Shown: in pieces, positions 1 through 64,000 of the stretch
Position numbering within the stretch: the stretch's first letter is position 1
How the letters are laid out: each line of letters starts with the position of its first letter
Assembly (NCBI GenBank): GCA_028066245.1
Contig: JALCBR010000008.1
Coordinates: 10,771-74,770 of the forward strand
Direction of reading: 5' to 3'
From: Pirellulales bacterium
Lineage (GTDB): Bacteria > Planctomycetota > Planctomycetia > Pirellulales > S012-138
DNA length: 64,000 nt
Position numbers and translations under genes: made by a program
The notes under the pieces: model-generated
Databases searched by the model: none
Told to the model about the DNA's origin: nothing
The model's input: the letters and a program-made list of their open reading frames with translations, nothing else

Positions 1-44
1 TCCACACAGGTTTGCGTTTCGTTTTCAAAAAGGAAAATAAAGAT

Positions 45-245
45 ATGGTCCGCTTGCGTTGGATACTCGCCCTCATCTTCGGTATGACAGCGTTTGGCTG
101 CGGCGAATCTGATCCCGTTGATACATCTCCCCCAGACGGGCCCCCTGGTATGATGGAAGGTGATCCCAAAAACGGTCCCGGAGGAGATCCCTCCCCCCCC
201 CCCGTCCCTGAAGAAGGAGGCTCGTCTCCCGGTTGGGGCCACTAG
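45..245 (+). CDS. small secreted Pro/Gly-rich protein, possible lipoprotein
   Basis: ATG at 45 is preceded by AAGGAAA. The N-terminus MVRLRWILALIFGMTAFGC looks like a signal peptide ending in Cys, followed by a P/G/D-rich tail. The ORF is short, so support is weak. Confidence 0.35.
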   Translation: MVRLRWILALIFGMTAFGCGESDPVDTSPPDGPPGMMEGDPKNGPGGDPSPPPVPEEGGSSPGWGH

Positions 246-302
246 CGGCGTCTCCAAGGTCTCCCCGGCAAGTTTGTTGCTGGTGGCGATCAACCGGAGT
301 CG

Positions 303-1649
303 CTAGCGCAATTGGCAGTCAAGTTTTGACTTCTGACGGAGTGAGCGGTTTTTTCTTCTCGTGGGGCGTGTTTGACTTCGTCCCGAGACAACCGCATAGG
401 TCACGGCGATTGTCAGCAACAGTCCGGCGAACGTTGAGAACACAATTGGCCAGGTTGGCAAGTCATAGCGGACGGCCATCTCATGCAGTGATCCGCCCAG
501 GGGGGCGCCGATCAGGTTGCCCAGGTCAAACATGGCCAAGATGAGGGCGACGCCGATGCCGCGATATCTCGCTGGAAAACGCATGCTGCCGGCGCCGGTC
601 ACGGACGGAAAAATCAACGCATGACAGAATCCAAAGAAAAAGCCAGGCAGCATGAAGTGCCAGCCGCGGGACACCAGCATTAAGCTCAGTGATCCAATGA
701 CAGCGCTGGCCAAACCGCTCAAGATCATCGGCCGTACGCCATAGATGGACGAAAAACGCCGCGTCATCAGCCGCACGGCAAACGCGGTTGGCGCATACGT
801 CCAGAAGAACCAGGCAAGCACGGTGATTCCCTGTTCTTCACCAAAAGGGCGGACAAACACGCCTGGCATCCCCAAGCCAATGCCAATCGCCAGGGCAACC
901 AGCAGCAGCACGCCTGGGTGAAATCTCATGATAACCGGGATGAGAGGCGGCAATTGCCGCTGCGGTGGTCGAACGGGGTTTGTCGTTGCCTGCCACGCGA
1001 AGAACGTTCCTGCCAGTGCCAATGCCGTGCAGAGCACGAACATTGCGTCCACATGAGATCGGGTGACGTATTCACCCCCGCTGACAAAATCTCCCAGCGC
1101 CGTTCCCAGCATGATGCCCACAAACCCGGACGAGCCCAACGAGCCGAGGACTTCAACAGTCCGCGCGGCGGGAACCTGGTAAGAGATGTAAGTGATCGAC
1201 GCGCCAAACGCTCCCGCCAAAGCCGTGCGAATTGCGATTTGCAGCAGATAGACGCTCGGGTCATGCAGTGACTGGATGGCGAGATGGCCAACACTGGCGG
1301 CGGCCAACAGCACCAGGCTCAACAGCCAAACTCGGCGAGGACCGAATCGATCAACGCCCAAGCCTTGTGCCAGTCGCATGCACAAGGCGCCGATCATGCC
1401 GACGCCGACGATATAGCCTAGGTCCGCTTCCGTCCCGCCAAGATGCGTCACGAAGTCTGAAAAGCGGAAGAGCAGTGCCATGACCGCCGTGGCGCACAGG
1501 TTGGCGCCAAACGCCATCCAAAATGACCGGCCATAAAGTGAGGGCTCGGTCGTTGCCGGGCTCAGTCGTTCTGGCGGCTGCAACGCTGGCCCAACTGGCT
1601 GTTCCGCTAACTCCTGGGTTGCCATCAATTCCTCAAACAACAACATCAC
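303..1649 (-). CDS. MFS transporter
   Basis: 448-aa ORF with about 12 hydrophobic helices. The loop GLGVDRFGPRRV matches MFS motif A (GxxxDRxGRR). Confidence 0.8.
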   Translation of the reverse strand: MMLLFEELMATQELAEQPVGPALQPPERLSPATTEPSLYGRSFWMAFGANLCATAVMALLFRFSDFVTHLGGTEADLGYIVGVGMIGALCMRLAQGLGVDRFGPRRVWLLSLVLLAAASVGHLAIQSLHDPSVYLLQIAIRTALAGAFGASITYISYQVPAARTVEVLGSLGSSGFVGIMLGTALGDFVSGGEYVTRSHVDAMFVLCTALALAGTFFAWQATTNPVRPPQRQLPPLIPVIMRFHPGVLLLVALAIGIGLGMPGVFVRPFGEEQGITVLAWFFWTYAPTAFAVRLMTRRFSSIYGVRPMILSGLASAVIGSLSLMLVSRGWHFMLPGFFFGFCHALIFPSVTGAGSMRFPARYRGIGVALILAMFDLGNLIGAPLGGSLHEMAVRYDLPTWPIVFSTFAGLLLTIAVTYAVVSGRSQTRPTRRKNRSLRQKSKLDCQLR

Positions 1650-1682
1650 GCCCTGGGCGTGCTTCTCAATTTACGAATGAAC

Positions 1683-1688
1683 ATTATA
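1683..1688 (-). promoter_or_regulatory. candidate -10 hexamer for the MFS gene
   Basis: The minus strand reads TATAAT about 33 nt upstream of the ATG at 1649. This is a hexamer match only, with no convincing -35. Confidence 0.25.
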
Positions 1689-2377
1689 GTCATGGCAATG
1701 GTTCACAATAGGCCGCCGAGCCTGCAAGTCGTGTTAAGAATAGATTTTCGGGCGGGCGGGACTGGATGGGACATTGCCCTGACCGGTGGTTTCCTGGCGA
1801 CTCAGAGTGGAATTTCCCAATCGTGCCATCGCGATTTGCTCGTCAGGCCGGCTTCACTCCTGGACCTGGTTCAGACTGAGAAATAGCTCTGCATTTCTTG
1901 CCGTGGCGATTCACGAGCGGTAACCGTGCGAAAAAGACGTGATCACGGCGCTTCGCAGCGGTGCAACGCCATCGAGTTCTACCGAATTGGCGTCGCGAAT
2001 CACCAAGCCGAGCAAGGGTTTTCCAGCCGAGCGCATGCGCGAGGGTTTCGCGCGACGGTGTCGTGAAATCAACAGGAAGAAAACCCACACCCGGCGCGAG
2101 ATCAGTGTGGCTGCATCCTTGGCCGCTGGGTGACCCGTCCGTGGCGCATTCCCGATCTGGGGTGACACGCAGAGGGGACAATCGGGGCTGCAAGCCTCGT
2201 CGCCGGGCATGGTGCGAACACGATCAGCCAGAATGGTTCTGGCCAAGATATTCGCAGGTCTTCCTCCGTGATTCGTGGGGGAGATGGCGAATCCGCTAGG
2301 GGGTCCGCCATGATGTCTCTGTTTGGTGTTCGTTAGTTCGCGCGTGTTTGCCGTTGCTCTACGCCCATCGCGGTGAA

Positions 2378-2896
2378 TCAATCAACAAGCCCGTCAAACA
2401 GTTTGCGGAACCGTGGCATGCGACGGTTGAGGTAATCAAGCCATGCGGCGGGTCGCCAGACTTCAACGCACACTGCGGCACCGACGATCATGCTCTCTTC
2501 GCCGGGTTCAATTTGCAGGAACTCGCGAAAACCCTCCGGGATTAACAATCGTCCGCGTTCGGAAACCTTCACGTCGCGATGCCGCGTGGAAAGCAGCCGT
2601 CCAATTTGCTGCACTTCATTCAAGCGGCCTTCCAAGCGTCCCGCCTGGACTTTTCCTTGAAGAACCCTGACATCTGCGTCCATCTGCTGATGCCACACGG
2701 TCGCATTCCATAAACTCAAACAGCCTGGGCGTTCTTTCGCCAGGATTGCTTGCCCAGCTTGCAAATTCAGCGGTTCCAGCAGTTCAGCGGGAATCCCGAC
2801 ACGAAACCGATCGTCGAACGATCGTCGAAACTCGCCAAAGAGCAATTCAGATTCCATGGGACGTGGGCAGTTCTCTGCGTCCGCTAGCGACTCCAT
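2378..2896 (-). CDS. mraZ: MraZ-family (AbrB/SpoVT-like) transcriptional regulator
   Basis: Two tandem half-domains carry MraZ-type motifs: FGEFRRSFDDRFRVGIPAEL and VKVSERGRLLIPEGFREFL. VEVWRPAAW resembles E. coli FELWDETTW. The likely true start is Met14 (2857). Confidence 0.7.
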   Translation of the reverse strand: MESLADAENCPRPMESELLFGEFRRSFDDRFRVGIPAELLEPLNLQAGQAILAKERPGCLSLWNATVWHQQMDADVRVLQGKVQAGRLEGRLNEVQQIGRLLSTRHRDVKVSERGRLLIPEGFREFLQIEPGEESMIVGAAVCVEVWRPAAWLDYLNRRMPRFRKLFDGLVD

Positions 2897-2945
2897 TCTC
2901 TAATTGGGTTGTTTTCCCCATATCCATGCATTGATTCATGAATAA

Positions 2946-2960
2946 TGGGACGAATTCCCA
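2946..2960. promoter_or_regulatory. inverted repeat TGGGA-N5-TCCCA in the mraZ-like / KAS divergent promoter region
   Basis: Perfect 5-5-5 inverted repeat in an AT-rich spacer. The 10-bp palindrome ATTCATGAAT lies at 2934-2943. TGGG-containing repeats are the known E. coli MraZ operator type. Function here is inferred. Confidence 0.3.
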
Positions 2961-3229
2961 AGAATCTAACGGTTCACTCTAGCATTGCAAGCACATTCTT
3001 AGTGCTTTTCTTTACGTGGGTCCACAAACGTCGGCGGTCTATCAGCCTTGCCTAAGCTTTCTTGATTGGAATGCGGAAAGGCGCGTATATTCTCGTCCCG
3101 TCTGTGTCAGCGAGCCCGGCGGAATCAAAATCCGCCGTTTCTGACCGCAACGGCGCCAATGTTGAAACAGCACAACGGTCGGCTCATGACGGCCAACTCC
3201 CCCCACCAGCCATCCCGTCGGAACCCGGC

Positions 3230-4504
3230 ATGACGAGATTCGCCATCGGGCATAAGACAGAGTTTGAACCGGTCGTCATCACCGGCATCGGGTTGGTGAC
3301 ATCAACTGGTTTGGATCGAGAGACGGCTTGGCAGGCGATCAAAGATGGCCGATCAGGTGTGCAACGGCTGCGCGGAGTGCCTGGAATTCCGGACGATTTC
3401 ATTCTGGGCGCAACAGTTGATGTGCCGACGGACTTTCCCGGCCAGCGCAAGGAGTTTCCCCTCGCGCGTAGGGCCGCGGAGGAAGCGATTACCGATGCTG
3501 GGATCGATCTGGCCAACTCTGATCGAGATCGATTCGGCTGCTCCATCAGTGGCGTGATGGGCGATACCTCGTATGTCAACCAAGTCTGTGGGCGAACTGA
3601 TCTGTTGCCTGATCCGCACATCAAGTGGTGGGAGCAGTGGTTGCCCAATTCCTGCTGTTGGAGCGTCGCCCAGCATTTTGGTTTCAACGGTCCACGAACC
3701 AGCCATAGCGTGGCCTGCGCAAGTGGACTCGTCGATGCGTTGGCCGCCGTGCGAAATATCCAGGACGGGCAGTGCGATGTGGCACTGACCGGGAGTTCTT
3801 TCGCCATTGATTCTCTGTTTGCTTCCGGCTTTCAGAAGATGCGTGTGCTGGCGGAACACGAGGACCCCGCCCAAGCGTCGCGTCCTTTCGACGCAGAACG
3901 AAGTGGATTTGTGATGGGCGAAGGTGCGGCGATGTTCATTGTCGAACGTCTCTCACATGCGGTCGCGCGCGGCGCCAAGATCTACTCGGAGATCGCTGCC
4001 GCTAAGATGCAGGGCGATGCGCATCATGTGACCGGGCTCGATCAAAACTCCGAGAGTTTGTCCTACCTGATCTCTTCAACGTTGCGGCAAGCGCGGCTGA
4101 GGCCGGCTGATATCGGCTATATCAACGCGCATGGGACGGGGACGCAACAGAATGATGCCGTGGAAACGCGGGCGATCCGTGACGCTCTGGGGACTGCGGC
4201 CAACCAGGTTTGCGTTAGCTCGACCAAATCCATGATCGGTCACCTTGTTTGTGCTGCCGGGAGTGTCGAGCTAGCCATTACGGCGCTGGCTTTGCGGGAT
4301 GGCTTTTTCCCTCCGACCATCAATTTGACGTCGCCAGACCCTGCGTGCGATCTTGATTATTTACCGTTGGTTGGTCGTCGGGGTGCGTACGAGCACGCGC
4401 TGAAGATCTCCGTTGCTTTCGGCGGACATCTGGTTGCTTTCGCACTGCGGCGCTGGGACGAGGCAGACTCCGGCTTTTTGGTGTCGGATGTTTCCGCGGC
4501 CTGA
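3230..4504 (+). CDS. beta-ketoacyl-ACP synthase I/II family (KAS, Cys-His-His type)
   Basis: VVITGIGLVTSTG is the N-terminal motif. The active-site Cys is in HSVACASG and the His residues are in NAHGTGT and KSMIGHLVCAAG. The ORF is open from 3062, but Met57 (3230) gives a canonical N-terminus. Confidence 0.8.
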   Translation: MTRFAIGHKTEFEPVVITGIGLVTSTGLDRETAWQAIKDGRSGVQRLRGVPGIPDDFILGATVDVPTDFPGQRKEFPLARRAAEEAITDAGIDLANSDRDRFGCSISGVMGDTSYVNQVCGRTDLLPDPHIKWWEQWLPNSCCWSVAQHFGFNGPRTSHSVACASGLVDALAAVRNIQDGQCDVALTGSSFAIDSLFASGFQKMRVLAEHEDPAQASRPFDAERSGFVMGEGAAMFIVERLSHAVARGAKIYSEIAAAKMQGDAHHVTGLDQNSESLSYLISSTLRQARLRPADIGYINAHGTGTQQNDAVETRAIRDALGTAANQVCVSSTKSMIGHLVCAAGSVELAITALALRDGFFPPTINLTSPDPACDLDYLPLVGRRGAYEHALKISVAFGGHLVAFALRRWDEADSGFLVSDVSAA

Positions 4505-4600
4505 GGCTTCGCGATCTGCGACACCAGCATCCTGGCAGTTTGAGTTGGTGTCGAAATTGGTGGATCGCGCGTCTGTCTTGCCGGCTATAATTCCTCTTGC

Positions 4601-5371
4601 ATGAGCGACACCCACAGATCAGCACCTGACGCATCCGCAAGCGAACGCGAATCGAGCGCCGCGCCAGGTTGCAATTCGGGCGATTGCTGCCAGACAGATC
4701 CCACGGCAGGCACAATTTCTCAGCACGCTGACAGCGGCGATGAGAACTCGCGCGACGTCCGTCCTACGTTTTCGCTCGTAGGCATGCTCTTGTTGCTAGC
4801 ATCGATCGTTGGGATGTTCGCCATTCTCCAGGTGGCCAGCATGCCAGAGATGGAACGCTGGGTGATCTTCACCACCGGCTTTCTGCTGCTTTCCGGCTGG
4901 TGGGTGATTTCTGTCGGCTCGTCCCATCGGAGACAGCAACCGGCGATGTGCTCATCCGCCAGCCCGGAAACTCTCTCGGGACGACAGCAGCGAGAACAGT
5001 TTTCGGCGTCGATACGCGAATTTGCAGCGCATGTCGACTGCTCGCCGGAAGGTGCCCACTTTCTCTCGGATGCGATTTTTTTCTCTCCCAATTACTTCGA
5101 TGAAGACACTGCGCCTGACGAGCCAGGCGAAACAGTCACGCAGGAAAAGGAACTGACGTCACAGCGGGTGTTGACGGCGGTGGTCCGGTATGCGCGGGAG
5201 TGCTTTGGAGATCAGGCGGAGATCCGGATGGGCGAATGGGGGTTCGACAGCCGCGAAAAACTCCAGTTCGTGATTGAGGAATTGGCCACTCGGGGTCTGG
5301 CACATTTGGGCACGCGTGGCTACACGCTCGCTTTCGGCAAAGAGGCACCGCTCCAGTCGGATCGCCACTGA
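4601..5371 (+). CDS. hypothetical membrane protein
   Basis: 256-aa ORF with two hydrophobic helices (FSLVGMLLLLASIVGMFAILQV and WVIFTTGFLLLSGWWVISV). I recognise no family. Confidence 0.5.
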   Translation: MSDTHRSAPDASASERESSAAPGCNSGDCCQTDPTAGTISQHADSGDENSRDVRPTFSLVGMLLLLASIVGMFAILQVASMPEMERWVIFTTGFLLLSGWWVISVGSSHRRQQPAMCSSASPETLSGRQQREQFSASIREFAAHVDCSPEGAHFLSDAIFFSPNYFDEDTAPDEPGETVTQEKELTSQRVLTAVVRYARECFGDQAEIRMGEWGFDSREKLQFVIEELATRGLAHLGTRGYTLAFGKEAPLQSDRH

Positions 5372-5472
5372 CAGGTCGCTCTCTGCGGAAAAGGCGACAA
5401 GGTGAAAAATCTTTCGTCTTGTTGGCGTGATGGGGCGTGTAACGGGTCAGAAGGCAGGCTGATTGGGCTCGT

Positions 5473-6090
5473 TTGATGCTGATGGCTGTTTCTGATCACG
5501 AGTTGATGCGCCGCCTGAAATCAGGCGATGGAGCCGCGTTTGATGACCTGGTCCGGCGGTGGCAAGCTCCTCTGTGCCGAATCTTGGCCAAACTGGCAAA
5601 TCGGCAGCAGTCCGGAGACATCACCGGTGGCGACCTTTCTGATCGCGATGATCTGGTTCAAGAAGTGTTTCTTCGCGTGTTTCAGGCGCGGGACCGATAT
5701 CGCCCTGCCGCGGAGTTTTCGACTTGGCTCTATCGGATTGCTTTGAATGTGGCGCGCGATGCCAGTCGTCGGCAACGCCGTCGTCCTGCAGTTTCATTCC
5801 ATGGCAAGGAAACATTCACAGCCGGCAATGCAGGGAAAAACGGCGCACCCGAAGAGAGTGCCCTTCACGGTGAGCGGCGCAACTTGATCTCGGCTGCTTT
5901 GCAAGAGCTGCCCGACAAACTGCGAGAGCCTCTGATTTTGCGTCACTTTGCCGATCTCAGCTTTCCACAGATTGCGGTCGTCCTCAAAACGCCCTGCACC
6001 ACCATTAAGTCGCGAGTTCATCTGGCGCTCAAACAGTTGGAAGCTGCACTCCGCCGCCAAGGCATCGACGAATCGGAATGGGAATCATGA
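5473..6090 (+). CDS. ECF-type RNA polymerase sigma factor
   Basis: Region 2 is DLVQEVFLRVFQARDRYRPAAEFSTWLYRIALNVARD. Region 4 is LPDKLREPLILRHFADLSFPQIAVVLKTPCTTIKSRV. Confidence 0.85.
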   Translation: MMLMAVSDHELMRRLKSGDGAAFDDLVRRWQAPLCRILAKLANRQQSGDITGGDLSDRDDLVQEVFLRVFQARDRYRPAAEFSTWLYRIALNVARDASRRQRRRPAVSFHGKETFTAGNAGKNGAPEESALHGERRNLISAALQELPDKLREPLILRHFADLSFPQIAVVLKTPCTTIKSRVHLALKQLEAALRRQGIDESEWES

Positions 6091-6797
6091 ATTGCGAACA
6101 AGCACGAGAACATCTCATCGAACGGCTCTACTCGGAAGAGCTTGCCACGGAAATATCGGCGAAGCTTGACGATCATCTGCGCAACTGCGCGGCATGTCAG
6201 GCGGAGGCCAGACGGCTCGAAGCTGGGCATCGGGCATTGAACATGCTTGACGGAGAAGAAGGTCCACTACATCTGATCTCGATCAACGACATCATTCAAC
6301 ATGATCGTCGTCGTACGGATCGGTCGCGGCGGCGGTGGAGGTCGGTGGGGGTTGTCGCAACGGCAGCGTGCCTGCTGGTGACAGTGGCCCTGTTGTTCGG
6401 GTTGCGGACAACCTGGGGCGATAATGGCGTGGTTTTTTCATGGGGAGAAGAGAACGGACGATCAGATCAAGCCCCAGAAAAAGCCGCCGCTCCCACCAAA
6501 TCTGCATACACCCAAGCGACCGAGCAACAACTCGCTCAACAGCAAGAACAGATTAACAACTTGCAGGCTGCGATCGCCTCTCTCAGTGAGAAGTTGGAGT
6601 CACAAATGGGTGCGAACCAAGAGCTGGCAACCGCTGTGCAACGACACATCGTTGCTCTGCGAATGCAGGTCGAACGGAGTGATTTTCGAATTTCCATGCT
6701 CAAAGCAAATATGCGCGATTTGGGCAACGTCTTGGCGCGGTTTACGGCCGTGGCGGGGCCGCCGGTCGCGCCAACTTCAACCCCGGGAGAAGAATGA
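6087..6797 (+). CDS. zf-HC2 anti-sigma factor, single-pass, with coiled-coil C-terminus
   Basis: The start forms an ATGA overlap with the sigma gene stop. It has the HLRNCAACQ (H-x3-C-x2-C) motif, the TM helix VGVVATAACLLVTVALLFGL, and a Q/L-rich heptad region. Confidence 0.75.
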   Translation: MNCEQAREHLIERLYSEELATEISAKLDDHLRNCAACQAEARRLEAGHRALNMLDGEEGPLHLISINDIIQHDRRRTDRSRRRWRSVGVVATAACLLVTVALLFGLRTTWGDNGVVFSWGEENGRSDQAPEKAAAPTKSAYTQATEQQLAQQQEQINNLQAAIASLSEKLESQMGANQELATAVQRHIVALRMQVERSDFRISMLKANMRDLGNVLARFTAVAGPPVAPTSTPGEE

Positions 6798-7825
6798 TGA
6801 ACTGGCTAGGTAACGGATGGATTCGATGTCAGCTGGGGGGATTCATTGTGTTGTGCTTGCCAATGCTGGCGGCCGCGCAGGATGAACCTGATCGGGATAA
6901 TGAACTGAGCGAGGATTTGCGCGTAATGTCAGCGCTGGTCGATGAGACCGTTCTCGGTTTCTACCAGAAATTGGGCGCCGCGAATTGCATGGCCTGCCAT
7001 GCAGGCAACTTCAACGCCACTGAACTGTGGCGTTCGCAGACCGTTTGGTCGGCGAATGGGCAATTTCACGACGCGCTGTCCCAGTGGCATTTCGGCGCCG
7101 CGCCGACAAAGTCAAAGTCGACGTATATCCCTGGCATGGGCGCTGTGGTTCAATTGACCGCGCCGGATTTTCCTGATGCTGCGAACGTCAACCTGCAGGC
7201 GGATGTGCATGCAGAGAATCTTTCTCGCTGGGAAAAGATGCGACGGCAACTGGCGGGGGAGAGGACTGATAAAGTTGTTGATCTCTCTGTTGAGCTCTCG
7301 GTTGATATCACCTCCGTGCACTTCTCCCGTAACGATTTGGTTGACGAACTAGCCGAACTCTTGGCCGAAAGCGGACATAATTTCCGGCACCTTGCTGCTG
7401 AGGAGCGGATCGCGGTTTCCGTGACCTTCGAAAAAGGCGCCTATGATTGGCATCATTGGGGGGACGGGACCAAGCCTGCGAGTAACGTTTGGGGGGCTGC
7501 CAATATCTTTTATGGCACGGGCGAGTCCGCCGCTGCAAGTGGTAGCGAAGGCGCGGCCGGTCAAGGGGCTGTTGCCGGCGGCGAGGGGAGCTCAAGCGCT
7601 CAAGCCAGTGGAGACGACGTCCCGTTCTTGAGCAATGTCCCGCTCTTGGGCGAGCTGTTCCGAGGAGGCAAGCGGCCGTTGCCGGTCCGGCTGATCGTTT
7701 CCGCGACCAAAGCTCAGGTTGATGCCGTGGCTTCCGGGACCCTCTCCGCAGAAGATTTCCGCAAGCAGGTGAACGTGCATCTCATCGACCCAAAAGCTAA
7801 GCTGAACACGAACTGGTCGCCGTGA
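6794..7825 (+). CDS. secreted protein with one CXXCH motif and a secretin-like C-terminal motif
   Basis: The start forms an ATGA overlap with the anti-sigma stop. The signal peptide is FIVLCLPMLAAAQD. It contains CMACH. The C-terminal VPFLSNVPLLGELFRGG...RLIVSAT resembles the vPlLgdiPllGxLF...lifitP end of secretin domains. Confidence 0.6.
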   Translation: MMNWLGNGWIRCQLGGFIVLCLPMLAAAQDEPDRDNELSEDLRVMSALVDETVLGFYQKLGAANCMACHAGNFNATELWRSQTVWSANGQFHDALSQWHFGAAPTKSKSTYIPGMGAVVQLTAPDFPDAANVNLQADVHAENLSRWEKMRRQLAGERTDKVVDLSVELSVDITSVHFSRNDLVDELAELLAESGHNFRHLAAEERIAVSVTFEKGAYDWHHWGDGTKPASNVWGAANIFYGTGESAAASGSEGAAGQGAVAGGEGSSSAQASGDDVPFLSNVPLLGELFRGGKRPLPVRLIVSATKAQVDAVASGTLSAEDFRKQVNVHLIDPKAKLNTNWSP

Positions 7826-7854
7826 GGCCCAATGAAACCACACAGGTGAAATTA

Positions 7855-7897
7855 AACAGGGCTCAAACACCGTTGTGCTTGAGCCCTGTTGTTTTTG
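7855..7897 (+). terminator. rho-independent terminator
   Basis: A perfect 12-bp stem, AACAGGGCTCAA / TTGAGCCCTGTT, with a 12-nt loop, followed by GTTTTT. It lies 30 nt after the stop at 7825. Confidence 0.75.
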
Positions 7898-7974
7898 GGG
7901 TCAATGCCCTGGGGCAATGAAACTACGACGCGACAAAACTACGTTGCGGAACTCACCAACGTGTGCGCCACAAT

Positions 7975-8979
7975 CTACTCGCCAGGCGTTGCGGAAGACA
8001 TGTTCCAAGCTTTGATCCACTCCTGTTTTTCCACCTTGAGATTAAAGTCTTTCATCAGGCGGGATTCCATATCTCGGAAGTGGCCGGCTCCATAAAAGAT
8101 CCCTAGCTTGGTCTTGCCCTGGTCAATCTGTTCTTGCAAAACTTTCAGCGCCACCTGGTTTCGCTCCGTGATGATGGTGGAACCTTCCGGGCCTTCAAAC
8201 AAGGCCATGGACATTTCCATGTCTTCAAACGTTGGCGAAATGACTTGCTTGAGCTTGGTCTTGTCGCCTGAGAGCATGGCCATGATCAGGTCAAAATCAT
8301 TGGGGCCGGACTTTCCCTCGGCGGCTAATCGTTGCTGTTGAGCCATGGCCTGTCCCATGGCTTTGAAGAACATCTTGATGAAGCTTTCGCCTCGCTCTTC
8401 CATCGACTTGAGAAACTCATCCCCCGACATATCTGCGTGGACGAAGTTCTCCGCGCTGTAATCAATGTTGGCCAACTGGTCGCTCAAGCCCAGGTAGCGG
8501 GCGATGACGCCGTACATGCTTTCTTGGTCTTGGCCGGGCCGAGCGCCACGAGGAGCGACAAGCTCGTACAACAGTGCATCGTAGTTTTTGAACCGTTTGC
8601 TCAGTTCTTGGTAATACGACTTGTCACCGATGTGGATGGCGCCCAACAGGTCGACGCGAATCTCTTGGCCCTGCTTGTTCTTGCCGACATACGTCGTGAT
8701 TGCCGTGTCCAGGCTGGCGGGAGTGCCGTTTTTATCTCGCACCAAGCGAACAAACGCTGTGGACTTTTTTTCCTGTTCGGCCTTTGCCAACTGAGCTGTG
8801 GCGGTGTCCTGACTGGCTTGAGCGGTTGCAGTCGCTTTTTGCTGGTCACGCTGCTGCGCTTGTGTGGCGTCTTGCCTCTGTGGGGTTGGCTGCGCATACA
8901 AGTCTGAAGCCATGCCGGCGCTGGACAGCGTCAGCAGGCAAGTCGCAAGAGAAAGCCAAGTAGTACGGGCACGAGACAT
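7975..8979 (-). CDS. TraB/GumN family protein, secreted
   Basis: LLGAIHIGDKSYY and the C-terminal ERNQVALKVL...IFYGAGHFRDME match TraB/GumN signatures. The start at 8979 (MSRARTTWLSLATCLL signal peptide) is preceded by AGAGG. The ORF is open to 9165. Confidence 0.65.
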   Translation of the reverse strand: MSRARTTWLSLATCLLTLSSAGMASDLYAQPTPQRQDATQAQQRDQQKATATAQASQDTATAQLAKAEQEKKSTAFVRLVRDKNGTPASLDTAITTYVGKNKQGQEIRVDLLGAIHIGDKSYYQELSKRFKNYDALLYELVAPRGARPGQDQESMYGVIARYLGLSDQLANIDYSAENFVHADMSGDEFLKSMEERGESFIKMFFKAMGQAMAQQQRLAAEGKSGPNDFDLIMAMLSGDKTKLKQVISPTFEDMEMSMALFEGPEGSTIITERNQVALKVLQEQIDQGKTKLGIFYGAGHFRDMESRLMKDFNLKVEKQEWIKAWNMSSATPGE

Positions 8980-9421
8980 CAGCGACCTCTGCAAATGCTG
9001 GGGCAAACTGGAGGATTCGTAATAAATGCCGGCGGAAACCGTGACGCGTTCTCTGCTGCGCGATGTTTCTTGACGGCAGTTGCTTACGTTGAATCTGGAG
9101 GTGACGGTTCGTTGAGGTTCAATCGGATCTTGGCCGAACTTTCCTGGCTGGTGAACCGAGATCAATCAAGTATAGGCCTGGCCAACTGGCGATACAATCA
9201 AACCAACCGCTGCAACCAGTCGCAGAACACCAAGTCCAACAGGCAACAACGCGCGGCAACTTAACGGATGACGCGATGGCCGGGCTCTCCAAACCTTACC
9301 CCAACAAACCGAGCTGCGTTTCAAACGCCGGTAGTCAACTGCTGAAATCTCCACGGTCCGGTGGACAGTTGCACGAAATGTTGCCAGGAACGATGACCGG
9401 CTGCCGGGAATTCAGTTGCTG

Positions 9422-10420
9422 CTAGCTTTCCGCGAAAGCGGAATCAAACGCCTGATGGCTGGGCTGAAAATCCAAACCGCGGACAAACTCGCAGGCTTCC
9501 GCGGCGCCGTGCTTTCGGTCCATGCCAGAATCTTCCCACTCGACTGACAACGGACCGTCATAGCCGATATCGTTGAGGGCGCGGATGATCTCCTCAAAGT
9601 TGACGCCCCCCCGCCCAGGCGAGCGGAAATCCCAGCCGCGCCGGTGATCGCCAAAATTCAGATGGCTGGCCAAAATTCCAGAGCGGCCATCAAGCGTGAC
9701 GATGGCATCCTTGATGTGCACGTGATAGATGCGATCTGGAAATGCCCTGATGAATTCGACTGGCTCCACGCCCTGCCAGAGCAGATGGCTGGGATCAAAG
9801 TTGAAGCCAAACTCCTCACGATGACCCAACGCCTGCAATGCCCGCTCAGCCGTGTAGAGATCAAAAGCGATTTCCGTGGGATGAACTTCCAGGGCGAAGC
9901 GGACGCCGCACTCACCGAAGGTGTCCATGATTGGATGAAAGCGTTCCGCGAACAGCGCGAATCCGTCATCGATCATCGATTCCGGCACCGGCGGAAATGA
10001 ATAATTCAGGTGCCAGATGCTGGAGCCCGTGAAACCGTTGACGATGCCCACGCCCAGCCGCTGAGCAACCTTGGCGGTGTTCTTGAGTTCTTCCGCTGCA
10101 CGTGCGTTGACGCCGGCGGGATCACCATCTCCCCAAACGTACGAGGGCAAAATCGCCTGATGGCGAACATCGATGTTGTCACAGACAGCCTGACCGACCA
10201 AGTGCGCGCTGATGGCGTGCAGTTGCAGATCGTATCTTTCCAGAAGTTCTCGTTTGCCGGCGCAGTAGGCGTCATTGTCCAGTGCTTGCTCCACCTCCAT
10301 GTGATCGCCCCAGCAGGCAAGCTCCAAACCGTCATAGCCAAAGTCCCTGGCTTTGCGAGCCATATCTTCCAGCGGAAGATCCGCCCATTGACCGGTAAAC
10401 AAAGTAACGGGGCGGGGCAT
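9422..10420 (-). CDS. sugar phosphate isomerase/epimerase (xylose isomerase-like TIM barrel)
   Basis: 332 aa. The N-terminal [24 protein letters not shown] and HVHIKDA segments are typical of this family. Confidence 0.7.
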
Positions 10421-10663
10421 TGATGAACTCCAAAATCAATGACGGTGCAAAAGAGAGTTCGAGCAGGGCGCCAGACTCTCACATTGCGTGGCAGACGAAG
10501 TGAGCATTTTGGCAGAAATTTGGCGCGATGCAACGACGTGCCGGAACCGAGTTCCCAACGTCAAGATCGCGGTTGCCGGTTGCGCAAAGAGATTGGCTGA
10601 AGTGCTAAATCCGTGAGTACGCAGCACAAGGAAACAATGTATCAAGAGTCTGCGCGGCCGCGA

Positions 10664-12277
10664 TCACACTTGACCGCCGGGAGACGTATCCACGGTCTTT
10701 TCGTTGAGCAGGTTGCCGAGTTCCTCTTCGGCCATATCATCATTGTTGATTTGCACGGCGCGAATGAAAAACACCTTGAGCCAGCGTACGGAAGGATTTT
10801 CGCGTGTGTCGAAGGGGTTGAAGACGTCTTGGGGAATCTCGGCAAACTTGACCCACGTTTGTTGGGCCTTATCACGCTCTCCATCAAACGTGTAAACGAC
10901 GTATTTCCCAGCCAACCCCACGGCTCGGTCAAATTGGTTCACATCCTCAGACCGTTGCGAGAACTCGTCAAAGATGACCATGGCGTCATCCAGCTTGTCA
11001 TTCTGTAGGTAAACACGGGCTAACTCGCGCTTGGCGCGGTCATCAAAGTCACTGCCGCCATGGTATTCCAGTACGGCTTGCCATGGGCGCGGATCATCCT
11101 TACGGCTAAACACGGCGCGGTAATATTGCGCCGATGCGGAATCCATTCGTGGGATACCCAGTGAATCTTCCGGATTGACGGTCAACAGATCTGATTCTCG
11201 CGTGGCGAAGCTGACCGAGGCACCAATAGCGATCGCCAGCAGGATGGCAACGACACCACCGACGATACGGTACAGCCCGCGTCGCCGGTCCCGCATTTGC
11301 AAGGCCATCGTCTGCATGACCGCATTCAAGCGTTCCGTGGATCGCAAGCGTTCCTTGGCGTCTTTGCGCAATGTTTCCGTCAATTCCAAGTCAGGCATGC
11401 CATCATCGGCATCTCCCCCCAAGGCCTTGAGGTCTCGCAGCAGATCTAGCGCGCTGGCAAACCGGTGTGAAGGTTCTTTGGCCAGCATCTTGTGAACGAC
11501 CCGACACATATTGGCAGGCAAATCCGGCCGTACGGTTTCCAGGCGTTCCGGATCATTCTTGATGTGCTGCACGGCAACAGACAACGCTGTCTCGCCACGG
11601 AACGGCGGAATGCCGGCAAGCATGTGGTAGCAAGTTACGCCCAGTGAGTAGATGTCGCTGCGATGATCGATGGGCTTGCCTTCGACCTGTTCCGGACTCA
11701 TGTACAGCGGAGTCCCCATTGCCACGCCAATCTGGGTGAGGTTGGTGGGCGTCCCTTCGCGCACAACGCGCGCTAGACCAAAGTCAGCGACTTTGACGTC
11801 ACCGTCATAGGTCAGCAGGATGTTCTCCGGCTTGATATCGCGATGCACGATTCCGCGCTCGCCGGCCCTATGCAACGCGGCTGCGACCTGACGCATGATC
11901 CGCAAGGCGGTCTTGAACCCCAGTGTGCCGTGCTTGACCAGATACTCGCGGAGATTAGGCCCTTGGACATATTCTTGGGCGATGTAGTGATTCCCCTCGA
12001 TCTCACCGACTTCATAGATTTGCACGATGTTGGCGTGCACGAGCGCAGCGACCGCCTGAGCTTCAACGTGAAACCGCTTAACGTATTTTGGTTCAGACGC
12101 CAGATTGCGACGCAAGATCTTGAAGGCGACTTGCCGCCGGAGCGAGAGTTGCTCGGCCAAGTAGACTTCGGCCATTCCGCCACGACCCAGACGGCGCAGC
12201 AGCCGGTAGTCACCTAGCTCGCGGCCGGAAAGATCAAAGCCTTGCTGCTCGTCTTCGTGCGATGGAATTGTGTTCAT
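10664..12277 (-). CDS. Ser/Thr protein kinase with TM helix and extracytoplasmic helical-repeat domain
   Basis: The Gly-loop and VAFK lysine are present, with HRDIKPENILL, DFGLAR and GTPLYMSPEQ. The TM helix is IVGGVVAILLAIAIGASVSF. Confidence 0.9.
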   Translation of the reverse strand: MNTIPSHEDEQQGFDLSGRELGDYRLLRRLGRGGMAEVYLAEQLSLRRQVAFKILRRNLASEPKYVKRFHVEAQAVAALVHANIVQIYEVGEIEGNHYIAQEYVQGPNLREYLVKHGTLGFKTALRIMRQVAAALHRAGERGIVHRDIKPENILLTYDGDVKVADFGLARVVREGTPTNLTQIGVAMGTPLYMSPEQVEGKPIDHRSDIYSLGVTCYHMLAGIPPFRGETALSVAVQHIKNDPERLETVRPDLPANMCRVVHKMLAKEPSHRFASALDLLRDLKALGGDADDGMPDLELTETLRKDAKERLRSTERLNAVMQTMALQMRDRRRGLYRIVGGVVAILLAIAIGASVSFATRESDLLTVNPEDSLGIPRMDSASAQYYRAVFSRKDDPRPWQAVLEYHGGSDFDDRAKRELARVYLQNDKLDDAMVIFDEFSQRSEDVNQFDRAVGLAGKYVVYTFDGERDKAQQTWVKFAEIPQDVFNPFDTRENPSVRWLKVFFIRAVQINNDDMAEEELGNLLNEKTVDTSPGGQV

Positions 12278-12429
12278 GGTCTCGGCGAACTACCAAGCGG
12301 GGCTGCCGGTCAGAGTTGACGATGAGCCTTACGATACCCATTCTTGGCCCAATCAGCCGGAAAGAAAAGATATTTCCACCGGCGACTTCCCGATATGGCC
12401 TACCAGACGACGTAAAAACCGAGAACAAA

Positions 12430-13350
12430 TCAATCACCGTCTGCGGTGATTTCAGTCATCTCCTTGACGCGACGCTTGATCAGCGTGAGTTCGTTACCCG
12501 CGTCATTGTATCGGACTTCATCCATAATCAGTCGCATGAGTTGTACGCCGCGACCGTTGGGTTTTTCCAAGTTCGCCGGGTCCGTGGGGTCTGGCAGATC
12601 ATCGAGAGAAAAACCTTCGCCCTGATCGCGGATCACAAACTTGGCTTCCTCCGGAGTCAACGTTGCATCTAAGAAGATACGACGGTCTTTAAATTCAGAG
12701 CGATTCCGTCGTTCCTCAATCACGGCATCCAGATGTTCCGCTGCGTCCGCGTTGCGGTCATGCAAGTCAATCCTCAGGTTGCCATGCAAGAGCGCATTAG
12801 TCAGCGCCTCCTCCAACGCCACGCCAACTCGAACGCGGTCCGTGGCGTCACACACGCCGGTCAAGGTGACGCATGCCTGAAGGTAGGCAATCAGCGGCGC
12901 GATCAACCTGCGATCGTTCTCCAGGATAAAGTTGCAGTGGTTGCTTTTCATACATGTCATCAAGCGAGCTTGTTCCACTTGTCGAGCGGAAAGCGCAAGC
13001 ACGCGACGGACGACGCTCAGAAGTTCATTGGCTAGAGAGTTCTTGGGAACATAACTGGCGGCGCCGCGTTGCATCGCAGCAACGGCCAATTCCTCATTGC
13101 CCTGCGACGTCATCAATACGATCGGGATTAAGCGGAAACGTCCTTTGACGATAGCGACCAGCTCCAGGCCATCGATTTCCGGCATGAAGAGATCCGTTAG
13201 GACAAGGTCGGGCGCGTCCAATTCAATCTGGGCGAGAGCTTGCTGCCCGCTAGTGGCATAGGAGACGTCGTATTCTTCGACCTTATCCAGAAGCGCACCA
13301 ACCAGCCGGCGATCAACCGACGAGTCATCCACGACCAGGATCTTTGCCAT
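12430..13350 (-). CDS. response regulator receiver fused to an RsbW-like (HATPase_c_2) serine-kinase/anti-sigma domain
   Basis: The REC domain reads ILVVDDS...LVLTDLFMPEIDG...K. The C-terminal part has the N-box-like EEALTNALLHGN, the G-box VIRDQGEGF, and NGRGVQLMRLIMDEV. Confidence 0.7.
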   Translation of the reverse strand: MAKILVVDDSSVDRRLVGALLDKVEEYDVSYATSGQQALAQIELDAPDLVLTDLFMPEIDGLELVAIVKGRFRLIPIVLMTSQGNEELAVAAMQRGAASYVPKNSLANELLSVVRRVLALSARQVEQARLMTCMKSNHCNFILENDRRLIAPLIAYLQACVTLTGVCDATDRVRVGVALEEALTNALLHGNLRIDLHDRNADAAEHLDAVIEERRNRSEFKDRRIFLDATLTPEEAKFVIRDQGEGFSLDDLPDPTDPANLEKPNGRGVQLMRLIMDEVRYNDAGNELTLIKRRVKEMTEITADGD

Positions 13351-13486
13351 GGTTCATTCCCAATTGAAGACGAGAATGTCGCAGCGGTGAGCGGACTCGC
13401 CAGTAAGATGAATCTTAATCGAAAACGCTTGAAGGACGCCGCCGGTTGGCGAACGGAACAAGCCAACTCCTGCCCAACTTGCTGTG

Positions 13487-16400
13487 TCACTTGCGGTCTC
13501 GCGAGCGAAATTCCTCTGCGGCCTCAGGCTCGCGCAGAAATCTTCGCAGCAGAGGGTCGATGGCGGCCAATTCGTGCCGCAGTGAATCAACCGCGTCCGA
13601 AGCTTCCGCCATCGTACCATCCTCTGCGCCAGATTCGAGCTTGAACGCCAAATCATAGGCCGTCTTGGCGCCAAAATAACGCAGCGACCCTTTGATGGTG
13701 TGTGCAGCCATGCGCACCTGCTTCGCTTTCGATTTCGCGATCCCGTCAGTCAATTGCTGCATGAGTTGCGGTAATTCTTGCAGAAACGCGCCTATCAACT
13801 CCCGGAGCAACTCCAGATCTCCGTCGACCGTTTCCCAGGCAGTATGCCAATCCAGCCGCTCTGGTGAAGTTATCCAGCTAGAATCTGGGCTTGTTTCTTG
13901 CGGCGGCGAGTCCCTGCGGCCGACGAGTTGATTGATTGTCTCATAAAGTACCTCTGACCGGATTGGCTTGGCGACATAATCATCCATGCCTGCCTCCAGA
14001 CATCGCTCGCGATCACCCTGCATGGCGTGCGCAGTCATGGCGATGATCGGCAAATGGGTGCCCGTTTGCTGTTCGTGTTTGCGAATCGCGGCGGTAGCCT
14101 CCAGCCCATCCATCTGCGGCATCTGCACATCCATCAGGACCACATCAAACTCATGTTGCTCCAGAGCCTTCAATGCGTCTTCGCCGTTTTCCACAACATG
14201 AACATGGTGCCCTTTCTTCTGCAGCAATCCAATAGCAAGCTTCTGGTTGACCAGGCTGTCTTCAGCCAGCAAGATCTTCAACCCTGTCGAGACCACGGCC
14301 GTTTCTTCGGTCGTCCCTGTGGAAGTGGAGGTGGAGACGCGGGGTTGGGGGTCGGAATCGTTGAGACTGACAACAACGGAGGTAATGTTGTCCAGTAGTT
14401 CCGATTGTTTGACCGGCTTGGTCAAATAGCGCGAGATGCCCAGTTGTTCACAGCGTTCGATGTCGTCGGGCCGTCCGCCGGACGTCAGCATCAGGATTAA
14501 AGTGGGCGCGGTCTCTGCGTTGCCGCGGATCTGTTCAGTCAGTTGGAAGCCGTCCACAACCGGCATGTTTCCGTCGACCAATGCCAGAAGGAAGGGATTG
14601 CCTTCGGCCGCTGCCTGGGTCAATTGCGACATCGCCGCGTTTGCGTCAGCCACGACGGTGGGACGCATTCCCCAATTGACGAGTTGACCTTGCAGGATGC
14701 GGCCATTGGTTGCATTGTCGTCCACGACCAACACGGGCAAGCCGCGCAAGCTCTCCCCAGCTTGCGGCAATTCCTCGGGAGCAGTGTCTGTCAGCGAAAT
14801 CGGGCAGGTGAAATGGAACCGGCTACCACGACCGGGTTCGCTATCAACCCAGATCTCCCCTCCTAACAGCGTCACCAAACGCTGCGTGATGGCCAACCCC
14901 AGCCCTGTCCCGGCAAACCGCCGCGTGCTGGACGTATCAACTTGCTCAAAAGCTTCAAAAATTGAGTCCAAGTCTTTCTGAGCGATTCCGATGCCCGTGT
15001 CGCGTACGACGAATTTCAGGACGGCCGTGTTGTCTTGACGAGATTCAAGCTCGACGTTGACAACAACTTCCCCGCGTTCCGTAAACTTAATGGCGTTGCC
15101 GATCAAATTAGTCAGGATCTGTCGCAGTCGACTTCCATCGCCAATCACAAACTCCGGCACGTCCGGTTGGACGTCATGGGCGAGTTCCAAGTGACGTTCA
15201 TGCGCTTGCACACCCAACGACTTGAGCAAATCACCGACCAGCTCACGAACGCGGATATTGCCGTGGGTGACCTCCAGCTTTCCTGCCTCGATCTTGGAGT
15301 AGTCCAACACGTCATTGATGATGGTCAACAGGGACTCTGCGGAGGTCTGCACCATCTGCAGGTAGTCACGTTGCATCGTTTCCAGCGGCGTGTCCAGCAC
15401 AAGCTCCGTCAGGCCGATGATCGCGTTCATGGGCGTGCGGATTTCATGGCTCATGTTCGCCAAAAAACGACTCTTAGCCTCATTGGCAGCATCCGCCTGT
15501 TCCTTGGCAGCCTGTAGGTCCGCCAGCGCGCGGCGCCTCTCCGTAATATCCACCGCAACGCAAATGCATTCATCTCCAGATTCTTCCAGCATGGTCACGC
15601 CCACCAAGGCCGGCACGCGGGTTCCATCTTTGCGAAAGTAGTCCTTCTCTCGCACAGTGCAGACGCCGGTTGATCTCAGCGTTTCAATAGCAGCACGAGT
15701 TGATTCTTGATAGGGGCCAGGCGTCATTTCCTCCCAGTTCAACTTGCCCTGTTTGAGGTCCGCTCGCGTATAGCCGGTCATCTGCAAGAAAGCGTCGTTG
15801 GCTTCCACAATTCTCCCGTCAAAATGGTCAACGGTGATGCCGACAATGTTGGACTCAACAAGCCGGCGAAAACGGGCGTCGCTCTTGCGGAGTGCTTCCT
15901 CAGCTTGTCGGCGTGAAGTAATATCGTGCAAGAAAGCGCTGAAGACGTACGTCTCGCCAAAGGGCAACGGCGTAATTGTCATTTCGACGGGGAAGAGTGT
16001 ACCGTCACGTCGCAGTGCCTCGGTCTCAAATCGCCGATTGAGAAAAGCACCTTCCCCTCCCTCAAGATAGCTATTGATTCCCGAGGCTGCCGCAGCCCGC
16101 CTCGGCTCCGGCACGATCAACTCGTACAACGGTTGGCCGACTGCTTCCGCTGCCTTCCAGCCGAAAGTCCGCTCGGCTTCGCGGTTCCATTCAATGACAT
16201 TTCCTTCCGCGTTGATCGCGATGAAGGCGTCATGCGCGGACTCGACCACGCGTCTCATCCGCATTTGCGTTTCGTGCAACGCTTGTTCTGCGCGTTCCCG
16301 TTCCGTTACGTCCAGGCAGACCCCCGTCATGCGGATCGGCTTTCCATCCGCGTCTCGTACCACGGCGGCCCGTGAGACGATGTTCCGAATTTCGCCACTC

Positions 16401-17806
16401 TGCGTCTTGGGATCGCCGCGCAAGATGCGGAAATCGACGTCGTAGTCTTTGTTGTTTTCCGTTGCATCACGGATCGCAGACCGCACGGCGGCACGATCGT
16501 CTGGATGCACGCGTTGGAAGAAACCCTCAATGGCACCTTGGAATTCACTGGACTCCCAACCGAAGATCTTGTGTAGCCGCTGATCGCACAGCAGCGAGTC
16601 CTCCTCGATACTCCAAGTCCAGGTGCCAATCTTGGCGGCTTCCATCGCCAGGTTTCGGCGGTCTTCGCTTTCTTGCAGGGCAAGTTCTGCTTGTTTTCGT
16701 CCTGTAATATCCGTGGAAATTCCGGCGACCGCGTAGGTGTCACCTTGCGCGTTGCGGAGCGGGAATTTGACGCTCAAGTAAGTGTGAGGACCGTCATCGT
16801 GGGTGACGATTTCTTCGAATTCCAGAATCCTGCCTGTTTCCAACACCTTGCGATCATTGGCTTGGAAAGCCTCGGCGAGTTCGCGCGGCCAAATATCGAA
16901 GTCGGTCTTACCGATCACATCTGAGTTTTCCACACCCAAGAGCTGCTCATACCGACGGTTGATCATCAAGTAGCGGAACTCTTCATTTTTCAAAGAGATC
17001 ACCGAGGCGGTATTGTCCATGATGGCCGTGAGTCTGGCTTCGCTCTCGCGGTGCGCCTCTTCCGCTCGTTCGCGGGATGTCACGTCCCAAAACATCCCCT
17101 GCACGCCAACGATTTGGCCGCTGGAGTCTCGCACGGGAGCTTTGAGTATCTGGACAAGCATTTCCGTTCCATCCGGTCCAGGATGTCGCTCGATGTCTTC
17201 AAGGCTTTCCCCGGTGGTGAGGACATGCTCATCATCCTTGACGTATTTCTCCGCAAGTTCTTGTGGAAACAGGTCGTGGTCGGTCTTGCCGATCAGATCC
17301 TCGAGTTCGTATCCCAACGCCTGGCGGAACTTGAGGCTGCCGTAGACAATGCGTCCCTTGACGTCCTTGCGAAAGATGTTGATTGGCAGGCCATCAATCA
17401 AGGTTCTGTAGAAGATCTCGCTCTCGCGAAGCGCTTTCTCCGCTTTCTTGCGAAGCTTCTCCGCCCTACGCAGGTCACTTTCTGCGCGGGATCTCATCAG
17501 CCACGGAACCAGGGCAACCCAAGATACAGCCGCGCCCCATGCCACCAGCGCAATCAACGCCTTGGAGAGTACGCTGAGCGGTTTGGCCATGCTCCAATCG
17601 AAAGCGAACCCCATCAGCTCGACCGCCCCAAATGCCAGCACATAGGTACTGACATACCAGAACACCCGAGGGAACGGCAGATCGCGCCGACGCAAGATGT
17701 AGAACAACAGAACGGCCACTGTTGTGCCGTACAGCAGCCAAACAGTGGCGTTGACAAGCCACGTCAGCGTGCTTCCGTCGGGCGCCATCTGGCTAAGAAT
17801 GCCCAT
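13487..17806 (-). CDS. hybrid sensor histidine kinase (4 TM, about 5 PAS, HisKA, HATPase, 2x REC, HPt)
   Basis: H-box [10 protein letters not shown]-box [11 protein letters not shown]-boxes DTGIGI and GTGLGLAI. The receivers read [15 protein letters not shown] and [19 protein letters not shown]. The HPt motif is [12 protein letters not shown]. Repeated PAS segments are present. Confidence 0.9.
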
Positions 17807-18053
17807 GCCACGCTACCTGAATTATCGCCAAACACACGAACCCCTTCTGCATGCAATTTTAGTCAGCGGAAGAGTCAGGAGCCAATCCATGGAGGCGATT
17901 GCAAACTGTTGTTTTTATGTGATTGGTCCCACTGCGTCTGGCTCTGCATGGGGAATGTCAAGCCACGCCTACGGGTTGTGAATGCCGATGTCTTGGTCTC
18001 ATCCCTCAAGTGTTTGCCGAGATTATTCCTGGTCTTTCCTGGCCAAATACTTC

Positions 18054-18773
18054 TTACCGCGTTTCCAATTCACTATCGTTCTCGTCATCTTCTTCATCTT
18101 CCAACAGGACTTCCCGCGAGAAGACATCTTGGGACAGGTCATCCGGCAACCTCGTTTCATCAACGGGGTCCGCGATTGGTTCGGCCGACAATTCCTCATC
18201 CTCGGTCTCTACACGGTCTAGGCCCAGCGATTCGATGGGTTCGGAGAGCAGGTCCTGTTCGGAAGCCTGCATTGTCGGCGCCGGCTCATCTTCCTCGATC
18301 GCGCGGACAACGACATGCAGCGCTCCCGCTTCCACGACTTCGACAAGTTGACCAGCTTCAATGGTCATGCCTCTACTCACGGCGTCGATCAGTTCGCCAT
18401 CAATCTCGACCGGGCCTGACGGCAACATCACGCTTTGAGCGCGACCACGCTTGCCGATCAACGCTTTGCGCGACGCTGTATCCGGCAGTACTTCATCGCT
18501 GCCGGGCACATTCAGCAGCACTTTGCGACCGATCGGAGTGTCCGGCCAGTATTTGAGCATCAATGCCACGGCGACCGGAACACCAATCACGGTTATCGCG
18601 AGAATGACCGTTCCTTCCACCCAACTGCCGAGATATCCCAGCACAATAGATGTAGCCAGGCAGGCAAGCGCCAAGATCCCAAGCAATCCGCCAGATGGGA
18701 TGAAGGCTTCGAGAATCAGAAACGCCAAACCGGCGAGAAAGAGAATGACGGCCCAAACCAACATTCCCGACAT
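18054..18773 (-). CDS. NfeD-family membrane protein with long acidic C-terminal tail
   Basis: N-terminal TM helices, the NfeD OB-fold-like segment GRGRAQSVMLPSGPVEIDGELIDAVSRGMTIEAGQLVEVVE, then an approximately 90-aa D/E-rich tail. Confidence 0.65.
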   Translation of the reverse strand: MSGMLVWAVILFLAGLAFLILEAFIPSGGLLGILALACLATSIVLGYLGSWVEGTVILAITVIGVPVAVALMLKYWPDTPIGRKVLLNVPGSDEVLPDTASRKALIGKRGRAQSVMLPSGPVEIDGELIDAVSRGMTIEAGQLVEVVEAGALHVVVRAIEEDEPAPTMQASEQDLLSEPIESLGLDRVETEDEELSAEPIADPVDETRLPDDLSQDVFSREVLLEDEEDDENDSELETR

Positions 18774-19193
18774 TATTACACCCTTTTAAGAGTTCAGATT
18801 GGTCAAACGCGCCCAGTCAGACTATCACATTAAGCAAAGCGAGTAAGACTGCGTGATATCTGGTTGCAACGCCGGCCTTTTCAACTGGGCAGTGGCCTCA
18901 AAGACAGGGGCTAATTTTGCGCCACGAATACCTGGCGACATGCGTCAAATACGCATGGTAACACCGTCAAGGTCGCAACATCTATTCTGCATTTTGCTTG
19001 ACGACTGGTACAGGCGCGAAAAAATGTGTCTTCATCGCTGAGAGTGGATCGGGCTGCGGTCCCGCGTATGCTTGATTTTCAAGAAGAATTCGCAAGTCGC
19101 TTGGCCGGTCAGTCTTGGACGACTGGTGCGCGTGATGTCATTTCAGCAACATACGTGGGGCCCTGGGCGTCAACGTTGAGTTAGCGCGCAAAG

Positions 19194-19652
19194 ATGAACC
19201 GCAAAGCAAATCGAGATCGGAGTGAGAGAAACTTACCCCGATGGCGAAGGTGGACGGGATGGCTCGTTCCACAACAGAACTTAGGCGAACGAGGAGAGCG
19301 AGTTGCCGAGCGGTTTCTTAAACGCCATGGGCTTAAGATCATCGGACGACGAGACCGCGGGCGTTGGGGTGAGCTGGATCTTGTGGCGACCGATGGTCAG
19401 GTTGTGATCTTTGTTGAAGTCAAGACGCGGACATCCCACATTGGCGGTGAGCCGTACGATGCAGTGAATGCGGAGAAGCAACGTCGGTTGACTCGCGCCG
19501 CCCTGGGGTTTCTCAAACGACACGGATTGACCGAGTACCCCGCGCGTTTTGACATAGTCTCCGTAACTTGGCAAGACTCGGCACGCCGCCCGAAGATCGA
19601 ACATATCGCAGGCGCGTTTGACGCTGTGGGGGTCGGGCAGATGTTCAGTTGA
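19194..19652 (+). CDS. yraN: YraN-family (UPF0102) endonuclease-like protein
   Basis: GERGERVAERFLKRHGLKIIGRRDRGRWGELDLVA...VIFVEVKTR is the typical YraN core. Confidence 0.75.
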   Translation: MNRKANRDRSERNLPRWRRWTGWLVPQQNLGERGERVAERFLKRHGLKIIGRRDRGRWGELDLVATDGQVVIFVEVKTRTSHIGGEPYDAVNAEKQRRLTRAALGFLKRHGLTEYPARFDIVSVTWQDSARRPKIEHIAGAFDAVGVGQMFS

Positions 19653-19845
19653 TGGATGTGTCCGATTCGTGCTGCGGAGTGCGTGATCGGTAATCGGACG
19701 CAATCACCTGTGGTGCGAAACTTTGGGGCAGTTATGCTCGGTCTTGAGATGCCCGGTTGTTCCAACCCTACCGTAAACTGGAGGAATAACGGAAAAGCGA
19801 TTTCGCCTGGCGGCGCAACAGGTTAACGCGCGGCTACTCCTAACA

Positions 19846-19888
19846 ATGAAAAGAGCACGACGTTGATTTAACGTCGTGCTCTTTTCAT
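19846..19888. terminator. bidirectional hairpin terminator between convergent genes
   Basis: A perfect 19-bp stem, ATGAAAAGAGCACGACGTT / AACGTCGTGCTCTTTTCAT, with a 5-nt loop. The A- and T-runs give a U-rich 3' side on both strands. Confidence 0.8.
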
Positions 19889-19904
19889 AAGCAGGGTGCG
19901 ACGG

Positions 19905-22337
19905 CTATGAGCCCCCGCCACCGCCACCACTGCCTCTAACGTCGCCGGCGCCAATGTCGCCAATATCGCCGTCTCCAACCTCGACATCGGCGGGCTTTGT
20001 TCGCTGATTCTGCGTACTCATATTGTAGAGCTGATCGGCAGTGCTAAACCCGCTCTCCAGCTCGCTCTTGACGACGAGATTTCCCGCTGCGTCCAATACA
20101 AGTGTTTCGCCGGGAACGACAAGCTTTTTGTATCGCTGACCGCCACGCATATCGAGAATCATCTCGTCCGTGCGATAGTTGTGCTTGTATTGTTTGCGGC
20201 CGGGCCCATCGGGAAACTTGAACTCTGTCGGCCCGTTTTGCACAACGTCAATCGGCACGGGATTATCAACGAAGTAGTTGAGCCATTGGCCGCGCTTAGC
20301 TCTGATTGGAGCGAACAGCAAAGCCACCGCATCCTCGAACTTGAGCGGTGTCTCATCTGTGCTGGGTTCCCGCAGGTACAGCGTCACGCTTGGTTCAAGG
20401 CCCAAGCGAACCGGGCCGGTGATCATGTCAGCATATTCACCGACCGAGACCCATTCTGTGGGTTCACTCCACTCCGTAAACAGGTACGGTTCTTCAGCGT
20501 CACGTGCATCTTCCAGGTAGCCCGCCGGCAATTGGTAGTTGGGATTCTCCAAGACGAGTTGCACGCGGTACTGATATTCCACGCCCTGTTCGATTGTGGT
20601 GTCATAAAACCGCATCAAGAGGTCAGATGGCCCTTGCGGCGCCAAAGCTCCGTTAATGGTGAGTTGACTCTCGTCCTGGGTTGATTGGTTGGATGAGCCG
20701 CCTCCGAATCCACTGTCTCCTTGGTAAGATCGTAGCGTTTGCTCAAACACCACGGCGTCGGCTGCGGTATCCTGACCGTCAAGGAAGAGTACTACAATCC
20801 TCCGCAGCTCGTCGTTCTCTGTTTTGCGATAGATTTCATACCACATCTGATCGCGTTCTTTGAGGATCACGTCACCCACGAGCCGTAACTCAACGATCTT
20901 GGGGTTTAATAAGGGGATATCACTTGAGTTCCCATCGTCAATGACACGGAAAACACGATCCTGAAATTGTTCGGAATCAGGAGACGAGATGATCACTTGG
21001 GTGGGGTCATCACCGGCGGAGATCATCAACTTGCCTCGCCGTTCGATGACGGCCTTGAGGCCTTGTTCTGAATCGACCTGCTCGTCGTACTCCTGTTCAT
21101 GAGCTGAAAAGGAGACGTGATTGCTTCTCGCAGCTTGCCAATCACCGAGGACGCCGTCCAACGCGCGATAGATTGGGCCAGAGTTAATTTGTGGTATCGA
21201 TGCCGTGGTCATCTCTGATCCAAAGATACGACCAACGGCTGGGGGCAGCGGCAAGACGATTCCCGTATAAGGTAACACTTCCTGTGTGCGCGAATCCATC
21301 TGATCAATACTCATCGGGAAAATGTACCGGGGATCAACAATTTCTTCGACATCTGCCATCCAGTGCCTGCGCACTTGCTCGATGATTTCTTTCATCGTAT
21401 CGCTATCGAGCAGCTCCCAGTTTTCTCGTCCGCCACGAGTGCGGCGTTCAATCTTTGCTGCGACATACCGTGGCAATGTCAAGTTGGGTCCGAGTGTACC
21501 ACGCGTCCGCTGCCAGAATTCTTGGTGTTGAGCCACATGCGGAACGGTCCCGATAATGGAGATGAATGACGTCACTTCCGTTTTGCTATCGCCGGGAGCT
21601 TGGTAGCCGGATGGAGGCACATTCCCCGCCGTCGCTCCACGAGAAGGGGTGTCGCCTAGGGGATTGCCAAGTTCGCCACCGAGTTCGCCGATGCCATCTC
21701 CTCCGCGAAGGTCGCCCCCACGGAGATCCCCGCTACCCAAGTCACCACCGCCGCCGCCACGAACGTCGAAGCCCCCCCCGCCCGCGTCGAGATCTCCGCT
21801 ACCGACGTCGAGATCTCCGCCGCCAGGATTGGCACCAATCGCCCGGCCGTCACCGCCAACATTACCGGCAACGGCCAACACTTCACGAAGGCCTTGTGCC
21901 TTGACTTCAATCGCAGGCATCAGTTCCGGCTGGACGCGACGGGTAAGTATTTTTCGACCGCGCCGACCGATAACGTCATCCAGTTTGGGGACTCCGCCGC
22001 CTTCGCCAGAAGGATTGAGTTTCTCGTCATAGGGAGTCACGGTGATGTCTTGCAGGTCAACAAAGTCTTCCGGCTGGCCAGCTTGCACCAGATCATCCTT
22101 CTGTTTGACCAGACTGCTTAACTCGTCAGCGTCTCTGTCATAATAGGATTGGAAAACGGTGGTCACCAAAAACACCAGCACCAGCACGGCAAAAACACCC
22201 AAGGCAAGCTTTTCAAAGTGCTTCAGCATGAAGCCTTGCAATCCGCCAGAGTCCTTCTTCATGGCAATGGTTCCCGTTTCAGCAGTTGTGATCGCCAAGC
22301 GACCGTGTCTCTTAAGTGGATATATTGCCCGATTCAA
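19905..22337 (-). CDS. large bitopic protein with Gly/Asp repeats (third gene of the PilMN operon), unknown family
   Basis: 810-aa ORF. One TM helix (LALGVFAVLVLVFLVTTVF). It has a GGDL/GDLD/DVRGG low-complexity block and a poly-Gly C-terminus. An alternative start is Met26 (22262). Confidence 0.7.
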   Translation of the reverse strand: MNRAIYPLKRHGRLAITTAETGTIAMKKDSGGLQGFMLKHFEKLALGVFAVLVLVFLVTTVFQSYYDRDADELSSLVKQKDDLVQAGQPEDFVDLQDITVTPYDEKLNPSGEGGGVPKLDDVIGRRGRKILTRRVQPELMPAIEVKAQGLREVLAVAGNVGGDGRAIGANPGGGDLDVGSGDLDAGGGGFDVRGGGGGDLGSGDLRGGDLRGGDGIGELGGELGNPLGDTPSRGATAGNVPPSGYQAPGDSKTEVTSFISIIGTVPHVAQHQEFWQRTRGTLGPNLTLPRYVAAKIERRTRGGRENWELLDSDTMKEIIEQVRRHWMADVEEIVDPRYIFPMSIDQMDSRTQEVLPYTGIVLPLPPAVGRIFGSEMTTASIPQINSGPIYRALDGVLGDWQAARSNHVSFSAHEQEYDEQVDSEQGLKAVIERRGKLMISAGDDPTQVIISSPDSEQFQDRVFRVIDDGNSSDIPLLNPKIVELRLVGDVILKERDQMWYEIYRKTENDELRRIVVLFLDGQDTAADAVVFEQTLRSYQGDSGFGGGSSNQSTQDESQLTINGALAPQGPSDLLMRFYDTTIEQGVEYQYRVQLVLENPNYQLPAGYLEDARDAEEPYLFTEWSEPTEWVSVGEYADMITGPVRLGLEPSVTLYLREPSTDETPLKFEDAVALLFAPIRAKRGQWLNYFVDNPVPIDVVQNGPTEFKFPDGPGRKQYKHNYRTDEMILDMRGGQRYKKLVVPGETLVLDAAGNLVVKSELESGFSTADQLYNMSTQNQRTKPADVEVGDGDIGDIGAGDVRGSGGGGGGS

Positions 22338-22402
22338 TAAGCTGTCCGATTTCTTCGCATGATCCGCCCAGACAATTGGTGTGACTCAACACCGAGCCGA
22401 TG

Positions 22403-24154
22403 TTAGCGACCGCCGCCGCCCAAAGCGGGACTTCCGGTTTGCGCTACAGCGGCATCATCTCCCTCAGGTATGATTTCCGCCGGAGACTTACCGATGTTTT
22501 CGCGGACAGGCGTTTGATACAGATAGATTACGCCTCTCAGCTTGAGCACGACATCAGTCGGGGCGTATTCAACAAGCCCGCCAGTGTCCTGTTCTGATTC
22601 GGGGACGGCGTGCATGGCGCAGATCTGCTGGACCTCAATCGGCAACGGACTATCGGCAGCCAACCCGAAGAAACGACCGACCTCTGCCTGGTCGATGACC
22701 ACTTCCAGGTACAACGGGATCATGCGGAACTCCACATGTGGATTGTCTCTGACCGAATTCACTGGGTATCCCTGATCGTCCACATATCGGCCTTGTTCAA
22801 GTTTATCCTTCGAGCCGAGTTGAACTGTCACGGCGGGAAGCTCAAACCCCTTCAAACCCCAGTTCGGTTTAATTGTGGAATAGGCCGGGTTGTTTGCATC
22901 GGGCCGATTGCTGCCACCAAGCCTATTACGGTTGCCCAGATTGGGACGGCCGAGCGAAAACTCGCTTTCAGAGGCTTCGTCACCAAACCCCCCCATGAAA
23001 CCAATTCCACCTTCCATTCCCGGGCCTTCCATTCCAAGGTCTCCCATTCCCGGGCCTTCCATTCCAGGGCCTTCCATTCCGGGCCCGAGGCCCTCCGACT
23101 GTATGCCGCCTTCGCGTTTAGGGCCGAGACGGCCAATCCGTAGTTTGCGAATTTGCTTGATTGGCGCTTGATAGTGATCGGCGTCACCGTTGGTTTGGCC
23201 AATCACGTTGAGCACAGAGTACATCGCTGCCCAATACTCGATGGCATACTGAACTTGCGCCTCGGTAGGCGTTCCGGTCCAATTGAGGTAGGTTCCCAAG
23301 ACCAAGTCACGGTCCTGCCAGTCGACAATGCCTTCGTATTGAATTTGCGGCGTTGACTCCTGCATTGATCCCTGCTGCCAGGGTGTACTACCTACGCCGC
23401 CTCGGACATTGGCCGTGCCCTCAAAGTTGCCTGGGCCGATTTCCATCCCCATGTCGCCCTCTCCAATACCCCGCAGCCCTCTTCCTTGGCCGCCCCTGAC
23501 GTCGGTCGCCGCAGCGCCGCGAGGATTAAAACCTGGCATGCCATCCGAAAACTCTCCTGGTTCACCAAGTTCGCCCAGCCCAGGACCACTTTGCCGAGGA
23601 TTGCCCAGTCGGGGATTGTTGCCACGGTTGTCGCCGTCTTCGACACTCACTTCCGGCTCAATGACCTGCCGCACCTTGACGACATCATCAAGCCGCTTGA
23701 TTTCATCAGGAAGAATGGCCCAGTATCTGTCGCGATGTCGTGTCGTGATGTTGTCGATCTCTCCAGTCAAGAAATCGACGGCATCTTGGGACTTGTCTGA
23801 CAGTGTGCTTCTGAAATGTTCCTGCTGAGCCTGAAACCGTTTCTGCCAGATCTGGTAAACAATGTCAGTCAGTTCTGATTTCCTAGTCTCCAGCTCCTGC
23901 TTGATTGGATCATTGGGAATCTGGCTGGCTGTCACGCTGGTGATACTTTGGAAGGCCCTGTCTCGCGCCGCGACCTGCTCTGCAGTTGTGGACGTGATCA
24001 TCCACCAGCCGACTGCCCAGGCAGCGAGAAGTACAACAACGGCAGCGCCGCTGAGAATCCAAAACAGGTGTTTCTTCGAGTTATCCATGACATTCTGTCC
24101 AAGGTTCCGAAGTGCGATTGATTGTTCTCTGTTCGCTCCGTTGCCAGCGTGCAT
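22403..24154 (-). CDS. large bitopic protein with GPGMEG repeats (second gene of the PilMN operon), unknown family
   Basis: 583-aa ORF. One TM helix (LFWILSGAAVVVLLAAWAVGWWMI). It has low-complexity DVRGG / GELG / GPGMEG x5 segments. An alternative start is Met23 (24088). Confidence 0.7.
   Translation of the reverse strand: MHAGNGANREQSIALRNLGQNVMDNSKKHLFWILSGAAVVVLLAAWAVGWWMITSTTAEQVAARDRAFQSITSVTASQIPNDPIKQELETRKSELTDIVYQIWQKRFQAQQEHFRSTLSDKSQDAVDFLTGEIDNITTRHRDRYWAILPDEIKRLDDVVKVRQVIEPEVSVEDGDNRGNNPRLGNPRQSGPGLGELGEPGEFSDGMPGFNPRGAAATDVRGGQGRGLRGIGEGDMGMEIGPGNFEGTANVRGGVGSTPWQQGSMQESTPQIQYEGIVDWQDRDLVLGTYLNWTGTPTEAQVQYAIEYWAAMYSVLNVIGQTNGDADHYQAPIKQIRKLRIGRLGPKREGGIQSEGLGPGMEGPGMEGPGMGDLGMEGPGMEGGIGFMGGFGDEASESEFSLGRPNLGNRNRLGGSNRPDANNPAYSTIKPNWGLKGFELPAVTVQLGSKDKLEQGRYVDDQGYPVNSVRDNPHVEFRMIPLYLEVVIDQAEVGRFFGLAADSPLPIEVQQICAMHAVPESEQDTGGLVEYAPTDVVLKLRGVIYLYQTPVRENIGKSPAEIIPEGDDAAVAQTGSPALGGGGR
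23011..23085 (-). repeat. five tandem 15-bp coding repeats (CTTCCATTCCNGGGC on the plus strand)
   Basis: Read directly from the sequence. The repeats encode GPGMEGPGMEGPGMGDLGMEGPGMEG. Confidence 0.85.
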
Positions 24155-24171
24155 GCGCTGATCATGTAAAA

Positions 24172-26283
24172 TTATCCTGTCCCTGGCGTTGTCAATGTGG
24201 CAACGGCGTCACCTTCGTCTTCTTCACTGACGGGTGAGGGAATCACGAAGAGTTGAACTTCGAAAAAGAGCCGAATCCGCTCAATGTTTTCAGGCTTGTC
24301 GATCGCTGCTGGATCGTACGGGTCGTAGTCGGGATTGGCGATCATGACCGGTTGTTGCAGGCCGTCGGAATCGATCACCGGGTCCCGGATTTCAAAGCCG
24401 CCGGTCTTGCCGACGTGTTGGCGCAAATTAACAATCAACGTCTTTGCCAAGTACGCATAGGCGCTGTGTTCTGTGTCACCAGCGCCTCTTGGGGCGTTGT
24501 GATCGTGATAGCCGACGATCGTGATGATGTACCCTTGGGTGCCGGTCGCCCCATCTTGCGGGCCACCGCCCAGCGGTGAGGGGGCACCACCTGGCGGCGA
24601 GGCCGGTGATGGTGTGGAGAGTGGCGGTTCCCCGGATGCCTCCTCTGCCGCGTCGATCTCTTCTTGCGTCGGGGGTGGCTCTGGCATGCGCCCAGCGATG
24701 TAGTCTTCGGTTCGCTCAAATCGACCAAGGGTTTCCTTTTGTTGTTTCCACGCTTCGTACGTGCCCGGCTCTGAGTGAATGGCCTCGATATGCAAACCTT
24801 GAAGGTCTTTGAATTCCTCTGGGGCGTTGTCCACCACCTCTTGAGGCGCCTTCGTTGCTTGAGCGACCGTGGCCAATAAGTCCGGCCAGTGCATAAGCCT
24901 GAACTGGTTCTGCACAAAGATCTCGCCGACTTTGTCAATGCCTTGGAAGGCGGTCTTTCCGTTGGCGAACTCTTGCTTGTCCTTGTTGAATGTGGTCACC
25001 TTGTTGGTGGCTCCGCTCTCTGCCGTCTTTCGGTCTCCGTACTCCGGACTGGAAACATGCAGCGCATACCAATTGCCGGTAAAGCTGATTCCCAGAGCCA
25101 CCATCAGCACGGCGATGGCGGCCACCGCCCAAGGCTTCTTGGCTTCGATCATCCGGTTGTGGACGATTTCCGCCGGCATCAAGTTGGTTTCCAACCGTGC
25201 TTGCTGCAACCCTTGCAGGCACAAGCCGTAGCAGATACCGAATGATGAGGAGTGGTCTTTAAAGGCCGGCGCGTCGACGATGCCCGGGCCGACAAGCGTA
25301 TGGAATTCATCCACACGTTCCATGGGAATGTTGAGGTTCTGTTCAAGGAACCTCACCAAACCCGGCAGCTTGGCTCCGCCACCCAAGGCGACTCCGTGCT
25401 TGATCTTGGCTTTCTTGTCAATGTTGTTGAAGAACGTCAGCGATCGTTGGACCTCTGTAACCAAATCCGTGAACACGGGGCGCATGGCCTGGAACAGAGA
25501 CTTAGGGTTTTCCGCCTGCGTGGCGTTTCGTTTGAGGTGCTCAGCCTTGGCGAAGGTTTGCCGCAACTCCTTACTGAGAGCCTTGGTGAAGTTGCTGCCG
25601 CCAACGGGAATGCTCCGCTGCCAGACGCGAAATCCGTTCGTGATGACTAGATCCGTGGTCTCAGTGCCGATAGACAGCACGAGCACTGACTCCAGCAGGG
25701 TTTCCGGATCATAACTGTCATTGTCCGGCAGCCGTGGCATCTGGTCCGCCACGACATAGTTGTAGAGAGCGAGCGGCGCCAACTGGATGTAATCGACGTC
25801 GATCTTTGCTTCCGTGTAGGGCTGCAGTTGTTTATAGGTCTGGTCCCGCTTCATTGCGAACAGGCCGACCTCTGTTTCTAGGGAGAAGCCTTCCGCTTCG
25901 CTCCCGCCAGCCATCTGCTGGAAATCCCAGACAACATCATCCAAATCAAATGGAATCTGCTGCCGGGCTTCATACTTGACGAGGTCCGGAATCTTCTTGG
26001 ATTCCACCGGTGGTAACTTGATGAACCGTGACAGACCGTTTTGGCCAGGCACGTTAATCGCCACCTGATCTTCGCCGACATCGTTTCTCGACAGGAACGT
26101 CCGCAACGCTTCGGCAACGAGTTCCTCGCGGTTCGCTTCCGGTTGGCTGAGAATTTTGGGGTATTCGATGTAGTCGAATGCGTCAGCGCGGACGCGGCCT
26201 GTGGTATTGTCCGGAAGGCAGCGGAGAGCCTTGAGAGCGCAATCTCCAATATCAATACCCCAAACGCCTGAGACTTTCGCCAT
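24172..26283 (-). CDS. PilM-like actin-fold ATPase fused to a PilN-like membrane anchor and a large periplasmic domain
   Basis: VWGIDIGDCALKAL, LVLSIGTETTDLVI and GVALGGGAKLPGL are PilM/FtsA-type motifs. ETNLMPAEI plus the TM helix WAVAAIAVLMVALGISF corresponds to the PilN INLLP motif and helix. A Pro-rich linker and an approximately 150-aa C-terminal domain follow. Confidence 0.75.
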   Translation of the reverse strand: MAKVSGVWGIDIGDCALKALRCLPDNTTGRVRADAFDYIEYPKILSQPEANREELVAEALRTFLSRNDVGEDQVAINVPGQNGLSRFIKLPPVESKKIPDLVKYEARQQIPFDLDDVVWDFQQMAGGSEAEGFSLETEVGLFAMKRDQTYKQLQPYTEAKIDVDYIQLAPLALYNYVVADQMPRLPDNDSYDPETLLESVLVLSIGTETTDLVITNGFRVWQRSIPVGGSNFTKALSKELRQTFAKAEHLKRNATQAENPKSLFQAMRPVFTDLVTEVQRSLTFFNNIDKKAKIKHGVALGGGAKLPGLVRFLEQNLNIPMERVDEFHTLVGPGIVDAPAFKDHSSSFGICYGLCLQGLQQARLETNLMPAEIVHNRMIEAKKPWAVAAIAVLMVALGISFTGNWYALHVSSPEYGDRKTAESGATNKVTTFNKDKQEFANGKTAFQGIDKVGEIFVQNQFRLMHWPDLLATVAQATKAPQEVVDNAPEEFKDLQGLHIEAIHSEPGTYEAWKQQKETLGRFERTEDYIAGRMPEPPPTQEEIDAAEEASGEPPLSTPSPASPPGGAPSPLGGGPQDGATGTQGYIITIVGYHDHNAPRGAGDTEHSAYAYLAKTLIVNLRQHVGKTGGFEIRDPVIDSDGLQQPVMIANPDYDPYDPAAIDKPENIERIRLFFEVQLFVIPSPVSEEDEGDAVATLTTPGTG

Positions 26284-26840
26284 GGAAAGTGACCTCTTCG
26301 CGGTTACGTGCTAAAGCAGTTCTAGGAAAGCGGTTGGGCTTTCTGTTCGATTTTGCAACAGGCAGAATGCCTGAACGACATGCATCAAAGGAACCGCAGG
26401 TTCTCATTGTTTGCGGTCCCTGCACAACCGAATTGTCTACGGCTGGCATCATGCGACGAGACAACGGCTCACCCTAACTAATCTATCGATCAGGAGTTGG
26501 GGCTGTCAAACAATTTCAGGAGGGGTTCCGGAGCCGGATGTGCCGGTTTTTGAGATTTCTTGCTGCTCGCCCCGGACGACAGCCGCCCAATGGACGGTAC
26601 TCATCCATCTGCGCGCGACCGACGCACTGGCAGCCAGGATAACCCGAGAAGTTGGCCGGCAGCGGCATGGGGGTTCCGACTATATGAGAACTTAGATCTT
26701 ACGGAAAAGCGAAGATGAAGGATGCAACGTCCGTCCTAGCAAGAAGACGGGAACTTTTGATTTGCACCGGGTAAAGGCCCATAGCACAAGTTCACTGTGG
26801 TCTTGGGACATCCAGAAATTGCCCGACGCTGGAATCCATT

Positions 26841-26888
26841 GGGTGGCTCAGTGGGGCAGTAGTTTATACGCACTCAATTGAGCCACCC
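26841..26888 (-). terminator. hairpin downstream of the PPIase gene (non-canonical terminator candidate)
   Basis: 10-bp stem GGGTGGCTCA / TGAGCCACCC with a long loop (about 28 nt) and no clear U-tract. Confidence 0.3.
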
Positions 26889-26921
26889 ATCCACAAGTTC
26901 CATGACTGTCGTGTGCAGTCG

Positions 26922-28820
26922 CTACTGCCGGTTCATGTCGGTCGCTGCCGTCTCGAACGCTGCCGCTGCCGCGGCACTGGTGACTGAGAGGTAGTTGGTC
27001 ACGTTGGCGTCGTCAGTCATGCTCTGGTAGACCTTGGCCATCTGAATCCGCAGTTTCTTTTCATAGAGGTCGCGGTACAAGCCGTCACGGACGTCGCCCA
27101 AAGATACGGTTTGCGGCTCGGTCATACCTTCGCAGTACAGGATCACATAGTAATCGCCGACTTCAATCACGCCGGAGAGTTCCCCGGGCTTAAGGGCGAA
27201 AGCCTTCTCCTCAAGTTGCGGCTTGCCGCCGTGCTTCTGGATCGGAGGAATCTCTCCTTGCAGCGAGCGCAAACTGGCTTCCACAGAGTACCGCGTGCTT
27301 AATTGGCCGAAGTACTCAAGTGTGGGATTCTTGCGAGCGAGTTCCCAGGCCTCCTGGGCGGTCCGCAAGTTGTTCACCATGATCGCCCGAGCAATCACGC
27401 GCGGACCATAGTTGGCTTCAAAGGCGAATTGGAGATCTTCTTCGGTGACTTCGATTTGCAAACCTGAGACCTTGTGAGCAAGCTTCTTGAGGGCGACAGT
27501 GGGCCAAACCACATCATCCAGGTAACGCTGCCACTTGATCTCTTGCTCGCGCTCTACCATCACAACCCAGCGGTCGATATCGACTTTGCCCTCGGCGTCT
27601 GTCACACCCATGGACTCTGCCGCGCGACTGACTTCTTCCACAAGGTCCTGACGTTCCACCAGGATTTGATGTCTTTGGATATTTTGTTCCAACAGTCGGC
27701 GACTGATGGTGCCTTCCAGGATTTCCAGCCCGTGCCGATCCAGGCAAGCTTCTCCCAGTTCGCTCATGCTGATCTGGCGTCCGTTGACAATGGCAGCAAC
27801 GCCAGGATATTGCTGCGGCAGGCGTTCGTCTTCAGCCTCGAAAACCACGACCACGTTGGATTTTTCGCGGAGCTTGCCGAACACTTCCGTGGCGGCCATC
27901 GTTTCTTTCTTGCTCTGCAGTTCAAGCTTGATCTTGTCGCGAACGTTTTCAAACGGGAATTGTTTCGTGCGACTAGGGTGATGAGATTCGCACTTCAGAA
28001 TGATGAATTGGCCTTCAGCTTCGATAACATCCGAGACCTGTCCAGCCTGCAATCCAAAGGCAACACGTTCAATTTCCGGATCACCCAAGTTACGCCGGAT
28101 GGGTGGGATGTATCCTTCTCTACTGGCACTGGCGTCAATGGAATATTGCCGCGCCAGGCGACCAAAGTCTTGGGGGTTGGCCTTGGCAGCAGCAACAGCT
28201 TCAACCGCCGACTCTCGATCACGGCAGACCATGATTCGGGCATCGACTGTCGGCCCATACATAGCATGATAAAAAGCCAGTAGTTCTTCTTCGCTGATGT
28301 CCAGCAAGTCTTTGGCCGCAGCACGGAGCGCCAGCGCCGGCCAGATGATATCGTTGTCGTACTGGGAGGGTGAGATGTGTCGCTCATTCTTGAGCATGTT
28401 GCGCCATTCCTCGACCGACATGCCAAACCGCTTTGCTGTCTTGGCGACTTCCGCCTGGACGGCTGTCGTGGGAATGACGATGCCTTTGGATTGGCAATGC
28501 TGGTAGATCAGGTGCTTGTTGATCACACTTTCCAGCACGTCCCCGCCGTATGCCTTGATGCAATCGGCAGCGAGTTCGGCTCTGGTGACGGGCTCGCCGT
28601 TGACGAGTGCAACCGGATCAACGGGCTTGTAAGGATCTTCCGCCGCGTTAGGTTGGCTTTGCCGTTGCGGCTGGGCACCGGCTTCATCGGACTTCCAGAA
28701 TAACTTCGCCGCGACGCAGGCGCCAATAATGACAAGCCCTGCTGTCAAAAAGCCAAACCGTTTTCGCCAAGGCGAAGCGGCGGATTTTTGTTTCTTCCGA
28801 TTGCTATCCTGGGAAGCCAT
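26922..28820 (-). CDS. SurA/PrsA-like peptidyl-prolyl isomerase with two parvulin domains, membrane anchored
   Basis: N-terminal TM helix FGFLTAGLVIIGACVAAKLFW. Parvulin-like segments are GQVSDVIEAEGQFIILKCE and GELSGVIEVGDYYVILYCE. Confidence 0.75.
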   Translation of the reverse strand: MASQDSNRKKQKSAASPWRKRFGFLTAGLVIIGACVAAKLFWKSDEAGAQPQRQSQPNAAEDPYKPVDPVALVNGEPVTRAELAADCIKAYGGDVLESVINKHLIYQHCQSKGIVIPTTAVQAEVAKTAKRFGMSVEEWRNMLKNERHISPSQYDNDIIWPALALRAAAKDLLDISEEELLAFYHAMYGPTVDARIMVCRDRESAVEAVAAAKANPQDFGRLARQYSIDASASREGYIPPIRRNLGDPEIERVAFGLQAGQVSDVIEAEGQFIILKCESHHPSRTKQFPFENVRDKIKLELQSKKETMAATEVFGKLREKSNVVVVFEAEDERLPQQYPGVAAIVNGRQISMSELGEACLDRHGLEILEGTISRRLLEQNIQRHQILVERQDLVEEVSRAAESMGVTDAEGKVDIDRWVVMVEREQEIKWQRYLDDVVWPTVALKKLAHKVSGLQIEVTEEDLQFAFEANYGPRVIARAIMVNNLRTAQEAWELARKNPTLEYFGQLSTRYSVEASLRSLQGEIPPIQKHGGKPQLEEKAFALKPGELSGVIEVGDYYVILYCEGMTEPQTVSLGDVRDGLYRDLYEKKLRIQMAKVYQSMTDDANVTNYLSVTSAAAAAAFETAATDMNRQ

Positions 28821-29221
28821 TGTGCGATCTCCGTATCGCTGGTTTCACTTGAACTGTTGGGTCCTGCTGGCCATGCGTAGATCGATGCGCGCACGGTTCT
28901 CGCTCACCGTTGGCCGAAGCGGCGGTACTATAGGAACGTCTTCTTTAAGGGTCAATGCGAATAGCAAGCACCCCCCGATGCCACGCAACGCTGATCCGTA
29001 ACGACATAGCATCCTGCGCGACGCGGCAGTTGGATAGCATTGGAAAAGGTCCGCCCGAAAGGCACGTCAGGAGGCGGTGTGCTGGTAGTGCTGTCACCGT
29101 TGGCAATTCCGAAGATCCGCGCAAAAAACTACTCAGCGCAATCACTGGATCACGCTGAGCAGGGACGGGTTGATTCCAGCAAGCCACATCGCAATGGTCG
29201 GCCGATCCATTTGGCAGCGGA

Positions 29222-32200
29222 TCAATACGCTGACTTGGCTTTGACGCCCTTATCTGTGTTGTTGTAGAGGTTCTCCAGGTTCTGCCGCTGCTGTTCAATG
29301 ATTATGCCGTTGCCGCCTTTCAACTGTTCGAGCAGTTTGACGTCAGCTTCCTCACTCGCTTGACCTTGCTGTTGAAGAACCTGACCGCCCGTTTGCACCA
29401 TGGGCGGGCCCAACTCCGTTTCACCGCGGAAGAATGCATAGCGACCGCTATCGGCTTGAGCGATGACCGTGGCTTGACCTGCAAGATTATCCGCCACGAA
29501 CACGCCGCGGAGGTCGGTCTCGCCAGAGACAATCTCCGGAGTGCGAGAACCGATGACCTTCACGTGCACATCTTTCAAGTAACGCCCAGAATCATTGTCT
29601 TTGACCGTCGCTCGCACGCGTCCGGATAACTGCTCTTCCTGAACCTCCAGTGTGAGCGGCGTGACAAGCACCAAGCCGGTGGCGTGTAAGTCATCCGCAC
29701 GGCACACAACCAGATACGCGCCCTCTTCGTCGAGCGGCAGGTCGAGTTCATGTTCCTTGTCCGCATAGTCCTTGCCATCACCCAAGGTGCTGGTGGACTC
29801 ATGCAGTGGCTTGATGCCTGCCAAGTTGATCTTGGTAACGTCATCTAAATCCCGCCGCAACAACCCGAACTTTGTCAGGTCGATACGATAGACCTTAGTA
29901 TCCAGCGACGCCACGTTGCGATAAGTGAGGTTGACCTTAGCGTCCTTGCCAGGCTCAAAAAACGAAACCTCCGGAAGTTCCGCTTCCTCGTGCGTGAAGT
30001 ACGCGATGGCCTGTGCGGCGTCCGCGAACTGCTCCTTCACCCGTTCGTACTCGTCGATTGCCTCTTTGGCTTTACCCAGGCTGTGATACACCTGTCCCAT
30101 GATGTACACGGCTTGCCATTTGTTGGGACTTTCCGTCTCCCTTCCAGAGTTGGCATCCATGCGCGTCGCTTCGGCCACCTTCTCGCACATCGCCAGAGCG
30201 TCTTCGTGTTCGCCTAGGGCGAAGTGACAATAACCAATCACGTACCAGAAGCTGTCGAGGTATTCGCTGTCATCATAGCGTTCCGCGTACCGATTACAGG
30301 CAGCGATGGCGGGACGGAAAGCTTCCAGCTCCAACAGCGCGTTGGCTGCGGAGAATGCCGCTTGCGCGGCTGCGGGATCATCCGGATAATGTGTGAGGAA
30401 TGATTCCAATCGTGTGAGCGCATCGCGAACAAGGTCCACGCCTAGGATATTCTCCTCGCGGAGTTCTGCATCAGCTTCCGCGGTAGGCGCTTTGGCATAA
30501 ATTCGCTGCGAGAGATAGTACGTCGCCGCCGCAACATAGGGTTCCGGTGGATACTCCATCAGCAGACGATCCATGACTTTCACGCTGCGGACGAACTCCT
30601 GCTGCGCTTCGAGGAAGCCCGCCACGCGGCTCTCGCGGGCAAAACTTCCCTCGACAGTTGCCCGGTACACGAGGTAAGCCCGTTCGTATTCGCCAACCTC
30701 TTCGTAGGCTTGGGCAACCCGGACAATCTTCTCAAAGGGAATTTCCTCGTCCGGGTAACGTTCCTTAACGATTTCAAACAAGCGAACGATCTCGGCCGGA
30801 CGGTTCGTTTGCAGGTTGACCTCCAACAGCATCAAAGCTGTCTCGCGATATGCATCGGCTCGTAGAGTCCAATTGGCGAAAAGGTCATCCAGGTATCTGC
30901 CAGCTTCGGCGTAGTTCTTCTTGGCGAAGTTCCGTTTGCCAAACTCAAACAATTCGCGCGGGCTCATGCGATACTCGTCCGCGCTGGCTTTGCCTTCTGC
31001 TAAGACTGTGAGTGTCTTGATCTTGGAGACGGCCAACGATTCCGGACGGTAGGCGTCGCGAACAATGGTGGGTCCAGCCTGGTAGACGCCCGGTAGGTAG
31101 CCGTGCACTTGGAAGCTAATCGTACCAATCGAACGTCGGTTACCGACAAAGAACGTAATGGAATCACTGGAGATCTCAAAGCGCTCAAAAGTTCCGCTGA
31201 TGCTGTCTTCAATCACTTGAACGCCTGCGGGGAGAGGCTCAGTGATAACCAGGTATTCCAGTTGCGAATCCGGCACGTTCGACGACAGGTTGTAGCGATT
31301 GACGTTCAGATGCACGATGCCGCGGTTCCCCTGGGGCAACTGTGTGAGGTTGTTGCGGAAGAACCGATAACGTTCGGCCACATCAAAGCCGCGCGGCACC
31401 TGGCGCCCGTCAAACTCCCTGGGAGCCGGCTCGTACTGACGTGTCACACGCCATTCTTGCGATGTGCTGGTGAGCTTTTCCGCAGGTACAAATCCAGAGA
31501 GCACGCACTGATAGGCGAAACGTCCTCGGCCAGTCATTTCAAAGTTGATCTGCTGCTTGCCATCCTGCAAGAGCTCGGTAGGTACTTGCACTCGTTGCGT
31601 AAGCGAGTCTTTGTCGACTTCGATCTCTTCAACCAATGCGTTGTTGACAAAGAGTTTGAGTGTATAGCGTTCGTGCTCGAACTGATTGCGGGCGTACCAG
31701 CCTGCCACTGCAGCGGTGGCTGGGCCAGTCGCTTTTTCCGGTGTCCACCGGGTTCCGCGACGATGCGTCATGAGCCATTCCACTTGCTCCTTCGCTTGTG
31801 GAGAACCGGGCGCGTATGCTTGCAGGGCCAATGCATACAGCGCGTGGAGCTCCACGGCGGAGTGACTCCACGGCAGCGAGCCACCGGCGACCTTACGCCG
31901 GGTCGTTGGAGTGTCCAAGTTCCGTTCCGCCAGCAGATCCAACAATTCGCTGGCCATTTGTCCGCGGTTCATTTCGATCAGAGCCAAGGCCAGGTGCGCC
32001 AATGCCGCGCTCGACAAGCTCGGACGGTTGCGATGCAACCGGTTGGCCAGCGCGAAATCACCTCGACCGGCAGCAGCCATGGCATGCAGCAATACGGCCT
32101 TGGTTTCGTAGTCGTTCTCAGAAACGGAGACAACGTGGTTAGCCAGGTAAGTCAGCGCACGATCGTGATTCTCATCAGGTACGCGGTAACCGCCCGACTT

Positions 32201-35200
32201 CGCTTCTGCCAGAGCCCAGACGGCTTGCGCAGTGGCGTATGCACTTCCGCGTCCTCCACGACCACTCCAACTCCAGGACCCGTCATCCTGCTGGGAAGCC
32301 ACCAGTGCACTGATGCTGGAACGAATGCGGCCATCCAGCGTTTGCGCCTCGACCGCTGTCGGCGAATCCGGTCCGCCGGCCAGGTTGCGTAGCGACAGCG
32401 CGGCCATCAATTCACTTGTTGTCACATCATGAGCGGAAGCGTAATTCAGGCAGAACTGCTGCACCGGAGTGGCCGGGCCCAGGATGATCTCCATGAGGTT
32501 CTGTTCGACACTGGGACCGACAACGATCTCCATTTTGCGGTCAGACAGCGGCATCTGCTTGTCTTGCTCGACCCAGGCAATCGTGTCGCTTTCCGCCGCA
32601 CCGCTGGCGGTCACAAATACGACTTCACCAAAGGGCGTGAGTGGAATGCTGCGTTGGACGGTATCCGTCAGGTCGCCGGAACGAACGATCAGTTCAAAGT
32701 CAATTGTGCTGTCGACCGTAGCGCCCTCAGGCAGCTTCACAGTCAAAGGGAAGTCAAACTGGCTGACGCCGGCTGCGGCTTCAATGGTTCGCTTCTCGCT
32801 GGTGGACTTGCCGCCGATGGTGGTCTTGAGTTCAAGCTCAACTTGCGTGTTGGCATCCGCGGCGACCATTTGGTTATGAACGGAGACCGCGATGCGTGCT
32901 TCGTCGCCCGATGTGAACGCAGCAGGCAGCTTGAGCTCGCCAAAGAGTTCTTTACTGGCGGTGAGTTCCGTTGTGGTTTCACCAGCCAGCGTGTCGGCCG
33001 TGATGCCCTTGGCTTGTAGCTGCCAGGCGGTGGAGCGGCTCGGTAGGGAGACCGTGATGGTCGCCTTGCCGTCCTCGTCTGTCACAATTGCAGGGCTCCA
33101 GTAACCGGTTTCCTGTATCGATCCTGGCTGCACAACAACCGCTCCATCCTCGGCAAGTTTTTCAGCCAACCGGCGGGTTGAATCCGGTCCCCGAGCCCAC
33201 ATGGTGCCGAGGTTGACGTTGGTTTGCCTGCCATCAGCAAACAAAACCGTGGCGTCTCTGTCTCCCCATTGATTGACGGCGGCCTTGTGGAAGTAGTCTA
33301 CGATAGTCGCCTTTGAGCTCTTGCCTTCAGTTATCAACAACGGTAGGTCCTGTAGCTGTTTTCCTGAGAGCTCGAAATAGTAGTTGGCACGTTCTCGGTT
33401 AAGGACCGCGTCGCCACTGAGATATCTCCGGGATTCAGCATCTGCAAGAAAGTCGGCACCGTCAGCCTGCCTGCGATCGAATCGTCCTCCGCCGCCACCA
33501 AGTCCACCGCCACCGAATCCGCCCGAACTCGGACGACCGAAGACTTGGAACGGCATATCCTGAGAATTGATACCGAAGCCGGTGGTTCCCCTCGCGTTTT
33601 CCTTGAATTGTCCATTGATGGCGACTTCGGCCTGCGGCTGCAGCGCGCTTTCCAGCGCCTGTTGCGCATCGTTGAACGGCCACGTGCCGGAGGAACGATC
33701 CCGGTCCATTTCAGCGGAAGCATTTGCGTCTGGGGGCACCGGTGTGGCCGTTCTGGCCAACGCTTCGCGATTTGGGTTGGGCGAATTGAAGGTCATCGCT
33801 TCCAGTCGCGATCTTTCCGCATGCGCCAGGGCGATACGGTCCGCCTCAGAGAGCAAGTCGGGATTAATTGCCTCTGTAGCCGGTCGGTAGTTAAACGTAA
33901 TGCTGGAGGTCGTTCGCACGGCCGCTTCACGAGGTTGACCTCGGAAGAAGCTGTCAATTTCTCCCTCTTGCCGATCGAACCGTTCGGCGAGCGCCTGCTC
34001 AACCATGCCCAGGCTTAATTTCGCGGAGACCGGCTTGCCTTGGTTGTTGGTGGTGGTGATGGTCACTTCGACATCGTCGCCCGGGCGGAGGTCGCCCTCT
34101 CCCGCGGCACGCTTGGTTTCCATGGTGACGCGTAAATCGCGGGCAACGACGAATGGGCTTTCCGCGGTGTGAAATCGTTGTGGTGGAACGAGTGTCTCTA
34201 TCGCCAACTCAGCTTCCGCCTCAGTGGTGGTGCTTTTGGCTTCGCGGATGTCTTGCATGACCGCCACGGAGAGTTGGAAGTTAGGGGCCAGTTCGGCCGA
34301 CATGGGCATTGTCAATTCGTTGTCGCCGGTGGCTAGTCGCACAATTTGGTACTTCAGCACACGCGCGCCTTGATAGGTGATCAAGGCCAACGTTGGTTCC
34401 TCGCGCCAGTGCAAGTTGACCTTGGCGTCATCCCCCACTTTGTAACTATGCTTTTCCGCCAGGATGCGGAGCCGAACACCATCGGTGTCGTCAGAAACAT
34501 TGACGAGAGAACTGCCGGTGATCGATTTTTCAAAACGGTCAATGCCGCTTGCACGCAGCATGTACTGCGCACCGTCGTCCAAGTTTAGCGTGATCGTGGC
34601 CTTGCCAGTCTCGGCATCGGTGGTTAACTCGTGCGTGTTGACGGTCGTCTCACCCACGCGGTTGCTGCCTGGGCTTCGCGTTCGCTTGAGCACGCTGAGC
34701 GTGATGTTTTCCGCCAATGGTTTGCCTTCGGCATCGCGAGCCGTGACAGTAGCTTCAAACGATTCTCCCGCCAAGTACGTGGCCGATGCGCGGGACGTGG
34801 CTACATCCAGCGAGAAGCCCTGCGTGGCGATGATGAAGTTTCTCTGCACGGCAATGCCGAGTTCGTTCAATTGAGCCGTAAACGCGACGATCTGAGATTC
34901 ATCCAGTTCGCGCGTTTCCAAGCGGAAAGGAACACGCCCTTGGGCGTCAGTCGTCGCCGTTTGTGAACGGCCATCCAGATCGGTATAGGTGATTTGTTTG
35001 CTGGCGACCGGCGCGCCGTAATAGTACTGGGCGAGAATCTCGCCTTCGATGACTTCTCCGCGGTAGTAAACCGCGCGATCGGTCTCGATGGTTAGTTGCA
35101 CCGGTTCTAGCTTGAACTCGGCCACGGTAAACACACCGGCGTACTGTTGTGGAGATTGACCTAATGCTGGATTGGATTCAACCAACGCAAGCCGATACGC

Positions 35201-37765
35201 GCCTTGCGCGGCTTCCGGGGGCAGCGTAACTTGGGTGTGGAACGCGCCGAACTCGTCAAGTTGGACTGCTTCTTCAGACAAGCTGCGGCCGCGGGCGTCA
35301 AAAACCTCCAGCGAGAATTCTTGATCCGCGTTGATCGCGTAGCGGTCATCCTCGACGTCGCGAACAACGCCGCGAATGTGGACGAACTCGCCAGGACGGT
35401 AAATCGGTCGATCCGTGTAGATATAACCTTTTTCTGTCAAACCTTGGGCGACGCCAATTCCGTCCAGACTGATGATGTTGCTGGCGACGTGACCATCTGA
35501 AACGGCAAACACGCGAACGTCGTTGGCGCCTTGCAGTTCGTCATAGGTGCCTTGATAGACGCCGTCCTCTCCTGTTTCCACCTCTGCAAACACCGTCGAG
35601 CCGTCGGAGATCAACAGGCGAACATCAGGCCAAGCTTCACCGGTGCGCATGTTCTGAGCGAACACGAAGACTTCATCACGCGAGCTTTTGACGATCACGT
35701 CCAGGTCACTTTGGATGACCAAGGTTGTGGCTTCCAGCTTGCCTTCGGAGACTGTCACGGCCATCACTTGAGGCTGGCGTTCGACATCGCCTTCGCCGTC
35801 TTTGCGAATGGCTACGCTCGACTGGAATTGCTGATATTTCTGATAGTCAGAAACGGGAAAGGAAAAGCGGCTATCGGGATCGATCAGCGCGACATCGAGG
35901 TTCTCCACCCCGCGAGCCAAGTGCATCTTGCGAAAGTAGGTCTCCAAGTCGATGCGGTATGCGCTCACATCGACAGACTCCACGTTGCGCGAAATCAGAT
36001 CCACGGCCGGATCTTCATCCGTACGATACACTCGCGTGGTAGCAATGGTCATTTCCGTTTGTGTCAGCGCCGCGTGGCGGACCGCAGCGTGGGGCGCATA
36101 TTCGCCATATTTGACCAGGGCATATTCCTTTAAGGCGTCTTCCAGCCGGCCAAGCTTTGTCTCCAAGGTCATGGCGATCATGAACTGAGCGCGCGACGCT
36201 TCGTTGGAGCCGGGATACTTGGAGACAACAGTCCGCCAAGCCTCAATCGCCTTCTCAAACTCGTCCTGCAGAAACTCCATTCGGCCAAAGTCAAACAGGA
36301 TCAGTCGGCAGCGGTCTTCCAGCGGGTGTTTACGGAGGAATTCGTCCCACAAGCTGCGGGCCGCCTGGTAGTCTTCTTCCGCCAGAGCTTCCTGGCCTTG
36401 CAGGTATTCGGTGTCGATGATCATTCGCTGCACGGAGGTCCATTGACCGTGCGCGGGGTGCTTGGCCAAGTAGTCAGTCCAGGCTGCTAGAGCTTCCTTA
36501 AATTTCTTTTGCGCTTGATAAGCCTGGCCCAACAGCACGCGGGCTTCTGGTGTTCGTTCATCTTCCGCATAGGCGTCATTCGCCAGAAACTGCTGCAATT
36601 CCTCAATGCCGGACTCCCATTGACCGCGGGCAAAGAACGAACGGGCGATCTGTAGTTGCGCATTGGGGGCGAGCTCGTCGTCTGGATGTTCAGCCAGGAA
36701 TGTGCGCAGCTCGGCCACACCTAGGTTCAACGCTTCATCGGTTTGCGGCTGCGGGAGACCGAACGTATGTGCAATCCGGTAACGCAGAGCGTTCATCCTT
36801 ACGCCCTGCAGGTCGAGTTGTGGTGAGGCCGGGTCGTCAATCTTCGCGTCTTCGTCAGGTTCGGCAGGGGCGGAGATGGAGCCATCGGTCACCTTAGCCA
36901 GCAAGTCCTGCCAAGCTCGGCGCGCTGGTCTGGGCGATCCCTGCGCCATGTAGCATTCACCAAGCCGGTAGCGGGCTACTGCGTTCAAGCCGTGTTCCGG
37001 ATGTGTTTTGATAAACCGCTCTAAACGGTTGATTGCTTCTTGGGGATTACCAAGCAGTTGCAAGCAGCGGGCAATCCGCAGTTCAACTTGTTCTTTCCGT
37101 TCCGCTGCAGGGCCAACCTCCATCGCTTGCTGATAGAACTCGAACGCTTTGGCATAGTTGGGGTCCGTTGACTCTTTCTCCGGGTGGAAATAGAGATCGG
37201 CAAATTCCAGGTAGATGGCGGCGATCTCCTGTTTCCGTTCCGCACCCAACAGATACTCAGCTTCGGCTCGGTAGATCTGCTCCGCGGAGCGGTAGTTGCC
37301 TTTCCGCATATAGGCGATGGCCGCGGCAAACCGTGCCTGACGAAGCCAAGAACTGTCTGGATGTTGCGTTTCCAATTCATTGAAGGCCGCGATTGCTTCG
37401 TCATACTTTTCCGCCAAAGCGAAGGCCCGACCCTTGAGGTATTGGAAGCGGTCAGCGTGTTCTTTGTCTGCGGACATGGCCGCGTCCAGTGCCGCTTGAG
37501 CTTCCTCATATTTGCGATCCTGCAGCAATGCCCGGACTTCTTTCGGCAGCTCTGGTTGTGTGCCGAGGATCTGAGAGGTCAGCGGCTGCGACGGCTTGCC
37601 TTGCTCTTGATTCCAGATGGCGTTGCGAGCTATCGCTCCCAATGGGAGGCCGAGCGCAAACAAGACGCCGAGGAGAAGGATTCTCCGTCCGCGGCTGCGC
37701 TGTGGTTGTCGAGTTGACTTATTGTTAACGGGATTCGATTGCAGGCGAATCAGACGCTGGCTCAT
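29222..37765 (-). CDS. giant TPR / alpha-2-macroglobulin-family / TPR / CarboxypepD_reg-like protein
   Basis: The start at 37765 (MSQRLIRL) is preceded by AAGGAG; the ORF is open to 37873. MG-domain motifs are YIYTDRPIYRPGEFVHIRGVV and FTVAEFKLEPVQL...AQYYYGAPV. A TED-like region reads YATAQAVWALAEA. TPR arrays lie on both sides. The C-terminal part is RVRATVKDNDSGRYLKDVHVKVIG. Confidence 0.8.
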   Translation of the reverse strand: MSQRLIRLQSNPVNNKSTRQPQRSRGRRILLLGVLFALGLPLGAIARNAIWNQEQGKPSQPLTSQILGTQPELPKEVRALLQDRKYEEAQAALDAAMSADKEHADRFQYLKGRAFALAEKYDEAIAAFNELETQHPDSSWLRQARFAAAIAYMRKGNYRSAEQIYRAEAEYLLGAERKQEIAAIYLEFADLYFHPEKESTDPNYAKAFEFYQQAMEVGPAAERKEQVELRIARCLQLLGNPQEAINRLERFIKTHPEHGLNAVARYRLGECYMAQGSPRPARRAWQDLLAKVTDGSISAPAEPDEDAKIDDPASPQLDLQGVRMNALRYRIAHTFGLPQPQTDEALNLGVAELRTFLAEHPDDELAPNAQLQIARSFFARGQWESGIEELQQFLANDAYAEDERTPEARVLLGQAYQAQKKFKEALAAWTDYLAKHPAHGQWTSVQRMIIDTEYLQGQEALAEEDYQAARSLWDEFLRKHPLEDRCRLILFDFGRMEFLQDEFEKAIEAWRTVVSKYPGSNEASRAQFMIAMTLETKLGRLEDALKEYALVKYGEYAPHAAVRHAALTQTEMTIATTRVYRTDEDPAVDLISRNVESVDVSAYRIDLETYFRKMHLARGVENLDVALIDPDSRFSFPVSDYQKYQQFQSSVAIRKDGEGDVERQPQVMAVTVSEGKLEATTLVIQSDLDVIVKSSRDEVFVFAQNMRTGEAWPDVRLLISDGSTVFAEVETGEDGVYQGTYDELQGANDVRVFAVSDGHVASNIISLDGIGVAQGLTEKGYIYTDRPIYRPGEFVHIRGVVRDVEDDRYAINADQEFSLEVFDARGRSLSEEAVQLDEFGAFHTQVTLPPEAAQGAYRLALVESNPALGQSPQQYAGVFTVAEFKLEPVQLTIETDRAVYYRGEVIEGEILAQYYYGAPVASKQITYTDLDGRSQTATTDAQGRVPFRLETRELDESQIVAFTAQLNELGIAVQRNFIIATQGFSLDVATSRASATYLAGESFEATVTARDAEGKPLAENITLSVLKRTRSPGSNRVGETTVNTHELTTDAETGKATITLNLDDGAQYMLRASGIDRFEKSITGSSLVNVSDDTDGVRLRILAEKHSYKVGDDAKVNLHWREEPTLALITYQGARVLKYQIVRLATGDNELTMPMSAELAPNFQLSVAVMQDIREAKSTTTEAEAELAIETLVPPQRFHTAESPFVVARDLRVTMETKRAAGEGDLRPGDDVEVTITTTNNQGKPVSAKLSLGMVEQALAERFDRQEGEIDSFFRGQPREAAVRTTSSITFNYRPATEAINPDLLSEADRIALAHAERSRLEAMTFNSPNPNREALARTATPVPPDANASAEMDRDRSSGTWPFNDAQQALESALQPQAEVAINGQFKENARGTTGFGINSQDMPFQVFGRPSSGGFGGGGLGGGGGRFDRRQADGADFLADAESRRYLSGDAVLNRERANYYFELSGKQLQDLPLLITEGKSSKATIVDYFHKAAVNQWGDRDATVLFADGRQTNVNLGTMWARGPDSTRRLAEKLAEDGAVVVQPGSIQETGYWSPAIVTDEDGKATITVSLPSRSTAWQLQAKGITADTLAGETTTELTASKELFGELKLPAAFTSGDEARIAVSVHNQMVAADANTQVELELKTTIGGKSTSEKRTIEAAAGVSQFDFPLTVKLPEGATVDSTIDFELIVRSGDLTDTVQRSIPLTPFGEVVFVTASGAAESDTIAWVEQDKQMPLSDRKMEIVVGPSVEQNLMEIILGPATPVQQFCLNYASAHDVTTSELMAALSLRNLAGGPDSPTAVEAQTLDGRIRSSISALVASQQDDGSWSWSGRGGRGSAYATAQAVWALAEAKSGGYRVPDENHDRALTYLANHVVSVSENDYETKAVLLHAMAAAGRGDFALANRLHRNRPSLSSAALAHLALALIEMNRGQMASELLDLLAERNLDTPTTRRKVAGGSLPWSHSAVELHALYALALQAYAPGSPQAKEQVEWLMTHRRGTRWTPEKATGPATAAVAGWYARNQFEHERYTLKLFVNNALVEEIEVDKDSLTQRVQVPTELLQDGKQQINFEMTGRGRFAYQCVLSGFVPAEKLTSTSQEWRVTRQYEPAPREFDGRQVPRGFDVAERYRFFRNNLTQLPQGNRGIVHLNVNRYNLSSNVPDSQLEYLVITEPLPAGVQVIEDSISGTFERFEISSDSITFFVGNRRSIGTISFQVHGYLPGVYQAGPTIVRDAYRPESLAVSKIKTLTVLAEGKASADEYRMSPRELFEFGKRNFAKKNYAEAGRYLDDLFANWTLRADAYRETALMLLEVNLQTNRPAEIVRLFEIVKERYPDEEIPFEKIVRVAQAYEEVGEYERAYLVYRATVEGSFARESRVAGFLEAQQEFVRSVKVMDRLLMEYPPEPYVAAATYYLSQRIYAKAPTAEADAELREENILGVDLVRDALTRLESFLTHYPDDPAAAQAAFSAANALLELEAFRPAIAACNRYAERYDDSEYLDSFWYVIGYCHFALGEHEDALAMCEKVAEATRMDANSGRETESPNKWQAVYIMGQVYHSLGKAKEAIDEYERVKEQFADAAQAIAYFTHEEAELPEVSFFEPGKDAKVNLTYRNVASLDTKVYRIDLTKFGLLRRDLDDVTKINLAGIKPLHESTSTLGDGKDYADKEHELDLPLDEEGAYLVVCRADDLHATGLVLVTPLTLEVQEEQLSGRVRATVKDNDSGRYLKDVHVKVIGSRTPEIVSGETDLRGVFVADNLAGQATVIAQADSGRYAFFRGETELGPPMVQTGGQVLQQQGQASEEADVKLLEQLKGGNGIIIEQQRQNLENLYNNTDKGVKAKSAY

Positions 37766-37971
37766 GTCCTCAAGCTCCTTGGTACCATGAATGCGCAGGC
37801 TTACCTTGGATGCCCCCTTGCTCTGACGCCTGCTTGTAAGAATAGTTTCCCATTCTGAGGAAAATCTTGGCAAGCTAAGATTCGCTGGCCGTTACAAACC
37901 TGTTGCGCGCCGCCTGGGTAGAAGTGTACGAGAATCCGGAATTTGGCGAGAATTCTGGCCGAGTGCCCATA

Positions 37972-38013
37972 AGAAAAGCCCCCTGGCCGCACGCAGCAAC
38001 CAAAGGGCTTTCT
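37972..38013 (-). terminator. groEL terminator candidate
   Basis: The minus strand reads AGAAAGCCC...GGGCTTTTCT with an imperfect extended stem and a U-rich tail. It lies 22 nt after the groEL stop. Confidence 0.5.
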
Positions 38014-38034
38014 GTTTGAAACAACGGTCAACGA

Positions 38035-39660
<1,626 letters not shown>

Positions 39661-39767
39661 TTATGTACTCCAAAAGATATTCTGGTTCGTGTTGAATCGA
39701 TTGCTGGCTGATAGTTCGGGCAGGCTGGGTCAGTCATTCGCCTTTCCCCACGCTTCAAGCCTTCTCT

Positions 39768-40106
39768 CTACTCGATGACCGCGAGGATCTCATCCTCTCG
39801 CATCAGCAGATACTCATCATCGTTAAGGCGAATCGTGTCGCCGGCGTAGGAAGTGAAGAGGACCTTGTCTCCCTTCTTGACCTGCATTTCACCTCGGGTG
39901 CCGTCATCCAGCAGGCGACCGTCGCCGACGGAAATGATGGTGCCGCGGGCGGGCTTCTCGCGAGCTGAATCCGGCAGGACGATGCCGCCAGCGGTGGTCT
40001 CTTCCGCGTCCTCACGCTGAACCACAACGCGATCTCCCAGCGGCTGCAGGTTGATCTTCTTGGGGGCGGACTTCTTCTTGCGTGGTTTGGTCGCCGTGGT
40101 GGCCAT
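39768..40106 (-). CDS. groES: co-chaperonin GroES with short Lys-rich N-terminal extension
   Basis: LQPLGDRVVVQRE...GGIVLPDSAREKPARGTIISVGDG. The ATG at 40106 is preceded by GGAGGG; the ORF is open to 40130. Confidence 0.93.
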   Translation of the reverse strand: MATTATKPRKKKSAPKKINLQPLGDRVVVQREDAEETTAGGIVLPDSAREKPARGTIISVGDGRLLDDGTRGEMQVKKGDKVLFTSYAGDTIRLNDDEYLLMREDEILAVIE

Positions 40107-40471
40107 GGCTGGGAAACCCTCCGGGGTCAAACGAGTTTGAATGGTTGTGCTCTGGAAACGATTGTCCGGACAAACGCGAAATCGGGATGCTCAAGATGAC
40201 TCCGCGATTTGTTTGCGATTTCAGGTGAATTGGTTCTCGAAGGATTGAACCATTTTACCTGCCAAAAAGCGCGTACTCCGCGCCAGAATGTGCCCATTAA
40301 GCAAGTGGTGCGCCAAGAGTCCATGGGCGACCTAAGTTACTTGCATAAAACAACTTGTAGCCTATTGTCTCTTGCGCGAACTTTGGCACCGAGAGCCTGT
40401 CATTTTGGCAGCGCCAAGCGTGAGCTAATAGGTAGAATATGCGGGTTCTGGAATGTGGCCCCTCGTGTGAG

Positions 40472-41104
40472 ATGAGCATGTCGAAGGAAAGTCAAATTCC
40501 TCCCTGGGTATCGGTCGAGGCAACCAAAGCGTTGAACCAAGCCACTGCCGAAGGCGAGTCACAGAAGATCGAATTCAAAGAAATAGTCCCTTCGAACGGA
40601 CACGATTTGGCGAAAGAGATTGCAGCATTCGCAACATCTGGCGGCGGGAAAATCTACATCGGAGTAGCAAAGACAGGAGTCGTCATAGGGCTGGAAGCGG
40701 TTGAAACCTCTGAGGCGCGTGAGCAGCTCTGCGACCGGATACAGGGAATCGCTGCATCAGGTGTTGTTCCTGCTGTAAGAAACGTCATATCGACATTCGC
40801 ATCGGACGACGGGAAACACGCGATTTTGATTGACGTGCCGAAACAAAATGCACCCATCTATTATGTGTCACATAAACCATACTTAAGAGATGGAGCATTA
40901 TCACGACCCGCTACGCCTGAAGAGGTGATTGATTTAGTGTGGTCTCATGGAAGCTCTGCTCACAGACGCAAGTTGGAAGAGCTCAAAGAGAAAATGTTCG
41001 AGCAACAACTTGAATCGCAGGCCAAACACGACGAAGAGGCCCGCGAAATGCTCAGATCGTTTCACGAAACAAACGAACGAATTCGGTCGCGCTACATTCC
41101 CTAG
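40472..41104 (+). CDS. AlbA_2 (Schlafen-type divergent AAA/DNA-binding) domain protein with coiled-coil tail
   Basis: ESQKIEFKEIVPSNGHDLAKEIAAFATSGGGKIYIGV...AILIDVP is typical of the AlbA_2 domain. The ORF is open from 40439. Confidence 0.55.
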   Translation: MSMSKESQIPPWVSVEATKALNQATAEGESQKIEFKEIVPSNGHDLAKEIAAFATSGGGKIYIGVAKTGVVIGLEAVETSEAREQLCDRIQGIAASGVVPAVRNVISTFASDDGKHAILIDVPKQNAPIYYVSHKPYLRDGALSRPATPEEVIDLVWSHGSSAHRRKLEELKEKMFEQQLESQAKHDEEAREMLRSFHETNERIRSRYIP

Positions 41105-41143
41105 ACCCTGGGAACCGCTGCTGCGGGCCGGTACAGTCGAAGT

Positions 41144-43177
41144 ATGACTCAGCACAGCAGTCGACGGCGGTATCGCGAGTATCGCGAGAGTGTGAAGGAG
41201 CGGCGGCTGAAACGGCGCGGCAAATCCGCTGCGGTCGATGACCAGGCCACAGGTTCTTCCGCCGGGACCGACAAACCGACCGAAGCGAAACCGTATACAG
41301 GCGGCAAGGACGAGTATGCACGAATCACTCGTAAGCCGACGCGACCGGTTGGGCAGTTGCTCAAGCGGTTCTTCCAGCTTTTGCGCGGTAACCGTGGCGC
41401 AGTCGCGTTCTCGCTCGCCACATTGACCGTTGCCACGCTCTTAGGTTTGATCCCCCCGGCGGCCACCAAGGTTGCCATTGATTATGTGCTTCCTGGCAAC
41501 CCACTGCCGGTTGAGGATGTCGCTGGGTTTCAAATTCCTACGGACCCGATGACCAGGCTGTGGCTGATGGCCGCCGTGGTCACTGTGATCTCGCTGGGCG
41601 GCACGCTGATCCATGTGTGGGGGCGGTGGCACGCCACCAAGACTGTCAATCGCGTGCAGGTCAAAGTTCGCCGCGATGTCTTCCGGCACACTTTGAGATT
41701 GCCGTTACATCGGATTTATGAACTCAAGTCCGGCGGCTCTGCCAGCTTGCTCCGTGAAGACGCCGGCGGCGCGGCCAGCCTGATCTTCAGCATGGTCTAC
41801 AATCCTTGGCGAGCGGTGATCCAGTTCTTGGGCAGCCTGCTGGTTTTGTTTTGGGTGGATTGGCGGATGATGCTGGGAGGAATGCTGCTGTTGCCGGCGG
41901 TGTTCATCACGCATCGCACTTGGATTAATCGCATCCGCCCGCTGTATCGAGACATTCGTGCCCGACGGCAAGATATCGATAGCCACGCTACAGAGACTTT
42001 CGGTGGCATGCGCGTGGTGCGCGTCTTCGGTCGGCAAAATACGGAGACCGGCCGCTTCGTCCGCGGCAACCATCTGATGGTTCGCCAGGCGCTGCACGTT
42101 TGGTGGTGGTCGCGGATCATCGAAATCATTTGGGAAGTTTTCATTCCGCTGGCATCCACTGGGCTGCTGCTCTACGGCGGATACGCCATCATGCAGGGAA
42201 GCTTGACGCTGGGCGACTTAATGATGTTTTTGTTCTACCTGGCGATGTTGTTGGGTCCGCTGGCGACGCTCGCCGCCAGTGCGACAACCTTCCAAAACAA
42301 CTTGGCCGGGCTGGACCGGATCTTGGATCTGTTGGATGAGCCGCGCGAAATGGAATCCACCGGCCAAACCATCCAGGTCAGTAAACAGTCCGCCGCCGGC
42401 AAGGTGGAACTTCGCAATGTCAGCTTCCGCTATCCGGAAAACGAAACCTGGGTGCTACGCGAAGTCAGCTTCACTGTTGAGCCAGGAGAGACAATTGCGC
42501 TCGTGGGACGGTCCGGAGCAGGCAAGACAACGATGTGCAACCTGATTGCCCGTTTCTTCGACCCGACCGAAGGTAAGATCCTGTTTGATGGTGTTGATCT
42601 GCGCGAGATCGATGTCGATAGCTACCGCCGGTTACTGGCGATGGTCGAACAGGACGTTTTTCTCTTCGACGGGACGATCGCGGAGAACATCGGCTATGCT
42701 CGCCGGGGCGCGGAGTTGGACGACATTCAACGAGCGGCGGCAGCGGCCAACGCCGCGGAGTTTATCTCCGCGTTTCCGCAAGGCTACGAAACGCGGATTG
42801 GCGAACGCGGCGTCAAGCTCAGCGGAGGGCAGCGGCAGCGGATTGCCATCGCCAGGGCCATTTTGGCCGATCCCACAATGCTGATTTTGGATGAAGCGAC
42901 CAGCAACCTGGACAGTGAAAGCGAACGATTGATCCAAAACAGCCTGCAGGAATTGATGTCACATCGGACGTCGTTCGTGATTGCTCACCGCCTGAGCACG
43001 ATCGCCCACGCGGATCGGATCATCGTCATCGAAGATGGGCGGATTGTAGAAACCGGCACTCACGAACAGCTCATGGCCGCCAGTGGGCATTATCGCCGGA
43101 TGGTCGAGATCCAGGTGGGAAAAGTCTCGCTGGAAGATGGCAATACGGTCAACTCGGGCCGACAGATGGTCGAATGA
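41144..43177 (+). CDS. ABC transporter, fused permease/ATPase (MsbA-type exporter)
   Basis: Six-helix TMD, Walker A GRSGAGKTT, signature LSGGQRQR, Walker B MLILDEATS, and an approximately 70-aa basic N-terminal extension. Confidence 0.9.
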   Translation: MTQHSSRRRYREYRESVKERRLKRRGKSAAVDDQATGSSAGTDKPTEAKPYTGGKDEYARITRKPTRPVGQLLKRFFQLLRGNRGAVAFSLATLTVATLLGLIPPAATKVAIDYVLPGNPLPVEDVAGFQIPTDPMTRLWLMAAVVTVISLGGTLIHVWGRWHATKTVNRVQVKVRRDVFRHTLRLPLHRIYELKSGGSASLLREDAGGAASLIFSMVYNPWRAVIQFLGSLLVLFWVDWRMMLGGMLLLPAVFITHRTWINRIRPLYRDIRARRQDIDSHATETFGGMRVVRVFGRQNTETGRFVRGNHLMVRQALHVWWWSRIIEIIWEVFIPLASTGLLLYGGYAIMQGSLTLGDLMMFLFYLAMLLGPLATLAASATTFQNNLAGLDRILDLLDEPREMESTGQTIQVSKQSAAGKVELRNVSFRYPENETWVLREVSFTVEPGETIALVGRSGAGKTTMCNLIARFFDPTEGKILFDGVDLREIDVDSYRRLLAMVEQDVFLFDGTIAENIGYARRGAELDDIQRAAAAANAAEFISAFPQGYETRIGERGVKLSGGQRQRIAIARAILADPTMLILDEATSNLDSESERLIQNSLQELMSHRTSFVIAHRLSTIAHADRIIVIEDGRIVETGTHEQLMAASGHYRRMVEIQVGKVSLEDGNTVNSGRQMVE

Positions 43178-43210
43178 GACGCTGTTTGACGGCGATCTCT
43201 TCAGAGTGTG

Positions 43211-44740
43211 TTAGCGGTTCCCTCCAGGGCCAAACTTGCCGACGGGGCGATAAAGTCCATAGTTTTCTTCGGCCAGGGTTTTGAGAAACCCTTCAAACGT
43301 GTTGTCCTTGTCTTCGTCCGGTTCGATGCCGATGGTGTAGATGGTGACGCGACGGGTGCGGTTGCCTTCTCGGACCGCTCCCACAATTTCATCCTTGTCC
43401 ACGATCTTGCCGACGGTTGGTGCGCCATCAGAGACAAAATAGATCGCCTCCAGGTTTTTGAAGCCAAACGTGGCTTCCAGCGCATCGTAAGACGCCGTGT
43501 AGTTGATCGGTTCCAGCGAGTTGATCCACATCGCGGCGGAGGCTTTGGCGGGGGTTGTGGCTTTTTGTAGCACGCGTTGCCAGGCGCCGGTGCTGGAATT
43601 GAACGCAACGATGCCAAAGGAAGTTTCTTCATCGAGCGAGTTAACGGCGTCAATCAATTCCAGCTTGGCGGCATCCATGCGTCCGCGCTTCCGCATGCTG
43701 GCGGACGAGTCAATGACGAACACCAGTCGCCGGGCGAAGATCGGCAAGTCGTAATATGTTGAAGTTCCTTCCGCCGCAAACGCCGCCATGATCTCCTTGG
43801 GCGATGTCAACTGGCTAGGAAACTCAAAGCCGTCACGGTTCTTTTCCCACCAGGCATCCCAGGCTTCCAGGTTGCCACCGTAGCGTTCGCCCGAGAGAGC
43901 GGAGAGATACTTGATGGCGTCGCCTTGGACTTCACCGTCAATATTAGGCATCAGTTTCAGCAGTGTATCCACAGACTCTGGCGCGCGGATGGCAATGATC
44001 GCCTGCACCAGTCCACGGCGAACGCCGAAATCGTTGAGCAGCAAATCGCAATGTGTCAGTGTTCTCAGCGCAGAGAGGGCAAGTTCGTCGCCGCGTTCGC
44101 CCAGTCCATCGAGCACGCTGTTGAGCACAGTCATGTTGTTGGGCCGAACCGTGGCATGCGCATCAACCAGCTTGACGACTTCTGCCTGGATCGCTGGGTC
44201 CGACGTCATGGCCAATGCCGTCAGTAGTGTATAACTCGTCGCCGTCCAGCCACTCCGCAGCGCATCTTCGCGAAGCGTACTAAGAAAGTGGCGGCAGATG
44301 CGGGGATCCTGGTGGAAGCTGACAAGCGTTTCATGCGCAGCCTCGCGCACTTTCTGATCGGCGTCATCCAGCGCGCCGATGGCCATCCGCGCCGCCGGCA
44401 AAACAGGATAGTTTCGCAGGTCGATCATCACTTCCATGCGGTCAGCATCCACTCCGCTGCGAATCTTCTGTGCGAGCTTCCTCTGTACTCTTTGAAACTG
44501 TCGAGCCGCGTCCTTGGCACCTGTCTGCAGAGGTTCGGTTGCCGATTCGCGCGCCTGACTTTGGTTTGGCCTTTGATCGCCGGCACTTTGATCGACTGAT
44601 TGTTGGCCACCGTCTTGTGGTAGGTCTAAGGACGCCAGTGCCGAAGGTTCAGCTGGAGAGGATACAGCTAAAACTGCGACGATCAGACCAGCGATGGCCA
44701 AGAGTTGAAAACAGGAAAGCGCGCGGAACATTGGCTTCAT
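43211..44740 (-). CDS. secreted VWA-domain protein with HEAT-like repeats
   Basis: MIDAS motif VFVIDSSASM...GIVAFNSS. The N-terminal half is a helical repeat. The probable start MKPMFRALSCFQLLAIAGL (signal peptide) is at 44740; the ORF is open to 44824. Confidence 0.75.
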   Translation of the reverse strand: MKPMFRALSCFQLLAIAGLIVAVLAVSSPAEPSALASLDLPQDGGQQSVDQSAGDQRPNQSQARESATEPLQTGAKDAARQFQRVQRKLAQKIRSGVDADRMEVMIDLRNYPVLPAARMAIGALDDADQKVREAAHETLVSFHQDPRICRHFLSTLREDALRSGWTATSYTLLTALAMTSDPAIQAEVVKLVDAHATVRPNNMTVLNSVLDGLGERGDELALSALRTLTHCDLLLNDFGVRRGLVQAIIAIRAPESVDTLLKLMPNIDGEVQGDAIKYLSALSGERYGGNLEAWDAWWEKNRDGFEFPSQLTSPKEIMAAFAAEGTSTYYDLPIFARRLVFVIDSSASMRKRGRMDAAKLELIDAVNSLDEETSFGIVAFNSSTGAWQRVLQKATTPAKASAAMWINSLEPINYTASYDALEATFGFKNLEAIYFVSDGAPTVGKIVDKDEIVGAVREGNRTRRVTIYTIGIEPDEDKDNTFEGFLKTLAEENYGLYRPVGKFGPGGNR

Positions 44741-45046
44741 TTCTCCAAAGGCTGGCGCACAACTCATCAAGAAGGATGACGCCACGTGTACCAATCGCCT
44801 GGAAGATCCTCCGGGCGAAAACACTGACGATAGACCTGTCTAGTAAAGCCTAGCGTGTGCTTTGTAGACGTACAAGTTTTGCGCAGTGTTGAGCGAGCAC
44901 TGTGATGTTGCTAGCGATCAAGTCGGTTGGACAATAATTTGCGCGACTGATATCGTGTGATTCGTGGTGGGTGACCGAGATGTTTCGGTTTTCGCCCCTC
45001 CTGGCTTTGCTCTTTGCCTTCGCTTCGGCGATTTTGAGGATAAATC

Positions 45047-47581
45047 ATGTCTGTTGCTCTCATGGGACCGATCGAATTGCTGATGATCATGCTCATGGGC
45101 GGTAGTGTGCCCGTAGTCATGCCTCCTTTGCCGGCGGATGCGGGGATGATGAGCGTTGCGCCGTCAGAGTGCCTGTTCTATACGAGCTGGTATGGCATCG
45201 ATGATCCTCAGCAAGGTAGCGGCAATTCCACGGAAGCGCTGATGGCGGAACCGCAAGTACAGCAATTCTTGCAGATGATCGGCCGTGGGATTGAATCGAT
45301 GTTGGCCAGTGAAGACGCTCCACGAGATATGCGGGAAGGCGCGGCGATCTTTCTGCCGTTGATCAAGGATCTCTATCAGCGACCCGCCACGCTCTATGTT
45401 TCAGATGTCGAGCTGAGCGCTGTTGGGGCTTCCGTGGACGCAGCGATTGTTGTTCATTGTGGTGATCGTCGGGAAGCTCTGGTGGGTCACATGCAGAAGA
45501 TCGAAGCTCTGTTTGCGTCCTCGACCAATATGCCGGTCAACGAGATACAGCGCTCTGGCGTTGCTTTCCGCAAGTTCATGCTTCCGCCCGAAGCGCCCGA
45601 GATTGGCTGGGGAGTCTCTGGTGACTACTTGATCTTTTCCGTCGGCAGCGAGGTCTTTGACGGTGTCATTCAACGGACCAGCGCGAAGCCAGGTCCTGCT
45701 CCATGGTTGAAGGAGATGCACGCCAGCCTTGACGTAGCACGTCCCGGGTTCGTGCAGTATGTGAATGTGGCAAAAGTAATTGAATCAGTGACGATGCTAA
45801 TGCCATTTGGCGCTGACGAAGTGCACGCGACGATTCAACATCTTGGCCTCAACAGCATCAGTCACATGGCCACCATCCAGGGATATGATGCAGATAATGT
45901 GGTCAGCAAAACGCAAATTGCAACAACCGGCCCGCCGCAAGGTGCTCTGCAATTGCTCGCGGGAGAGCCGCTTTCACCATCTGACTTGCAAGATATCCCG
46001 GCTGATGCAAATCTGGCGTTTGCGCTGAAGATGGACCTGAACGCCAAAGCGGATCAGCTTGTTCGCCTTGCTGGTGCAATCGATCCGAACGCAGGGGCGG
46101 AGTTAGAGCGCGGCATGGCGGAGTTGAGTCGAGAAGCAGGGTTTGACATCCGAGAGGAGCTGTTGGATCCGCTCGGCGGAGTGTTTCGCGTATACAACTC
46201 GCCCGGTTCAGGCGGACTCATCGTGAGCGGGTTGACGATGGTTGCTGATGTGGATGACCATGCGCGATTGCATGCCACGCATGAGAGGATACTCGCCAAC
46301 ATGCGGCGTTCTTTCAAACACTACGGAGAAGGCGTTGGCCTCAGCACGTTGGATTTTGAAGGCATGAGCGTGCATACGCTATCTTTGGGAACGGAAACAC
46401 CGATTGCTCCCTCTTGGTGTTTGACGGAGAACCGGGTTGTCATTGGCCTGTATCCGCAATCTGTCAAGGCGTTCCTTTCACGAGACAGCGCCGAGCCGAG
46501 CTTGGCTGACAACCCTCAGATTCAGGCGGCATTCGCTGGCGATGATCCGCCCTATATGGTGAGCTATCAGGACACGCAAGACCTGATGCGGACGCTCTAT
46601 CCGTTGGTGCAGATGGTGACACCCATCTTGGCAAGTGAACTACGAAGGGATGGCTTTGAGTTTGATATCGCCGCGCTTCCCTCGGCCAATGCCATTTTGC
46701 CTCACATGACGCCCGGTGTGACAACTTGCACCGTGACAAGTGATGGGCTGATCTTTGAATCGCAACAATCTGTACCAGGCTTGTCCGCCCTGCCTGTTTT
46801 GGCGGTGCTTGGCATTGGCGTGGTGGCAAATACTGAGGAAGGGATCATCGACCTGGGCCCAGCCTACCCTGAGGCTCAGAACAACCTGCGGCAAATCGCC
46901 ATCGCGATGCACAACCATCACGACGTCAATGGCCGATTGCCTGCGGCAGTGAACGCAAACGCCAACGGCAAGCCCCTGCTGAGTTGGCGCGTGCACCTGC
47001 TTCCCTACCTTGAGCAACAAGCCTTGTACGAGCAGTTCCGCCTGGACGAGCCATGGGACAGCGAACACAACAAGACGTTGATTGTGCAGATGCCAGAGGT
47101 ATTCAATTCGCCCGGCGGCGCCGAGTTAGATGAAGGAATGACTTCAATTGTCGTGCCCACTGGAGATGAAACGATCTTTCCGATTGGCGGCGGCGGCCCT
47201 GGAAAAGGACTCTCCCTTTCCTCCATTCGTGATGGAACATCAAACACCGTGATGATTGTGGAAGCCGCGCCGGAGAATGCCGTGATTTGGACAAAGCCGG
47301 ACGATTGGAGATTTAACGCGGACAACCCGACAAAAGGTTTAGTTGGACACCGTCATGGCGGATTCCTGGCCGCGTTTGCAGACGCTCACGTGGCATTGAT
47401 CAGTGCAATAGTCCCAGCCGAGACGGTCAAGGCCATCTTCACACGTGACGGCGCAGAGCCGGTCGATGCATCCATGCTGGAAGATGGCCGAGCTGGCGAT
47501 TTCGACCGAGCCGTTCCTCCACCTGTCTTCTATGATGGTGGGGACGTGAAGGCGGTTGACCTCATCTTCGTTGGTGGGTGA
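45047..47581 (+). CDS. 844-aa protein: unknown N-terminal domain, internal pilin-like hydrophobic helix, C-terminal DUF1559/H-X9-DG domain
   Basis: GAGGA lies 6 nt before the ATG. The C-terminal part reads NNLRQIAIAMHNHHDVNGRLPA...LSWRVHLLPYLEQQALYEQF...SSIRDGTSNTVMIVEA...HRHGGFLAAFADAHV. Confidence 0.8.
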   Translation: MSVALMGPIELLMIMLMGGSVPVVMPPLPADAGMMSVAPSECLFYTSWYGIDDPQQGSGNSTEALMAEPQVQQFLQMIGRGIESMLASEDAPRDMREGAAIFLPLIKDLYQRPATLYVSDVELSAVGASVDAAIVVHCGDRREALVGHMQKIEALFASSTNMPVNEIQRSGVAFRKFMLPPEAPEIGWGVSGDYLIFSVGSEVFDGVIQRTSAKPGPAPWLKEMHASLDVARPGFVQYVNVAKVIESVTMLMPFGADEVHATIQHLGLNSISHMATIQGYDADNVVSKTQIATTGPPQGALQLLAGEPLSPSDLQDIPADANLAFALKMDLNAKADQLVRLAGAIDPNAGAELERGMAELSREAGFDIREELLDPLGGVFRVYNSPGSGGLIVSGLTMVADVDDHARLHATHERILANMRRSFKHYGEGVGLSTLDFEGMSVHTLSLGTETPIAPSWCLTENRVVIGLYPQSVKAFLSRDSAEPSLADNPQIQAAFAGDDPPYMVSYQDTQDLMRTLYPLVQMVTPILASELRRDGFEFDIAALPSANAILPHMTPGVTTCTVTSDGLIFESQQSVPGLSALPVLAVLGIGVVANTEEGIIDLGPAYPEAQNNLRQIAIAMHNHHDVNGRLPAAVNANANGKPLLSWRVHLLPYLEQQALYEQFRLDEPWDSEHNKTLIVQMPEVFNSPGGAELDEGMTSIVVPTGDETIFPIGGGGPGKGLSLSSIRDGTSNTVMIVEAAPENAVIWTKPDDWRFNADNPTKGLVGHRHGGFLAAFADAHVALISAIVPAETVKAIFTRDGAEPVDASMLEDGRAGDFDRAVPPPVFYDGGDVKAVDLIFVGG

Positions 47582-47643
47582 ACACCTCACGGTCTGAAGA
47601 CCCCCAACTCAGAGCATCGGCAAGAGGTGATCACGGCGTTCTA

Positions 47644-47679
47644 TTCGGTGATATCTCTGCATTCGGTGATATCTCTGCG
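47644..47679 (+). repeat. 18-bp tandem direct repeat x2 (TTCGGTGATATCTCTGCR)
   Basis: Read directly from the sequence. Each unit contains the palindrome GATATC. It lies in the AT-rich spacer upstream of the prepilin-like gene. Confidence 0.85.
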
Positions 47680-48098
47680 CACGACCAGCATGCCAACACA
47701 GTTGGCGGTGACTCTCGTGTTAAACTCTCGTTTTCGATTAGACCATCATTGAGTTTGGTGAATATATTAAAAAATTATTTTCTATTTAATATCCATCCAT
47801 TGGGGGGCACCAGTGAAAGTTCTTATTGGCATTGCTGTGCTGTAACGCATTGCCGAAGTGGGTGTTTGAGCGAAGCAATGAGATTAATGCAAGTACTGTC
47901 TTAGCGCATATGTTTTATCTGGATGTCGTGTCAACTCAATTTTTGAGTTCTGCGAGCCCGTGCGAGGCTTGATAGGCGACATGCGACACCAGAGGTTGCT
48001 ATTATGCGATTTTTGTCGTTGTCATAACTTGCTTCTTTTGCTGTTGTGCAACGTCAATTTTTTAGTTTCTTTCAGTTGCGAACAGAGAAGAGAGTAGC

Positions 48099-49022
48099 AT
48101 GAAGAAGCGTGGATTTACGTTAGTCGAATTACTGGTGGTGATTGCGATCATCGGCATCCTGATTGCGCTTTTGCTTCCAGCCATTCAGGCGGCGCGTGAA
48201 GCAGGGCGGCGAATGGACTGCTCATCCAAGTTGCACAACATGGGCTTGGCATTCCACAACCATCACGATGTTATTGGCTACTTGCCCACCGGGCACGGCA
48301 TATATTCGACGGGCTTGTTGAACCATATTCAGCCATACATGGAGCAGCAGAGTTCGACCGCGGCCTACAAGATCATTCATCCAGATTGGTTTTCACAGAA
48401 TGCCGGTCTTAGCCCGACCACATGGATTTCAATCGATAGTGCTTGGCAGGCGTCTCAAGCACGCTATGAGGTCTTTATCTGTCCTTCCGTCGATCCTAGT
48501 GCCCAAGATGCCCCCAAGATGTGGATGATGGAAATCGAACCGGGCACCGATACTGTGGACATGATTCCTGGTACAGACGGTAGTAGCGACGCTCCAGGCC
48601 TCGCTTCATACACCGCTTGTGCTGGTTCCGGATTTCACGGCATCGAGCGTATCAATGACCTCTTTGGAGATTTCAGTGAGGGTGTATTCACCATCAAACG
48701 CAAAAAATCCTTCAGCGACATCCTGGATGGCACCAGCAACACGCTGGCAATTGGTGAGTATATGGGAAGTCAAATCAACAATCGGCAGTGGGAGTGGACG
48801 CCAAGTTGGATGGGTGCCATTAAGATGTCCAGCAAGTTCACTCCTTGGAATCAGATTGGCAACGCCCCGATAGATCGATTCAGCAGCCCCCACCCACAAA
48901 TCACTCAGTTCGCCCTGGCTGACGCGTCGGTTCGACCGATTCGCAATTCCGTTTCCCATACCGTGTTCGTCTACGCCAACGGAATTCGGGACGGCTTGGT
49001 TGCCAACTTGAACGACTTCTAG
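48099..49022 (+). CDS. prepilin-type N-terminal methylation motif + DUF1559 (H-X9-DG) pseudopilin-like protein
   Basis: [55 protein letters not shown], with C-terminal [11 protein letters not shown]. Confidence 0.9.
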
Positions 49023-49174
49023 CGATGGTTGAAATGCCACCGTGACGTTTCGGCCTTGAGCCTCGTACGAGAGTGGAACTTTGTTCCCAAATCACAGCGA
49101 CTTTTAACACGTTGATGCTGCGCGAAAAAAACGCGGCCGCTCAAACCTCTCGGGCTCGATTGAATAAAAATACA

Positions 49175-49206
49175 GGCCGACGGAGCATTCGAGTGCTTCG
49201 TCGGCC
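49175..49206 (-). terminator. rho-independent terminator of yidC
   Basis: 13-bp stem GGCCGACGGAGCA / TGCTTCGTCGGCC (one G-U pair) with a 6-nt loop. The minus-strand 3' flank is UGUAUUUUUAUU. Confidence 0.65.
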
Positions 49207-49293
49207 GGGTGTTCGCATCCTGTATTAGCGACGCAGCTTGGCGAGAGAGTGAGTCTTGCTCGACTTGTAAAGAGTCGCAGCCGTTCCAAAGAC

Positions 49294-51915
49294 TTATGGT
49301 TTCTTCTTCCTCTCGTTTCTCTTCTTGTCAGGCTTTTGGGGTGACCCGTTGCCGCTACTGGCAGCCATCTTGCGCCGCTCCCGCGGCGAGGGGCCGGCGT
49401 CTGCCTCCGTGATGGCCGTCTGTTGATCCTTGTTGGGCTTGGGGAGGAACTTTCGCTCCGCAATGCCCCATACGCTTGAAGCGATAAAATACAAACACAA
49501 CCCAGCAGGAACTTTGAAGAACATGAACGCAAAAAAGACCATCATGTACTTCATCAACTTCTGCTGCATTCTCTGTTGATCATCCATCGGTGGCGGCATG
49601 AACATCTTTTGTTGCATGATGAACAAGCCGATGGTCACGATGGGCAGAATGTTGAAATACGGCCCTAGGAATCCGGTGTTTGAAACCAAGAAATCCGGCA
49701 GGAAGGCCCAATCACCCCAGTAGAAAAGCATGTCCGGGGCGGCTAGGTTATCGCACCAAGCTGTGAAGCCGGGAATCAACGGCGCCTGGCGGAGCTCAAC
49801 GTCCAGCATCAACGCGCGATAGAGACCAATGAAAATGGGCAACTGCAAGAACAGGATCAAACATCCACCTAGCGGATGATAGTTGTGCTTGCGGAACAAC
49901 TCTTGAGTCGCCCGCATTTTCTCTTGCGGATTGTTCTTGTACTTTTCATTCAGGCGGCGGATCTCCGGCTGCAGTGCCTGCATCTTTTGCGCGCCAAGAG
50001 CGTTCTTACGACTGAGCGGGAACATCGCTCCGCGGACGATGACTGTCAGAATCAGGATCGCCAAGCCGTAGTTCGGAATGACTCCATAGATGAAGTGCAA
50101 CACGGATTGCAGCACCTTGGCGAACACGCCCCAGATCGGCCACCCATAGTAAACGAGCTCGCTGAGTTGATAATCCGGCTCGGCCAGCAAATCCGTTGAC
50201 TTCGGACCCACGAACAGGCGAAACGAACGACTGATCGTCTTTTCTTCACGTCCCAGCACAACCGGGATACTCAACAATCGGAATGAAGTGTTGGTCAGCC
50301 GAGATTCCTTGGCAGTCCGTGGAGCTCCCACGCGTACCGCTTGGGCGCGTTGAAACCAAAGAGCCGCGTTTTCACCTTCGCCACGGATTGGAATCAAACT
50401 ACTGGCGAAATATCGTGAATCGCTGGAGATAGATTTCAACGGAACTTCACCGCCTGCCCTCGGGAGTTCGTCAAACTTCGCGATCCTTGACGCGCCGATC
50501 AGTGCCGGATCGGCCCCTTCAAACTCGAACATCACATCGCGAGCACCAATGCCTTCAAACCAACCTCGCGCCAGCTTGCTGCTGTACCACCACCCCTCGT
50601 CCGGCAGGCCGTTGAATCCATCAATCTGATAGACCACTTCGCGTTTGACGCCGAGGTTTTCAATCTCCAGATCCATGGTCAGATGGAAACCAGGCGGGAG
50701 ATCTTTGTTATTGTGCTCTTCCGCCAACTCAGATTTCCTGGCCAGGGTGAACCGCTTGGTGTAGCGGAGTTTCCACCGCGGGTCCGTGTATTCGAACTCG
50801 ACGACGTTGTCCTGCCCCTCCGGTCGCTTCACGTTCCACGTGACGTCATGCAGGTTCATCTCGGGAATTTCCGCCGGCAAGCGGACCAGCGCGGTTCGCA
50901 AAGACTTGCCCGTTTCAAAGTTAGCTCTCGGCTCCGCTTCGAAATTCATCCGCAGCCACGCGCCGGTGGGAACTTGTGCCAGGTAATTCTTAAGTTCTCC
51001 GAGATTGGTGAACTCCACCCCATCAACGCTCTTGATCAAGTTTCCCTGCCGTAACCCGGCCACATACATGGGATGTGTCGTGGGAAGATCGCCGACGGTG
51101 ATCCCACCATTTCCACTGAGAAAACGGGTCAGGTCCGAGGCCGCGGGGATTTCGCCATCGCCGTTGTTATTATCTCCTTCAAGTTGTCGCACTGATTGCA
51201 GCGTCAACCGCATGGAAAGAGGGTCTTGAAATACGCTCCCGGGCGCTGTGTTGGGCGCGACAATACTCAGCGGCATCGCCGCTAGCGTCACATCGCGTTG
51301 GACTTGATTTCCACTGCTGTCCGTAATCTCCAATGTCCATTGTGCGCCGACGCGCGCTTGCTCACCGTTGAGCAAAGTTTCCCAATCAAGGACGGACGCA
51401 ACAGGAATCGACTCGCCATTTACTGGAGTGATCGAGGTGACAATGTCGCCCACTTGGACGCCGGCTGCCTGAGCGGGTGTGCCCTCGCCGACTGCTGTGA
51501 CCTCTACTCCCTCCACGCCCGCGGAGCCCATCGGATCGCGCGGAGCAAGATGCCCCAGGTATCCTTGTCGTTCCCGTCGGGCAATGAGATCTTGAAATCG
51601 AGGATTGTTGAGTTCGATCCGCTCGATTGTTCCGCCACGATTGTTGGCCGTGACCAACATGACGTAGTCACTGTCCGGACTGAGCGAACCCAGCGTGACG
51701 CGTTGGGGGGCGACGGCCGGAACGCTGACCGGCGGCGCAATCAACGGATGCGGATCTTTCTCGCCACTGTCTTTGTCGCCATCTTGTTGATTGAGAGCGG
51801 CGTCTTCGCGATCGACTTGATTGCCGGCGTTCCGGTTAACCTTTTGAGACATCCAGATGCTGCACAGCAGGATCAGCATCGAAAGGCTGACAAATGTCAG
51901 GATTTTTCTAGCCAT
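49294..51915 (-). CDS. yidC: membrane protein insertase YidC, long form with PDZ-like insertions
   Basis: The C-terminal core is PLSRKNALGAQKMQALQPEIRRLNEKYKNNPQEKMRATQELFRKHNYHPLGGCLILFLQLPIFIGLY. The probable start MARKILTFVSLSMLILL is at 51915; the ORF is open to 52014. Confidence 0.88.
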   Translation of the reverse strand: MARKILTFVSLSMLILLCSIWMSQKVNRNAGNQVDREDAALNQQDGDKDSGEKDPHPLIAPPVSVPAVAPQRVTLGSLSPDSDYVMLVTANNRGGTIERIELNNPRFQDLIARRERQGYLGHLAPRDPMGSAGVEGVEVTAVGEGTPAQAAGVQVGDIVTSITPVNGESIPVASVLDWETLLNGEQARVGAQWTLEITDSSGNQVQRDVTLAAMPLSIVAPNTAPGSVFQDPLSMRLTLQSVRQLEGDNNNGDGEIPAASDLTRFLSGNGGITVGDLPTTHPMYVAGLRQGNLIKSVDGVEFTNLGELKNYLAQVPTGAWLRMNFEAEPRANFETGKSLRTALVRLPAEIPEMNLHDVTWNVKRPEGQDNVVEFEYTDPRWKLRYTKRFTLARKSELAEEHNNKDLPPGFHLTMDLEIENLGVKREVVYQIDGFNGLPDEGWWYSSKLARGWFEGIGARDVMFEFEGADPALIGASRIAKFDELPRAGGEVPLKSISSDSRYFASSLIPIRGEGENAALWFQRAQAVRVGAPRTAKESRLTNTSFRLLSIPVVLGREEKTISRSFRLFVGPKSTDLLAEPDYQLSELVYYGWPIWGVFAKVLQSVLHFIYGVIPNYGLAILILTVIVRGAMFPLSRKNALGAQKMQALQPEIRRLNEKYKNNPQEKMRATQELFRKHNYHPLGGCLILFLQLPIFIGLYRALMLDVELRQAPLIPGFTAWCDNLAAPDMLFYWGDWAFLPDFLVSNTGFLGPYFNILPIVTIGLFIMQQKMFMPPPMDDQQRMQQKLMKYMMVFFAFMFFKVPAGLCLYFIASSVWGIAERKFLPKPNKDQQTAITEADAGPSPRERRKMAASSGNGSPQKPDKKRNERKKKP

Positions 51916-52186
51916 ACGAAGACTCAGTTCGAATCTGATAAACCGCGTGATATTCCAAACGGGGCGCAAGCTGCGCGAAGACACCCCTTCAACAGAACCA
52001 CCACTGTGCGTCACACCGGCGTTTGCCCAACTTCACCATGTATTCTCGCGGAGCGAGCATTTCTTGCAATGGGACCAGCGAACGCGGCATTTCTCGGAGA
52101 ATGCCAGCCGATGTTTGACCTCACCCCAAAGCCAGACTTGCCGGGCAGACCGATGCTCGGCTTGCAGTGAGCCGGAACGTCAGGGG

Positions 52187-53086
52187 CTATTTCCCGTCTC
52201 GCAGCCTGTCGCCGAGGTTGTTGTCCAATTCTGAAATCTCGTAGATCTTGCGGCGAGTTTCTTCAAAATCGTAGGGAACCCGGCAGAATCGCAACAGTTC
52301 GTCGTCTTCGACAATCACATAGCAGGCTCGGTTATCGCCATCCCGAGGTTGCCCCACAGATCCGACATTGACCATGATCCGCCCTTCGCTGGGTAGTCGG
52401 TACTCATAGGCAGTATCTTCGGGAGCAATGAATTCTGGTTTTTCCGTAAAGACGCCGGGGACATGAGTGTGGCCTTGAAAGCAGAATCGCTGCACCAGGG
52501 CGAAGATCCGTTCGAGCTTTCGCGGCATATAAACGTCTTCGGGGAAGACGTACTCATTGAGAGGGTTGCGGGCGGACCCGTGTACGTAAAGGTAAGGCTC
52601 TTCTCGGTGGGTCCGCGGCAATTCGCCAAGAAATTCCCAACGCTGATCTGGTTGATCCCCAAAGCCCAACGGCTTCTCCAACTGCTCGCGGGTCCAGAAG
52701 ATCGCGCGTTCAGCGACGGTGTGAAAACCTTCAGGGTCGAACAGCGCACCTTGGTCATGGTTGCCCAGCAGGCAGATCTGGGAGTGTTTTTGGACCAGGT
52801 CGATACACTCTCGCGGATTTGGCCCATAGCCGACAATATCGCCCAGGCAGTAGACTTCCTTAATGCCCTTGGATTCGATGTCGGCGAGAACCGCTTCGAG
52901 CCCTTCCAGGTTGGAATGGATATCGCTTATCAGGGCTCGTTTCACGAGAGCAGAATCCGGGGATCGGGATAACGAGCTTAGAAACCAGTTCAAAACCTGA
53001 AGGAGATCAGCGGTCACCGCTGAGCTCGCTCTTGGTCCCTCAGGTATTCTGTATCGGTCCGAGGAGACCTCGGCACAACACTTCAA
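52187..53086 (-). CDS. metallophosphoesterase (calcineurin-like, YfcE/ApaH-related)
   Basis: [23 protein letters not shown] and GHTH motifs are present. A GTG at 52945 ([10 protein letters not shown]) is a plausible shorter start. Confidence 0.8.
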
Positions 53087-53119
53087 GAAAAATGCGCGAA
53101 ACCATTGGGAAGTCTAAGT

Positions 53120-53426
53120 AGGGGGATTTTGAGGGTCAAGCCGCTTCGAGCGGAATCCACCGCGAACCCCCGACTTGACCGGAATAGTCTCGCGTCAGGA
53201 CTAACCCAACAGCCAGGTGGAGCTAACTCCTCAAAATATCTTGGCAAGAACGCTATGCGGTGGCCAGACTCAGGGCAGGCTGTTGATTATCAATAGCCTA
53301 CGTGAATCCCAGGGATGGATTCCAAATCATGCACAGGTAGCACAACATGCCGCGATGATTTAGAGCGGTGCGAGATTCACTCTCGCACTTGGCTCGGGGT
53401 TGAAAAACGCCACGATGGCGTTTTTT
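53120..53426 (+). promoter_or_regulatory. candidate structured 5' leader / unclassified riboswitch-like or sRNA element
   Basis: Nested complementarity: 53126-34 pairs with 53229-37, and 53135-40 pairs with 53174-79. Hairpins lie at 53141-53, 53185-203, 53277-99, 53304-22 and 53368-88. A terminator hairpin follows, 40 nt before the ATG at 53466. Confidence 0.35.
53403..53426 (+). terminator. intrinsic terminator/attenuator hairpin
   Basis: Perfect 10-bp stem AAAAACGCCA-cga-TGGCGTTTTT, followed by one more T. No upstream plus-strand CDS exists for it to terminate. Confidence 0.6.
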
Positions 53427-53465
53427 CGCCAGCCTGTTCGAGGTGAACCACAACCGTGATACATC

Positions 53466-53966
53466 ATGAATACAGGTCGCCATTCTCACAGCCCGACGAC
53501 ACGAGATGATGCGGCTCTTGTGGCCGCGTTTGAAAACGGAACCTTGCCACACGAAGATTGGAACCACGAGGCTCATCTGCGCGTGGCATTCTGTTATTTG
53601 TCGCAACATGCCTTTGAAGAAGCCATGGAGCGAATTCGAGCTGGGCTCAAGAATTATCTGAGTGCAAAGGAGATCATCAACACCGCGACGCAGGGCTACC
53701 ACGAGACGATGACCCAGCTCTGGATGCATGTGATTGCCGCATTAATGGCAGGCCATGCTGGGGAACGCACAAAACAATCGCTCCTTCAGAAGAATCCAAC
53801 TGGCTCAGCGGAGTTCATTGAACGGAACGCGTTCCTGTTGGAAAAGTCTTTGTGGAGAATGTTCTATTCTCGCCGGCAGATGGTCTCCATACGTGCTAAA
53901 CAAGAGTTCGTGCCGCCTGACATTACTCCACTTCCCAGTTTCGATGACGCCAAAATTCCACGGTGA
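53466..53966 (+). CDS. hypothetical protein
   Basis: 166-aa ORF with normal composition. It is co-directional with kynB and 16 nt upstream of it. I recognise no family. Confidence 0.5.
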   Translation: MNTGRHSHSPTTRDDAALVAAFENGTLPHEDWNHEAHLRVAFCYLSQHAFEEAMERIRAGLKNYLSAKEIINTATQGYHETMTQLWMHVIAALMAGHAGERTKQSLLQKNPTGSAEFIERNAFLLEKSLWRMFYSRRQMVSIRAKQEFVPPDITPLPSFDDAKIPR

Positions 53967-53982
53967 GCAGGAAGCTCATTGT

Positions 53983-54645
53983 GTGGATACAGATTTGCCA
54001 ACCGTTGTATCACTGAGGTCCGATCGCTTGAGAATCTACGACATTACGCCACCCATCACTCCGCAGTTGAAAGTCTGGCCAGGCGATACACCGCCCGAAC
54101 GGCAAGTCCGGCTGGACATGGCGCAAGGCGACAATATCACGCTTTCGACGTTGCGTACGACGGTGCATGCAGGCGCGCACGCCGACGCGCCTAGCCACTA
54201 CGGAGTTGACGCTGCGAGCATCGAGAATTGTCCACTGGAAACCTACCTTGGCCCTTGTCAGGTAGTGAGGATCGAAGCGCCCCGCAAGACTCGCATTACT
54301 CCACAAATGATTGAGGATGAGATTCACGCGCCGCGCGTGTTGCTGAGCACGGGCACGTTTCCCAACTCGGAAGAGCTCAGCACGGATTTCGCGGCGATCT
54401 CACCGGAGTTGGTTAACTCGTTTGCGGATGCGGGTGTCGTGCTGATTGGCATCGATACGCCCAGCGTCGACTTGTTCGATTCCAAAGAACTGCCCGCCCA
54501 CAAGGCGTTTCTTGCTCGAGGCATCTTGATCTTGGAAGGACTCAGGCTTGCTGATGTTCCGCCGGGTACTTATGAATTGATCGCCTTGCCGCTGCCGCTT
54601 GTTGGGTTTGATGGCAGTCCTGTCCGCGCCGTTCTTCGCGGCTAG
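53983..54645 (+). CDS. kynB: kynurenine formamidase / cyclase-family arylformamidase
   Basis: YDITPPITPQLKVWPGDTP, HAGAHADAPSHY, IGIDTPSVD and YELIALPLPLVGFDGSPVRAVLR closely parallel proteobacterial KynB. The GTG at 53983 is preceded by AGGAAG; the ORF is open from 53755. Confidence 0.85.
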   Translation: MDTDLPTVVSLRSDRLRIYDITPPITPQLKVWPGDTPPERQVRLDMAQGDNITLSTLRTTVHAGAHADAPSHYGVDAASIENCPLETYLGPCQVVRIEAPRKTRITPQMIEDEIHAPRVLLSTGTFPNSEELSTDFAAISPELVNSFADAGVVLIGIDTPSVDLFDSKELPAHKAFLARGILILEGLRLADVPPGTYELIALPLPLVGFDGSPVRAVLRG

Positions 54646-54795
54646 CGACTGCGTTTGCTCCGTGCAATTTTTGAATAAGGCGCAACAAGTTTCTGGGGGA
54701 TTCGCGCAACTCGCGGCATTAGTGCTTGACGGCGATTGTCCCGGGATTCGACAATAAACGCCGATTTTAATCATACCTGGAGGAAAACCTAACCA

Positions 54796-54981
54796 ATGAG
54801 TGGTCCGATTGTCCGCTCCGGCGCTTCGCCGGAGTTTTCGCAAAACTGGGAACGAATCTTTGCCAAGCCGGGCAAGAAGTCAACGAAACCCAACGCCACG
54901 TCCAAGAGTAAGGCTAAGCAAGCGGCGTCTAAGCCAGTGAAGAAATCCGCCACCAAAACCACCAAGAAACGTACCACATAG
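54796..54981 (+). CDS. small Lys-rich basic protein
   Basis: GGAGGA lies 11 nt upstream. The 61-aa product has an SQNWERIFAKPGKK motif followed by a K/T/S-rich tail. Confidence 0.45.
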   Translation: MSGPIVRSGASPEFSQNWERIFAKPGKKSTKPNATSKSKAKQAASKPVKKSATKTTKKRTT

Positions 54982-55184
54982 CGGGAACTCCTCAGCAAGA
55001 TGACTTTGCGGGGATGTTTGGTGGGCAATCTTGAGGTGTTGTTGTCCCAAATGCTGGTTCTTTGTGCCAGCTCCTGGGCAACACACTGAATTGAATCGAG
55101 CGATCACCCAACGTTGAGTTGGCTTCCAAGCGTCTCACCTCCTCTGCTGGCTCCAGTCCTTTCCCGTCACTTCAAGGTTCAATC

Positions 55185-56552
55185 ATGCCGATCAAGATCA
55201 GTTGTGCTGTTTGTGGAGCCGCGCTCAAAGCCCCGGATGAGTTGCAGGGTAAATCAGTTCCCTGTCCAAAATGTCAGCAAGCGGTCACCGTTCCGAAGCT
55301 TTCCAGCTTTGCCGATCTGGAGCCCGTTGCCGCGCAGGGAGCAGCCGACCCCTTGGCAGATCTGGCAGATCTCGCGAATCAGCCCGTAGCTGGGTTTGAC
55401 GGCCAGCAACTGCCGGGCGGACAAATGCCTGCGGCGTTCGGCCAGCCTGGAGGCGCTCAGCCGATGGGCGGACAAGCTTTCCCAGCGCAGGGATTTGGTG
55501 GGCAGCAATTTGGCAGTGGGCCCAAGCGGCGCAAGAAGAACAAGATGTTGCTCTTTGGCAGCCTGGGTGCTGGAGCGCTCGTGCTGATCGCAGCGGTCGT
55601 GATCTTGATCGTCACGTTGACCACTGGCGGCGGTGGAGGGGCCGACCCCCTGGACTACATGCCAGCCAACGCGATGGTTATTGTTCAGGCTCGGCCAGCC
55701 GATTTCATGGACTCGGGAGTTTATGGACAACTACAGGCCATCCCCGCTGTTAGCGCGGCGATGAACACCGCTCCGCAGCAGATGGGCTTGACGACTCAAC
55801 TCAGCGTACAGGAGTTTCTCAAAAGCATCGATTCCGTAACGGTGGGTATGCCCAAAGGCTTGGCCAATCCGGGGATGCAAACGGAGCCGCCGTTGATTAT
55901 CGCGATGAGATTCAATCGAAACTATACGTTGGACGATTTCGCGACACGGGAGGAGCAGAGCAAATGGCAGTCGAAGACAGTCGCCGGAAAAACCGTTTAC
56001 ACGATGCCCGAAAGTGGAAGTCAGGCGATGTCACTTGTCGATGCCAGGACGATGATTGTGGGAGTCGACAACTTGGTGTCTTCGGCTCTTGAGCGCGGAG
56101 GCGCGCCGCAACTCTCTCCCGTAGTGCAAGATCTGTTGGATGAAGCCGATATGTCCAACCAATTAGTGATTATCAGTGAAGCCGACAAGGAAATGATGCA
56201 AGGCGCTGCGTTGGGTGGTAATGAGGCGCTTGCCGCGCTCACATCCGTGCGGGGATCGCTGGTTCAGCTCAATGCAACGTCCGGGTTGGCGGTCGACGCC
56301 CTAACGATGATGGCGGATGCTCAGTCCGCTCAATCGCTGGTGTCTGAAGCCAATACGATGCTACAGACGGTCCAAGGGGAGGGTGCCTCTCCTATTCCGC
56401 TTGGGCCTGGAATCAAGCAGGCACTGCAATCGATTCAGGTTTCCGCTGATGGTACTAGCATTCGCGCTTCAGCGTCCGTCTCTGAATCTGCCTTGCAGGA
56501 GCTTTCCGGATTGCTGCAAATGTTCGGCGGCGCTAATGCCTTTGGGGGTTGA
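55185..56552 (+). CDS. zinc-ribbon / TM / periplasmic domain protein, unknown family
   Basis: MPIKISCAVCGAALKAPDELQGKSVPCPKCQQAV carries a CxxC...CxxC pattern. A G/Q-rich linker, the TM helix LLFGSLGAGALVLIAAVVILIV and an approximately 290-aa domain follow. The ORF is open from 55119. Confidence 0.6.
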   Translation: MPIKISCAVCGAALKAPDELQGKSVPCPKCQQAVTVPKLSSFADLEPVAAQGAADPLADLADLANQPVAGFDGQQLPGGQMPAAFGQPGGAQPMGGQAFPAQGFGGQQFGSGPKRRKKNKMLLFGSLGAGALVLIAAVVILIVTLTTGGGGGADPLDYMPANAMVIVQARPADFMDSGVYGQLQAIPAVSAAMNTAPQQMGLTTQLSVQEFLKSIDSVTVGMPKGLANPGMQTEPPLIIAMRFNRNYTLDDFATREEQSKWQSKTVAGKTVYTMPESGSQAMSLVDARTMIVGVDNLVSSALERGGAPQLSPVVQDLLDEADMSNQLVIISEADKEMMQGAALGGNEALAALTSVRGSLVQLNATSGLAVDALTMMADAQSAQSLVSEANTMLQTVQGEGASPIPLGPGIKQALQSIQVSADGTSIRASASVSESALQELSGLLQMFGGANAFGG

Positions 56553-56819
56553 GGAAATCCCGGCGGTGGCGATTTTGGTGGAGACAACTTTAGGGGCGGA
56601 GCTTTTGGCGGAGGCGCTTAGAGCGTTTTTCTTGTTGACGTCCCGTCGCCAACATTGACGACTTCAGATACTGCTGAGGTGTTGAACGACACCGACTGCC
56701 AGCAGAACCGGAATCAATAATCGCTCGAGAACATTTCCTTGATTGGTGTTCTGTTCGTCGGCGTTTCATCAATTCGCGGATGCGTGATGGAATCGCCGCG
56801 GCGTTGTTCATGCAACCCT

Positions 56820-57062
56820 GCTCTCAGGCGTACGGGCGAAATTGACATTGGTCAAATTTTTCCATCCTCCAGGGGGGTGGCGCAAACGCTTCACACCCAT
56901 GCAATGGACCAGCAACGGGACCGCAAACATCACCGACAACCTTGACGTTAAGTTCAGTAGGAAATGAACCGTCGACCCCCTACGGCGCTCGGCAGCGCGC
57001 AGGGCGGCATGAAACACCCCCCAAATTTGACCAATGTCAATTTCGCCCGTACGCCTGAGAGC
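56820..57062. repeat. perfect 40-bp inverted repeat flanking a 163-bp core
   Basis: Left arm 56820-56859 is GCTCTCAGGCGTACGGGCGAAATTGACATTGGTCAAATTT. Right arm 57023-57062 is its exact reverse complement. The stem extends 8 bp further (56872-79 with 57015-22) across a 12-nt bulge. Confidence 0.9.
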
Positions 57063-57138
57063 GGGACGTGTGGTATCCCATCGGGGATAACTCGACAGCG
57101 TCCGCCTGGGTGAGCGGAACAGCAATCCGACAAGTGCG

Positions 57139-57849
57139 CTAGCTTTGTTTGCGGAATTCGGAACGGTAAATGGGTAAGCCTAGCATCCGCTTGCGGCGCT
57201 CAAAGTTTGTTCGGTAGTCGAGATCATGCTGTGGCTCAGCTTCAGCCACTTCAAAGGGCCCTTGCAGTTGCGTGCTGGCGGTCACCGTTTCGACGCCAAC
57301 ATGAAAATACTCTTCAACGTCAGTCCAGAAATGGAGCCTGCCGTCTTGCTTGAGCACGTTTTCAACTAGGCTCACAAACTGCGGATTCATGATCCGGCGC
57401 TTCTTGTGGCGGGCTTTCCACCAAGGGTCAGGAAAATAGACGTGTACAGCGTCAATGGACCCGGCTGAAAGGTCCTCGCGAAAAAAACGTTCCGCATCAG
57501 CTTGAACGCTCACGGCGTTCGCAAGGTCACGACGAGCAAGCCGGCTCGCTGTATAGCGGGCATATTTGCCGCGGAGTTCGACGCCGATGAAGTTCTTGGC
57601 CGGCTCCGCTGCAGCTGCCCCGGCGATGTACATCCCTTTTCCACAGCCGACATCAATTTCCAAAGGCCGGGAAGCAATACTCTCCAACTCTTCCAAGGCG
57701 AAGAGTTCTTCCGCGCCCAGGGAATTGTTGGCATGTCCGATGGGGAATATCTGCTCAGCGGAAAACGGACGGGGCAGCTCGTCGAAGCAGAAGAAATGTC
57801 GGCTTAGGTCAAGCGCAGGATCGATAGGCCGCAGAGCACGACGTCCCAT
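57139..57849 (-). CDS. trmB: tRNA (guanine46-N7)-methyltransferase
   Basis: SAM motif IDVGCGKG and the hallmark FPDPWWKARHKKRRI. Confidence 0.88.
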   Translation of the reverse strand: MGRRALRPIDPALDLSRHFFCFDELPRPFSAEQIFPIGHANNSLGAEELFALEELESIASRPLEIDVGCGKGMYIAGAAAAEPAKNFIGVELRGKYARYTASRLARRDLANAVSVQADAERFFREDLSAGSIDAVHVYFPDPWWKARHKKRRIMNPQFVSLVENVLKQDGRLHFWTDVEEYFHVGVETVTASTQLQGPFEVAEAEPQHDLDYRTNFERRKRMLGLPIYRSEFRKQS

Positions 57850-57935
57850 AGGATAAGAAGAACGCAGAGAGGAATGCTGAATATGACGGACGTGAGGAGA
57901 ACGCCCTCGGGTAGCATTCTATCTTGAAAAAGCGA

Positions 57936-59021
57936 TCAGGTTGAGCCACGAAACATGCAACCGCGACGACTTGGTCTAAAGCAACCCAAGCCCCGCCCAG
58001 CTTCCTGAGACCTACTCCGCTTCGGCAAATGGTTGGCTTCAAAATACAAGACCCATTTGCCGCCCTCAACGAAGGTCTCGATCAATTGATGAATGGATCG
58101 ATCGGGTCGCGGCGTGAGGATCATTCGCATCTTCCTGGCTTGCCCATCGGCAGTGACGTGCGTGCCTTGGAATCGCATTTTGCCATCCTCGTCAGACCAG
58201 GTTCCTTCATATCTGGCCTCTGCCCCGGTGCCATCAAACCAATGGTGAATCCACTTTTCGGACACGGGATCGTACCGATTGAAGCTCCGGCCCGTTGAGT
58301 GATTGGCTCCCCTCCACTTTTCAAGAATCAGAAACCCGTTTTCAGCCTTGGTGATGCTGGTGGTGCCGATCTGCTGATCCGTCTCTTGGCAATAAACAGC
58401 CCATTCACCCAGCCAGAAGTCCATCTGCTTACGGGATGGTAGTTGGTTCGCCGGACGAGCGGCCAGCGCCAAGTCCTCAAACCGTTTGTTGCCCAACAAG
58501 ATTTCCAAATCCGTGTCGTTTTCAATCGGATGCTGGCAGCGGAGGCCAGCGTCGACCGCTTGTTCCAGATAGCTCAACGCATTTTCAACGTCCTGCTGAA
58601 GTGCGTAGGCACAAGCGATGTTGTAGAGCGCAAGAGGGCGGCTCTGCTTGAACGTTGATGCAACCTTGTGTGCTTCGATGGCTTCATCCAACCGTCGCGC
58701 AGAATGCAATGAATACCCCAGCCGGAACCAGACAGTGGCGTTATCGGGGCACTCCTCGACAATCTCTTGATAGGCATCGGCCGTTTGTCCCCAAGCTTGC
58801 TCCGCGTTCTTGAGAGAATTTGCCCGTGTGAACAACCAGTCTGCGCGACGGATCTTGTCTTTTAGCGTGTGCTCTCGCGGCGGCGCGTTCTCGGCCGGTG
58901 ACATTAACCCTCCAGCGAATGCGCCCACAATCACGATGCCGACAATCCCGATCGCGATCACGTACCCCAAAAGACTTGAGCCCTTATTCGCTTTTGGCTG
59001 GGATCGACACATGCTTAACAA
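57936..59021 (-). CDS. membrane-anchored TPR protein with C-terminal beta-rich (DUF1579-like) domain
   Basis: TM helix LLGYVIAIGIVGIVIVGAFAGGL. TPR-like helices (WFRLGYSLHSARRLDEAIEAH, LYNIACAYALQQD). The C-terminal part is WLGEWAVY...WIHHWFDGTG. Confidence 0.6.
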   Translation of the reverse strand: MLSMCRSQPKANKGSSLLGYVIAIGIVGIVIVGAFAGGLMSPAENAPPREHTLKDKIRRADWLFTRANSLKNAEQAWGQTADAYQEIVEECPDNATVWFRLGYSLHSARRLDEAIEAHKVASTFKQSRPLALYNIACAYALQQDVENALSYLEQAVDAGLRCQHPIENDTDLEILLGNKRFEDLALAARPANQLPSRKQMDFWLGEWAVYCQETDQQIGTTSITKAENGFLILEKWRGANHSTGRSFNRYDPVSEKWIHHWFDGTGAEARYEGTWSDEDGKMRFQGTHVTADGQARKMRMILTPRPDRSIHQLIETFVEGGKWVLYFEANHLPKRSRSQEAGRGLGCFRPSRRGCMFRGST

Positions 59022-59267
59022 AACTGATGGCGGCGTTGCGTCCAGCGATTGGAACCCTAGGAGGTTTCATGACGCGTTGGAATCGCCGGGCTGTTGAGGA
59101 GTCTATTGGCAAGTTGATTCTAGGTACACAAGTGGCGGGGAAACAGTGAGTTCTTGCACACTGAAACGCCCCGGTTTCCATCTTGCAGCACTGGGTTGTT
59201 AGATTGTGGCCATTCGCGGCACGGAGTGGGCCATGTCAGTGGCAAATTGGAGACAAGACGAGTTGGC

Positions 59268-60461
59268 TCAGGCCGTTGGTTTGTAGAGCAAATCCGCAAT
59301 GGTTTTCATCAAAAATTCCAGTTTGGGCAAACGCGTGTAGATGGCGTGACCAGCGAGACTGCGGACAACGTTATCGTCTTTTGGTCCGAAGTCGACAAGC
59401 AGCGTCGTGCCCTGTTCAGCGACGCGCATCCCTCGGCGGAAGTTCTGACCGAATTCAGAACGGCGGACGCCGCTCTGCAAAACGGAGTGCAGCTTTCGGT
59501 CGGCGACAACCGCGCGGGGCGAAATCGGACTGGGAATGAGATTCGTGCCAGCGATACCGAGTAGGTGGATCAGATCTCCAACGTCCGCCTGCCAGAGTTG
59601 TTCCATACTTTCCGGTATTCGCGCCAGGTATGTCGGGTGCCGCTCTGTCGGACGGTGATTGACCAGATGCAACAAACGTTGGTTGCCTGTTAGATCCCAC
59701 CCGTACCGAATTGGTGTTCCCAAGGTTACCCAATCGAGAGCGCTTTCCCTGAGTTGTGCCCGTGCCGAGGAGTTCTTGGGCCCGTCATGCATGAGGATGT
59801 CTTTAACGCGCGACCAATGCGGCACATCGTTGGTCTTGGTCCCGGGAATGCAGTAATAGGCCTTTGCGGCAGCAAAGAACCGTTCCAGAGCCGGCATGTC
59901 GGCATGGATCAAGTTAGTCGCCAGAGCCATCACGTTTCCGCCGTGGCTGTGCCCTAGCATGAGCAGCTTGGAAGGTGCGCTGAGGTTCATCCGGCTGATT
60001 TCTTCAACCAGTCGTACAGCTCCGTCCGCTCTGCCAATGTGATTGTTCTCGCTGGACCAGTGGAACCGCTCGACGCGAATGTACTCTTGATCGCTGGGCT
60101 CATATCCGACGTTGATCGCGTCACGCAGGAGGGTTGCATACTTCTCCGTGAAATTTCCACCATCTCGCGCCAACGCATCCACAACTCGTTTGGCGACCTG
60201 CTTCAACTTGGAGTTCAATTTTTCCAGCATGCCGGCAATAGCATCAATCATGCCGAAGGTATCCGGCCCGGCAAATGTGCCATGCGCGAGGAGAATCGCT
60301 CGGACCCGCGCGGCACGAAGTTGTTGTCCGATTTGATGAAGCCTGGTTTGGGATAACTCCGTGTCCTCGGCGGAGGAGTTCAGCGCCTTCAGTAGTCGGT
60401 ACGGCGCAACGGGAGGATCCGCAGTGTATCGCTGGTGGCGGAAGTTGTTTGGGACAGGCAT
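59268..60461 (-). CDS. alpha/beta hydrolase (lipase/esterase-like)
   Basis: Nucleophile elbow LMLGHSHGGNV; 397-aa ORF. The subfamily is not recognised. Confidence 0.6.
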   Translation of the reverse strand: MPVPNNFRHQRYTADPPVAPYRLLKALNSSAEDTELSQTRLHQIGQQLRAARVRAILLAHGTFAGPDTFGMIDAIAGMLEKLNSKLKQVAKRVVDALARDGGNFTEKYATLLRDAINVGYEPSDQEYIRVERFHWSSENNHIGRADGAVRLVEEISRMNLSAPSKLLMLGHSHGGNVMALATNLIHADMPALERFFAAAKAYYCIPGTKTNDVPHWSRVKDILMHDGPKNSSARAQLRESALDWVTLGTPIRYGWDLTGNQRLLHLVNHRPTERHPTYLARIPESMEQLWQADVGDLIHLLGIAGTNLIPSPISPRAVVADRKLHSVLQSGVRRSEFGQNFRRGMRVAEQGTTLLVDFGPKDDNVVRSLAGHAIYTRLPKLEFLMKTIADLLYKPTA

Positions 60462-60855
60462 ATGAGTCTTCCCAGCGTGCTATTTCAAAGTGTTGAGCAG
60501 ATCAAGCGTATGAAAATGCACGATCAAGCTGTGGCACGACCGTGAAGACAAGCTATGGACCGCGAGGCTTGGCAATGAGCGACTTTGACACAGTGGTAGG
60601 GCATTTCATCGACTTTCGGAACTATCGATTAACCCTGTTTATATGCGACCAGGAGGTACAAGAGCCCGTAGCCAACGTTTCCCAGCTCGGAACTTGCCGG
60701 CGCGTTGACCCTGATTTCGACAACCTGCTATATTCGAGCGCTCCCCTCATTGATCGTCTTTGGCGGCCGGTCGTTATTGCGCCAAGATATGAATTGCCAG
60801 CCGTTCGCGCAGTTTCTGGAGGAAACACCGCGATTTTCAACCCTGGAGACTCAAG

Positions 60856-61815
60856 ATGGCAACAGCCCAGACCCACAAGATTCACGACGACATTACCCAA
60901 TGCATTGGCAATACACCGCTGGTTCGGCTCCGCCGTGTGACCGAAGGCTGCGTCGCCAATGTCGTTGCAAAGCCGGAAAACATGAATCCGCTGTGGAGTG
61001 TCAAGGATCGGTTGGGGCGTGCCATGATTGACGCGGCCGAGAATGATGGCCTGATCAAGGAAGACACGGTCATTATTGAACCCACCAGCGGAAACACAGG
61101 CATTGCTTTGGCCTATGTTTGCGCCGCTCGCGGCTACAAATTGATGGTCACCATGCCAGAGAGTATGTCGTTGGAGCGGCGAAGACTGCTCAAAGCGCTG
61201 GGCGCAGAGATTGTGTTGACGCCCGCCGCTGAAGGCATGCCCGGTGCGGTCCGCAAGGCGGAAGAGCTGCTAGCTCAGAATTCCAACTTCTTCATGCCCC
61301 AGCAGTTCAAGAACCCCGCCAACCCAGAGATTCACCGTAAGACTACGGCTGAGGAAATCTGGCGAGATACCGAGGGAGCGGTCGATATTATTATCTCAGG
61401 AGTGGGGACCGGCGGAACCATCACCGGTGTGGGAGAGGTGCTCAAGGGTCGCAATCCTGACGTGAAAATAATCGCAGTCGAGCCAGCTAACAGCCCTGTG
61501 ATCACACAACGCAAAGCCGGCAAGGACCTCCAGCCCGGCAAGCACACGATTCAAGGAATTGGTGCCGGTTTCATTCCTAATGTGCTCAACGTGGACGTGA
61601 TTGATGATGTGGTTCAAGTCCAAGATGATGATGCCATTGAAACGGCGCAGAACCTTGCCTGCATGGAAGGCCTCTTCTGTGGAATTTCCTCTGGTGCCGC
61701 CGCTTGGGCTGCCTTACACGTCGCACGCCAGCCAGAAAACGCTGGCAAACTCATTGTTGTCGTACTCCCAGACCTTGGCGAGCGCTATCTGTCGACCAAA
61801 CTTTTCCCGGAATGA
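60856..61815 (+). CDS. cysK: cysteine synthase A (O-acetylserine sulfhydrylase)
   Basis: IGNTPLVRL, the PLP lysine in [19 protein letters not shown] and [10 protein letters not shown]. Confidence 0.9.
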
Positions 61816-61818
61816 TCC

Positions 61819-63207
61819 ATGATCGGAACCTATGAAAGCGTCTTAGAGACGATCGGCCATACTCCGCTGATTCGGCTTAACGGCGTTGCCGAGGGGTTGC
61901 CGTGTCCGGTCTACGGCAAGGTGGAGTTCTACAATCCAGGCGCAAGCATCAAGGATCGCGTTGGCCGTGCAATGATCGAGAAGGCCGAACGTGAAGGCCA
62001 GATCAAGCCCGGACAAACAACGATTGTTGAAGCCACTGCTGGCAATACTGGCGTCGGGTTGGCGCTCGTCGCCGCCGTCAAAGGCTACCGCTGCATTTTT
62101 GTTCTCCCGGACAAAATGAGCGAAGAGAAGATCCGGCTGCTGCAAGCGTACGGGGCGGAGACGGTGATCGTTCCCACGAATGTTCCGCCCGATTCACCCG
62201 AGAGCTACGGCAGCGTGGCCAAGCGACTTCTGAACGAAATTCCAGGCGCCTGGCATCCCAACCAGTTCGAGAATATGTCCAACCCGGAGATTCACGAACT
62301 CACCACGGGACCTGAGATTTGGGAGCAGACAGGCGGAAAAGTCACTTGCTTCGTCAGCGGCATCGGCACCGGAGGAACCATCTCCGGAGTTGGCAAGTAC
62401 CTCAAGGGACGCAACGCCAACATCAAGATTGTGGGTGCGGACCCGGATGGGTCCATTCTTTCCGGAAGTACTCCTAAGAGCTGGAAGGTGGAAGGGATTG
62501 GCGAGGATTACGTCCCGAAAACCTTTAACGGCCAGGTGGTGGATGATTGGGTGCGCGTGACCGATCAGGAATCGTTCATGGCCGCCCGCCGAGTCGCCCG
62601 TGAAGAAGGGTTGTTGATTGGCGGATCATCCGGCACGTGTGTTGCTGCTGCGTTGCGGTATGCGGAAAGGCTCAAAGCTGATGATCTTGTCGTGGTCATC
62701 TTTCCCGATACCGGCCGTAACTACCTGAGCAAAGTCTTCAATGACGATTGGATGCGCGAGAACGGGTATCTCGGAGAAGAGCGGAAACCGGCAACCGCAG
62801 GCGATGTCATCGCCACGCTGGGTGACCGTCCGTTGTTATCGCTAACGCCCAATCACACCGTGCAAGATGCCATCGATATGTGCCGGGACAAATCCATCTC
62901 GCAGATTCCAATCGTCGAAGGAGGGCAGGTCGTCGGCGGAATTCAAGAGGTTGCGCTCGCCCGGCAACTGCACGGCGGAACTGATCCCAGGATTGTCAAG
63001 CTTCGCGACATTCAGGCGCGACCCTTGCCGGAGGTTGACGCCCTCACCAGCGTCGATGAGGTCTATCGACACCTCATGGCGGGAAGTACGGGCGTCTTAG
63101 TTCGTCAGGCGGGGGAAATTGTCGGCATCGTGACTCGTATTGATCTGGTCAATTTCTGGAACATCCGTGGTCCTGACGAAAACAGGCTTGTGGGTGCGAC
63201 AGCTTAA
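61819..63207 (+). CDS. cystathionine beta-synthase (PLP domain + C-terminal CBS pair)
   Basis: IGHTPLIRL, GASIKDR, TAGNTGVGLA and GIGTGGTISG, followed by an approximately 130-aa tandem CBS-domain region. The start lies 3 nt after the cysK stop. Confidence 0.85.
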   Translation: MIGTYESVLETIGHTPLIRLNGVAEGLPCPVYGKVEFYNPGASIKDRVGRAMIEKAEREGQIKPGQTTIVEATAGNTGVGLALVAAVKGYRCIFVLPDKMSEEKIRLLQAYGAETVIVPTNVPPDSPESYGSVAKRLLNEIPGAWHPNQFENMSNPEIHELTTGPEIWEQTGGKVTCFVSGIGTGGTISGVGKYLKGRNANIKIVGADPDGSILSGSTPKSWKVEGIGEDYVPKTFNGQVVDDWVRVTDQESFMAARRVAREEGLLIGGSSGTCVAAALRYAERLKADDLVVVIFPDTGRNYLSKVFNDDWMRENGYLGEERKPATAGDVIATLGDRPLLSLTPNHTVQDAIDMCRDKSISQIPIVEGGQVVGGIQEVALARQLHGGTDPRIVKLRDIQARPLPEVDALTSVDEVYRHLMAGSTGVLVRQAGEIVGIVTRIDLVNFWNIRGPDENRLVGATA

Positions 63208-63264
63208 CAGCCTGCTGATTTGTCAAGCATTCCGTGACATCGATCCCCCATTGCCTGGAAGAAC

Positions 63265-64000
63265 ATGAGCTTTGACCAACAGCAAGGGTTTTCCACAAAA
63301 GCCATTCACGTCGGCTCGAGTCCGGACCCTACAACGGGCGCCACGATTCCGCCTGTGTATTTGACCAGCACATACACACAAGCGGCACCTGGCCAGCACA
63401 AGGGGTATGAATACTCACGCAGCAACAATCCAACGCGACAGGGCTTGGAGGATTGCCTTGCCGCTTTGGAAGGAGGCGCGGAAGCGGCCTGCTTTGCTTC
63501 CGGTCTGCAAGCGACAACCACCATCGTGCAGTCGCTGCTCGCGTCCGGCCAATCCATCGTTGCCTATGGCGATATGTATGGCGGAACGTATCGTCTGTTC
63601 GAGCGGGTCTTCAAACCATGGGGGCTGACGGTCCACTATACGGATGAGAATTCTCCAGAGGCGTTCGCGAAACTCGTCGATGAGACAACCCGCTTGGTTT
63701 GGCTGGAAACGCCCACCAACCCCATGCTGCGGCTGTTGGACATTCAAGCGATTGGCCAGGCGGTCAAAGACCGCGCCGCACGGTTGGGAACTTCGCTCTC
63801 CTTTGCTGTCGATAACACGTTCGCTTCGCCCGTTTTGCAGCAGCCGCTGTCTTTGGGCGCAGACATCGTTGTCCATAGCACCACCAAGTACATCGGTGGG
63901 CACAGTGATTTGATCGGCGGTGCCGTCATCTGCAAAACATCTCAGCAGATGGAGCCGATCCGCTTTACGCAAAACGCGGCCGGTGGCGTTCCCGGAGCGT
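63265..64000 (+). CDS. cystathionine gamma-lyase/synthase family PLP enzyme (partial, runs off the window)
   Basis: My own translation from the ATG at 63265 gives MSFDQQQGFSTKAIHVGSSPDPTTGATIPPVYLTSTYTQ...YEYSRSNNPTRQGLEDCLAALEGG. The frame is open to the window end. It is absent from the ORF track because no stop is seen. Confidence 0.85.
   Translation, partial: MSFDQQQGFSTKAIHVGSSPDPTTGATIPPVYLTSTYTQAAPGQHKGYEYSRSNNPTRQGLEDCLAALEGGAEAACFASGLQATTTIVQSLLASGQSIVAYGDMYGGTYRLFERVFKPWGLTVHYTDENSPEAFAKLVDETTRLVWLETPTNPMLRLLDIQAIGQAVKDRAARLGTSLSFAVDNTFASPVLQQPLSLGADIVVHSTTKYIGGHSDLIGGAVICKTSQQMEPIRFTQNAAGGVPGA

Follow-up and report, generated by a model that had tools for sequence, protein, structure and literature searches.

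A PilM-PilN fusion operon of Pirellulales as a probable alignment subcomplex of a secretin-based machine in PVC bacteria

In the T2SS, GspL unites a cytoplasmic actin-like domain, a transmembrane (TM) helix and a periplasmic domain in a single protein, GspM is a PilO-like bitopic component, and GspC is a TM-anchored connector to the N0 domain of the secretin. In T4aP machines (P. aeruginosa, M. xanthus, T. thermophilus) the set comprises PilM, PilN, PilO and PilP with the secretin PilQ, the third periplasmic protein being a small lipoprotein. Within the PVC superphylum, to which the planctomycetes also belong, there is the Amuc_1098-1102 (MUL2) cluster of Akkermansia muciniphila, a co-abundant, pili-like envelope cluster with the order PilM-like, Amuc_1100, Amuc_1099, secretin (PMC5332112; PMC13174399).

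Here we analyse three consecutive genes (g1, g2 and g3) in a 64,000-nucleotide stretch of a Pirellulales genome, hereafter the window. Our findings favour, as the likely reading, that the trio makes up the alignment subcomplex of a secretin-based machine in a PVC-type form (PilM·N, a PilO-like protein and a connector), and not a division scaffold. The features of the locus, all on the minus strand, are as follows.

26480..26509, minus strand: promoter-like site TTGACA-N18-TAGATT upstream of g1 (consensus scan, 10/12 matches)
26284..26479, minus strand: leader of ~190 nt running from the promoter-like site to the g1 ATG, its 3' end an AAGAGG Shine-Dalgarno-like element
24172..26283, minus strand: g1, PilM-PilN fusion protein of 703 aa with GspL-like architecture, Amuc_1101/MUL2B-like (PilM_2, TIGR01175 and Amuc_1101_fam matches)
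25210..26283, minus strand: aa 1-358 of g1, the cytoplasmic, actin-like ATPase fold of PilM type (PDB PilM chains and motifs)
25168..25191, minus strand: g1 PilN-type N-terminal peptide LETNLMPAE, aa 365-372 (invariant residues and 5EOU alignment)
25069..25137, minus strand: g1 single TM helix, ~aa 383-405 (sole Kyte-Doolittle window >1.8 in g1)
24175..25068, minus strand: g1 periplasmic region, aa 406-703, with a conserved GYH-x-HN block (H593, H595 and N596 invariant in 29 homologues)
22403..24154, minus strand: g2, bitopic, possibly PilO/Amuc_1100-like protein, 583 aa as longest ORF, 561 aa from the probable start at 24088 (synteny, family matches, Foldseek)
23345..23644, minus strand: g2 first low-complexity Gly/Asp/Arg/Met linker (alignment occupancy 0.09-0.5; pLDDT 20-25)
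22805-23119, minus strand: g2 second low-complexity linker, listed with the first
22475..22804, minus strand: g2 conserved C-terminal beta-alpha-beta-(insert)-beta core (alignment occupancy 0.77-0.99; site of the Amuc_1100_fam matches in relatives)
19905..22337, minus strand: g3, bitopic protein of the periplasm whose gene takes the place of PilP/GspC in the operon, 810 aa as longest ORF, 785 aa from the probable start at 22262 (synteny)
21264..21911, minus strand: alpha/beta domain of g3, split by a disordered Gly/Asp insertion (AF2)
20064..20621, minus strand: g3 conserved all-beta C-terminal domain, consensus LFRFFDFxVEPGKxYRYRV (best-conserved family region; pLDDT mostly >90)
19846..19888, minus strand: hairpin resembling an intrinsic terminator at the end of the operon (19-bp stem without mismatches; z = -8.6 at a delta-G of -35.3 kcal/mol)

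This layout agrees with the original prediction of three co-directional ORFs that, if the longest ORFs are taken, stand 17 and 65 nt apart; family alignments and NCBI calls favour the internal ATG starts of g2 and g3, with which the gaps widen to 83 and 140 nt.

Compared with the T2SS, the match in architecture is one for one, g1, a putatively PilO-like g2 and g3 standing for GspL, GspM and GspC beside GspD. In contrast to that system, g1 falls in the PilM sequence family and keeps the nucleotide-binding motifs and the INLLP peptide, no GspL, GspM or GspC model matches except for GspM in one of 51 g2-family members (E 0.04), and no GspE, GspF or pseudopilin operon lies nearby. With T4aP the locus shares the PilM fold, the ATP-binding motifs, the INLLP-type peptide and the bitopic anchor, followed by a possibly PilO-like second bitopic protein and a third periplasmic protein that precedes the secretin in operon order; structural matches include PilM and, for a low-confidence model of g2, PilO. 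The departures from T4aP are nonetheless considerable: PilM and PilN form one polypeptide, Pfam PilN, PilO and PilP domains are undetectable, g3 is large, TM-anchored and multidomain, the proteins are 3-4 times the canonical size, the secretin is a giant with a long N-terminal extension when set against PilQ, and pilin and motor genes are as a rule not linked to the locus. The Akkermansia cluster shares a gene order of long PilM-like protein, bitopic and possibly Amuc_1100/PilO-like protein, further envelope protein and secretin (PMC5332112; PMC13174399). On the other hand, g2 and g3 are 2-3 times larger than their Akkermansia counterparts and carry long disordered inserts, and the secretin measures 1,000-1,600 aa against 805 in Akkermansia and is unlinked in the source genome.

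The evidence is firmest for g1. The first ~370 aa had been read as a PilM-type actin fold and indeed residues 9-357 match PilM_2 (PF11104) end to end (115.3 bits, cutoff 27; E 3.7e-33; profile positions 1-338 of 340), TIGR01175 also passes its cutoff (142.6 bits, cutoff 133), and the domain matches the PDB PilM chains 3JC8 (E 1e-25), 2YCH and 5EOX. The phosphate and adenosine motifs (D11-I12-G13, G206-T207-T210, G301/G308) are invariant across 29 homologues; g1 is a PilM actin-like ATPase with its nucleotide-binding motifs intact, for which ATP binding is predicted. The proposed fusion in cis of a PilN-type peptide and TM helix to PilM also holds, T366-N367-L368-x-P370-x-E372 being invariant in the same 29 homologues and followed by the sole TM helix, at the start of which K382-P384-W385-A386 is conserved. 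In the engineered PilM-PilN(1-12) chimera 5EOU the RINLLP segment aligns to this peptide at equal spacing after the PilM fold, so that g1 is a natural fusion mirroring a crystallographic construct. PilN is not found as a separate downstream polypeptide, being contained in one 703-aa ORF here and likewise across a family of proteins ~700 aa long with >5,699 homologues of g1. The ~300 periplasmic residues with a Pro-rich linker were confirmed as aa 406-703 with a Pro/Gly-rich linker at aa 534-585; PF05137 (PilN) gave no match at E <= 1 for the whole protein or at E <= 0.1 for the C-terminal half, and a profile of this half against the PDB returned noise only and no PilN. The best family match of g1 is Amuc_1101_fam (NF045709; 219 bits, E 1.4e-64), in which residues 49-479 correspond to profile positions 47-463 of 608 and the alignment runs through the TM helix into the periplasmic part; the score is far below the equivalog cutoff of 650, which makes Amuc_1101 (MUL2B, PilM-like) the closest named family and not an equivalog. 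The description of the system as undescribed fails for g1, whose family is already known, is routinely annotated as PilM and is related to Akkermansia Amuc_1101/MUL2B, but stands for the families of g2 and g3, for which no Pfam or NCBIfam model exists.

Each of these two proteins has, as proposed, one N-terminal hydrophobic helix, and their ectodomains, which could not be assigned from the sequence at first reading, have no Pfam, NCBIfam or PDB sequence match; PDB sequence and profile searches gave noise only. Word-index searches for both returned only self-hits and one relative because low-complexity tracts swamped the candidate list, and the families were built instead from synteny and an exhaustive HMMER search. 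The conserved core of g2 has predicted elements E454-466, H467-479, E484-494 and E512-524. It is on this structured core that Amuc_1100_fam (NF038287; equivalog cutoff 180 bits) weakly matches 13 of the 51 family members (best E 2.4e-4), while g2 of the window itself has no match to that model, hhalign paired the g2 family with the lone Amuc_1100 sequence at a probability of 1.9%, and a local g2-family HMM compared with Amuc_1100 over 2,000 shuffles aligned low-complexity sequence alone at a noise-level score. A structure model of g2, built from a 2-sequence alignment and of low confidence (pLDDT 37), predicts a TM helix and long helices; with it, the top PDB fold matches in Foldseek are Amuc_1100 and PilO (E 0.02-0.1), the PilO chains 5UVR, 2RJZ and 3JC8_O ranking within the first 12 among 350,542 chains (rmsd 3.0-3.8 A at a probability of 0.96-0.99; E 0.03-0.09). 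From this low-confidence model and these weak hits, g2 may be a PilO-like / Amuc_1100-like bitopic component.

For g3, which has 853 cluster representatives among its relatives at E <= 1e-3, the AF2 model is better (pTM 0.63; 296 residues at pLDDT >= 90). In the numbering of the 785-aa form, strands and helices of the alpha/beta domain lie at 118-131 and 227-333 (pLDDT 86-98), and the Gly/Asp insertion at 143-210 (pLDDT <50). Despite the quality of the model, Foldseek found no PilP or GspC fold, and the C-terminal domain retrieved only generic Ig-like PDB matches (E >= 0.016). Neither PF04351/PilP nor GspC nor any other Pfam or NCBIfam family matched g3 or 49 relatives, and no signal of a relationship to Amuc_1099 was detected; what g3 has in common with GspC/PilP is confined to a TM anchor, a C-terminal part rich in beta structure and its place in the operon. 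Degenerate motifs common to g2 and g3 had suggested paralogy. It finds no support: the motifs sit in alignment regions of occupancy 0.09-0.5, the low-complexity tracts of both proteins are nonconserved and predicted to be disordered, and hhalign detects no relationship between the conserved cores (probability 4%).

What ties the trio to a secretin is its genomic context. Far from being confined to this strain, a g1 relative occurs in at least 589 species genomes, and the trio ranks among the envelope gene sets that are conserved most widely in planctomycetes of the Pirellulales type; g2 and g3 have no studied homologue. Among 80 loci gathered, g2 follows g1 in 63 of 65 and g3 follows g2 in 56 of 57. 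A secretin of 1,000-1,600 aa comes directly after the trio in 22 of 45 species, and Pfam Secretin is annotated at orthologous loci in complete genomes. In the source genome the operon ends at the terminator after g3, and tblastn found no secretin inside the window; the orthologous secretin, of 1,214 aa, is encoded on the same contig and strand 38 kb away, just outside the window. It is 45-51% identical to the secretins encoded within operons and matches their profile at E 4e-205 and PF00263 at E 4e-22. It scores about equally with GspD and PilQ models. One ORF in the window, at 6794-7825, was considered as the orthologous secretin and rejected, since it contains just a sub-threshold secretin-like stretch. 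The trio had been called stand-alone, with no pilin, PilB/T, PilC or secretin gene adjoining it, and within the window no such adjoining gene was found; prepilin-like DUF1559 genes are present there and a motor gene is not, the analysis covering an 80.5-kb contig of the MAG. The stand-alone appearance is nevertheless a product of the window edge and of the unlinked gene arrangement of the lineage. Motor ATPase, platform protein and pilin genes are usually unlinked to the trio, a PilB/T/GspE-type ATPase being near it in 1 of ~78 related loci.

If the trio encodes, in a PVC-specific form, an alignment subcomplex that sits in the cytoplasmic membrane and periplasm and serves a type IV filament machine with a secretin (T4P/T2SS family), the three proteins could work as follows. 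The PilM domain of g1 would bind its own TNLMP peptide, as PilM does PilN, and PilM domains would form a cytoplasmic ring docking a motor and a platform. The periplasmic domain of g1 might pair with the PilO/Amuc_1100-like core of g2, and g3 would take the PilP/GspC role, its beta-rich C-terminal domain bridging to the N-terminal domains of the secretin, while the variable Gly/Asp/Met/Pro linkers could act as flexible tethers spanning the wide and variable planctomycetal periplasm. Against this reading counts the lack of any Pfam PilN, PilO, PilP, GspM or GspC match, apart from the one GspM hit given above, in the C-terminal half of g1, in g2, in g3 and in the 51 and 49 family members. So do the failed sequence comparisons of the g2 family with Amuc_1100, the low confidence of the g2 model and its weak Foldseek E-values, the absence of a PilP/GspC-like fold match for g3, and the rarity of motor, platform and pilin genes near the trio. 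Confident scores of g2 and g3 as PilO, PilP or PilQ, together with strict co-occurrence with canonical T4P genes, had been named in the original prediction as the sign of an ordinary pilus subcomplex, and in Pfam neither protein scores in that way (PilO, 0/51 for the g2 family).

A variant keeps the kind of machine and changes its job: instead of a conventional motility or adhesion pilus, it might be a MUL2-like apparatus for polymer capture and uptake (or secretion), possibly the basis of large crateriform structures and fibres. This is possible, though unlikely. The best family of g1 is that of MUL2B and g2 may be Amuc_1100-like, and reviews report that Akkermansia needs MUL genes, pili genes among them, to accumulate mucin in its internal compartments (PMC12418764; PMC13174399). 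Crateriform structures, of unknown composition, link the outer and cytoplasmic membranes at ~100 per cell and bear 12-nm fibres that bind gold-dextran before its periplasmic accumulation (PMC5394234). The structures and fibres were studied in Planctopirus and Gemmata. Our literature search found no gene assignment for them, and giant secretins and long tethers are part of the present system. Yet the tie to crateriform structures in planctomycetes is one of association, the homology to MUL2 is strong for g1 only, g3 is without an Amuc_1099 signal, and neither the window nor either of two annotated complete-genome loci showed a gene for an Amuc_1102-like pilin ahead of g1. That the trio and the giant secretin would be the very gene set of the large crateriform structures and fibres, a planctomycete counterpart of Akkermansia MUL2, is a doubtful proposition, of rather low probability. 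Even so, the trio supplies candidate genes for the composition of these structures and for the passage of macromolecules across the outer membrane in PVC bacteria. Were the proposition true, type IV filaments would have given rise, throughout the PVC bacteria, to a machine for capturing macromolecules and importing them into the periplasm, and the disordered linkers would serve as tethers of adaptable length in an enlarged periplasmic space.

Two alternatives were offered originally, and it is the extremely diverged, unlinked PilMNOP-like alignment complex that survives, on the secretin synteny, the PilM domain with its PilN-type peptide and anchor, and the fold matches of g2. The other, in which an actin-like scaffold at the membrane has nothing to do with pili or secretion and serves budding without FtsZ or the organisation of the envelope, is already disfavoured and, in our estimate, very improbable. 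The actin fold is common to PilM and FtsA, and the Pfam FtsA SHS2 domain does match g1 (E 1e-10); the trio is transcriptionally isolated here by its own promoter-like site and terminator; and division scaffolds are not known in Pirellulales. However, the FtsA equivalog TIGR01174 reaches only 32.3 bits (cutoff 175.85) and aligns just locally, at residues 200-260, whereas PilM models pass, the PilN-type peptide is invariant, the fold matches of g2 are PilO and Amuc_1100, and a secretin is operon-linked in 22/45 species with an orthologue on the source contig. With the system coupled to a secretin and the FtsA model failed, a budding scaffold finds no support, and the division-scaffold idea gives way to that of a probable inner half of a MUL2-related secretin machine.

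That g2 and g3 are fast-evolving, largely disordered proteins without a specific role, or mis-called ORFs, leaving g1 alone functional, is a reading that their conservation effectively refutes. In its favour, Gly/Pro-rich low complexity makes up ~28% of g2 (low-complexity fraction in the family: median 0.31, range 0-0.57), neither protein belongs to a Pfam or NCBIfam family and word-index searches gave almost no homologues. Against it, the cores of both proteins are conserved and their synteny is strict across 56-63 loci, g3 has its many relatives and confident model, and low-complexity swamping explains the failed searches.

The operon is bounded by elements of which some had been noted originally. 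The hairpin was confirmed as perfect, with a 5-nt loop and a stability reached by 0/200 shuffles, and the ~640 bp of noncoding DNA upstream of g1 measure 638 bp. An Rfam scan of the region including the g1 leader gave no credible family match. The promoter-like block is nearly identical in the closest relative (L003, 75% identity) and was sought in more distant loci without being found; the leader, too, is shared with L003, where the 34 nt ahead of the ATG are identical, and more distant loci share only its purine-rich Shine-Dalgarno-like element.

We consider that the three co-directional genes g1, g2 and g3 (the trio) probably encode, in extremely diverged form, a PilM·N / PilO-like / connector alignment subcomplex belonging to a secretin-based machine, the secretin of which is unlinked rather than absent. 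The layout of the unit proved to be exactly that of the original prediction, including intergenic gaps of 17 nt (g1/g2) and 65 nt (g2/g3) counted from longest-ORF starts, some 640 bp of upstream non-coding DNA (638 bp measured) and a closing hairpin:

24172-26283, minus strand, g1, ORF of 703 aa
22403-24154, minus strand, g2, longest ORF of 583 aa
19905-22337, minus strand, g3, longest ORF of 810 aa
26509-26480, minus strand, promoter-like TTGACA-N18-TAGATT within the 638-bp gap 5' of g1
19846-19888, perfect 19-bp hairpin 3' of g3, closing the unit (delta-G -35.3 kcal/mol, z = -8.6)

Internal ATGs at 24088 and 22262 seem preferable as starts of g2 and g3, in line with the lengths called by NCBI (561 and 785 aa) and with the alignments of the two families; the NCBI locus tags in this Pirellulales MAG are MPJ50_03770/03775. 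Exactly one strongly hydrophobic helix occurs in each product, as had been anticipated for g2 and g3, and, also as anticipated, no canonical pilus or secretion gene adjoining the trio was found within the window. Upstream of g1, about 240 nt (window 26284-26520, minus strand, versus 9760-10000 of L003, a 75%-identity related locus) comprise the promoter-like site and a leader of ~190 nt; this block is much better kept than the distal intergenic DNA, and the 34 nt preceding the g1 ATG are identical between window and L003. The block shows no conservation in more distant loci and matches no Rfam family.

The product of g1 has a PilM fold to which a PilN-type peptide and anchor are joined in cis. 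Pfam PilM_2 is matched end to end (E 3.7e-33), the TIGR01175 pilM cutoff is passed, and both the nucleotide-binding motifs and T366-N367-L368-x-P370-x-E372, directly N-terminal to the TM helix, are invariant in an alignment of 29 homologues. When compared by phmmer with the engineered crystallographic chimera PilM-PilN(1-12) (PDB 5EOU), the alignment continues through the PilN peptide, pairing ...QQARL-ETNLMP of g1 with ...SSGMA-RINLLP; the predicted PilM-PilN fusion is thus correct for motif, anchor and topology, but no PilN domain is detectable in the 300-residue periplasmic part. The top NCBIfam match, "Amuc_1101 family PilM-like pilus complex protein" (E 1.4e-64), spans residues 49-479, taking in the TM helix and some of the periplasmic region, at 219 bits, well under the 650-bit equivalog cutoff. 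This long PilM architecture is widespread: more than 5,699 proteins of ~700 aa are among the g1 matches listed, and relatives of g1 are encoded in at least 589 species-representative genomes. Of the two alternatives originally proposed, the diverged, unlinked PilMNOP-like alignment complex is supported, whereas the independent actin scaffold is rejected, g1 failing as an FtsA (32 bits versus a cutoff of 176).

The gene order is likewise conserved beyond this strain, a point the original prediction had left to be checked. In two complete planctomycete genomes, the operon is headed by a long PilM gene and has a Pfam Secretin gene last. Our census, in which ORFs were called in 80 related loci with iterative profiles per operon position, placed a g2-family gene directly after g1 in 63 of 65 loci and a g3-family gene directly after g2 in 56 of 57. 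Among the 45 loci with enough flank, a secretin of 1,000-1,600 aa lies directly 3' of g3 in 22, and the remaining 23 have none in their flank. The window itself holds no match to the operon-type secretin; its source contig, of 80.5 kb, extends further and encodes one:

L083:12798-16442 (contig numbering; ~window coordinate 64,616-68,260, just past the window end), minus strand as the trio, secretin of 1,214 aa

This protein is 45-51% identical over ~1,100 residues to operon-linked secretins (profile E 4e-205; PF00263 E 4e-22, residues 1003-1200), and carries a long Q/N-rich, helical N-terminal extension followed by an N0-like domain; PilQ and GspD models score it about equally, always under their cutoffs. 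It is orthologous to the secretins directly 3' of g3 in 22 of 45 related species. The trio is genetically coupled to a giant secretin, and the label "stand-alone" had to be abandoned. Genes for motors and pilins generally lie apart from such operons, with a PilB/T/GspE-type ATPase in the flank of one locus and a prepilin-type ORF in two loci and the window. In L002/L004, L017, L032, L059, L064 and L079, whose isolate names begin with MFD, many overlapping ORF fragments stand in place of the secretin gene and sometimes of the genes at operon positions 1-3. Fragmented secretins occur only in error-prone, presumed long-read MAGs, orthologues elsewhere being intact; the broken ORFs are likely assembly frameshift errors rather than real pseudogenes.

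The trio is widely conserved, and two of its three components are without family assignment in Pfam or NCBIfam; neither g2 nor g3, suggested for scoring as PilO, PilP or PilQ, has a Pfam match. We assign g2 with moderate confidence as PilO/Amuc_1100-like, since synteny, NCBIfam signal and fold matches converge on the same two families, no single line being decisive. Neither g2 nor its relatives have a Pfam or PDB sequence match. Conservation mapping brings out a TM helix, a conserved helical segment and conserved blocks 271-345 and 451-560, set apart by non-conserved Gly/Asp/Met/Pro tracts. NCBIfam Amuc_1100_fam is matched independently by 13 of 51 g2-family members (best E 2.4e-4), on the structured beta-alpha-beta core and not the low-complexity tracts, and no other family recurs as often among them. 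Direct comparison with the Amuc_1100 sequence (first checked as identical to PDB 6KNY/6LAD) gave an hhalign probability of 1.9% and, with a local g2-family HMM, a noise-level score. The g2 structure model is poor (pLDDT 37, from a 2-sequence alignment); its top Foldseek matches among 350,542 PDB chains were Amuc_1100 (6LAD, 6KNY, 6LAF; probability 0.82-0.97) and PilO (5UVR, 2RJZ, 3JC8 chain O; probability 0.96-0.99, rmsd 3.0-3.8 A), with E-values of only 0.02-0.1. Both families had been named as candidates ahead of the fold search.

From its operon position, TM anchoring and beta-rich C-terminus only, g3 is assigned as a connector at the PilP/GspC position. An exhaustive HMMER search returned 853 cluster representatives at E <= 1e-3, the C-terminal domain being best conserved. 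The AF2 model, from a 121-sequence alignment, is good (pTM 0.63; 296 residues with pLDDT >= 90) and displays a TM helix and then an alpha/beta domain that a disordered Gly/Asp insertion breaks up; a variable middle leads on to a C-terminal domain that is all beta. Foldseek against the PDB found only generic Ig-like matches (E >= 0.016), and no Pfam or NCBIfam family recurs across 49 g3 relatives. The supposed paralogy of g2 and g3 is undetectable (hhalign probability 4%), and the shared motifs that had suggested it fall in non-conserved linkers. In each of the three proteins, the last conserved beta-rich block starts with a short motif, R-[YF]-x-D-[F] (g1 aa ~674-680, g2 aa ~455-459, g3 aa ~575-582, longest-ORF numbering; family consensus RYDFxVQF / RYVD / LFRFFDFxVE). 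In hhalign comparisons it is picked up at a probability of 29% when the g1 C-terminal profile is set against g3, and at 4% for g2 against g3. The motif could serve a strand-level interaction common to all three, or be due to chance.

Among studied systems, the Akkermansia Amuc_1098-1102 cluster comes closest; its products are abundant envelope proteins that have been proposed to build pili-like structures (PMC5332112). Now termed MUL2, with Amuc_1101 as the PilM protein MUL2B, it is kept in Verrucomicrobiales beside a secretion-channel gene and has been linked to the acquisition of mucin (PMC13174399, PMC12418764). In layout, g1-g2-g3 also parallel GspL-GspM-GspC of the T2SS one for one. In the proposed mechanism, the PilM domain of g1 would clamp its own TNLMP peptide and make a cytoplasmic ring, its periplasmic part would partner with the PilO-like core of g2, and g3 would bridge to the secretin N-terminal domains; the variable disordered linkers (family median low-complexity fractions 0.11, 0.31 and 0.20, with wide ranges) may be tethers spanning the enlarged planctomycetal periplasm. 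Planctomycete crateriform structures join outer and cytoplasmic membranes and bear 12-nm dextran-binding fibres, dextran then building up in the periplasm (PMC5394234). Our literature search found no paper tying them to PilM or secretin genes, and a possible link to trio-type systems is only associative.

Elsewhere in the window, three ORFs with overlapping ends occupy 5473-7825 (plus strand), and two DUF1559 (SBP_bac_10) proteins are encoded further on:

5473-6090, plus strand, ECF sigma factor
6078-6797, plus strand, anti-sigma-like coiled-coil protein
6794-7825, plus strand, 343-aa ORF with a secretin-like stretch at residues 256-291 (PF00263 E 2e-4, sub-threshold)
45047-47581, plus strand, DUF1559 protein
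48099-49022, plus strand, DUF1559 protein with a classic prepilin N-terminus ([22 protein letters not shown]_methyl motif)

The 343-aa ORF is not the orthologue of the operon-type secretin. Of the genes in the window, only the second DUF1559 gene is pilin-like; it lies ~22 kb away from the trio, on the other strand. A 2,883-aa protein (29222-37873, minus strand), encoded upstream of a SurA-like double-PPIase (26922-28820), joins many TPR/YfiO-like repeats to a bacterial alpha-2-macroglobulin core (MG2, bMG3, A2M bait region, A2M, bMG10). At 49294-52014 (minus strand), a 906-aa YidC homologue (60KD_IMP plus YidC periplasmic domain) contains an inserted PDZ domain, an arrangement that is unusual among membrane insertases.

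Follow-up and report, generated by a model that had tools for sequence, protein, structure and literature searches.

The gene and its domain order

In the window, by which we mean the whole 64,000-nucleotide stretch of Pirellulales DNA that was analysed, an open reading frame in the ORF list spans 29222..37873 on the minus strand. An AAGGAG Shine-Dalgarno sequence lies 8 nt upstream of the ATG at 37765, and the ATG is likely the start codon of a protein of 2847 aa, which is identical to a database protein (P0001) from a Pirellulales MAG. A first-pass annotation of this DNA had described a 2847-aa TPR/macroglobulin/TPR fusion at 29222-37765, and this fusion is real, with its ORF, its start and a database-identical protein all found. 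Indeed, every peptide quoted in that annotation can be located in the protein, with YIYTDRPIYRPGEFVHIRGVV at residues 781-801, FTVAEFKLEPVQL at residues 879-891, YYYGAPV at residues 914-920, the Gly run SSGGFGGGGLGGGGGRF at residues 1413-1429 and QQFCLNYAS at residues 1769-1777. The gene, the parts of its product and the features beyond its stop codon are as follows.

29222..37765, minus strand: whole gene, for the predicted exported TPR-A2M-TPR protein of 2847 aa (ORF list, ATG and Shine-Dalgarno, database-identical protein, orthologs)
37628..37765, minus strand: probable N-terminal signal peptide, about aa 1-46, with a long basic n-region, the hydrophobic core ILLLGVLFALGLPLGAI and A-I-A (read from sequence)
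36056..37558, minus strand: TPR array 1, about aa 70-570 (Pfam, NCBIfam, PDB profile search)
33866..36043, minus strand: N-terminal macroglobulin body, aa 575-1300 (Pfam, PDB profile search, YfaS colinearity), made up of an NIE-like sandwich (aa 575-693), MG1/bMG3-type (694-775), MG2 (779-880), MG3/4 (885-975), a further MG (980-1095) and the BRD/MG5-6 region (1099-1300)
33131..33865, minus strand: hypervariable insert at the bait position, aa 1301-1545 (245 aa), with the Gly run (between Pfam A2M_BRD and A2M)
31001..33118, minus strand: MG7 (aa 1550-1645), CUB (1646-1750 and 2030-2100), TED toroid (1753-2028) and MG8/bMG10 (2101-2255) (Pfam, AlphaFold/Foldseek)
32423..32464, minus strand: former thioester neighbourhood, aa 1768-1781, VQQFCLNYASAHDV (column counts, hhalign against ECAM, DSSP of the model)
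29990..30973, minus strand: TPR array 2, about aa 2265-2592 (Pfam, AlphaFold model, homology to TPR array 1)
29408..29986, minus strand: two C-terminal beta-sandwiches, aa 2594-2702 and 2704-2786 (model strands, Foldseek, hhalign)
29225..29407, minus strand: low-complexity linker and conserved C-terminal helix motif LLEQLKGGNGIIIEQQRQNLENLYNNTDKGVKAKSAY, with an aromatic last residue (60 ortholog C-termini)
29222-29224, minus strand: stop codon
29129..29162, minus strand: terminator-like hairpin, a 15-bp stem followed by TTTTTT, about 60 nt past the stop codon (sequence scan)
28955-28927, minus strand: promoter-like site ahead of the PPIase gene (sequence scan)

The protein thus runs from a signal peptide through a TPR array, NIE/MG1-MG6 sandwiches, a 245-aa Gly-rich insert, MG7, CUB, TED and MG8 to a further TPR array, a pair of beta-sandwiches and, at the C-terminus, a conserved helix, and its macroglobulin body counts 13 domains. 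The order of parts proposed earlier is borne out: Pfam confirms the MG, BRD, A2M and TPR parts, and the TED is recovered by AlphaFold and Foldseek. Two kinds of bacterial macroglobulin have been described, each partly on the basis of its operon, with pbpC for Type I and mag for Type II. The hydrophobic stretch at residues 29-45, previously called an N-terminal anchor, is indeed present, but is probably a cleavable signal peptide instead: A-I-A follows it, the signal peptides of the orthologs are short and of the classical Sec type, with AxA sites, and no more than 2 of 120 orthologs show anything like a lipobox. A lipobox Cys is absent from the 2847-aa protein, which therefore has no N-terminal lipoprotein anchor of the kind found in Type I. 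Judged by its sequence, the protein would be exported by means of a Sec-type signal peptide, and its location is probably the periplasm.

Matches to TPR families in Pfam extend across about residues 76-560 of the first array (TPR_16, E 1e-27; TPR_6; YfiO), NCBIfam yields repeated matches to short YbgF and BamD TPR models, and a PDB profile search finds designed TPRs, YbgF (2xev) and CpoB (6g5s). In the N-terminal body, Pfam finds bMG3 (686-756, E 7.6e-10), MG2 (779-864, E 2.4e-24), a weak MG3/MG4 (890-967) and A2M_BRD (1099-1259, E 3.4e-12), and the domain limits between these matches are approximate. The MG2 region matches ECAM, Sa-A2M, human A2M, C3 and CD109 in the PDB profile search. A series of MG sandwiches that includes an MG2-type domain is thus found both by Pfam and by PDB profiles, and the Pfam order of MG2, bMG3, A2M_BRD, A2M and bMG10 is canonical.

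The second TPR array seen in the first-pass annotation is found by Pfam (ANAPC3, TPR_1 and TPR_8, and TPR at 2448-2585) and as helices at model residues 12-334 of an AlphaFold model (mf79d24ddbfe2, pLDDT 84); hhalign shows this array to be a homologue of TPR array 1 (probability 99.1%, E 6.7e-19). The same model has strands at residues 337-444 and 447-528, and Foldseek matches the C-terminal model to ECAM MG0-NIE-MG1 (4zjg, E 6.7e-8) and NIE-MG1 (4zjh, E 9.1e-8). In hhalign, residues 2595-2708 align with residues 575-693, so that the first C-terminal sandwich duplicates the N-terminal NIE-like one. The two ends of the protein are an internal duplication of a TPR array plus an NIE-like sandwich. 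The CarboxypepD_reg-like beta domain once assigned to the end of the protein stands as a beta region, but this consists of two sandwiches resembling ECAM NIE-MG1; the CarboxypepD_reg match itself (PF13620, 2717-2772) scores 19.5 bits, below the 32.3-bit Pfam gathering threshold, and on the model this region is better read as an MG-like sandwich. Beyond it, 60 ortholog C-termini share the pattern LLEGLQ..N..IQ..Q...L..Y....GV.A..A[F/Y]-COOH behind a Pro/Ala-rich linker.

The macroglobulin core, its bait position and the former thioester site

Between the bait-region domain and the MG7 'A2M' domain lies a variable loop, the hypervariable insert. Column conservation in this insert is the lowest in the protein (0.11-0.34, versus 0.6-0.8 elsewhere), and across 120 orthologs it measures between 110 and 468 aa; in YfaS, about 27 residues separate the aligned blocks at the corresponding position. 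The poly-Gly segment noticed earlier falls inside the insert, which is 11.8% Gly (7.2% overall), and a GGG run is found in the insert of 63 of the 120 orthologs. Pfam domains were not found in the insert. In one ortholog, P0092, the corresponding MG6 loops hold folded Secretin_N (E 7e-55) and N0-like domains, an apparent insertion of secretin domains that occurs in 1 of the 120 orthologs. The idea, taken from P0092, that the inserts are degenerate Secretin_N domains was ruled out, since a Pfam search at E≤10 on nine inserts, that of the window included, returned no match; when the C-terminal extensions of P0096 and P0118 were compared with the P0092 insert by BLAST, no significant similarity emerged.

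Downstream of the insert, Pfam matches A2M (1555-1642, E 3.1e-15) and, weakly, bMG10 (2165-2242), and the TED was undetected by Pfam, by phmmer against PDB and by a 24-sequence profile against PDB. The AlphaFold model of residues 1545-2262 (m0e3578313de4; pLDDT 79, pTM 0.77) bears out the alpha/alpha-toroid TED-like region of the first-pass annotation: Foldseek against PDB matches it to C3, ECAM (5a42 and 4ziu), Sa-A2M (4u48), A2ML1 and CD109 (E 1e-28 to 1e-25), the best match being native bovine C3 (E 1.9e-28). The alignments of the model with native C3, ECAM and Sa-A2M cover MG7-CUB-TED-MG8 over more than 700 columns, at E 1e-28 to 1e-26 and TMq 0.55-0.65. The model is closer to native conformations (TMq 0.53-0.65) than to activated ones (0.27-0.40). 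AlphaFold and Foldseek thus place an alpha/alpha toroid nested in CUB and followed by MG8, and we are nearly certain that the 2847-aa protein, from a Pirellulales planctomycete, is an exported member of the alpha-2-macroglobulin/C3 superfamily.

The CxEQ thioester motif is missing, as had been claimed: it is absent from the TED of the 2847-aa protein and of all 120 orthologs, and the sole C.EQ match in the ortholog set is a stray CPEQ away from the TED of one ortholog. The protein is therefore an A2M body without CxEQ but with a bait-position region, as in Type II. The thioester position had been placed at QQFCLNYAS, with the Cys codon at 32450-32452, and Cys1772 (TGC) is found at precisely these positions, with no Glu-Gln following; however, Cys1772 is not conserved, being confined to the 2847-aa protein and its 74%-identical relative, and the site most likely lies 6-10 residues downstream. 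Because of the hhalign global alignment against ECAM, in which CLEQ is at residue 1187, and of the secondary structure of the model, A1778-V1781 is most likely the equivalent of CLEQ, with low alignment confidence and three possible sequence alignments; by DSSP, a long helix begins at model residue 234, which is aa 1778. Residues 1768-1771 in most orthologs read C-Q-hydrophobic-E/D (Cys in 105 and Gln in 100 of 120), a Cys-Gln motif that the 2847-aa protein has lost, and the acidic residue at 1780 is invariant. No specific disulfide partner was found for the conserved Cys; all 11 Cys columns are mutually correlated, a phylogenetic signal.

The family, its gene neighbourhood and its known relatives

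Full-length orthologs number more than 120, at 45-75% identity to the 2847-aa protein, and among the orthologs is P0107 of the cultured Blastopirellula retiformator; the family, with at least 182 species and 678 clusters, is abundant in hundreds of Pirellulales lineages and appears to be restricted to Planctomycetota. We found no description of a planctomycetal or TPR-fused A2M in the literature. In some databases, orthologs go under 'Tol-pal system protein YbgF', 'TolA-binding protein' or 'tetratricopeptide repeat protein', names that conceal their macroglobulin core. In subtype (TPR_6/TPR_16/YfiO) the repeats do resemble those of the periplasmic TPR proteins CpoB/YbgF and BamD, and TIGR02795 scores 149.5 bits, above its cut-off, as the sum over 5 repeated stretches of a 119-position TPR model. 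CpoB/YbgF, however, has about 260 aa, an N-terminal coiled coil, one TPR domain and a tol-pal context, whereas the planctomycetal protein has 2847 aa and an A2M body, and Pfam finds no tol-pal genes among its neighbours in the window. We therefore regard the YbgF/TolA-binding identity as an annotation artefact, with repeat-model matches, size, A2M body and context all differing.

The gene stands alone, without conserved neighbours. The surrounding groESL and SurA-like PPIase genes had been taken as a clue to function, and this did not hold up: none of the 85 ortholog loci has the PPIase neighbour, GroEL lies nearby just on the contig of the nearest relative and at a single further locus, and every neighbour family is confined to 7 or fewer of 83 loci. 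We rejected a proteostasis operon on these grounds, and also since the terminator-like hairpin, together with the promoter-like site, lies between the 2847-aa gene and the PPIase gene. With E. coli PbpC, YfaQ, YfaT and YfaA as queries, tblastn against the window and the 85 ortholog loci (within 10 kb of the gene, 1.44 Mb) found nothing, so that hidden pbpC or mag partners were rejected as well. Neither the pbpC adjacency of Type I (sought also by Pfam among the neighbours in the window) nor the six-gene mag/yfa operon of Type II, with its MagA/B/C/E/F partners, is seen in the window or at the 85 loci, in agreement with the first-pass annotation on both contexts.

By sequence, though, the core is a member of the Type II (YfaS/MagD) lineage, which lacks the thioester, so that the earlier placement outside both known kinds stands for gene context but not for the core itself. 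The family core profile scores 170.5 bits against E. coli YfaS (E 3.5e-54, colinear), compared to 58.1 bits against ECAM, and the N-terminal body is colinear with YfaS residues 232-835 (118 bits). With MagD/YfaS the planctomycetal protein shares the missing CxEQ, a colinear MG1-MG8/CUB/TED body, a signal peptide and a loop at the bait position; it differs in being about 1300 aa longer, from two TPR arrays and an extra NIE/MG pair, in having no mag/yfa operon, in an insert of 110-468 aa rather than a few dozen, and in a distribution that is apparently limited to Planctomycetota. Type I proteins (ECAM/YfhM and Sa-A2M) are also envelope proteins and have a similar fold (5a42, 4ziu and 4u48, E 1e-27 to 1e-26), and the MG0-NIE-MG1 of ECAM resembles the terminal sandwiches, but the planctomycetal protein lacks CLEQ, a lipoprotein anchor and a pbpC neighbour, and the sequence similarity is weak (58 bits). 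Eukaryotic A2M, C3, CD109 and TEP share the MG7-CUB-TED-MG8 arrangement, and the MG2 region aligns to human A2M and A2ML1; unlike them, the planctomycetal protein has TPR flanks and lacks the thioester, anaphylatoxin, C345C and tetramerisation features.

Trap or scaffold

Our proposal, which is tentative and for which we would claim not quite an even chance, is that the protein is a non-covalent periplasmic protease trap docked by its own TPR modules. The disordered hypervariable loop at the bait position would be cut by an invading or stray endopeptidase, and the body would then collapse around the protease and hold it non-covalently, as in MagD, a Type II A2M for which such a hold once the bait is cut has been shown experimentally (PMC5764988). 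Both TPR modules would bind partners in the envelope, and these would position the trap or stabilise it; the fused modules would take on in cis the role that in other bacteria falls in trans to MagA/B/F or to the lipid anchor together with PBP1c. The insert sits exactly between BRD and MG7 and is the least conserved segment, Gly-rich, 110-468 aa in length and without a detectable domain; signal peptides are found across orthologs, and the duplicated TPR modules are among the most conserved segments. Against the trap, the insert is several-fold longer than known baits, and the TPR2/NIE module, not the trap core, is the most conserved, which suits a scaffold equally. Because the gene neighbourhood is not conserved, no TPR partner can be named. 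Pirellulales are mostly free-living, so that the protease threat is hypothetical. Since the loops of P0092 carry folded Secretin_N/N0-like domains, the bait position may be no more than a permissive loop, or may serve for interaction.

The protein might instead serve the planctomycetal envelope as a scaffold, for structure or for assembly, which we consider possible if somewhat doubtful; the A2M body would be a rigid spacer that no longer traps, and the TPR-NIE modules, the C-terminal helix and the variable loops would recruit peptidoglycan, outer-membrane or secretin-type machinery. Such a role is consistent with the TPR2/NIE module and the junction regions being the best-conserved segments (0.79-0.81), with the duplication of the TPR-NIE module at both ends, with the conserved C-terminal helix motif, with the absence of the thioester and of either a defence-type or an operon context, and with the Secretin_N and N0-like repeats in the MG6 loops of one ortholog. 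However, the TED and all MG domains are also well conserved (0.6-0.8), which points to selection that covers the entire machine and is not limited to the TPRs. The complete A2M body, colinear and with a native-like CUB-TED-MG8, kept under purifying selection, and a hypervariable loop exactly at the bait position, as in functional traps, argue against a mere spacer, and the secretin domains are those of a single ortholog of 120, typical inserts having no such domain. Far less probable, in our judgement, is a covalent trap with a non-canonical reactive centre, in which the conserved Cys-Gln (C-Q-hydrophobic-E/D) forms or replaces the reactive bond and the 2847-aa protein is a derived member with its Cys shifted by four residues. 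The widely conserved Cys and Gln do lie at most 10 residues from the CLEQ-equivalent position, and the 2847-aa protein and its nearest relative have C1772 one helical turn away; yet established chemistry implies that a Cys next to a Gln is unable to close the 15-membered thiolactone ring of CxEQ. Moreover, the Cys is wholly missing in 15 of the 120 orthologs, Gln is retained in most of the Cys-less ones, so that there is no pairwise dependence, and the presence of the Cys follows phylogeny, like that of every other Cys of the protein. Planctomycetes encode many giant surface proteins, and a secreted or surface adhesin or nutrient-capture protein beyond the periplasm, with TPR and MG domains that bind polymers or cells, would fit a signal peptide without a membrane anchor and a C-terminal motif whose aromatic end, behind the Pro/Ala-rich linker, is a possible sorting or attachment signal. 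We think this improbable, as PEP-CTERM, T9SS CTD and autotransporter sorting domains were undetected by Pfam or NCBIfam, and as TPR_6/YbgF/BamD-type repeats and bacterial A2Ms are usually periplasmic (PMC5764988).

The TPR-flanked family suits neither operon-defined kind of bacterial macroglobulin, being stand-alone, about 1300 residues longer and TPR-capped at both ends. It is rather unlikely, in our view, that it forms a third class of bacterial A2M, a stand-alone thioester-less trap with docking fused in cis as duplicated TPR-NIE, a bait of 100-470 residues and a tie to the Pirellulales envelope machinery; if it does, protease defence in Pirellulales would be linked directly to that machinery. 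If the non-covalent trapping that we propose is correct, then the thioester-less mechanism would be widespread beyond host-associated Proteobacteria, its docking partners would be reachable through the fused TPR modules, and the unusually long bait would offer a system in its own right. If the protein does not trap, then it would be a case of an A2M body turned to use as a scaffold of the envelope, in a phylum whose cell biology is unusual.

Architecture of the exported protein

The longest ORF of the region (29222..37873, minus strand) has an ATG at 37765, with AAGGAG before the start, and the resulting 2847-aa product is identical to P0001, a database protein of a 'Pirellulales bacterium' MAG. 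All of the peptides quoted in the first-pass annotation are found at their implied positions in this protein. The GC content is 55-58% across the window, with no compositional break at the A2M gene. In the N-terminus, a hydrophobic core of 17 residues lies between a long, basic n-region and A-I-A; the signal peptides of the orthologs are short, of the classical Sec type and carry AxA sites, and a lipobox-like pattern is found in 2 of 120. From these features we infer a cleavable signal peptide, in preference to the N-terminal anchor proposed earlier.

Domains were assigned using Pfam, NCBIfam, sequence searches of the PDB, and structural models compared by Foldseek.

Pfam matches and C-terminal motif of the window protein
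aa ~76-560: TPR families (TPR_16 E 1e-27)
aa 686-756: bMG3 (E 7.6e-10)
aa 779-864: MG2 (E 2.4e-24)
aa 890-967: MG3/MG4 (weak)
aa 1099-1259: A2M_BRD (E 3.4e-12)
aa 1555-1642: A2M, MG7 (E 3.1e-15)
aa 2165-2242: bMG10 (23 bits, under the cut-off)
aa 2448-2585: TPR, second array
aa 2717-2772: CarboxypepD_reg (19.5 bits, against a cut-off of 32.3)
aa 2787-2847 (window 29225-29407): conserved C-terminal helix motif of ~40 residues after a Pro/Ala-rich linker, in nearly all orthologs

The MG domains read from the sequence alone are thus recovered by Pfam (bMG3, MG2, A2M_BRD and A2M, with MG3/MG4 weak). NCBIfam added only repeated matches of short TPR models (YbgF, BamD) and has no model specific to the TPR-A2M-TPR family. 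Searches of the PDB, with either the single sequence or a 24-ortholog profile, matched the A2M MG2 and MG7 regions and generic TPRs only and did not reach the TED; therefore, we modelled aa 1545-2262 from a 12-sequence alignment. The model (pLDDT 79.2, pTM 0.77) comprises beta-sandwiches, ~12 helices (model residues 209-482) and further beta-sandwiches. Its Foldseek matches in the PDB (E 1.9e-28 to ~1e-25, over >700 columns) are native bovine and human C3 and C5 and native ECAM (5a42, 4ziu), with further matches to Salmonella A2M (4u48), A2ML1, CD109 and TEP1, and it fits native forms (TMq 0.53-0.65) better than activated ones (0.27-0.40). These matches confirm, at the level of the predicted fold, that aa 1545-2262 is MG7-CUB-TED-MG8, and the TED-like region proposed earlier is found in the model even though sequence profiles miss it.

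The C-terminal third resembles the N-terminal flank. The model of aa 2258-2800 (pLDDT 83.9) is a helical-repeat array followed by two beta-sandwiches, and its best PDB matches besides generic TPR proteins are ECAM MG0-NIE-MG1 (4zjg, E 6.7e-8) and NIE-MG1 (4zjh, E 9.1e-8). Profile-profile alignment of family aa 60-700 with aa 2258-2800 (probability 99.1%, E 6.7e-19) spans the TPRs and extends into the first sandwich (VYRIDLTKF... versus AYRIDLETYF...). Based on the fold matches and this homology, the protein is [TPR-NIE-like] + A2M body + [TPR-NIE-like-MG-like]. The second TPR array described previously is therefore present in both Pfam and the model, but the CarboxypepD_reg-like end has a match under the cut-off and structural similarity to ECAM NIE-MG1, so that the name describes, at best weakly, an MG-type sandwich. 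The terminal helix motif, LLEGLQ..N..IQ..Q...L..Y....GV.A..A[F/Y]-COOH, ends in an aromatic residue and could be an oligomerisation or sorting element.

A thioester-less core with a variable bait-position insert

Type II bacterial A2Ms are defined by the lack of CXEQ, a retained bait and a six-gene mag operon, and non-covalent trapping has been shown for MagD (PMC5764988). The present family likewise has no CXEQ and retains the bait, but the mag operon is absent around it. When the family core profile (aa 572-2262) was scored against the two E. coli proteins, YfaS (Type II) obtained 170.5 bits (E 3.5e-54), with colinear alignment of hmm 87-702 to YfaS 232-835 and of hmm 880-1011 to YfaS 862-988, while ECAM (Type I) obtained 58.1 bits (E 2.7e-20). 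Since YfaS also outscores ECAM for MG7 alone (50 versus 11 bits), the body is placed, at the level of sequence, in the thioester-less lineage.

Of 120 full-length orthologs aligned with MAFFT, none has C-x-E-Q in the TED; the single C.EQ match is in one protein, outside the TED. Most orthologs instead have a P-x-C-Q-hydrophobic-E/D motif at query 1768-1771 (window 32453-32464), adjoining the former thioester site, with Cys in 105, Gln in 100 and the acidic residue in 92 of the 120. The window protein and its 74%-identical nearest relative have lost the motif Cys and read V/L-Q-Q/R-F/Y, followed by C1772 four residues later, which by alignment is a lineage-specific residue. In E. coli ECAM, fetched with YfaS for comparison, CLEQ is at 1187 (...KELKAYPYGCLEQTASGLFPSL...), and global hhalign places it on query A1778-H-D-V1781, a register of low confidence with two others conceivable. 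The family equivalent of A1778-V1781 is G-L-[E/D]-[T/S], with an invariant acidic residue, and in the model the first long helix of the TED starts at A1778 (model residue 234), where canonical thioesters are seated. On this low-confidence reading, the CQ motif would sit in a ~10-residue family-specific insertion just upstream of the CLEQ equivalent. None of the three registers produces CxEQ, so the earlier statement that the thioester is missing is right in substance; the codon it gave for the Cys (32450-32452) is also correct, although the position is imprecise and the Cys it chose is C1772.

The insert at aa 1301-1545, between the BRD and MG7, has the lowest conservation in the protein (0.11-0.34, versus 0.6-0.8 elsewhere). 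It is Gly-enriched (11.8% versus 7.2% overall) and has no detectable Pfam domain; 63 of the 120 orthologs contain a GGG run here. Its length among orthologs ranges from 110 to 468 aa, whereas the gap between aligned blocks at the equivalent position of YfaS is ~27 residues. In P0092, an outlier ortholog of 4167 aa, residues ~1290-2760 contain Secretin_N (Pfam E 7e-55) and GspD-like N0 repeats, and these secretin-type domains occupy both variable MG6 loops, the bait position included; they may point to a connection with periplasmic assemblies of the secretin type, or the protein may be an assembly chimera. Two other orthologs (P0096 and P0118) have an extra ~110-160 aa after the last beta-sandwich that by eye resemble secretin N0/STN domains; Pfam gave no match for these segments at E<=1e-3, and a BLAST comparison with the P0092 insert gave nothing significant.

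Distribution and genomic context

Full-length homologs (2700-3100 aa, 45-75% identity) number more than 120 and belong to Pirellulales/Pirellulaceae MAGs and cultured Blastopirellula. With one genome per GTDB species, at least 182 species carry the family, and those listed are labelled Planctomycetota (Pirellulales, Pirellulaceae, Thermoguttaceae, Blastopirellula, Pirellula) with one exception. This contig (L070, JABMRB010000032.1), labelled Candidatus Nealsonbacteria, has a full match to the C-terminal module at 57% identity and is probably a mis-binned planctomycetal contig. An exhaustive HMMER search with that module found 678 clusters (50% identity, E<=1e-30); the best 150 of these all show the architecture of the window protein, complete or as fragments. 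A second copy is present in some genomes (e.g. loci L014/L062 and L036/L077).

In the window, groES-groEL lies before the A2M gene, and beyond that gene come a SurA/PrsA-like PPIase, a PilM-like gene and a pair of ORFs without a Pfam match.

Features around the A2M gene
13487-17806, minus: 1439-aa hybrid histidine kinase with an ethylene-receptor-like N-terminal domain (ETR1_N E 1.7e-8), multiple PAS, two receiver domains and an Hpt domain
19905-26283, minus: 703-aa PilM-like protein (Amuc_1101 family, 219 bits against a cut-off of 650; TIGR01175 pilM over cut-off), then two large ORFs (583 and 810 aa) with no Pfam/NCBIfam match
28955-28927: promoter-like site between the A2M gene and the PPIase
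29162-29129: 15-bp terminator-like hairpin between the A2M gene and the PPIase
37985-38025, minus: imperfect GC-rich hairpin (AAGCCCTTTGG...CCAGGGGGCTT), then TTTCTT, seen by eye just past the groEL stop
40439-43177, plus: Schlafen/AlbA_2 protein (221 aa) directly upstream of an ABC exporter (677 aa), divergent from groES
45047-49022, plus: two DUF1559 (SBP_bac_10) proteins, one with an N-terminal methylation (type IV pilin-like) motif
49294-52014, minus: 906-aa YidC homolog (60KD_IMP E 1.5e-44) with PDZ_6 (E 1.2e-10) in its periplasmic region, an unusual combination

The hairpin at 37985-38025, which the terminator scan passed over because its loop exceeds 8 nt, suggests that groEL is transcribed separately from the A2M gene. 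The five orthologs inspected singly all have unrelated neighbours. The PPIase, PilM and two unknown ORFs adjoin the ortholog at 0 of 85 loci, GroEL lies close to it only on the contig of the nearest relative and on one Thermoguttaceae contig, and clustering of flanking ORFs found no family common to more than 7 of 83 loci. The groESL and PPIase neighbours, taken earlier as a proteostasis clue, thus do not hold up: the A2M gene stands alone, and nothing about its function can be read from its neighbours. The reported absence of a pbpC or YfaS-operon context extends to 1.44 Mb (window and ortholog loci), with no PbpC, YfaA, YfaT or YfaQ homolog found there, elsewhere in the window included. The genes at 19905-26283 could form a divergent cluster for pilus or secretion assembly. 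DUF1559 proteins are typical of Planctomycetes, and the family recurs close to several orthologs (e.g. at loci L001 and L005).

Possible function

The protein is securely identified as a bacterial A2M that is exported, lacks the thioester and combines a Type II-like core with a duplicated TPR-NIE module on both flanks; its family is conserved across Pirellulales. We tentatively favour, at nearly an even chance, a MagD-like non-covalent protease trap, because the body is complete and conserved, its predicted arrangement is native-like and the hypervariable disordered loop lies exactly at the bait position. The fused TPR modules would take the place of operon-encoded partners. The main rival, a non-inhibitory envelope scaffold, is possible with a somewhat smaller chance. 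Conservation that peaks in the TPR/NIE modules, the great length of the insert and the secretin domains inserted in P0092 all fit a scaffold, while the features of the body and loop point to the trap. A secreted or surface role seems improbable. A non-canonical reactive centre at the CQ motif is very unlikely, since Gln is retained in most orthologs without the motif Cys and the occupancy of this Cys correlates with every other Cys column, giving no evidence of a coupled reactive Cys-Gln pair.

Our literature search found no paper on a planctomycetal or TPR-fused A2M, and entries in databases bear generic or misleading names ('tetratricopeptide repeat protein', 'Tol-pal system protein YbgF', 'YfaS/TolA-binding protein'). 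The components of the protein are all known already, as is its likely mechanism; the stand-alone status, double TPR-NIE capping, giant bait-position insert and CQ motif are new. The family, which may act as a trap, is no startling departure, and is of relevance to those working on bacterial macroglobulins and the planctomycetal envelope.

Follow-up and report, generated by a model that had tools for sequence, protein, structure and literature searches.

A predicted minus-strand promoter beside a lineage-specific hairpin block in a divergent intergenic region of an uncultured Pirellulales bacterium

The window, a 64,000-nt stretch of DNA, was taken from the MAG of an uncultured member of the Pirellulales. 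Inside it, a 520-nt spacer (52946-53465) separates two divergent transcription units and contains the interval under study, 53120-53465 (Table 1). The unit on the minus strand comprises a metallophosphoesterase gene. On the plus strand, the spacer is followed by a pair of genes whose ORFs overlap by 23 nt. No match was found in Pfam or NCBIfam for the 166-aa protein encoded by the first gene of this pair; it has more than 1,100 homologs, with orthologs reaching 56-62% identity. The second gene was named kynB in the initial annotation. Its product is described here as arylformamidase-like (KynB-like); it scores 193.8 bits against TIGR03035, under the cut-off of 223.

Based on the ORF list and on inspection of the sequence, no CDS is present on the plus strand upstream of the hairpins, as had been reported before. 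No ATG occurs from the T-run of the terminator-like hairpin up to position 53466, and ARAGORN detected no tRNA or tmRNA. All complementarities described in the initial annotation were recovered at their positions, both in the sequence and by an inverted-repeat scan. A terminator-like hairpin does lie 40 nt 5' of the ORF, and it is preceded by real, non-random hairpins. The flagged interval is best explained as two unrelated elements lying next to each other, a predicted minus-strand promoter and a lineage-specific block of hairpins.

Table 1. Features in and around the divergent spacer (positions are those of the window)
Feature	Position	Strand	Remarks
Metallophosphoesterase gene	GTG start 52945	-	Pfam Metallophos/Metallophos_2
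Putative 5' UTR of the metallophosphoesterase mRNA, ~159 nt	52946-53104	-	From the promoter-to-GTG distance; start site inferred
Predicted sigma-70-type promoter TTGACC-N17-TAGACT	53111-53139	-	Best consensus-scan match in the region
Hairpin CCGCT-TCG-AGCGG	53141-53153	not assigned	Adjoins the -35 box
Weakly conserved spacer, not significantly structured	53157-53240	+	Contains the TAGTC/GACTA hairpin and the 3' arm of the "outer helix"
Candidate promoter TTGGCA-N18-CAGACT	53241-53270	+	Relaxed consensus scan; at the left edge of the block missing in L085
Hairpin 1, AGGCTGTTGA-TTA-TCAATAGCCT	53277-53299	+	10 bp; its one G-U pair cannot form on the minus strand
Hairpin 2, GAATCC-N7-GGATTC	53304-53322	+	6 bp
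Hairpin 3, AAATCATGC.../...GCGATGATTT	~53324-53361	+	9 bp plus an inner 4-bp GGUA/UGCC with one U-G; inverted repeat I4
Hairpin 4, core GTGCGAGA-TTCAC-TCTCGCAC (53368-53388, 8 bp)	~53363-53394	+	From the fold; inverted repeat I7, 53368-75/53381-88
Intrinsic-terminator-like hairpin AAAAACGCCA-CGA-TGGCGTTTTT plus one T	53403-53426	+	Inverted repeat I1, 53403-12/53416-25
166-aa ORF, function not assigned by family search	53466-53966	+	First gene of the downstream pair
Arylformamidase-like (KynB-like) cyclase-family gene	53944-54645	+	PF04199 at 1e-17; gene call

The stability of the folds was compared with that of shuffled sequences (n = 200), for each sub-region and on each strand. The full interval 53100-53430 folds better than its shuffles, with z-values of -4.31 and -4.25 on the two strands. 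Splitting it into halves locates this structure signal in 53271-53430. On the plus strand, this right half has an MFE of -67.0 kcal/mol, against a shuffle mean of -45.2 kcal/mol (z = -5.37), and none of the 200 shuffles is as stable. In a GC-regressed scan of the whole 64 kb (1,600 windows of 160 nt), it would rank first at about -3.4 SD, with others reaching -3.2. Its minus strand, with an MFE of -63.6 kcal/mol (z = -5.70), folds equally well, so that structure alone does not fix the strand. The left half, 53120-53270, has an MFE of -45.6 kcal/mol, and its shuffles average -45.45 kcal/mol (z = -0.03); 94 of the 200 shuffles are at least as stable. Similar folding energies in shuffled sequences, a control proposed in the initial annotation, are thus obtained for the left half only. 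A branched domain of ~110 nt had been described there (53126-53237) and read as an aptamer. This "aptamer" is not a structured RNA; its folding is at chance level and it overlaps a conserved promoter on the opposite strand.

This promoter is predicted to serve the divergent metallophosphoesterase gene. Its -35 box (TTGACC, 53139->53134) and its -10 box (TAGACT, 53116->53111) are separated by a spacer of 17 nt and match the TTGACA/TATAAT consensus at nine of 12 positions. Eighty loci with phosphoesterase orthologs from across the Planctomycetota were compared, together with the closest metagenomic relatives. Of 86 Planctomycetota loci, ~55 carry a TTGAC-N17-19-TAnAnT motif, mostly TTGACC ... 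TA(G/C/A)ACT, 5' of the orthologous gene; these loci come from Pirellulales, Planctomycetaceae, Thermoguttaceae and Gemmataceae. The motif is positioned 89-400 nt before the conserved GTGAA(A/G)CG start. In a three-way alignment of the window with loci L085 and L001, whose phosphoesterases are 84% and 85% identical to that of the window, the promoter block GGAAGTCTAA..AGGG....GGGTCAAGCCG is invariant, and conservation is confined to this block and to the last ~38 nt before the start codon. The 5' UTRs of most relatives measure 60-190 nt, and two are longer. The element resembles sigma-70-type promoters (TTGACA-N17-TATAAT) in its TTGACC-N17-TAGACT arrangement and in its conservation upstream of orthologs across the phylum. 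It differs in having TAnACT instead of TATAAT as its -10 box.

Given that the TTGACC-N17-TAGACT block is conserved on the minus strand, the ATTTTGAGG arm is explained as the spacer of this promoter, while GTCAAG represents its -35 box as seen on the opposite strand. The inverted-repeat scan lists I2 (53126-34/53229-37) and I3 (53134-43/53171-80) in this region. The outer ATTTTGAGG/CCTCAAAAT helix is not used in the plus-strand MFE structure, and both this "outer helix" and the GTCAAG/CTTGAC pairing are coincidental. For the small hairpin next to the -35 box, L001 has CCGG-ATCG-CCGG at the same place, meaning that the hairpin is kept with a different sequence; its counterpart in L085 is weak. 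Further to the right, the spacer 53157-53240 aligns only loosely with L085.

The right half is of a different nature. It contains five local, consecutive hairpins with loops of 3-8 nt, no two of which are related. Hairpin 2 is not formed in every fold, as its 5' arm sometimes pairs with GGGGTT (53396-53401) instead. The core of hairpin 4 is lengthened by pairs of the GAGCG/GCUC type. The last hairpin, written with its T-run as AAAAACGCCA-CGA-TGGCGTTTTTT (53403-53426), has the appearance of an intrinsic terminator. Its stem is a perfect 10-bp helix with four G-C pairs out of ten, a CGCC/GGCG core, a 3-nt loop and a T6 run that is partly paired with an A5 run. The predicted energy is -10.7 kcal/mol for the hairpin alone and -18.0 kcal/mol with the flanking pairs. 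Pair probabilities lie between 0.92 and 0.996, with 0.65 for the A-U pair closing the loop. No antiterminator was found by folding: when the 3' arm of the terminator is blocked or left untranscribed, the 5' arm stays essentially unpaired and 11-12 kcal/mol are lost without compensation.

Conservation of the right half was examined in the closest relatives. The divergent arrangement is kept in L085, where the phosphoesterase gene faces a 187-aa ortholog (56% identity) followed by the cyclase gene. The spacer of L085 is 330 nt long, compared to 520 nt in the window, and it is unstructured (z = +0.11) and without terminator. Loose homology between the two spacers ends at ~53240, leaving ~205 extra nt (53241-53446) in the window before the ATG. 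In L083, 91 nt of sequence could be inspected ahead of the hypothetical/cyclase pair (62% identity), and they contain no terminator. The L001 organism has its pair (L124) 35 nt behind an ECF sigma-factor gene, and a rhomboid-family gene is found upstream of its phosphoesterase gene. The upstream spacers of the pair thus measure ~145 nt in L085 (counted from the -35 box of the phosphoesterase gene up to the ATG), 91 nt or more in L083 and 35 nt in L124. Both the 53241-53446 block and any upstream terminator are absent from all three of these orthologous hypothetical/arylformamidase-like operons. Based on these alignments, the ~205-nt block appears to be lineage-specific. No relatives above 85% identity for the phosphoesterase, or above 62% for the 166-aa protein, were found among 5.8 billion proteins. 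Even the closest relatives are only 84-85% identical in this highly conserved phosphoesterase, so that the genomes compared are evolutionarily far apart. The helices are not kept in these relatives, which is the outcome that the initial annotation itself had named as speaking against its proposal.

Homologs of the block were searched for in several ways. Rfam 15, whose use had been suggested in the initial annotation, gave no match to any curated RNA family: over the 64 kb nothing reached the gathering threshold, and up to E = 10 only three sub-threshold chance matches appeared. With nhmmer, run against 80 and then 127 loci, only promoter and UTR homology was detected (52948-53169 aligned to the closest relative). 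The covariance model R1, built from the hairpin stack as a single sequence, recovered no site in the window other than its own, and no match in 87 related loci (645 kb) had an E-value under 0.4. The exact sequence of hairpin 4 has no match in the JGI metagenomes, and the 31 matches to the arms of hairpin 1 are all without flank similarity. Three scans of viral contigs returned chance matches or none, BLAST of the spacer against plasmids returned nothing, and BLAST inside the 64-kb window revealed no second copy of the block. A literature search on sRNAs of Planctomycetes gave nothing relevant. As no homologs were found in any search, covariation cannot support any of the helices.

One similarity inside the window was considered as a related copy. 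By nhmmer (E = 1e-3), 53346-53425 resembles 49104->49030, a segment of the intergenic region that follows yidC. The relation is unproven and cannot be told apart from chance: an equal Smith-Waterman score is obtained in a coding region, hairpin 4 is lost, and the covariance model misses the site.

The initial annotation proposed a riboswitch or attenuator, perhaps responding to a tryptophan/kynurenine metabolite. Some features of the locus do invite a metabolite-sensing riboswitch or regulated attenuator controlling the hypothetical/arylformamidase-like operon: a structured RNA with an intrinsic terminator lies 40 nt before the first ORF, no promoter-like site separates the two, and the downstream gene resembles that of a kynurenine formamidase. 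The proposal fails every test that was run, on aptamer, operon association, antiterminator and family. As far as is known, riboswitch classes have been defined from aptamers that many genomes share in conserved form. The likeness of the present locus to transcription-attenuation riboswitches of the TPP, SAM and FMN classes is limited to the succession of structured leader, terminator and ORF. No conserved aptamer is present, the proposed one is no stabler than its shuffles and overlaps the conserved minus-strand promoter, and a mutually exclusive antiterminator is absent. The element is not tied to the operon in any of the three relatives, it has no match in Rfam, and there are no relatives for covariation analysis. 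Of the standard attenuation layout named in the initial annotation, only this gross outline is present. Nothing suggests ligand sensing, since the hairpins are predicted to be local and nothing in the folds competes with the terminator. Without a conserved or structured aptamer, an alternative structure, an association with the operon or a family match, the riboswitch reading is not supported, and we consider it the least credible of all explanations.

We infer the transcription, strand, ends and function of the block from its sequence. Our preferred explanation, held tentatively and at somewhat less than an even chance, is a lineage-specific plus-strand transcript of ~150 nt, from ~53277 to ~53426. 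It would represent an sRNA in its own right or, alternatively, a leader that terminates constitutively. RNA polymerase would start at ~53277, from the weak promoter-like site TTGGCA-N18-CAGACT. The start predicted from this site coincides with the first base of hairpin 1; its weakness lies in the CAGACT box, which is without the first T, and 32 equally good matches occur in 128 kb (both strands), about one per 4 kb. Transcription would end at ~53426, at the intrinsic terminator, giving a highly structured RNA of ~150 nt. In the case of a leader, only read-through would reach the hypothetical/arylformamidase-like operon. A constitutively terminating leader is considered because the stretch separating the terminator from the ATG at 53466 shows no promoter: a consensus scan and inspection of 53427-53465 gave no credible -35/-10 pair. 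The plus strand is slightly favoured. Two G-U pairs are possible on this strand only, its MFE is 3.4 kcal/mol lower (-67.0 versus -63.6 kcal/mol), and the T-run is T6 against T5. The independent sRNA that had been mentioned as a second option in the initial annotation is thus retained in a narrowed form, confined to 53277-53426.

In its architecture, such a transcript would resemble known sRNAs and 5' leaders that end at intrinsic terminators. It shares with them a stem with a G-C core, a 3-nt loop, six T residues and the lack of an upstream CDS, as well as a divergent intergenic site and several independent stem-loops before the terminator. It differs in that homologs, a recognisable seed or Hfq-type module and an Rfam family are all lacking, and in that its promoter match is weak. 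Five small ORFs in the block show neither a Pfam match nor a coding signal. A leader peptide or coding relic was rejected, the 43-aa ORF having a single Trp and no ribosome-binding context. TRAP-like (G/U)AG repeats were also rejected, as only four or five are seen by eye and their spacing is irregular.

The main rival explanation is that the block is a relic: an orphaned 3' UTR with its terminator, or other inserted DNA left behind when a rearrangement brought the hypothetical/arylformamidase-like pair next to the phosphoesterase gene, acting at most as a passive bidirectional insulator that separates the two divergent units. We regard this as unlikely, though deserving serious weight. Gene order differs among the three closest genomes (rhomboid and ECF sigma-factor genes in L001; the divergent arrangement in L085 and the window), none of the relatives has the block, and the searches found no homolog of it. 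Gene 3' ends in this genome, such as the one downstream of yidC, carry stacks of hairpins followed by T-runs, and both the symmetry of the terminator and the equal stability of the two strands would fit a relic. On the other hand, the hairpins, of 10, 6, 9+4, 8 and 10 bp, are near-perfect and interrupted by nothing more than G-U pairs or bulges, which speaks for a recent origin or for selection. Neither coding remnants nor a significant target-site duplication or terminal repeat were detected; a flanking 7-nt inverted repeat and a 13/17 direct repeat, looked for as signatures of a mobile element, are at chance expectation. Furthermore, no promoter is seen past the terminator, so that the terminator lies inside whatever transcript feeds the operon.

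The equal folding of both strands also bears on an RNA made from the minus strand, which would start in or just upstream of the 5' end of the hypothetical gene (an antisense or divergent transcript, for instance), or on a stop for antisense transcription before the phosphoesterase promoter. The minus strand has its own strong fold (z = -5.70), and the reverse complement of the terminator is a stem with T5, preceded by A6. The nearest minus-strand promoter-like site downstream of 53430 is at 53680->53653, inside the hypothetical gene, and none is close enough; the G-U pairs of two helices turn into A-C mismatches and the T-run is shorter. We judge this explanation improbable. Still a little less probable is that the block belongs to a family of dispersed repeats or mobile elements (REP/BIME-, MITE- or IS200/IS605-end-like), or that it is an array of palindromes which bind proteins and function as DNA. 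The block looks like an insertion in comparison with L085, the palindromes are perfect and equally stable on both strands, and the weak nhmmer similarity connects it with 49104->49030 in another spacer. However, neither BLAST nor the covariance model finds a second copy in the 64 kb, the 49-kb similarity is equalled by the score in a coding region and does not preserve hairpin 4, and exact or arm matches in the JGI metagenomes and viral contigs are at chance level only. The five hairpins are moreover mutually unrelated, and their loops of 3-8 nt are those of RNA hairpins.

To our knowledge, little is known about small and regulatory RNAs in Planctomycetota. If verified, the sRNA or terminated leader proposed here would be a modest addition for the Pirellulales. 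As an orphan in one uncultured MAG, the element can be assigned neither to a family nor, in a testable way, to a pathway; it provides no covariation, and it may have no function. At most, the block is a new, unconserved example of a generic terminator-ended small transcript or leader. Its riboswitch-like look arose from a conserved divergent promoter taken as an RNA helix, combined with an unconserved cluster of hairpins. Layouts of the type "structured leader plus terminator" should be compared with shuffled sequences one sub-region at a time and examined on both strands. A more specific possibility, to which we give little credence, is that the block is a recently acquired, lineage-specific leader whose strong terminator would keep the operon off, read-through being brought about by a trans-acting factor, such as an RNA-binding antiterminator protein or an sRNA, at an upstream hairpin. 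If true, Planctomycetota would have a new antitermination system here, dependent on a protein or an RNA, and not a riboswitch.

The A-tract and T-tract of the terminator are symmetric, and from its sequence it could act on minus-strand transcription too. In this arrangement of A-tract, stem and T-tract, with possible use on either strand, it resembles bidirectional intrinsic terminators. These are usually described between convergent genes, whereas the one found here separates divergent genes, at a place where no coding sequence terminates. It was not listed by a simple terminator scan, apparently due to the stem running into the T-run. This genome uses terminators of this kind at genuine gene ends: similar sites with a hairpin and a T-run are found 30-100 nt past the stops of the ORFs ending at 7825 (plus strand), 29222 (minus strand) and 49294 (minus strand).

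The metallophosphoesterase gene, which diverges from the 166-aa ORF and the arylformamidase-like gene, is preceded by a promoter motif found in about 55 of the 86 loci, belonging to Pirellulales, Planctomycetaceae, Thermoguttaceae and Gemmataceae. In those of the Planctomycetota loci with orthologs of this gene (L001-L080 and L084) that have the motif, it is located about 90-400 nt upstream of locus position 4001. Its spacer contains sub-motifs, including GCTAACTTAGACTGCG and GCAACAATACACTGTG. The start of the gene is also conserved, as GTG-AAA/G-CG. The 5' UTR measures 60-190 nt in most loci and is longer in two; its final ~38 nt are conserved across the three closest genomes.

Features of the window discussed here
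Feature	Window position	Strand	Remark
Predicted metallophosphoesterase promoter	53111-53139	-	CTTGACC-N17/18-TA(G/C/A)ACT; phylum-wide conservation
Predicted metallophosphoesterase 5' UTR	52946-53104	-	
166-aa ORF	53466-53966	+	
Arylformamidase-like cyclase-family gene	53944-54645	+	
YidC homolog	49294-52014	-	

A small hairpin lies immediately upstream of the phosphoesterase -35 box (window 53141-53153). It is retained at about 3801-3812 of L001 with a changed sequence (CCGCT-TCG-AGCGG in the window versus CCGG-ATCG-CCGG in L001). In L001 a rhomboid-family gene of the same orientation ends just before the hairpin.

The 166-aa ORF and the cyclase-family gene, which overlap in the window, look like an uncharacterised two-gene module. 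The cyclase-family gene follows the ORF in all four Pirellulales contexts seen (the window and the loci L083, L085 and L124); P0129 (L127), a more distant homolog of the ORF, has no cyclase-family gene after it. No match to the 166-aa ORF was found in Pfam or NCBIfam, and its homologs number more than 1,100, Verrucomicrobiota among them (e.g., Chthoniobacter and Brevifollis). Against TIGR03035, the window cyclase gene scores 193.8 bits, under the cut-off of 223.

In the closest relative, represented by L124 (region 1833-3678) from the same MAG as L001, an ECF sigma-factor gene precedes the pair by 35 nt, and a Ser/Thr kinase gene is also nearby. This arrangement hints that expression of the pair is sigma-factor-linked in this organism.

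The YidC homolog of the window is unusually long (873-906 aa). It consists of a large N-terminal region with weak or faint matches to PDZ families, followed by the YidC periplasmic and 60KD_IMP domains. The spacer downstream of it (49023-49293) is convergent, separating yidC (minus strand) from a 307-aa ORF (plus strand). In degree of structure, this spacer ranks near the top of all 160-nt windows across the 64 kb; it contains a long stem, GGCCGACG...CGTCGGCC, with a T-run, plus another run of T (T7). Its minus strand (49104 to 49030) shows a borderline similarity (nhmmer E = 1e-3, 78% over 46 nt), indistinguishable from chance, to 53346-53425, part of the lineage-specific hairpin/terminator block upstream of the 166-aa ORF.
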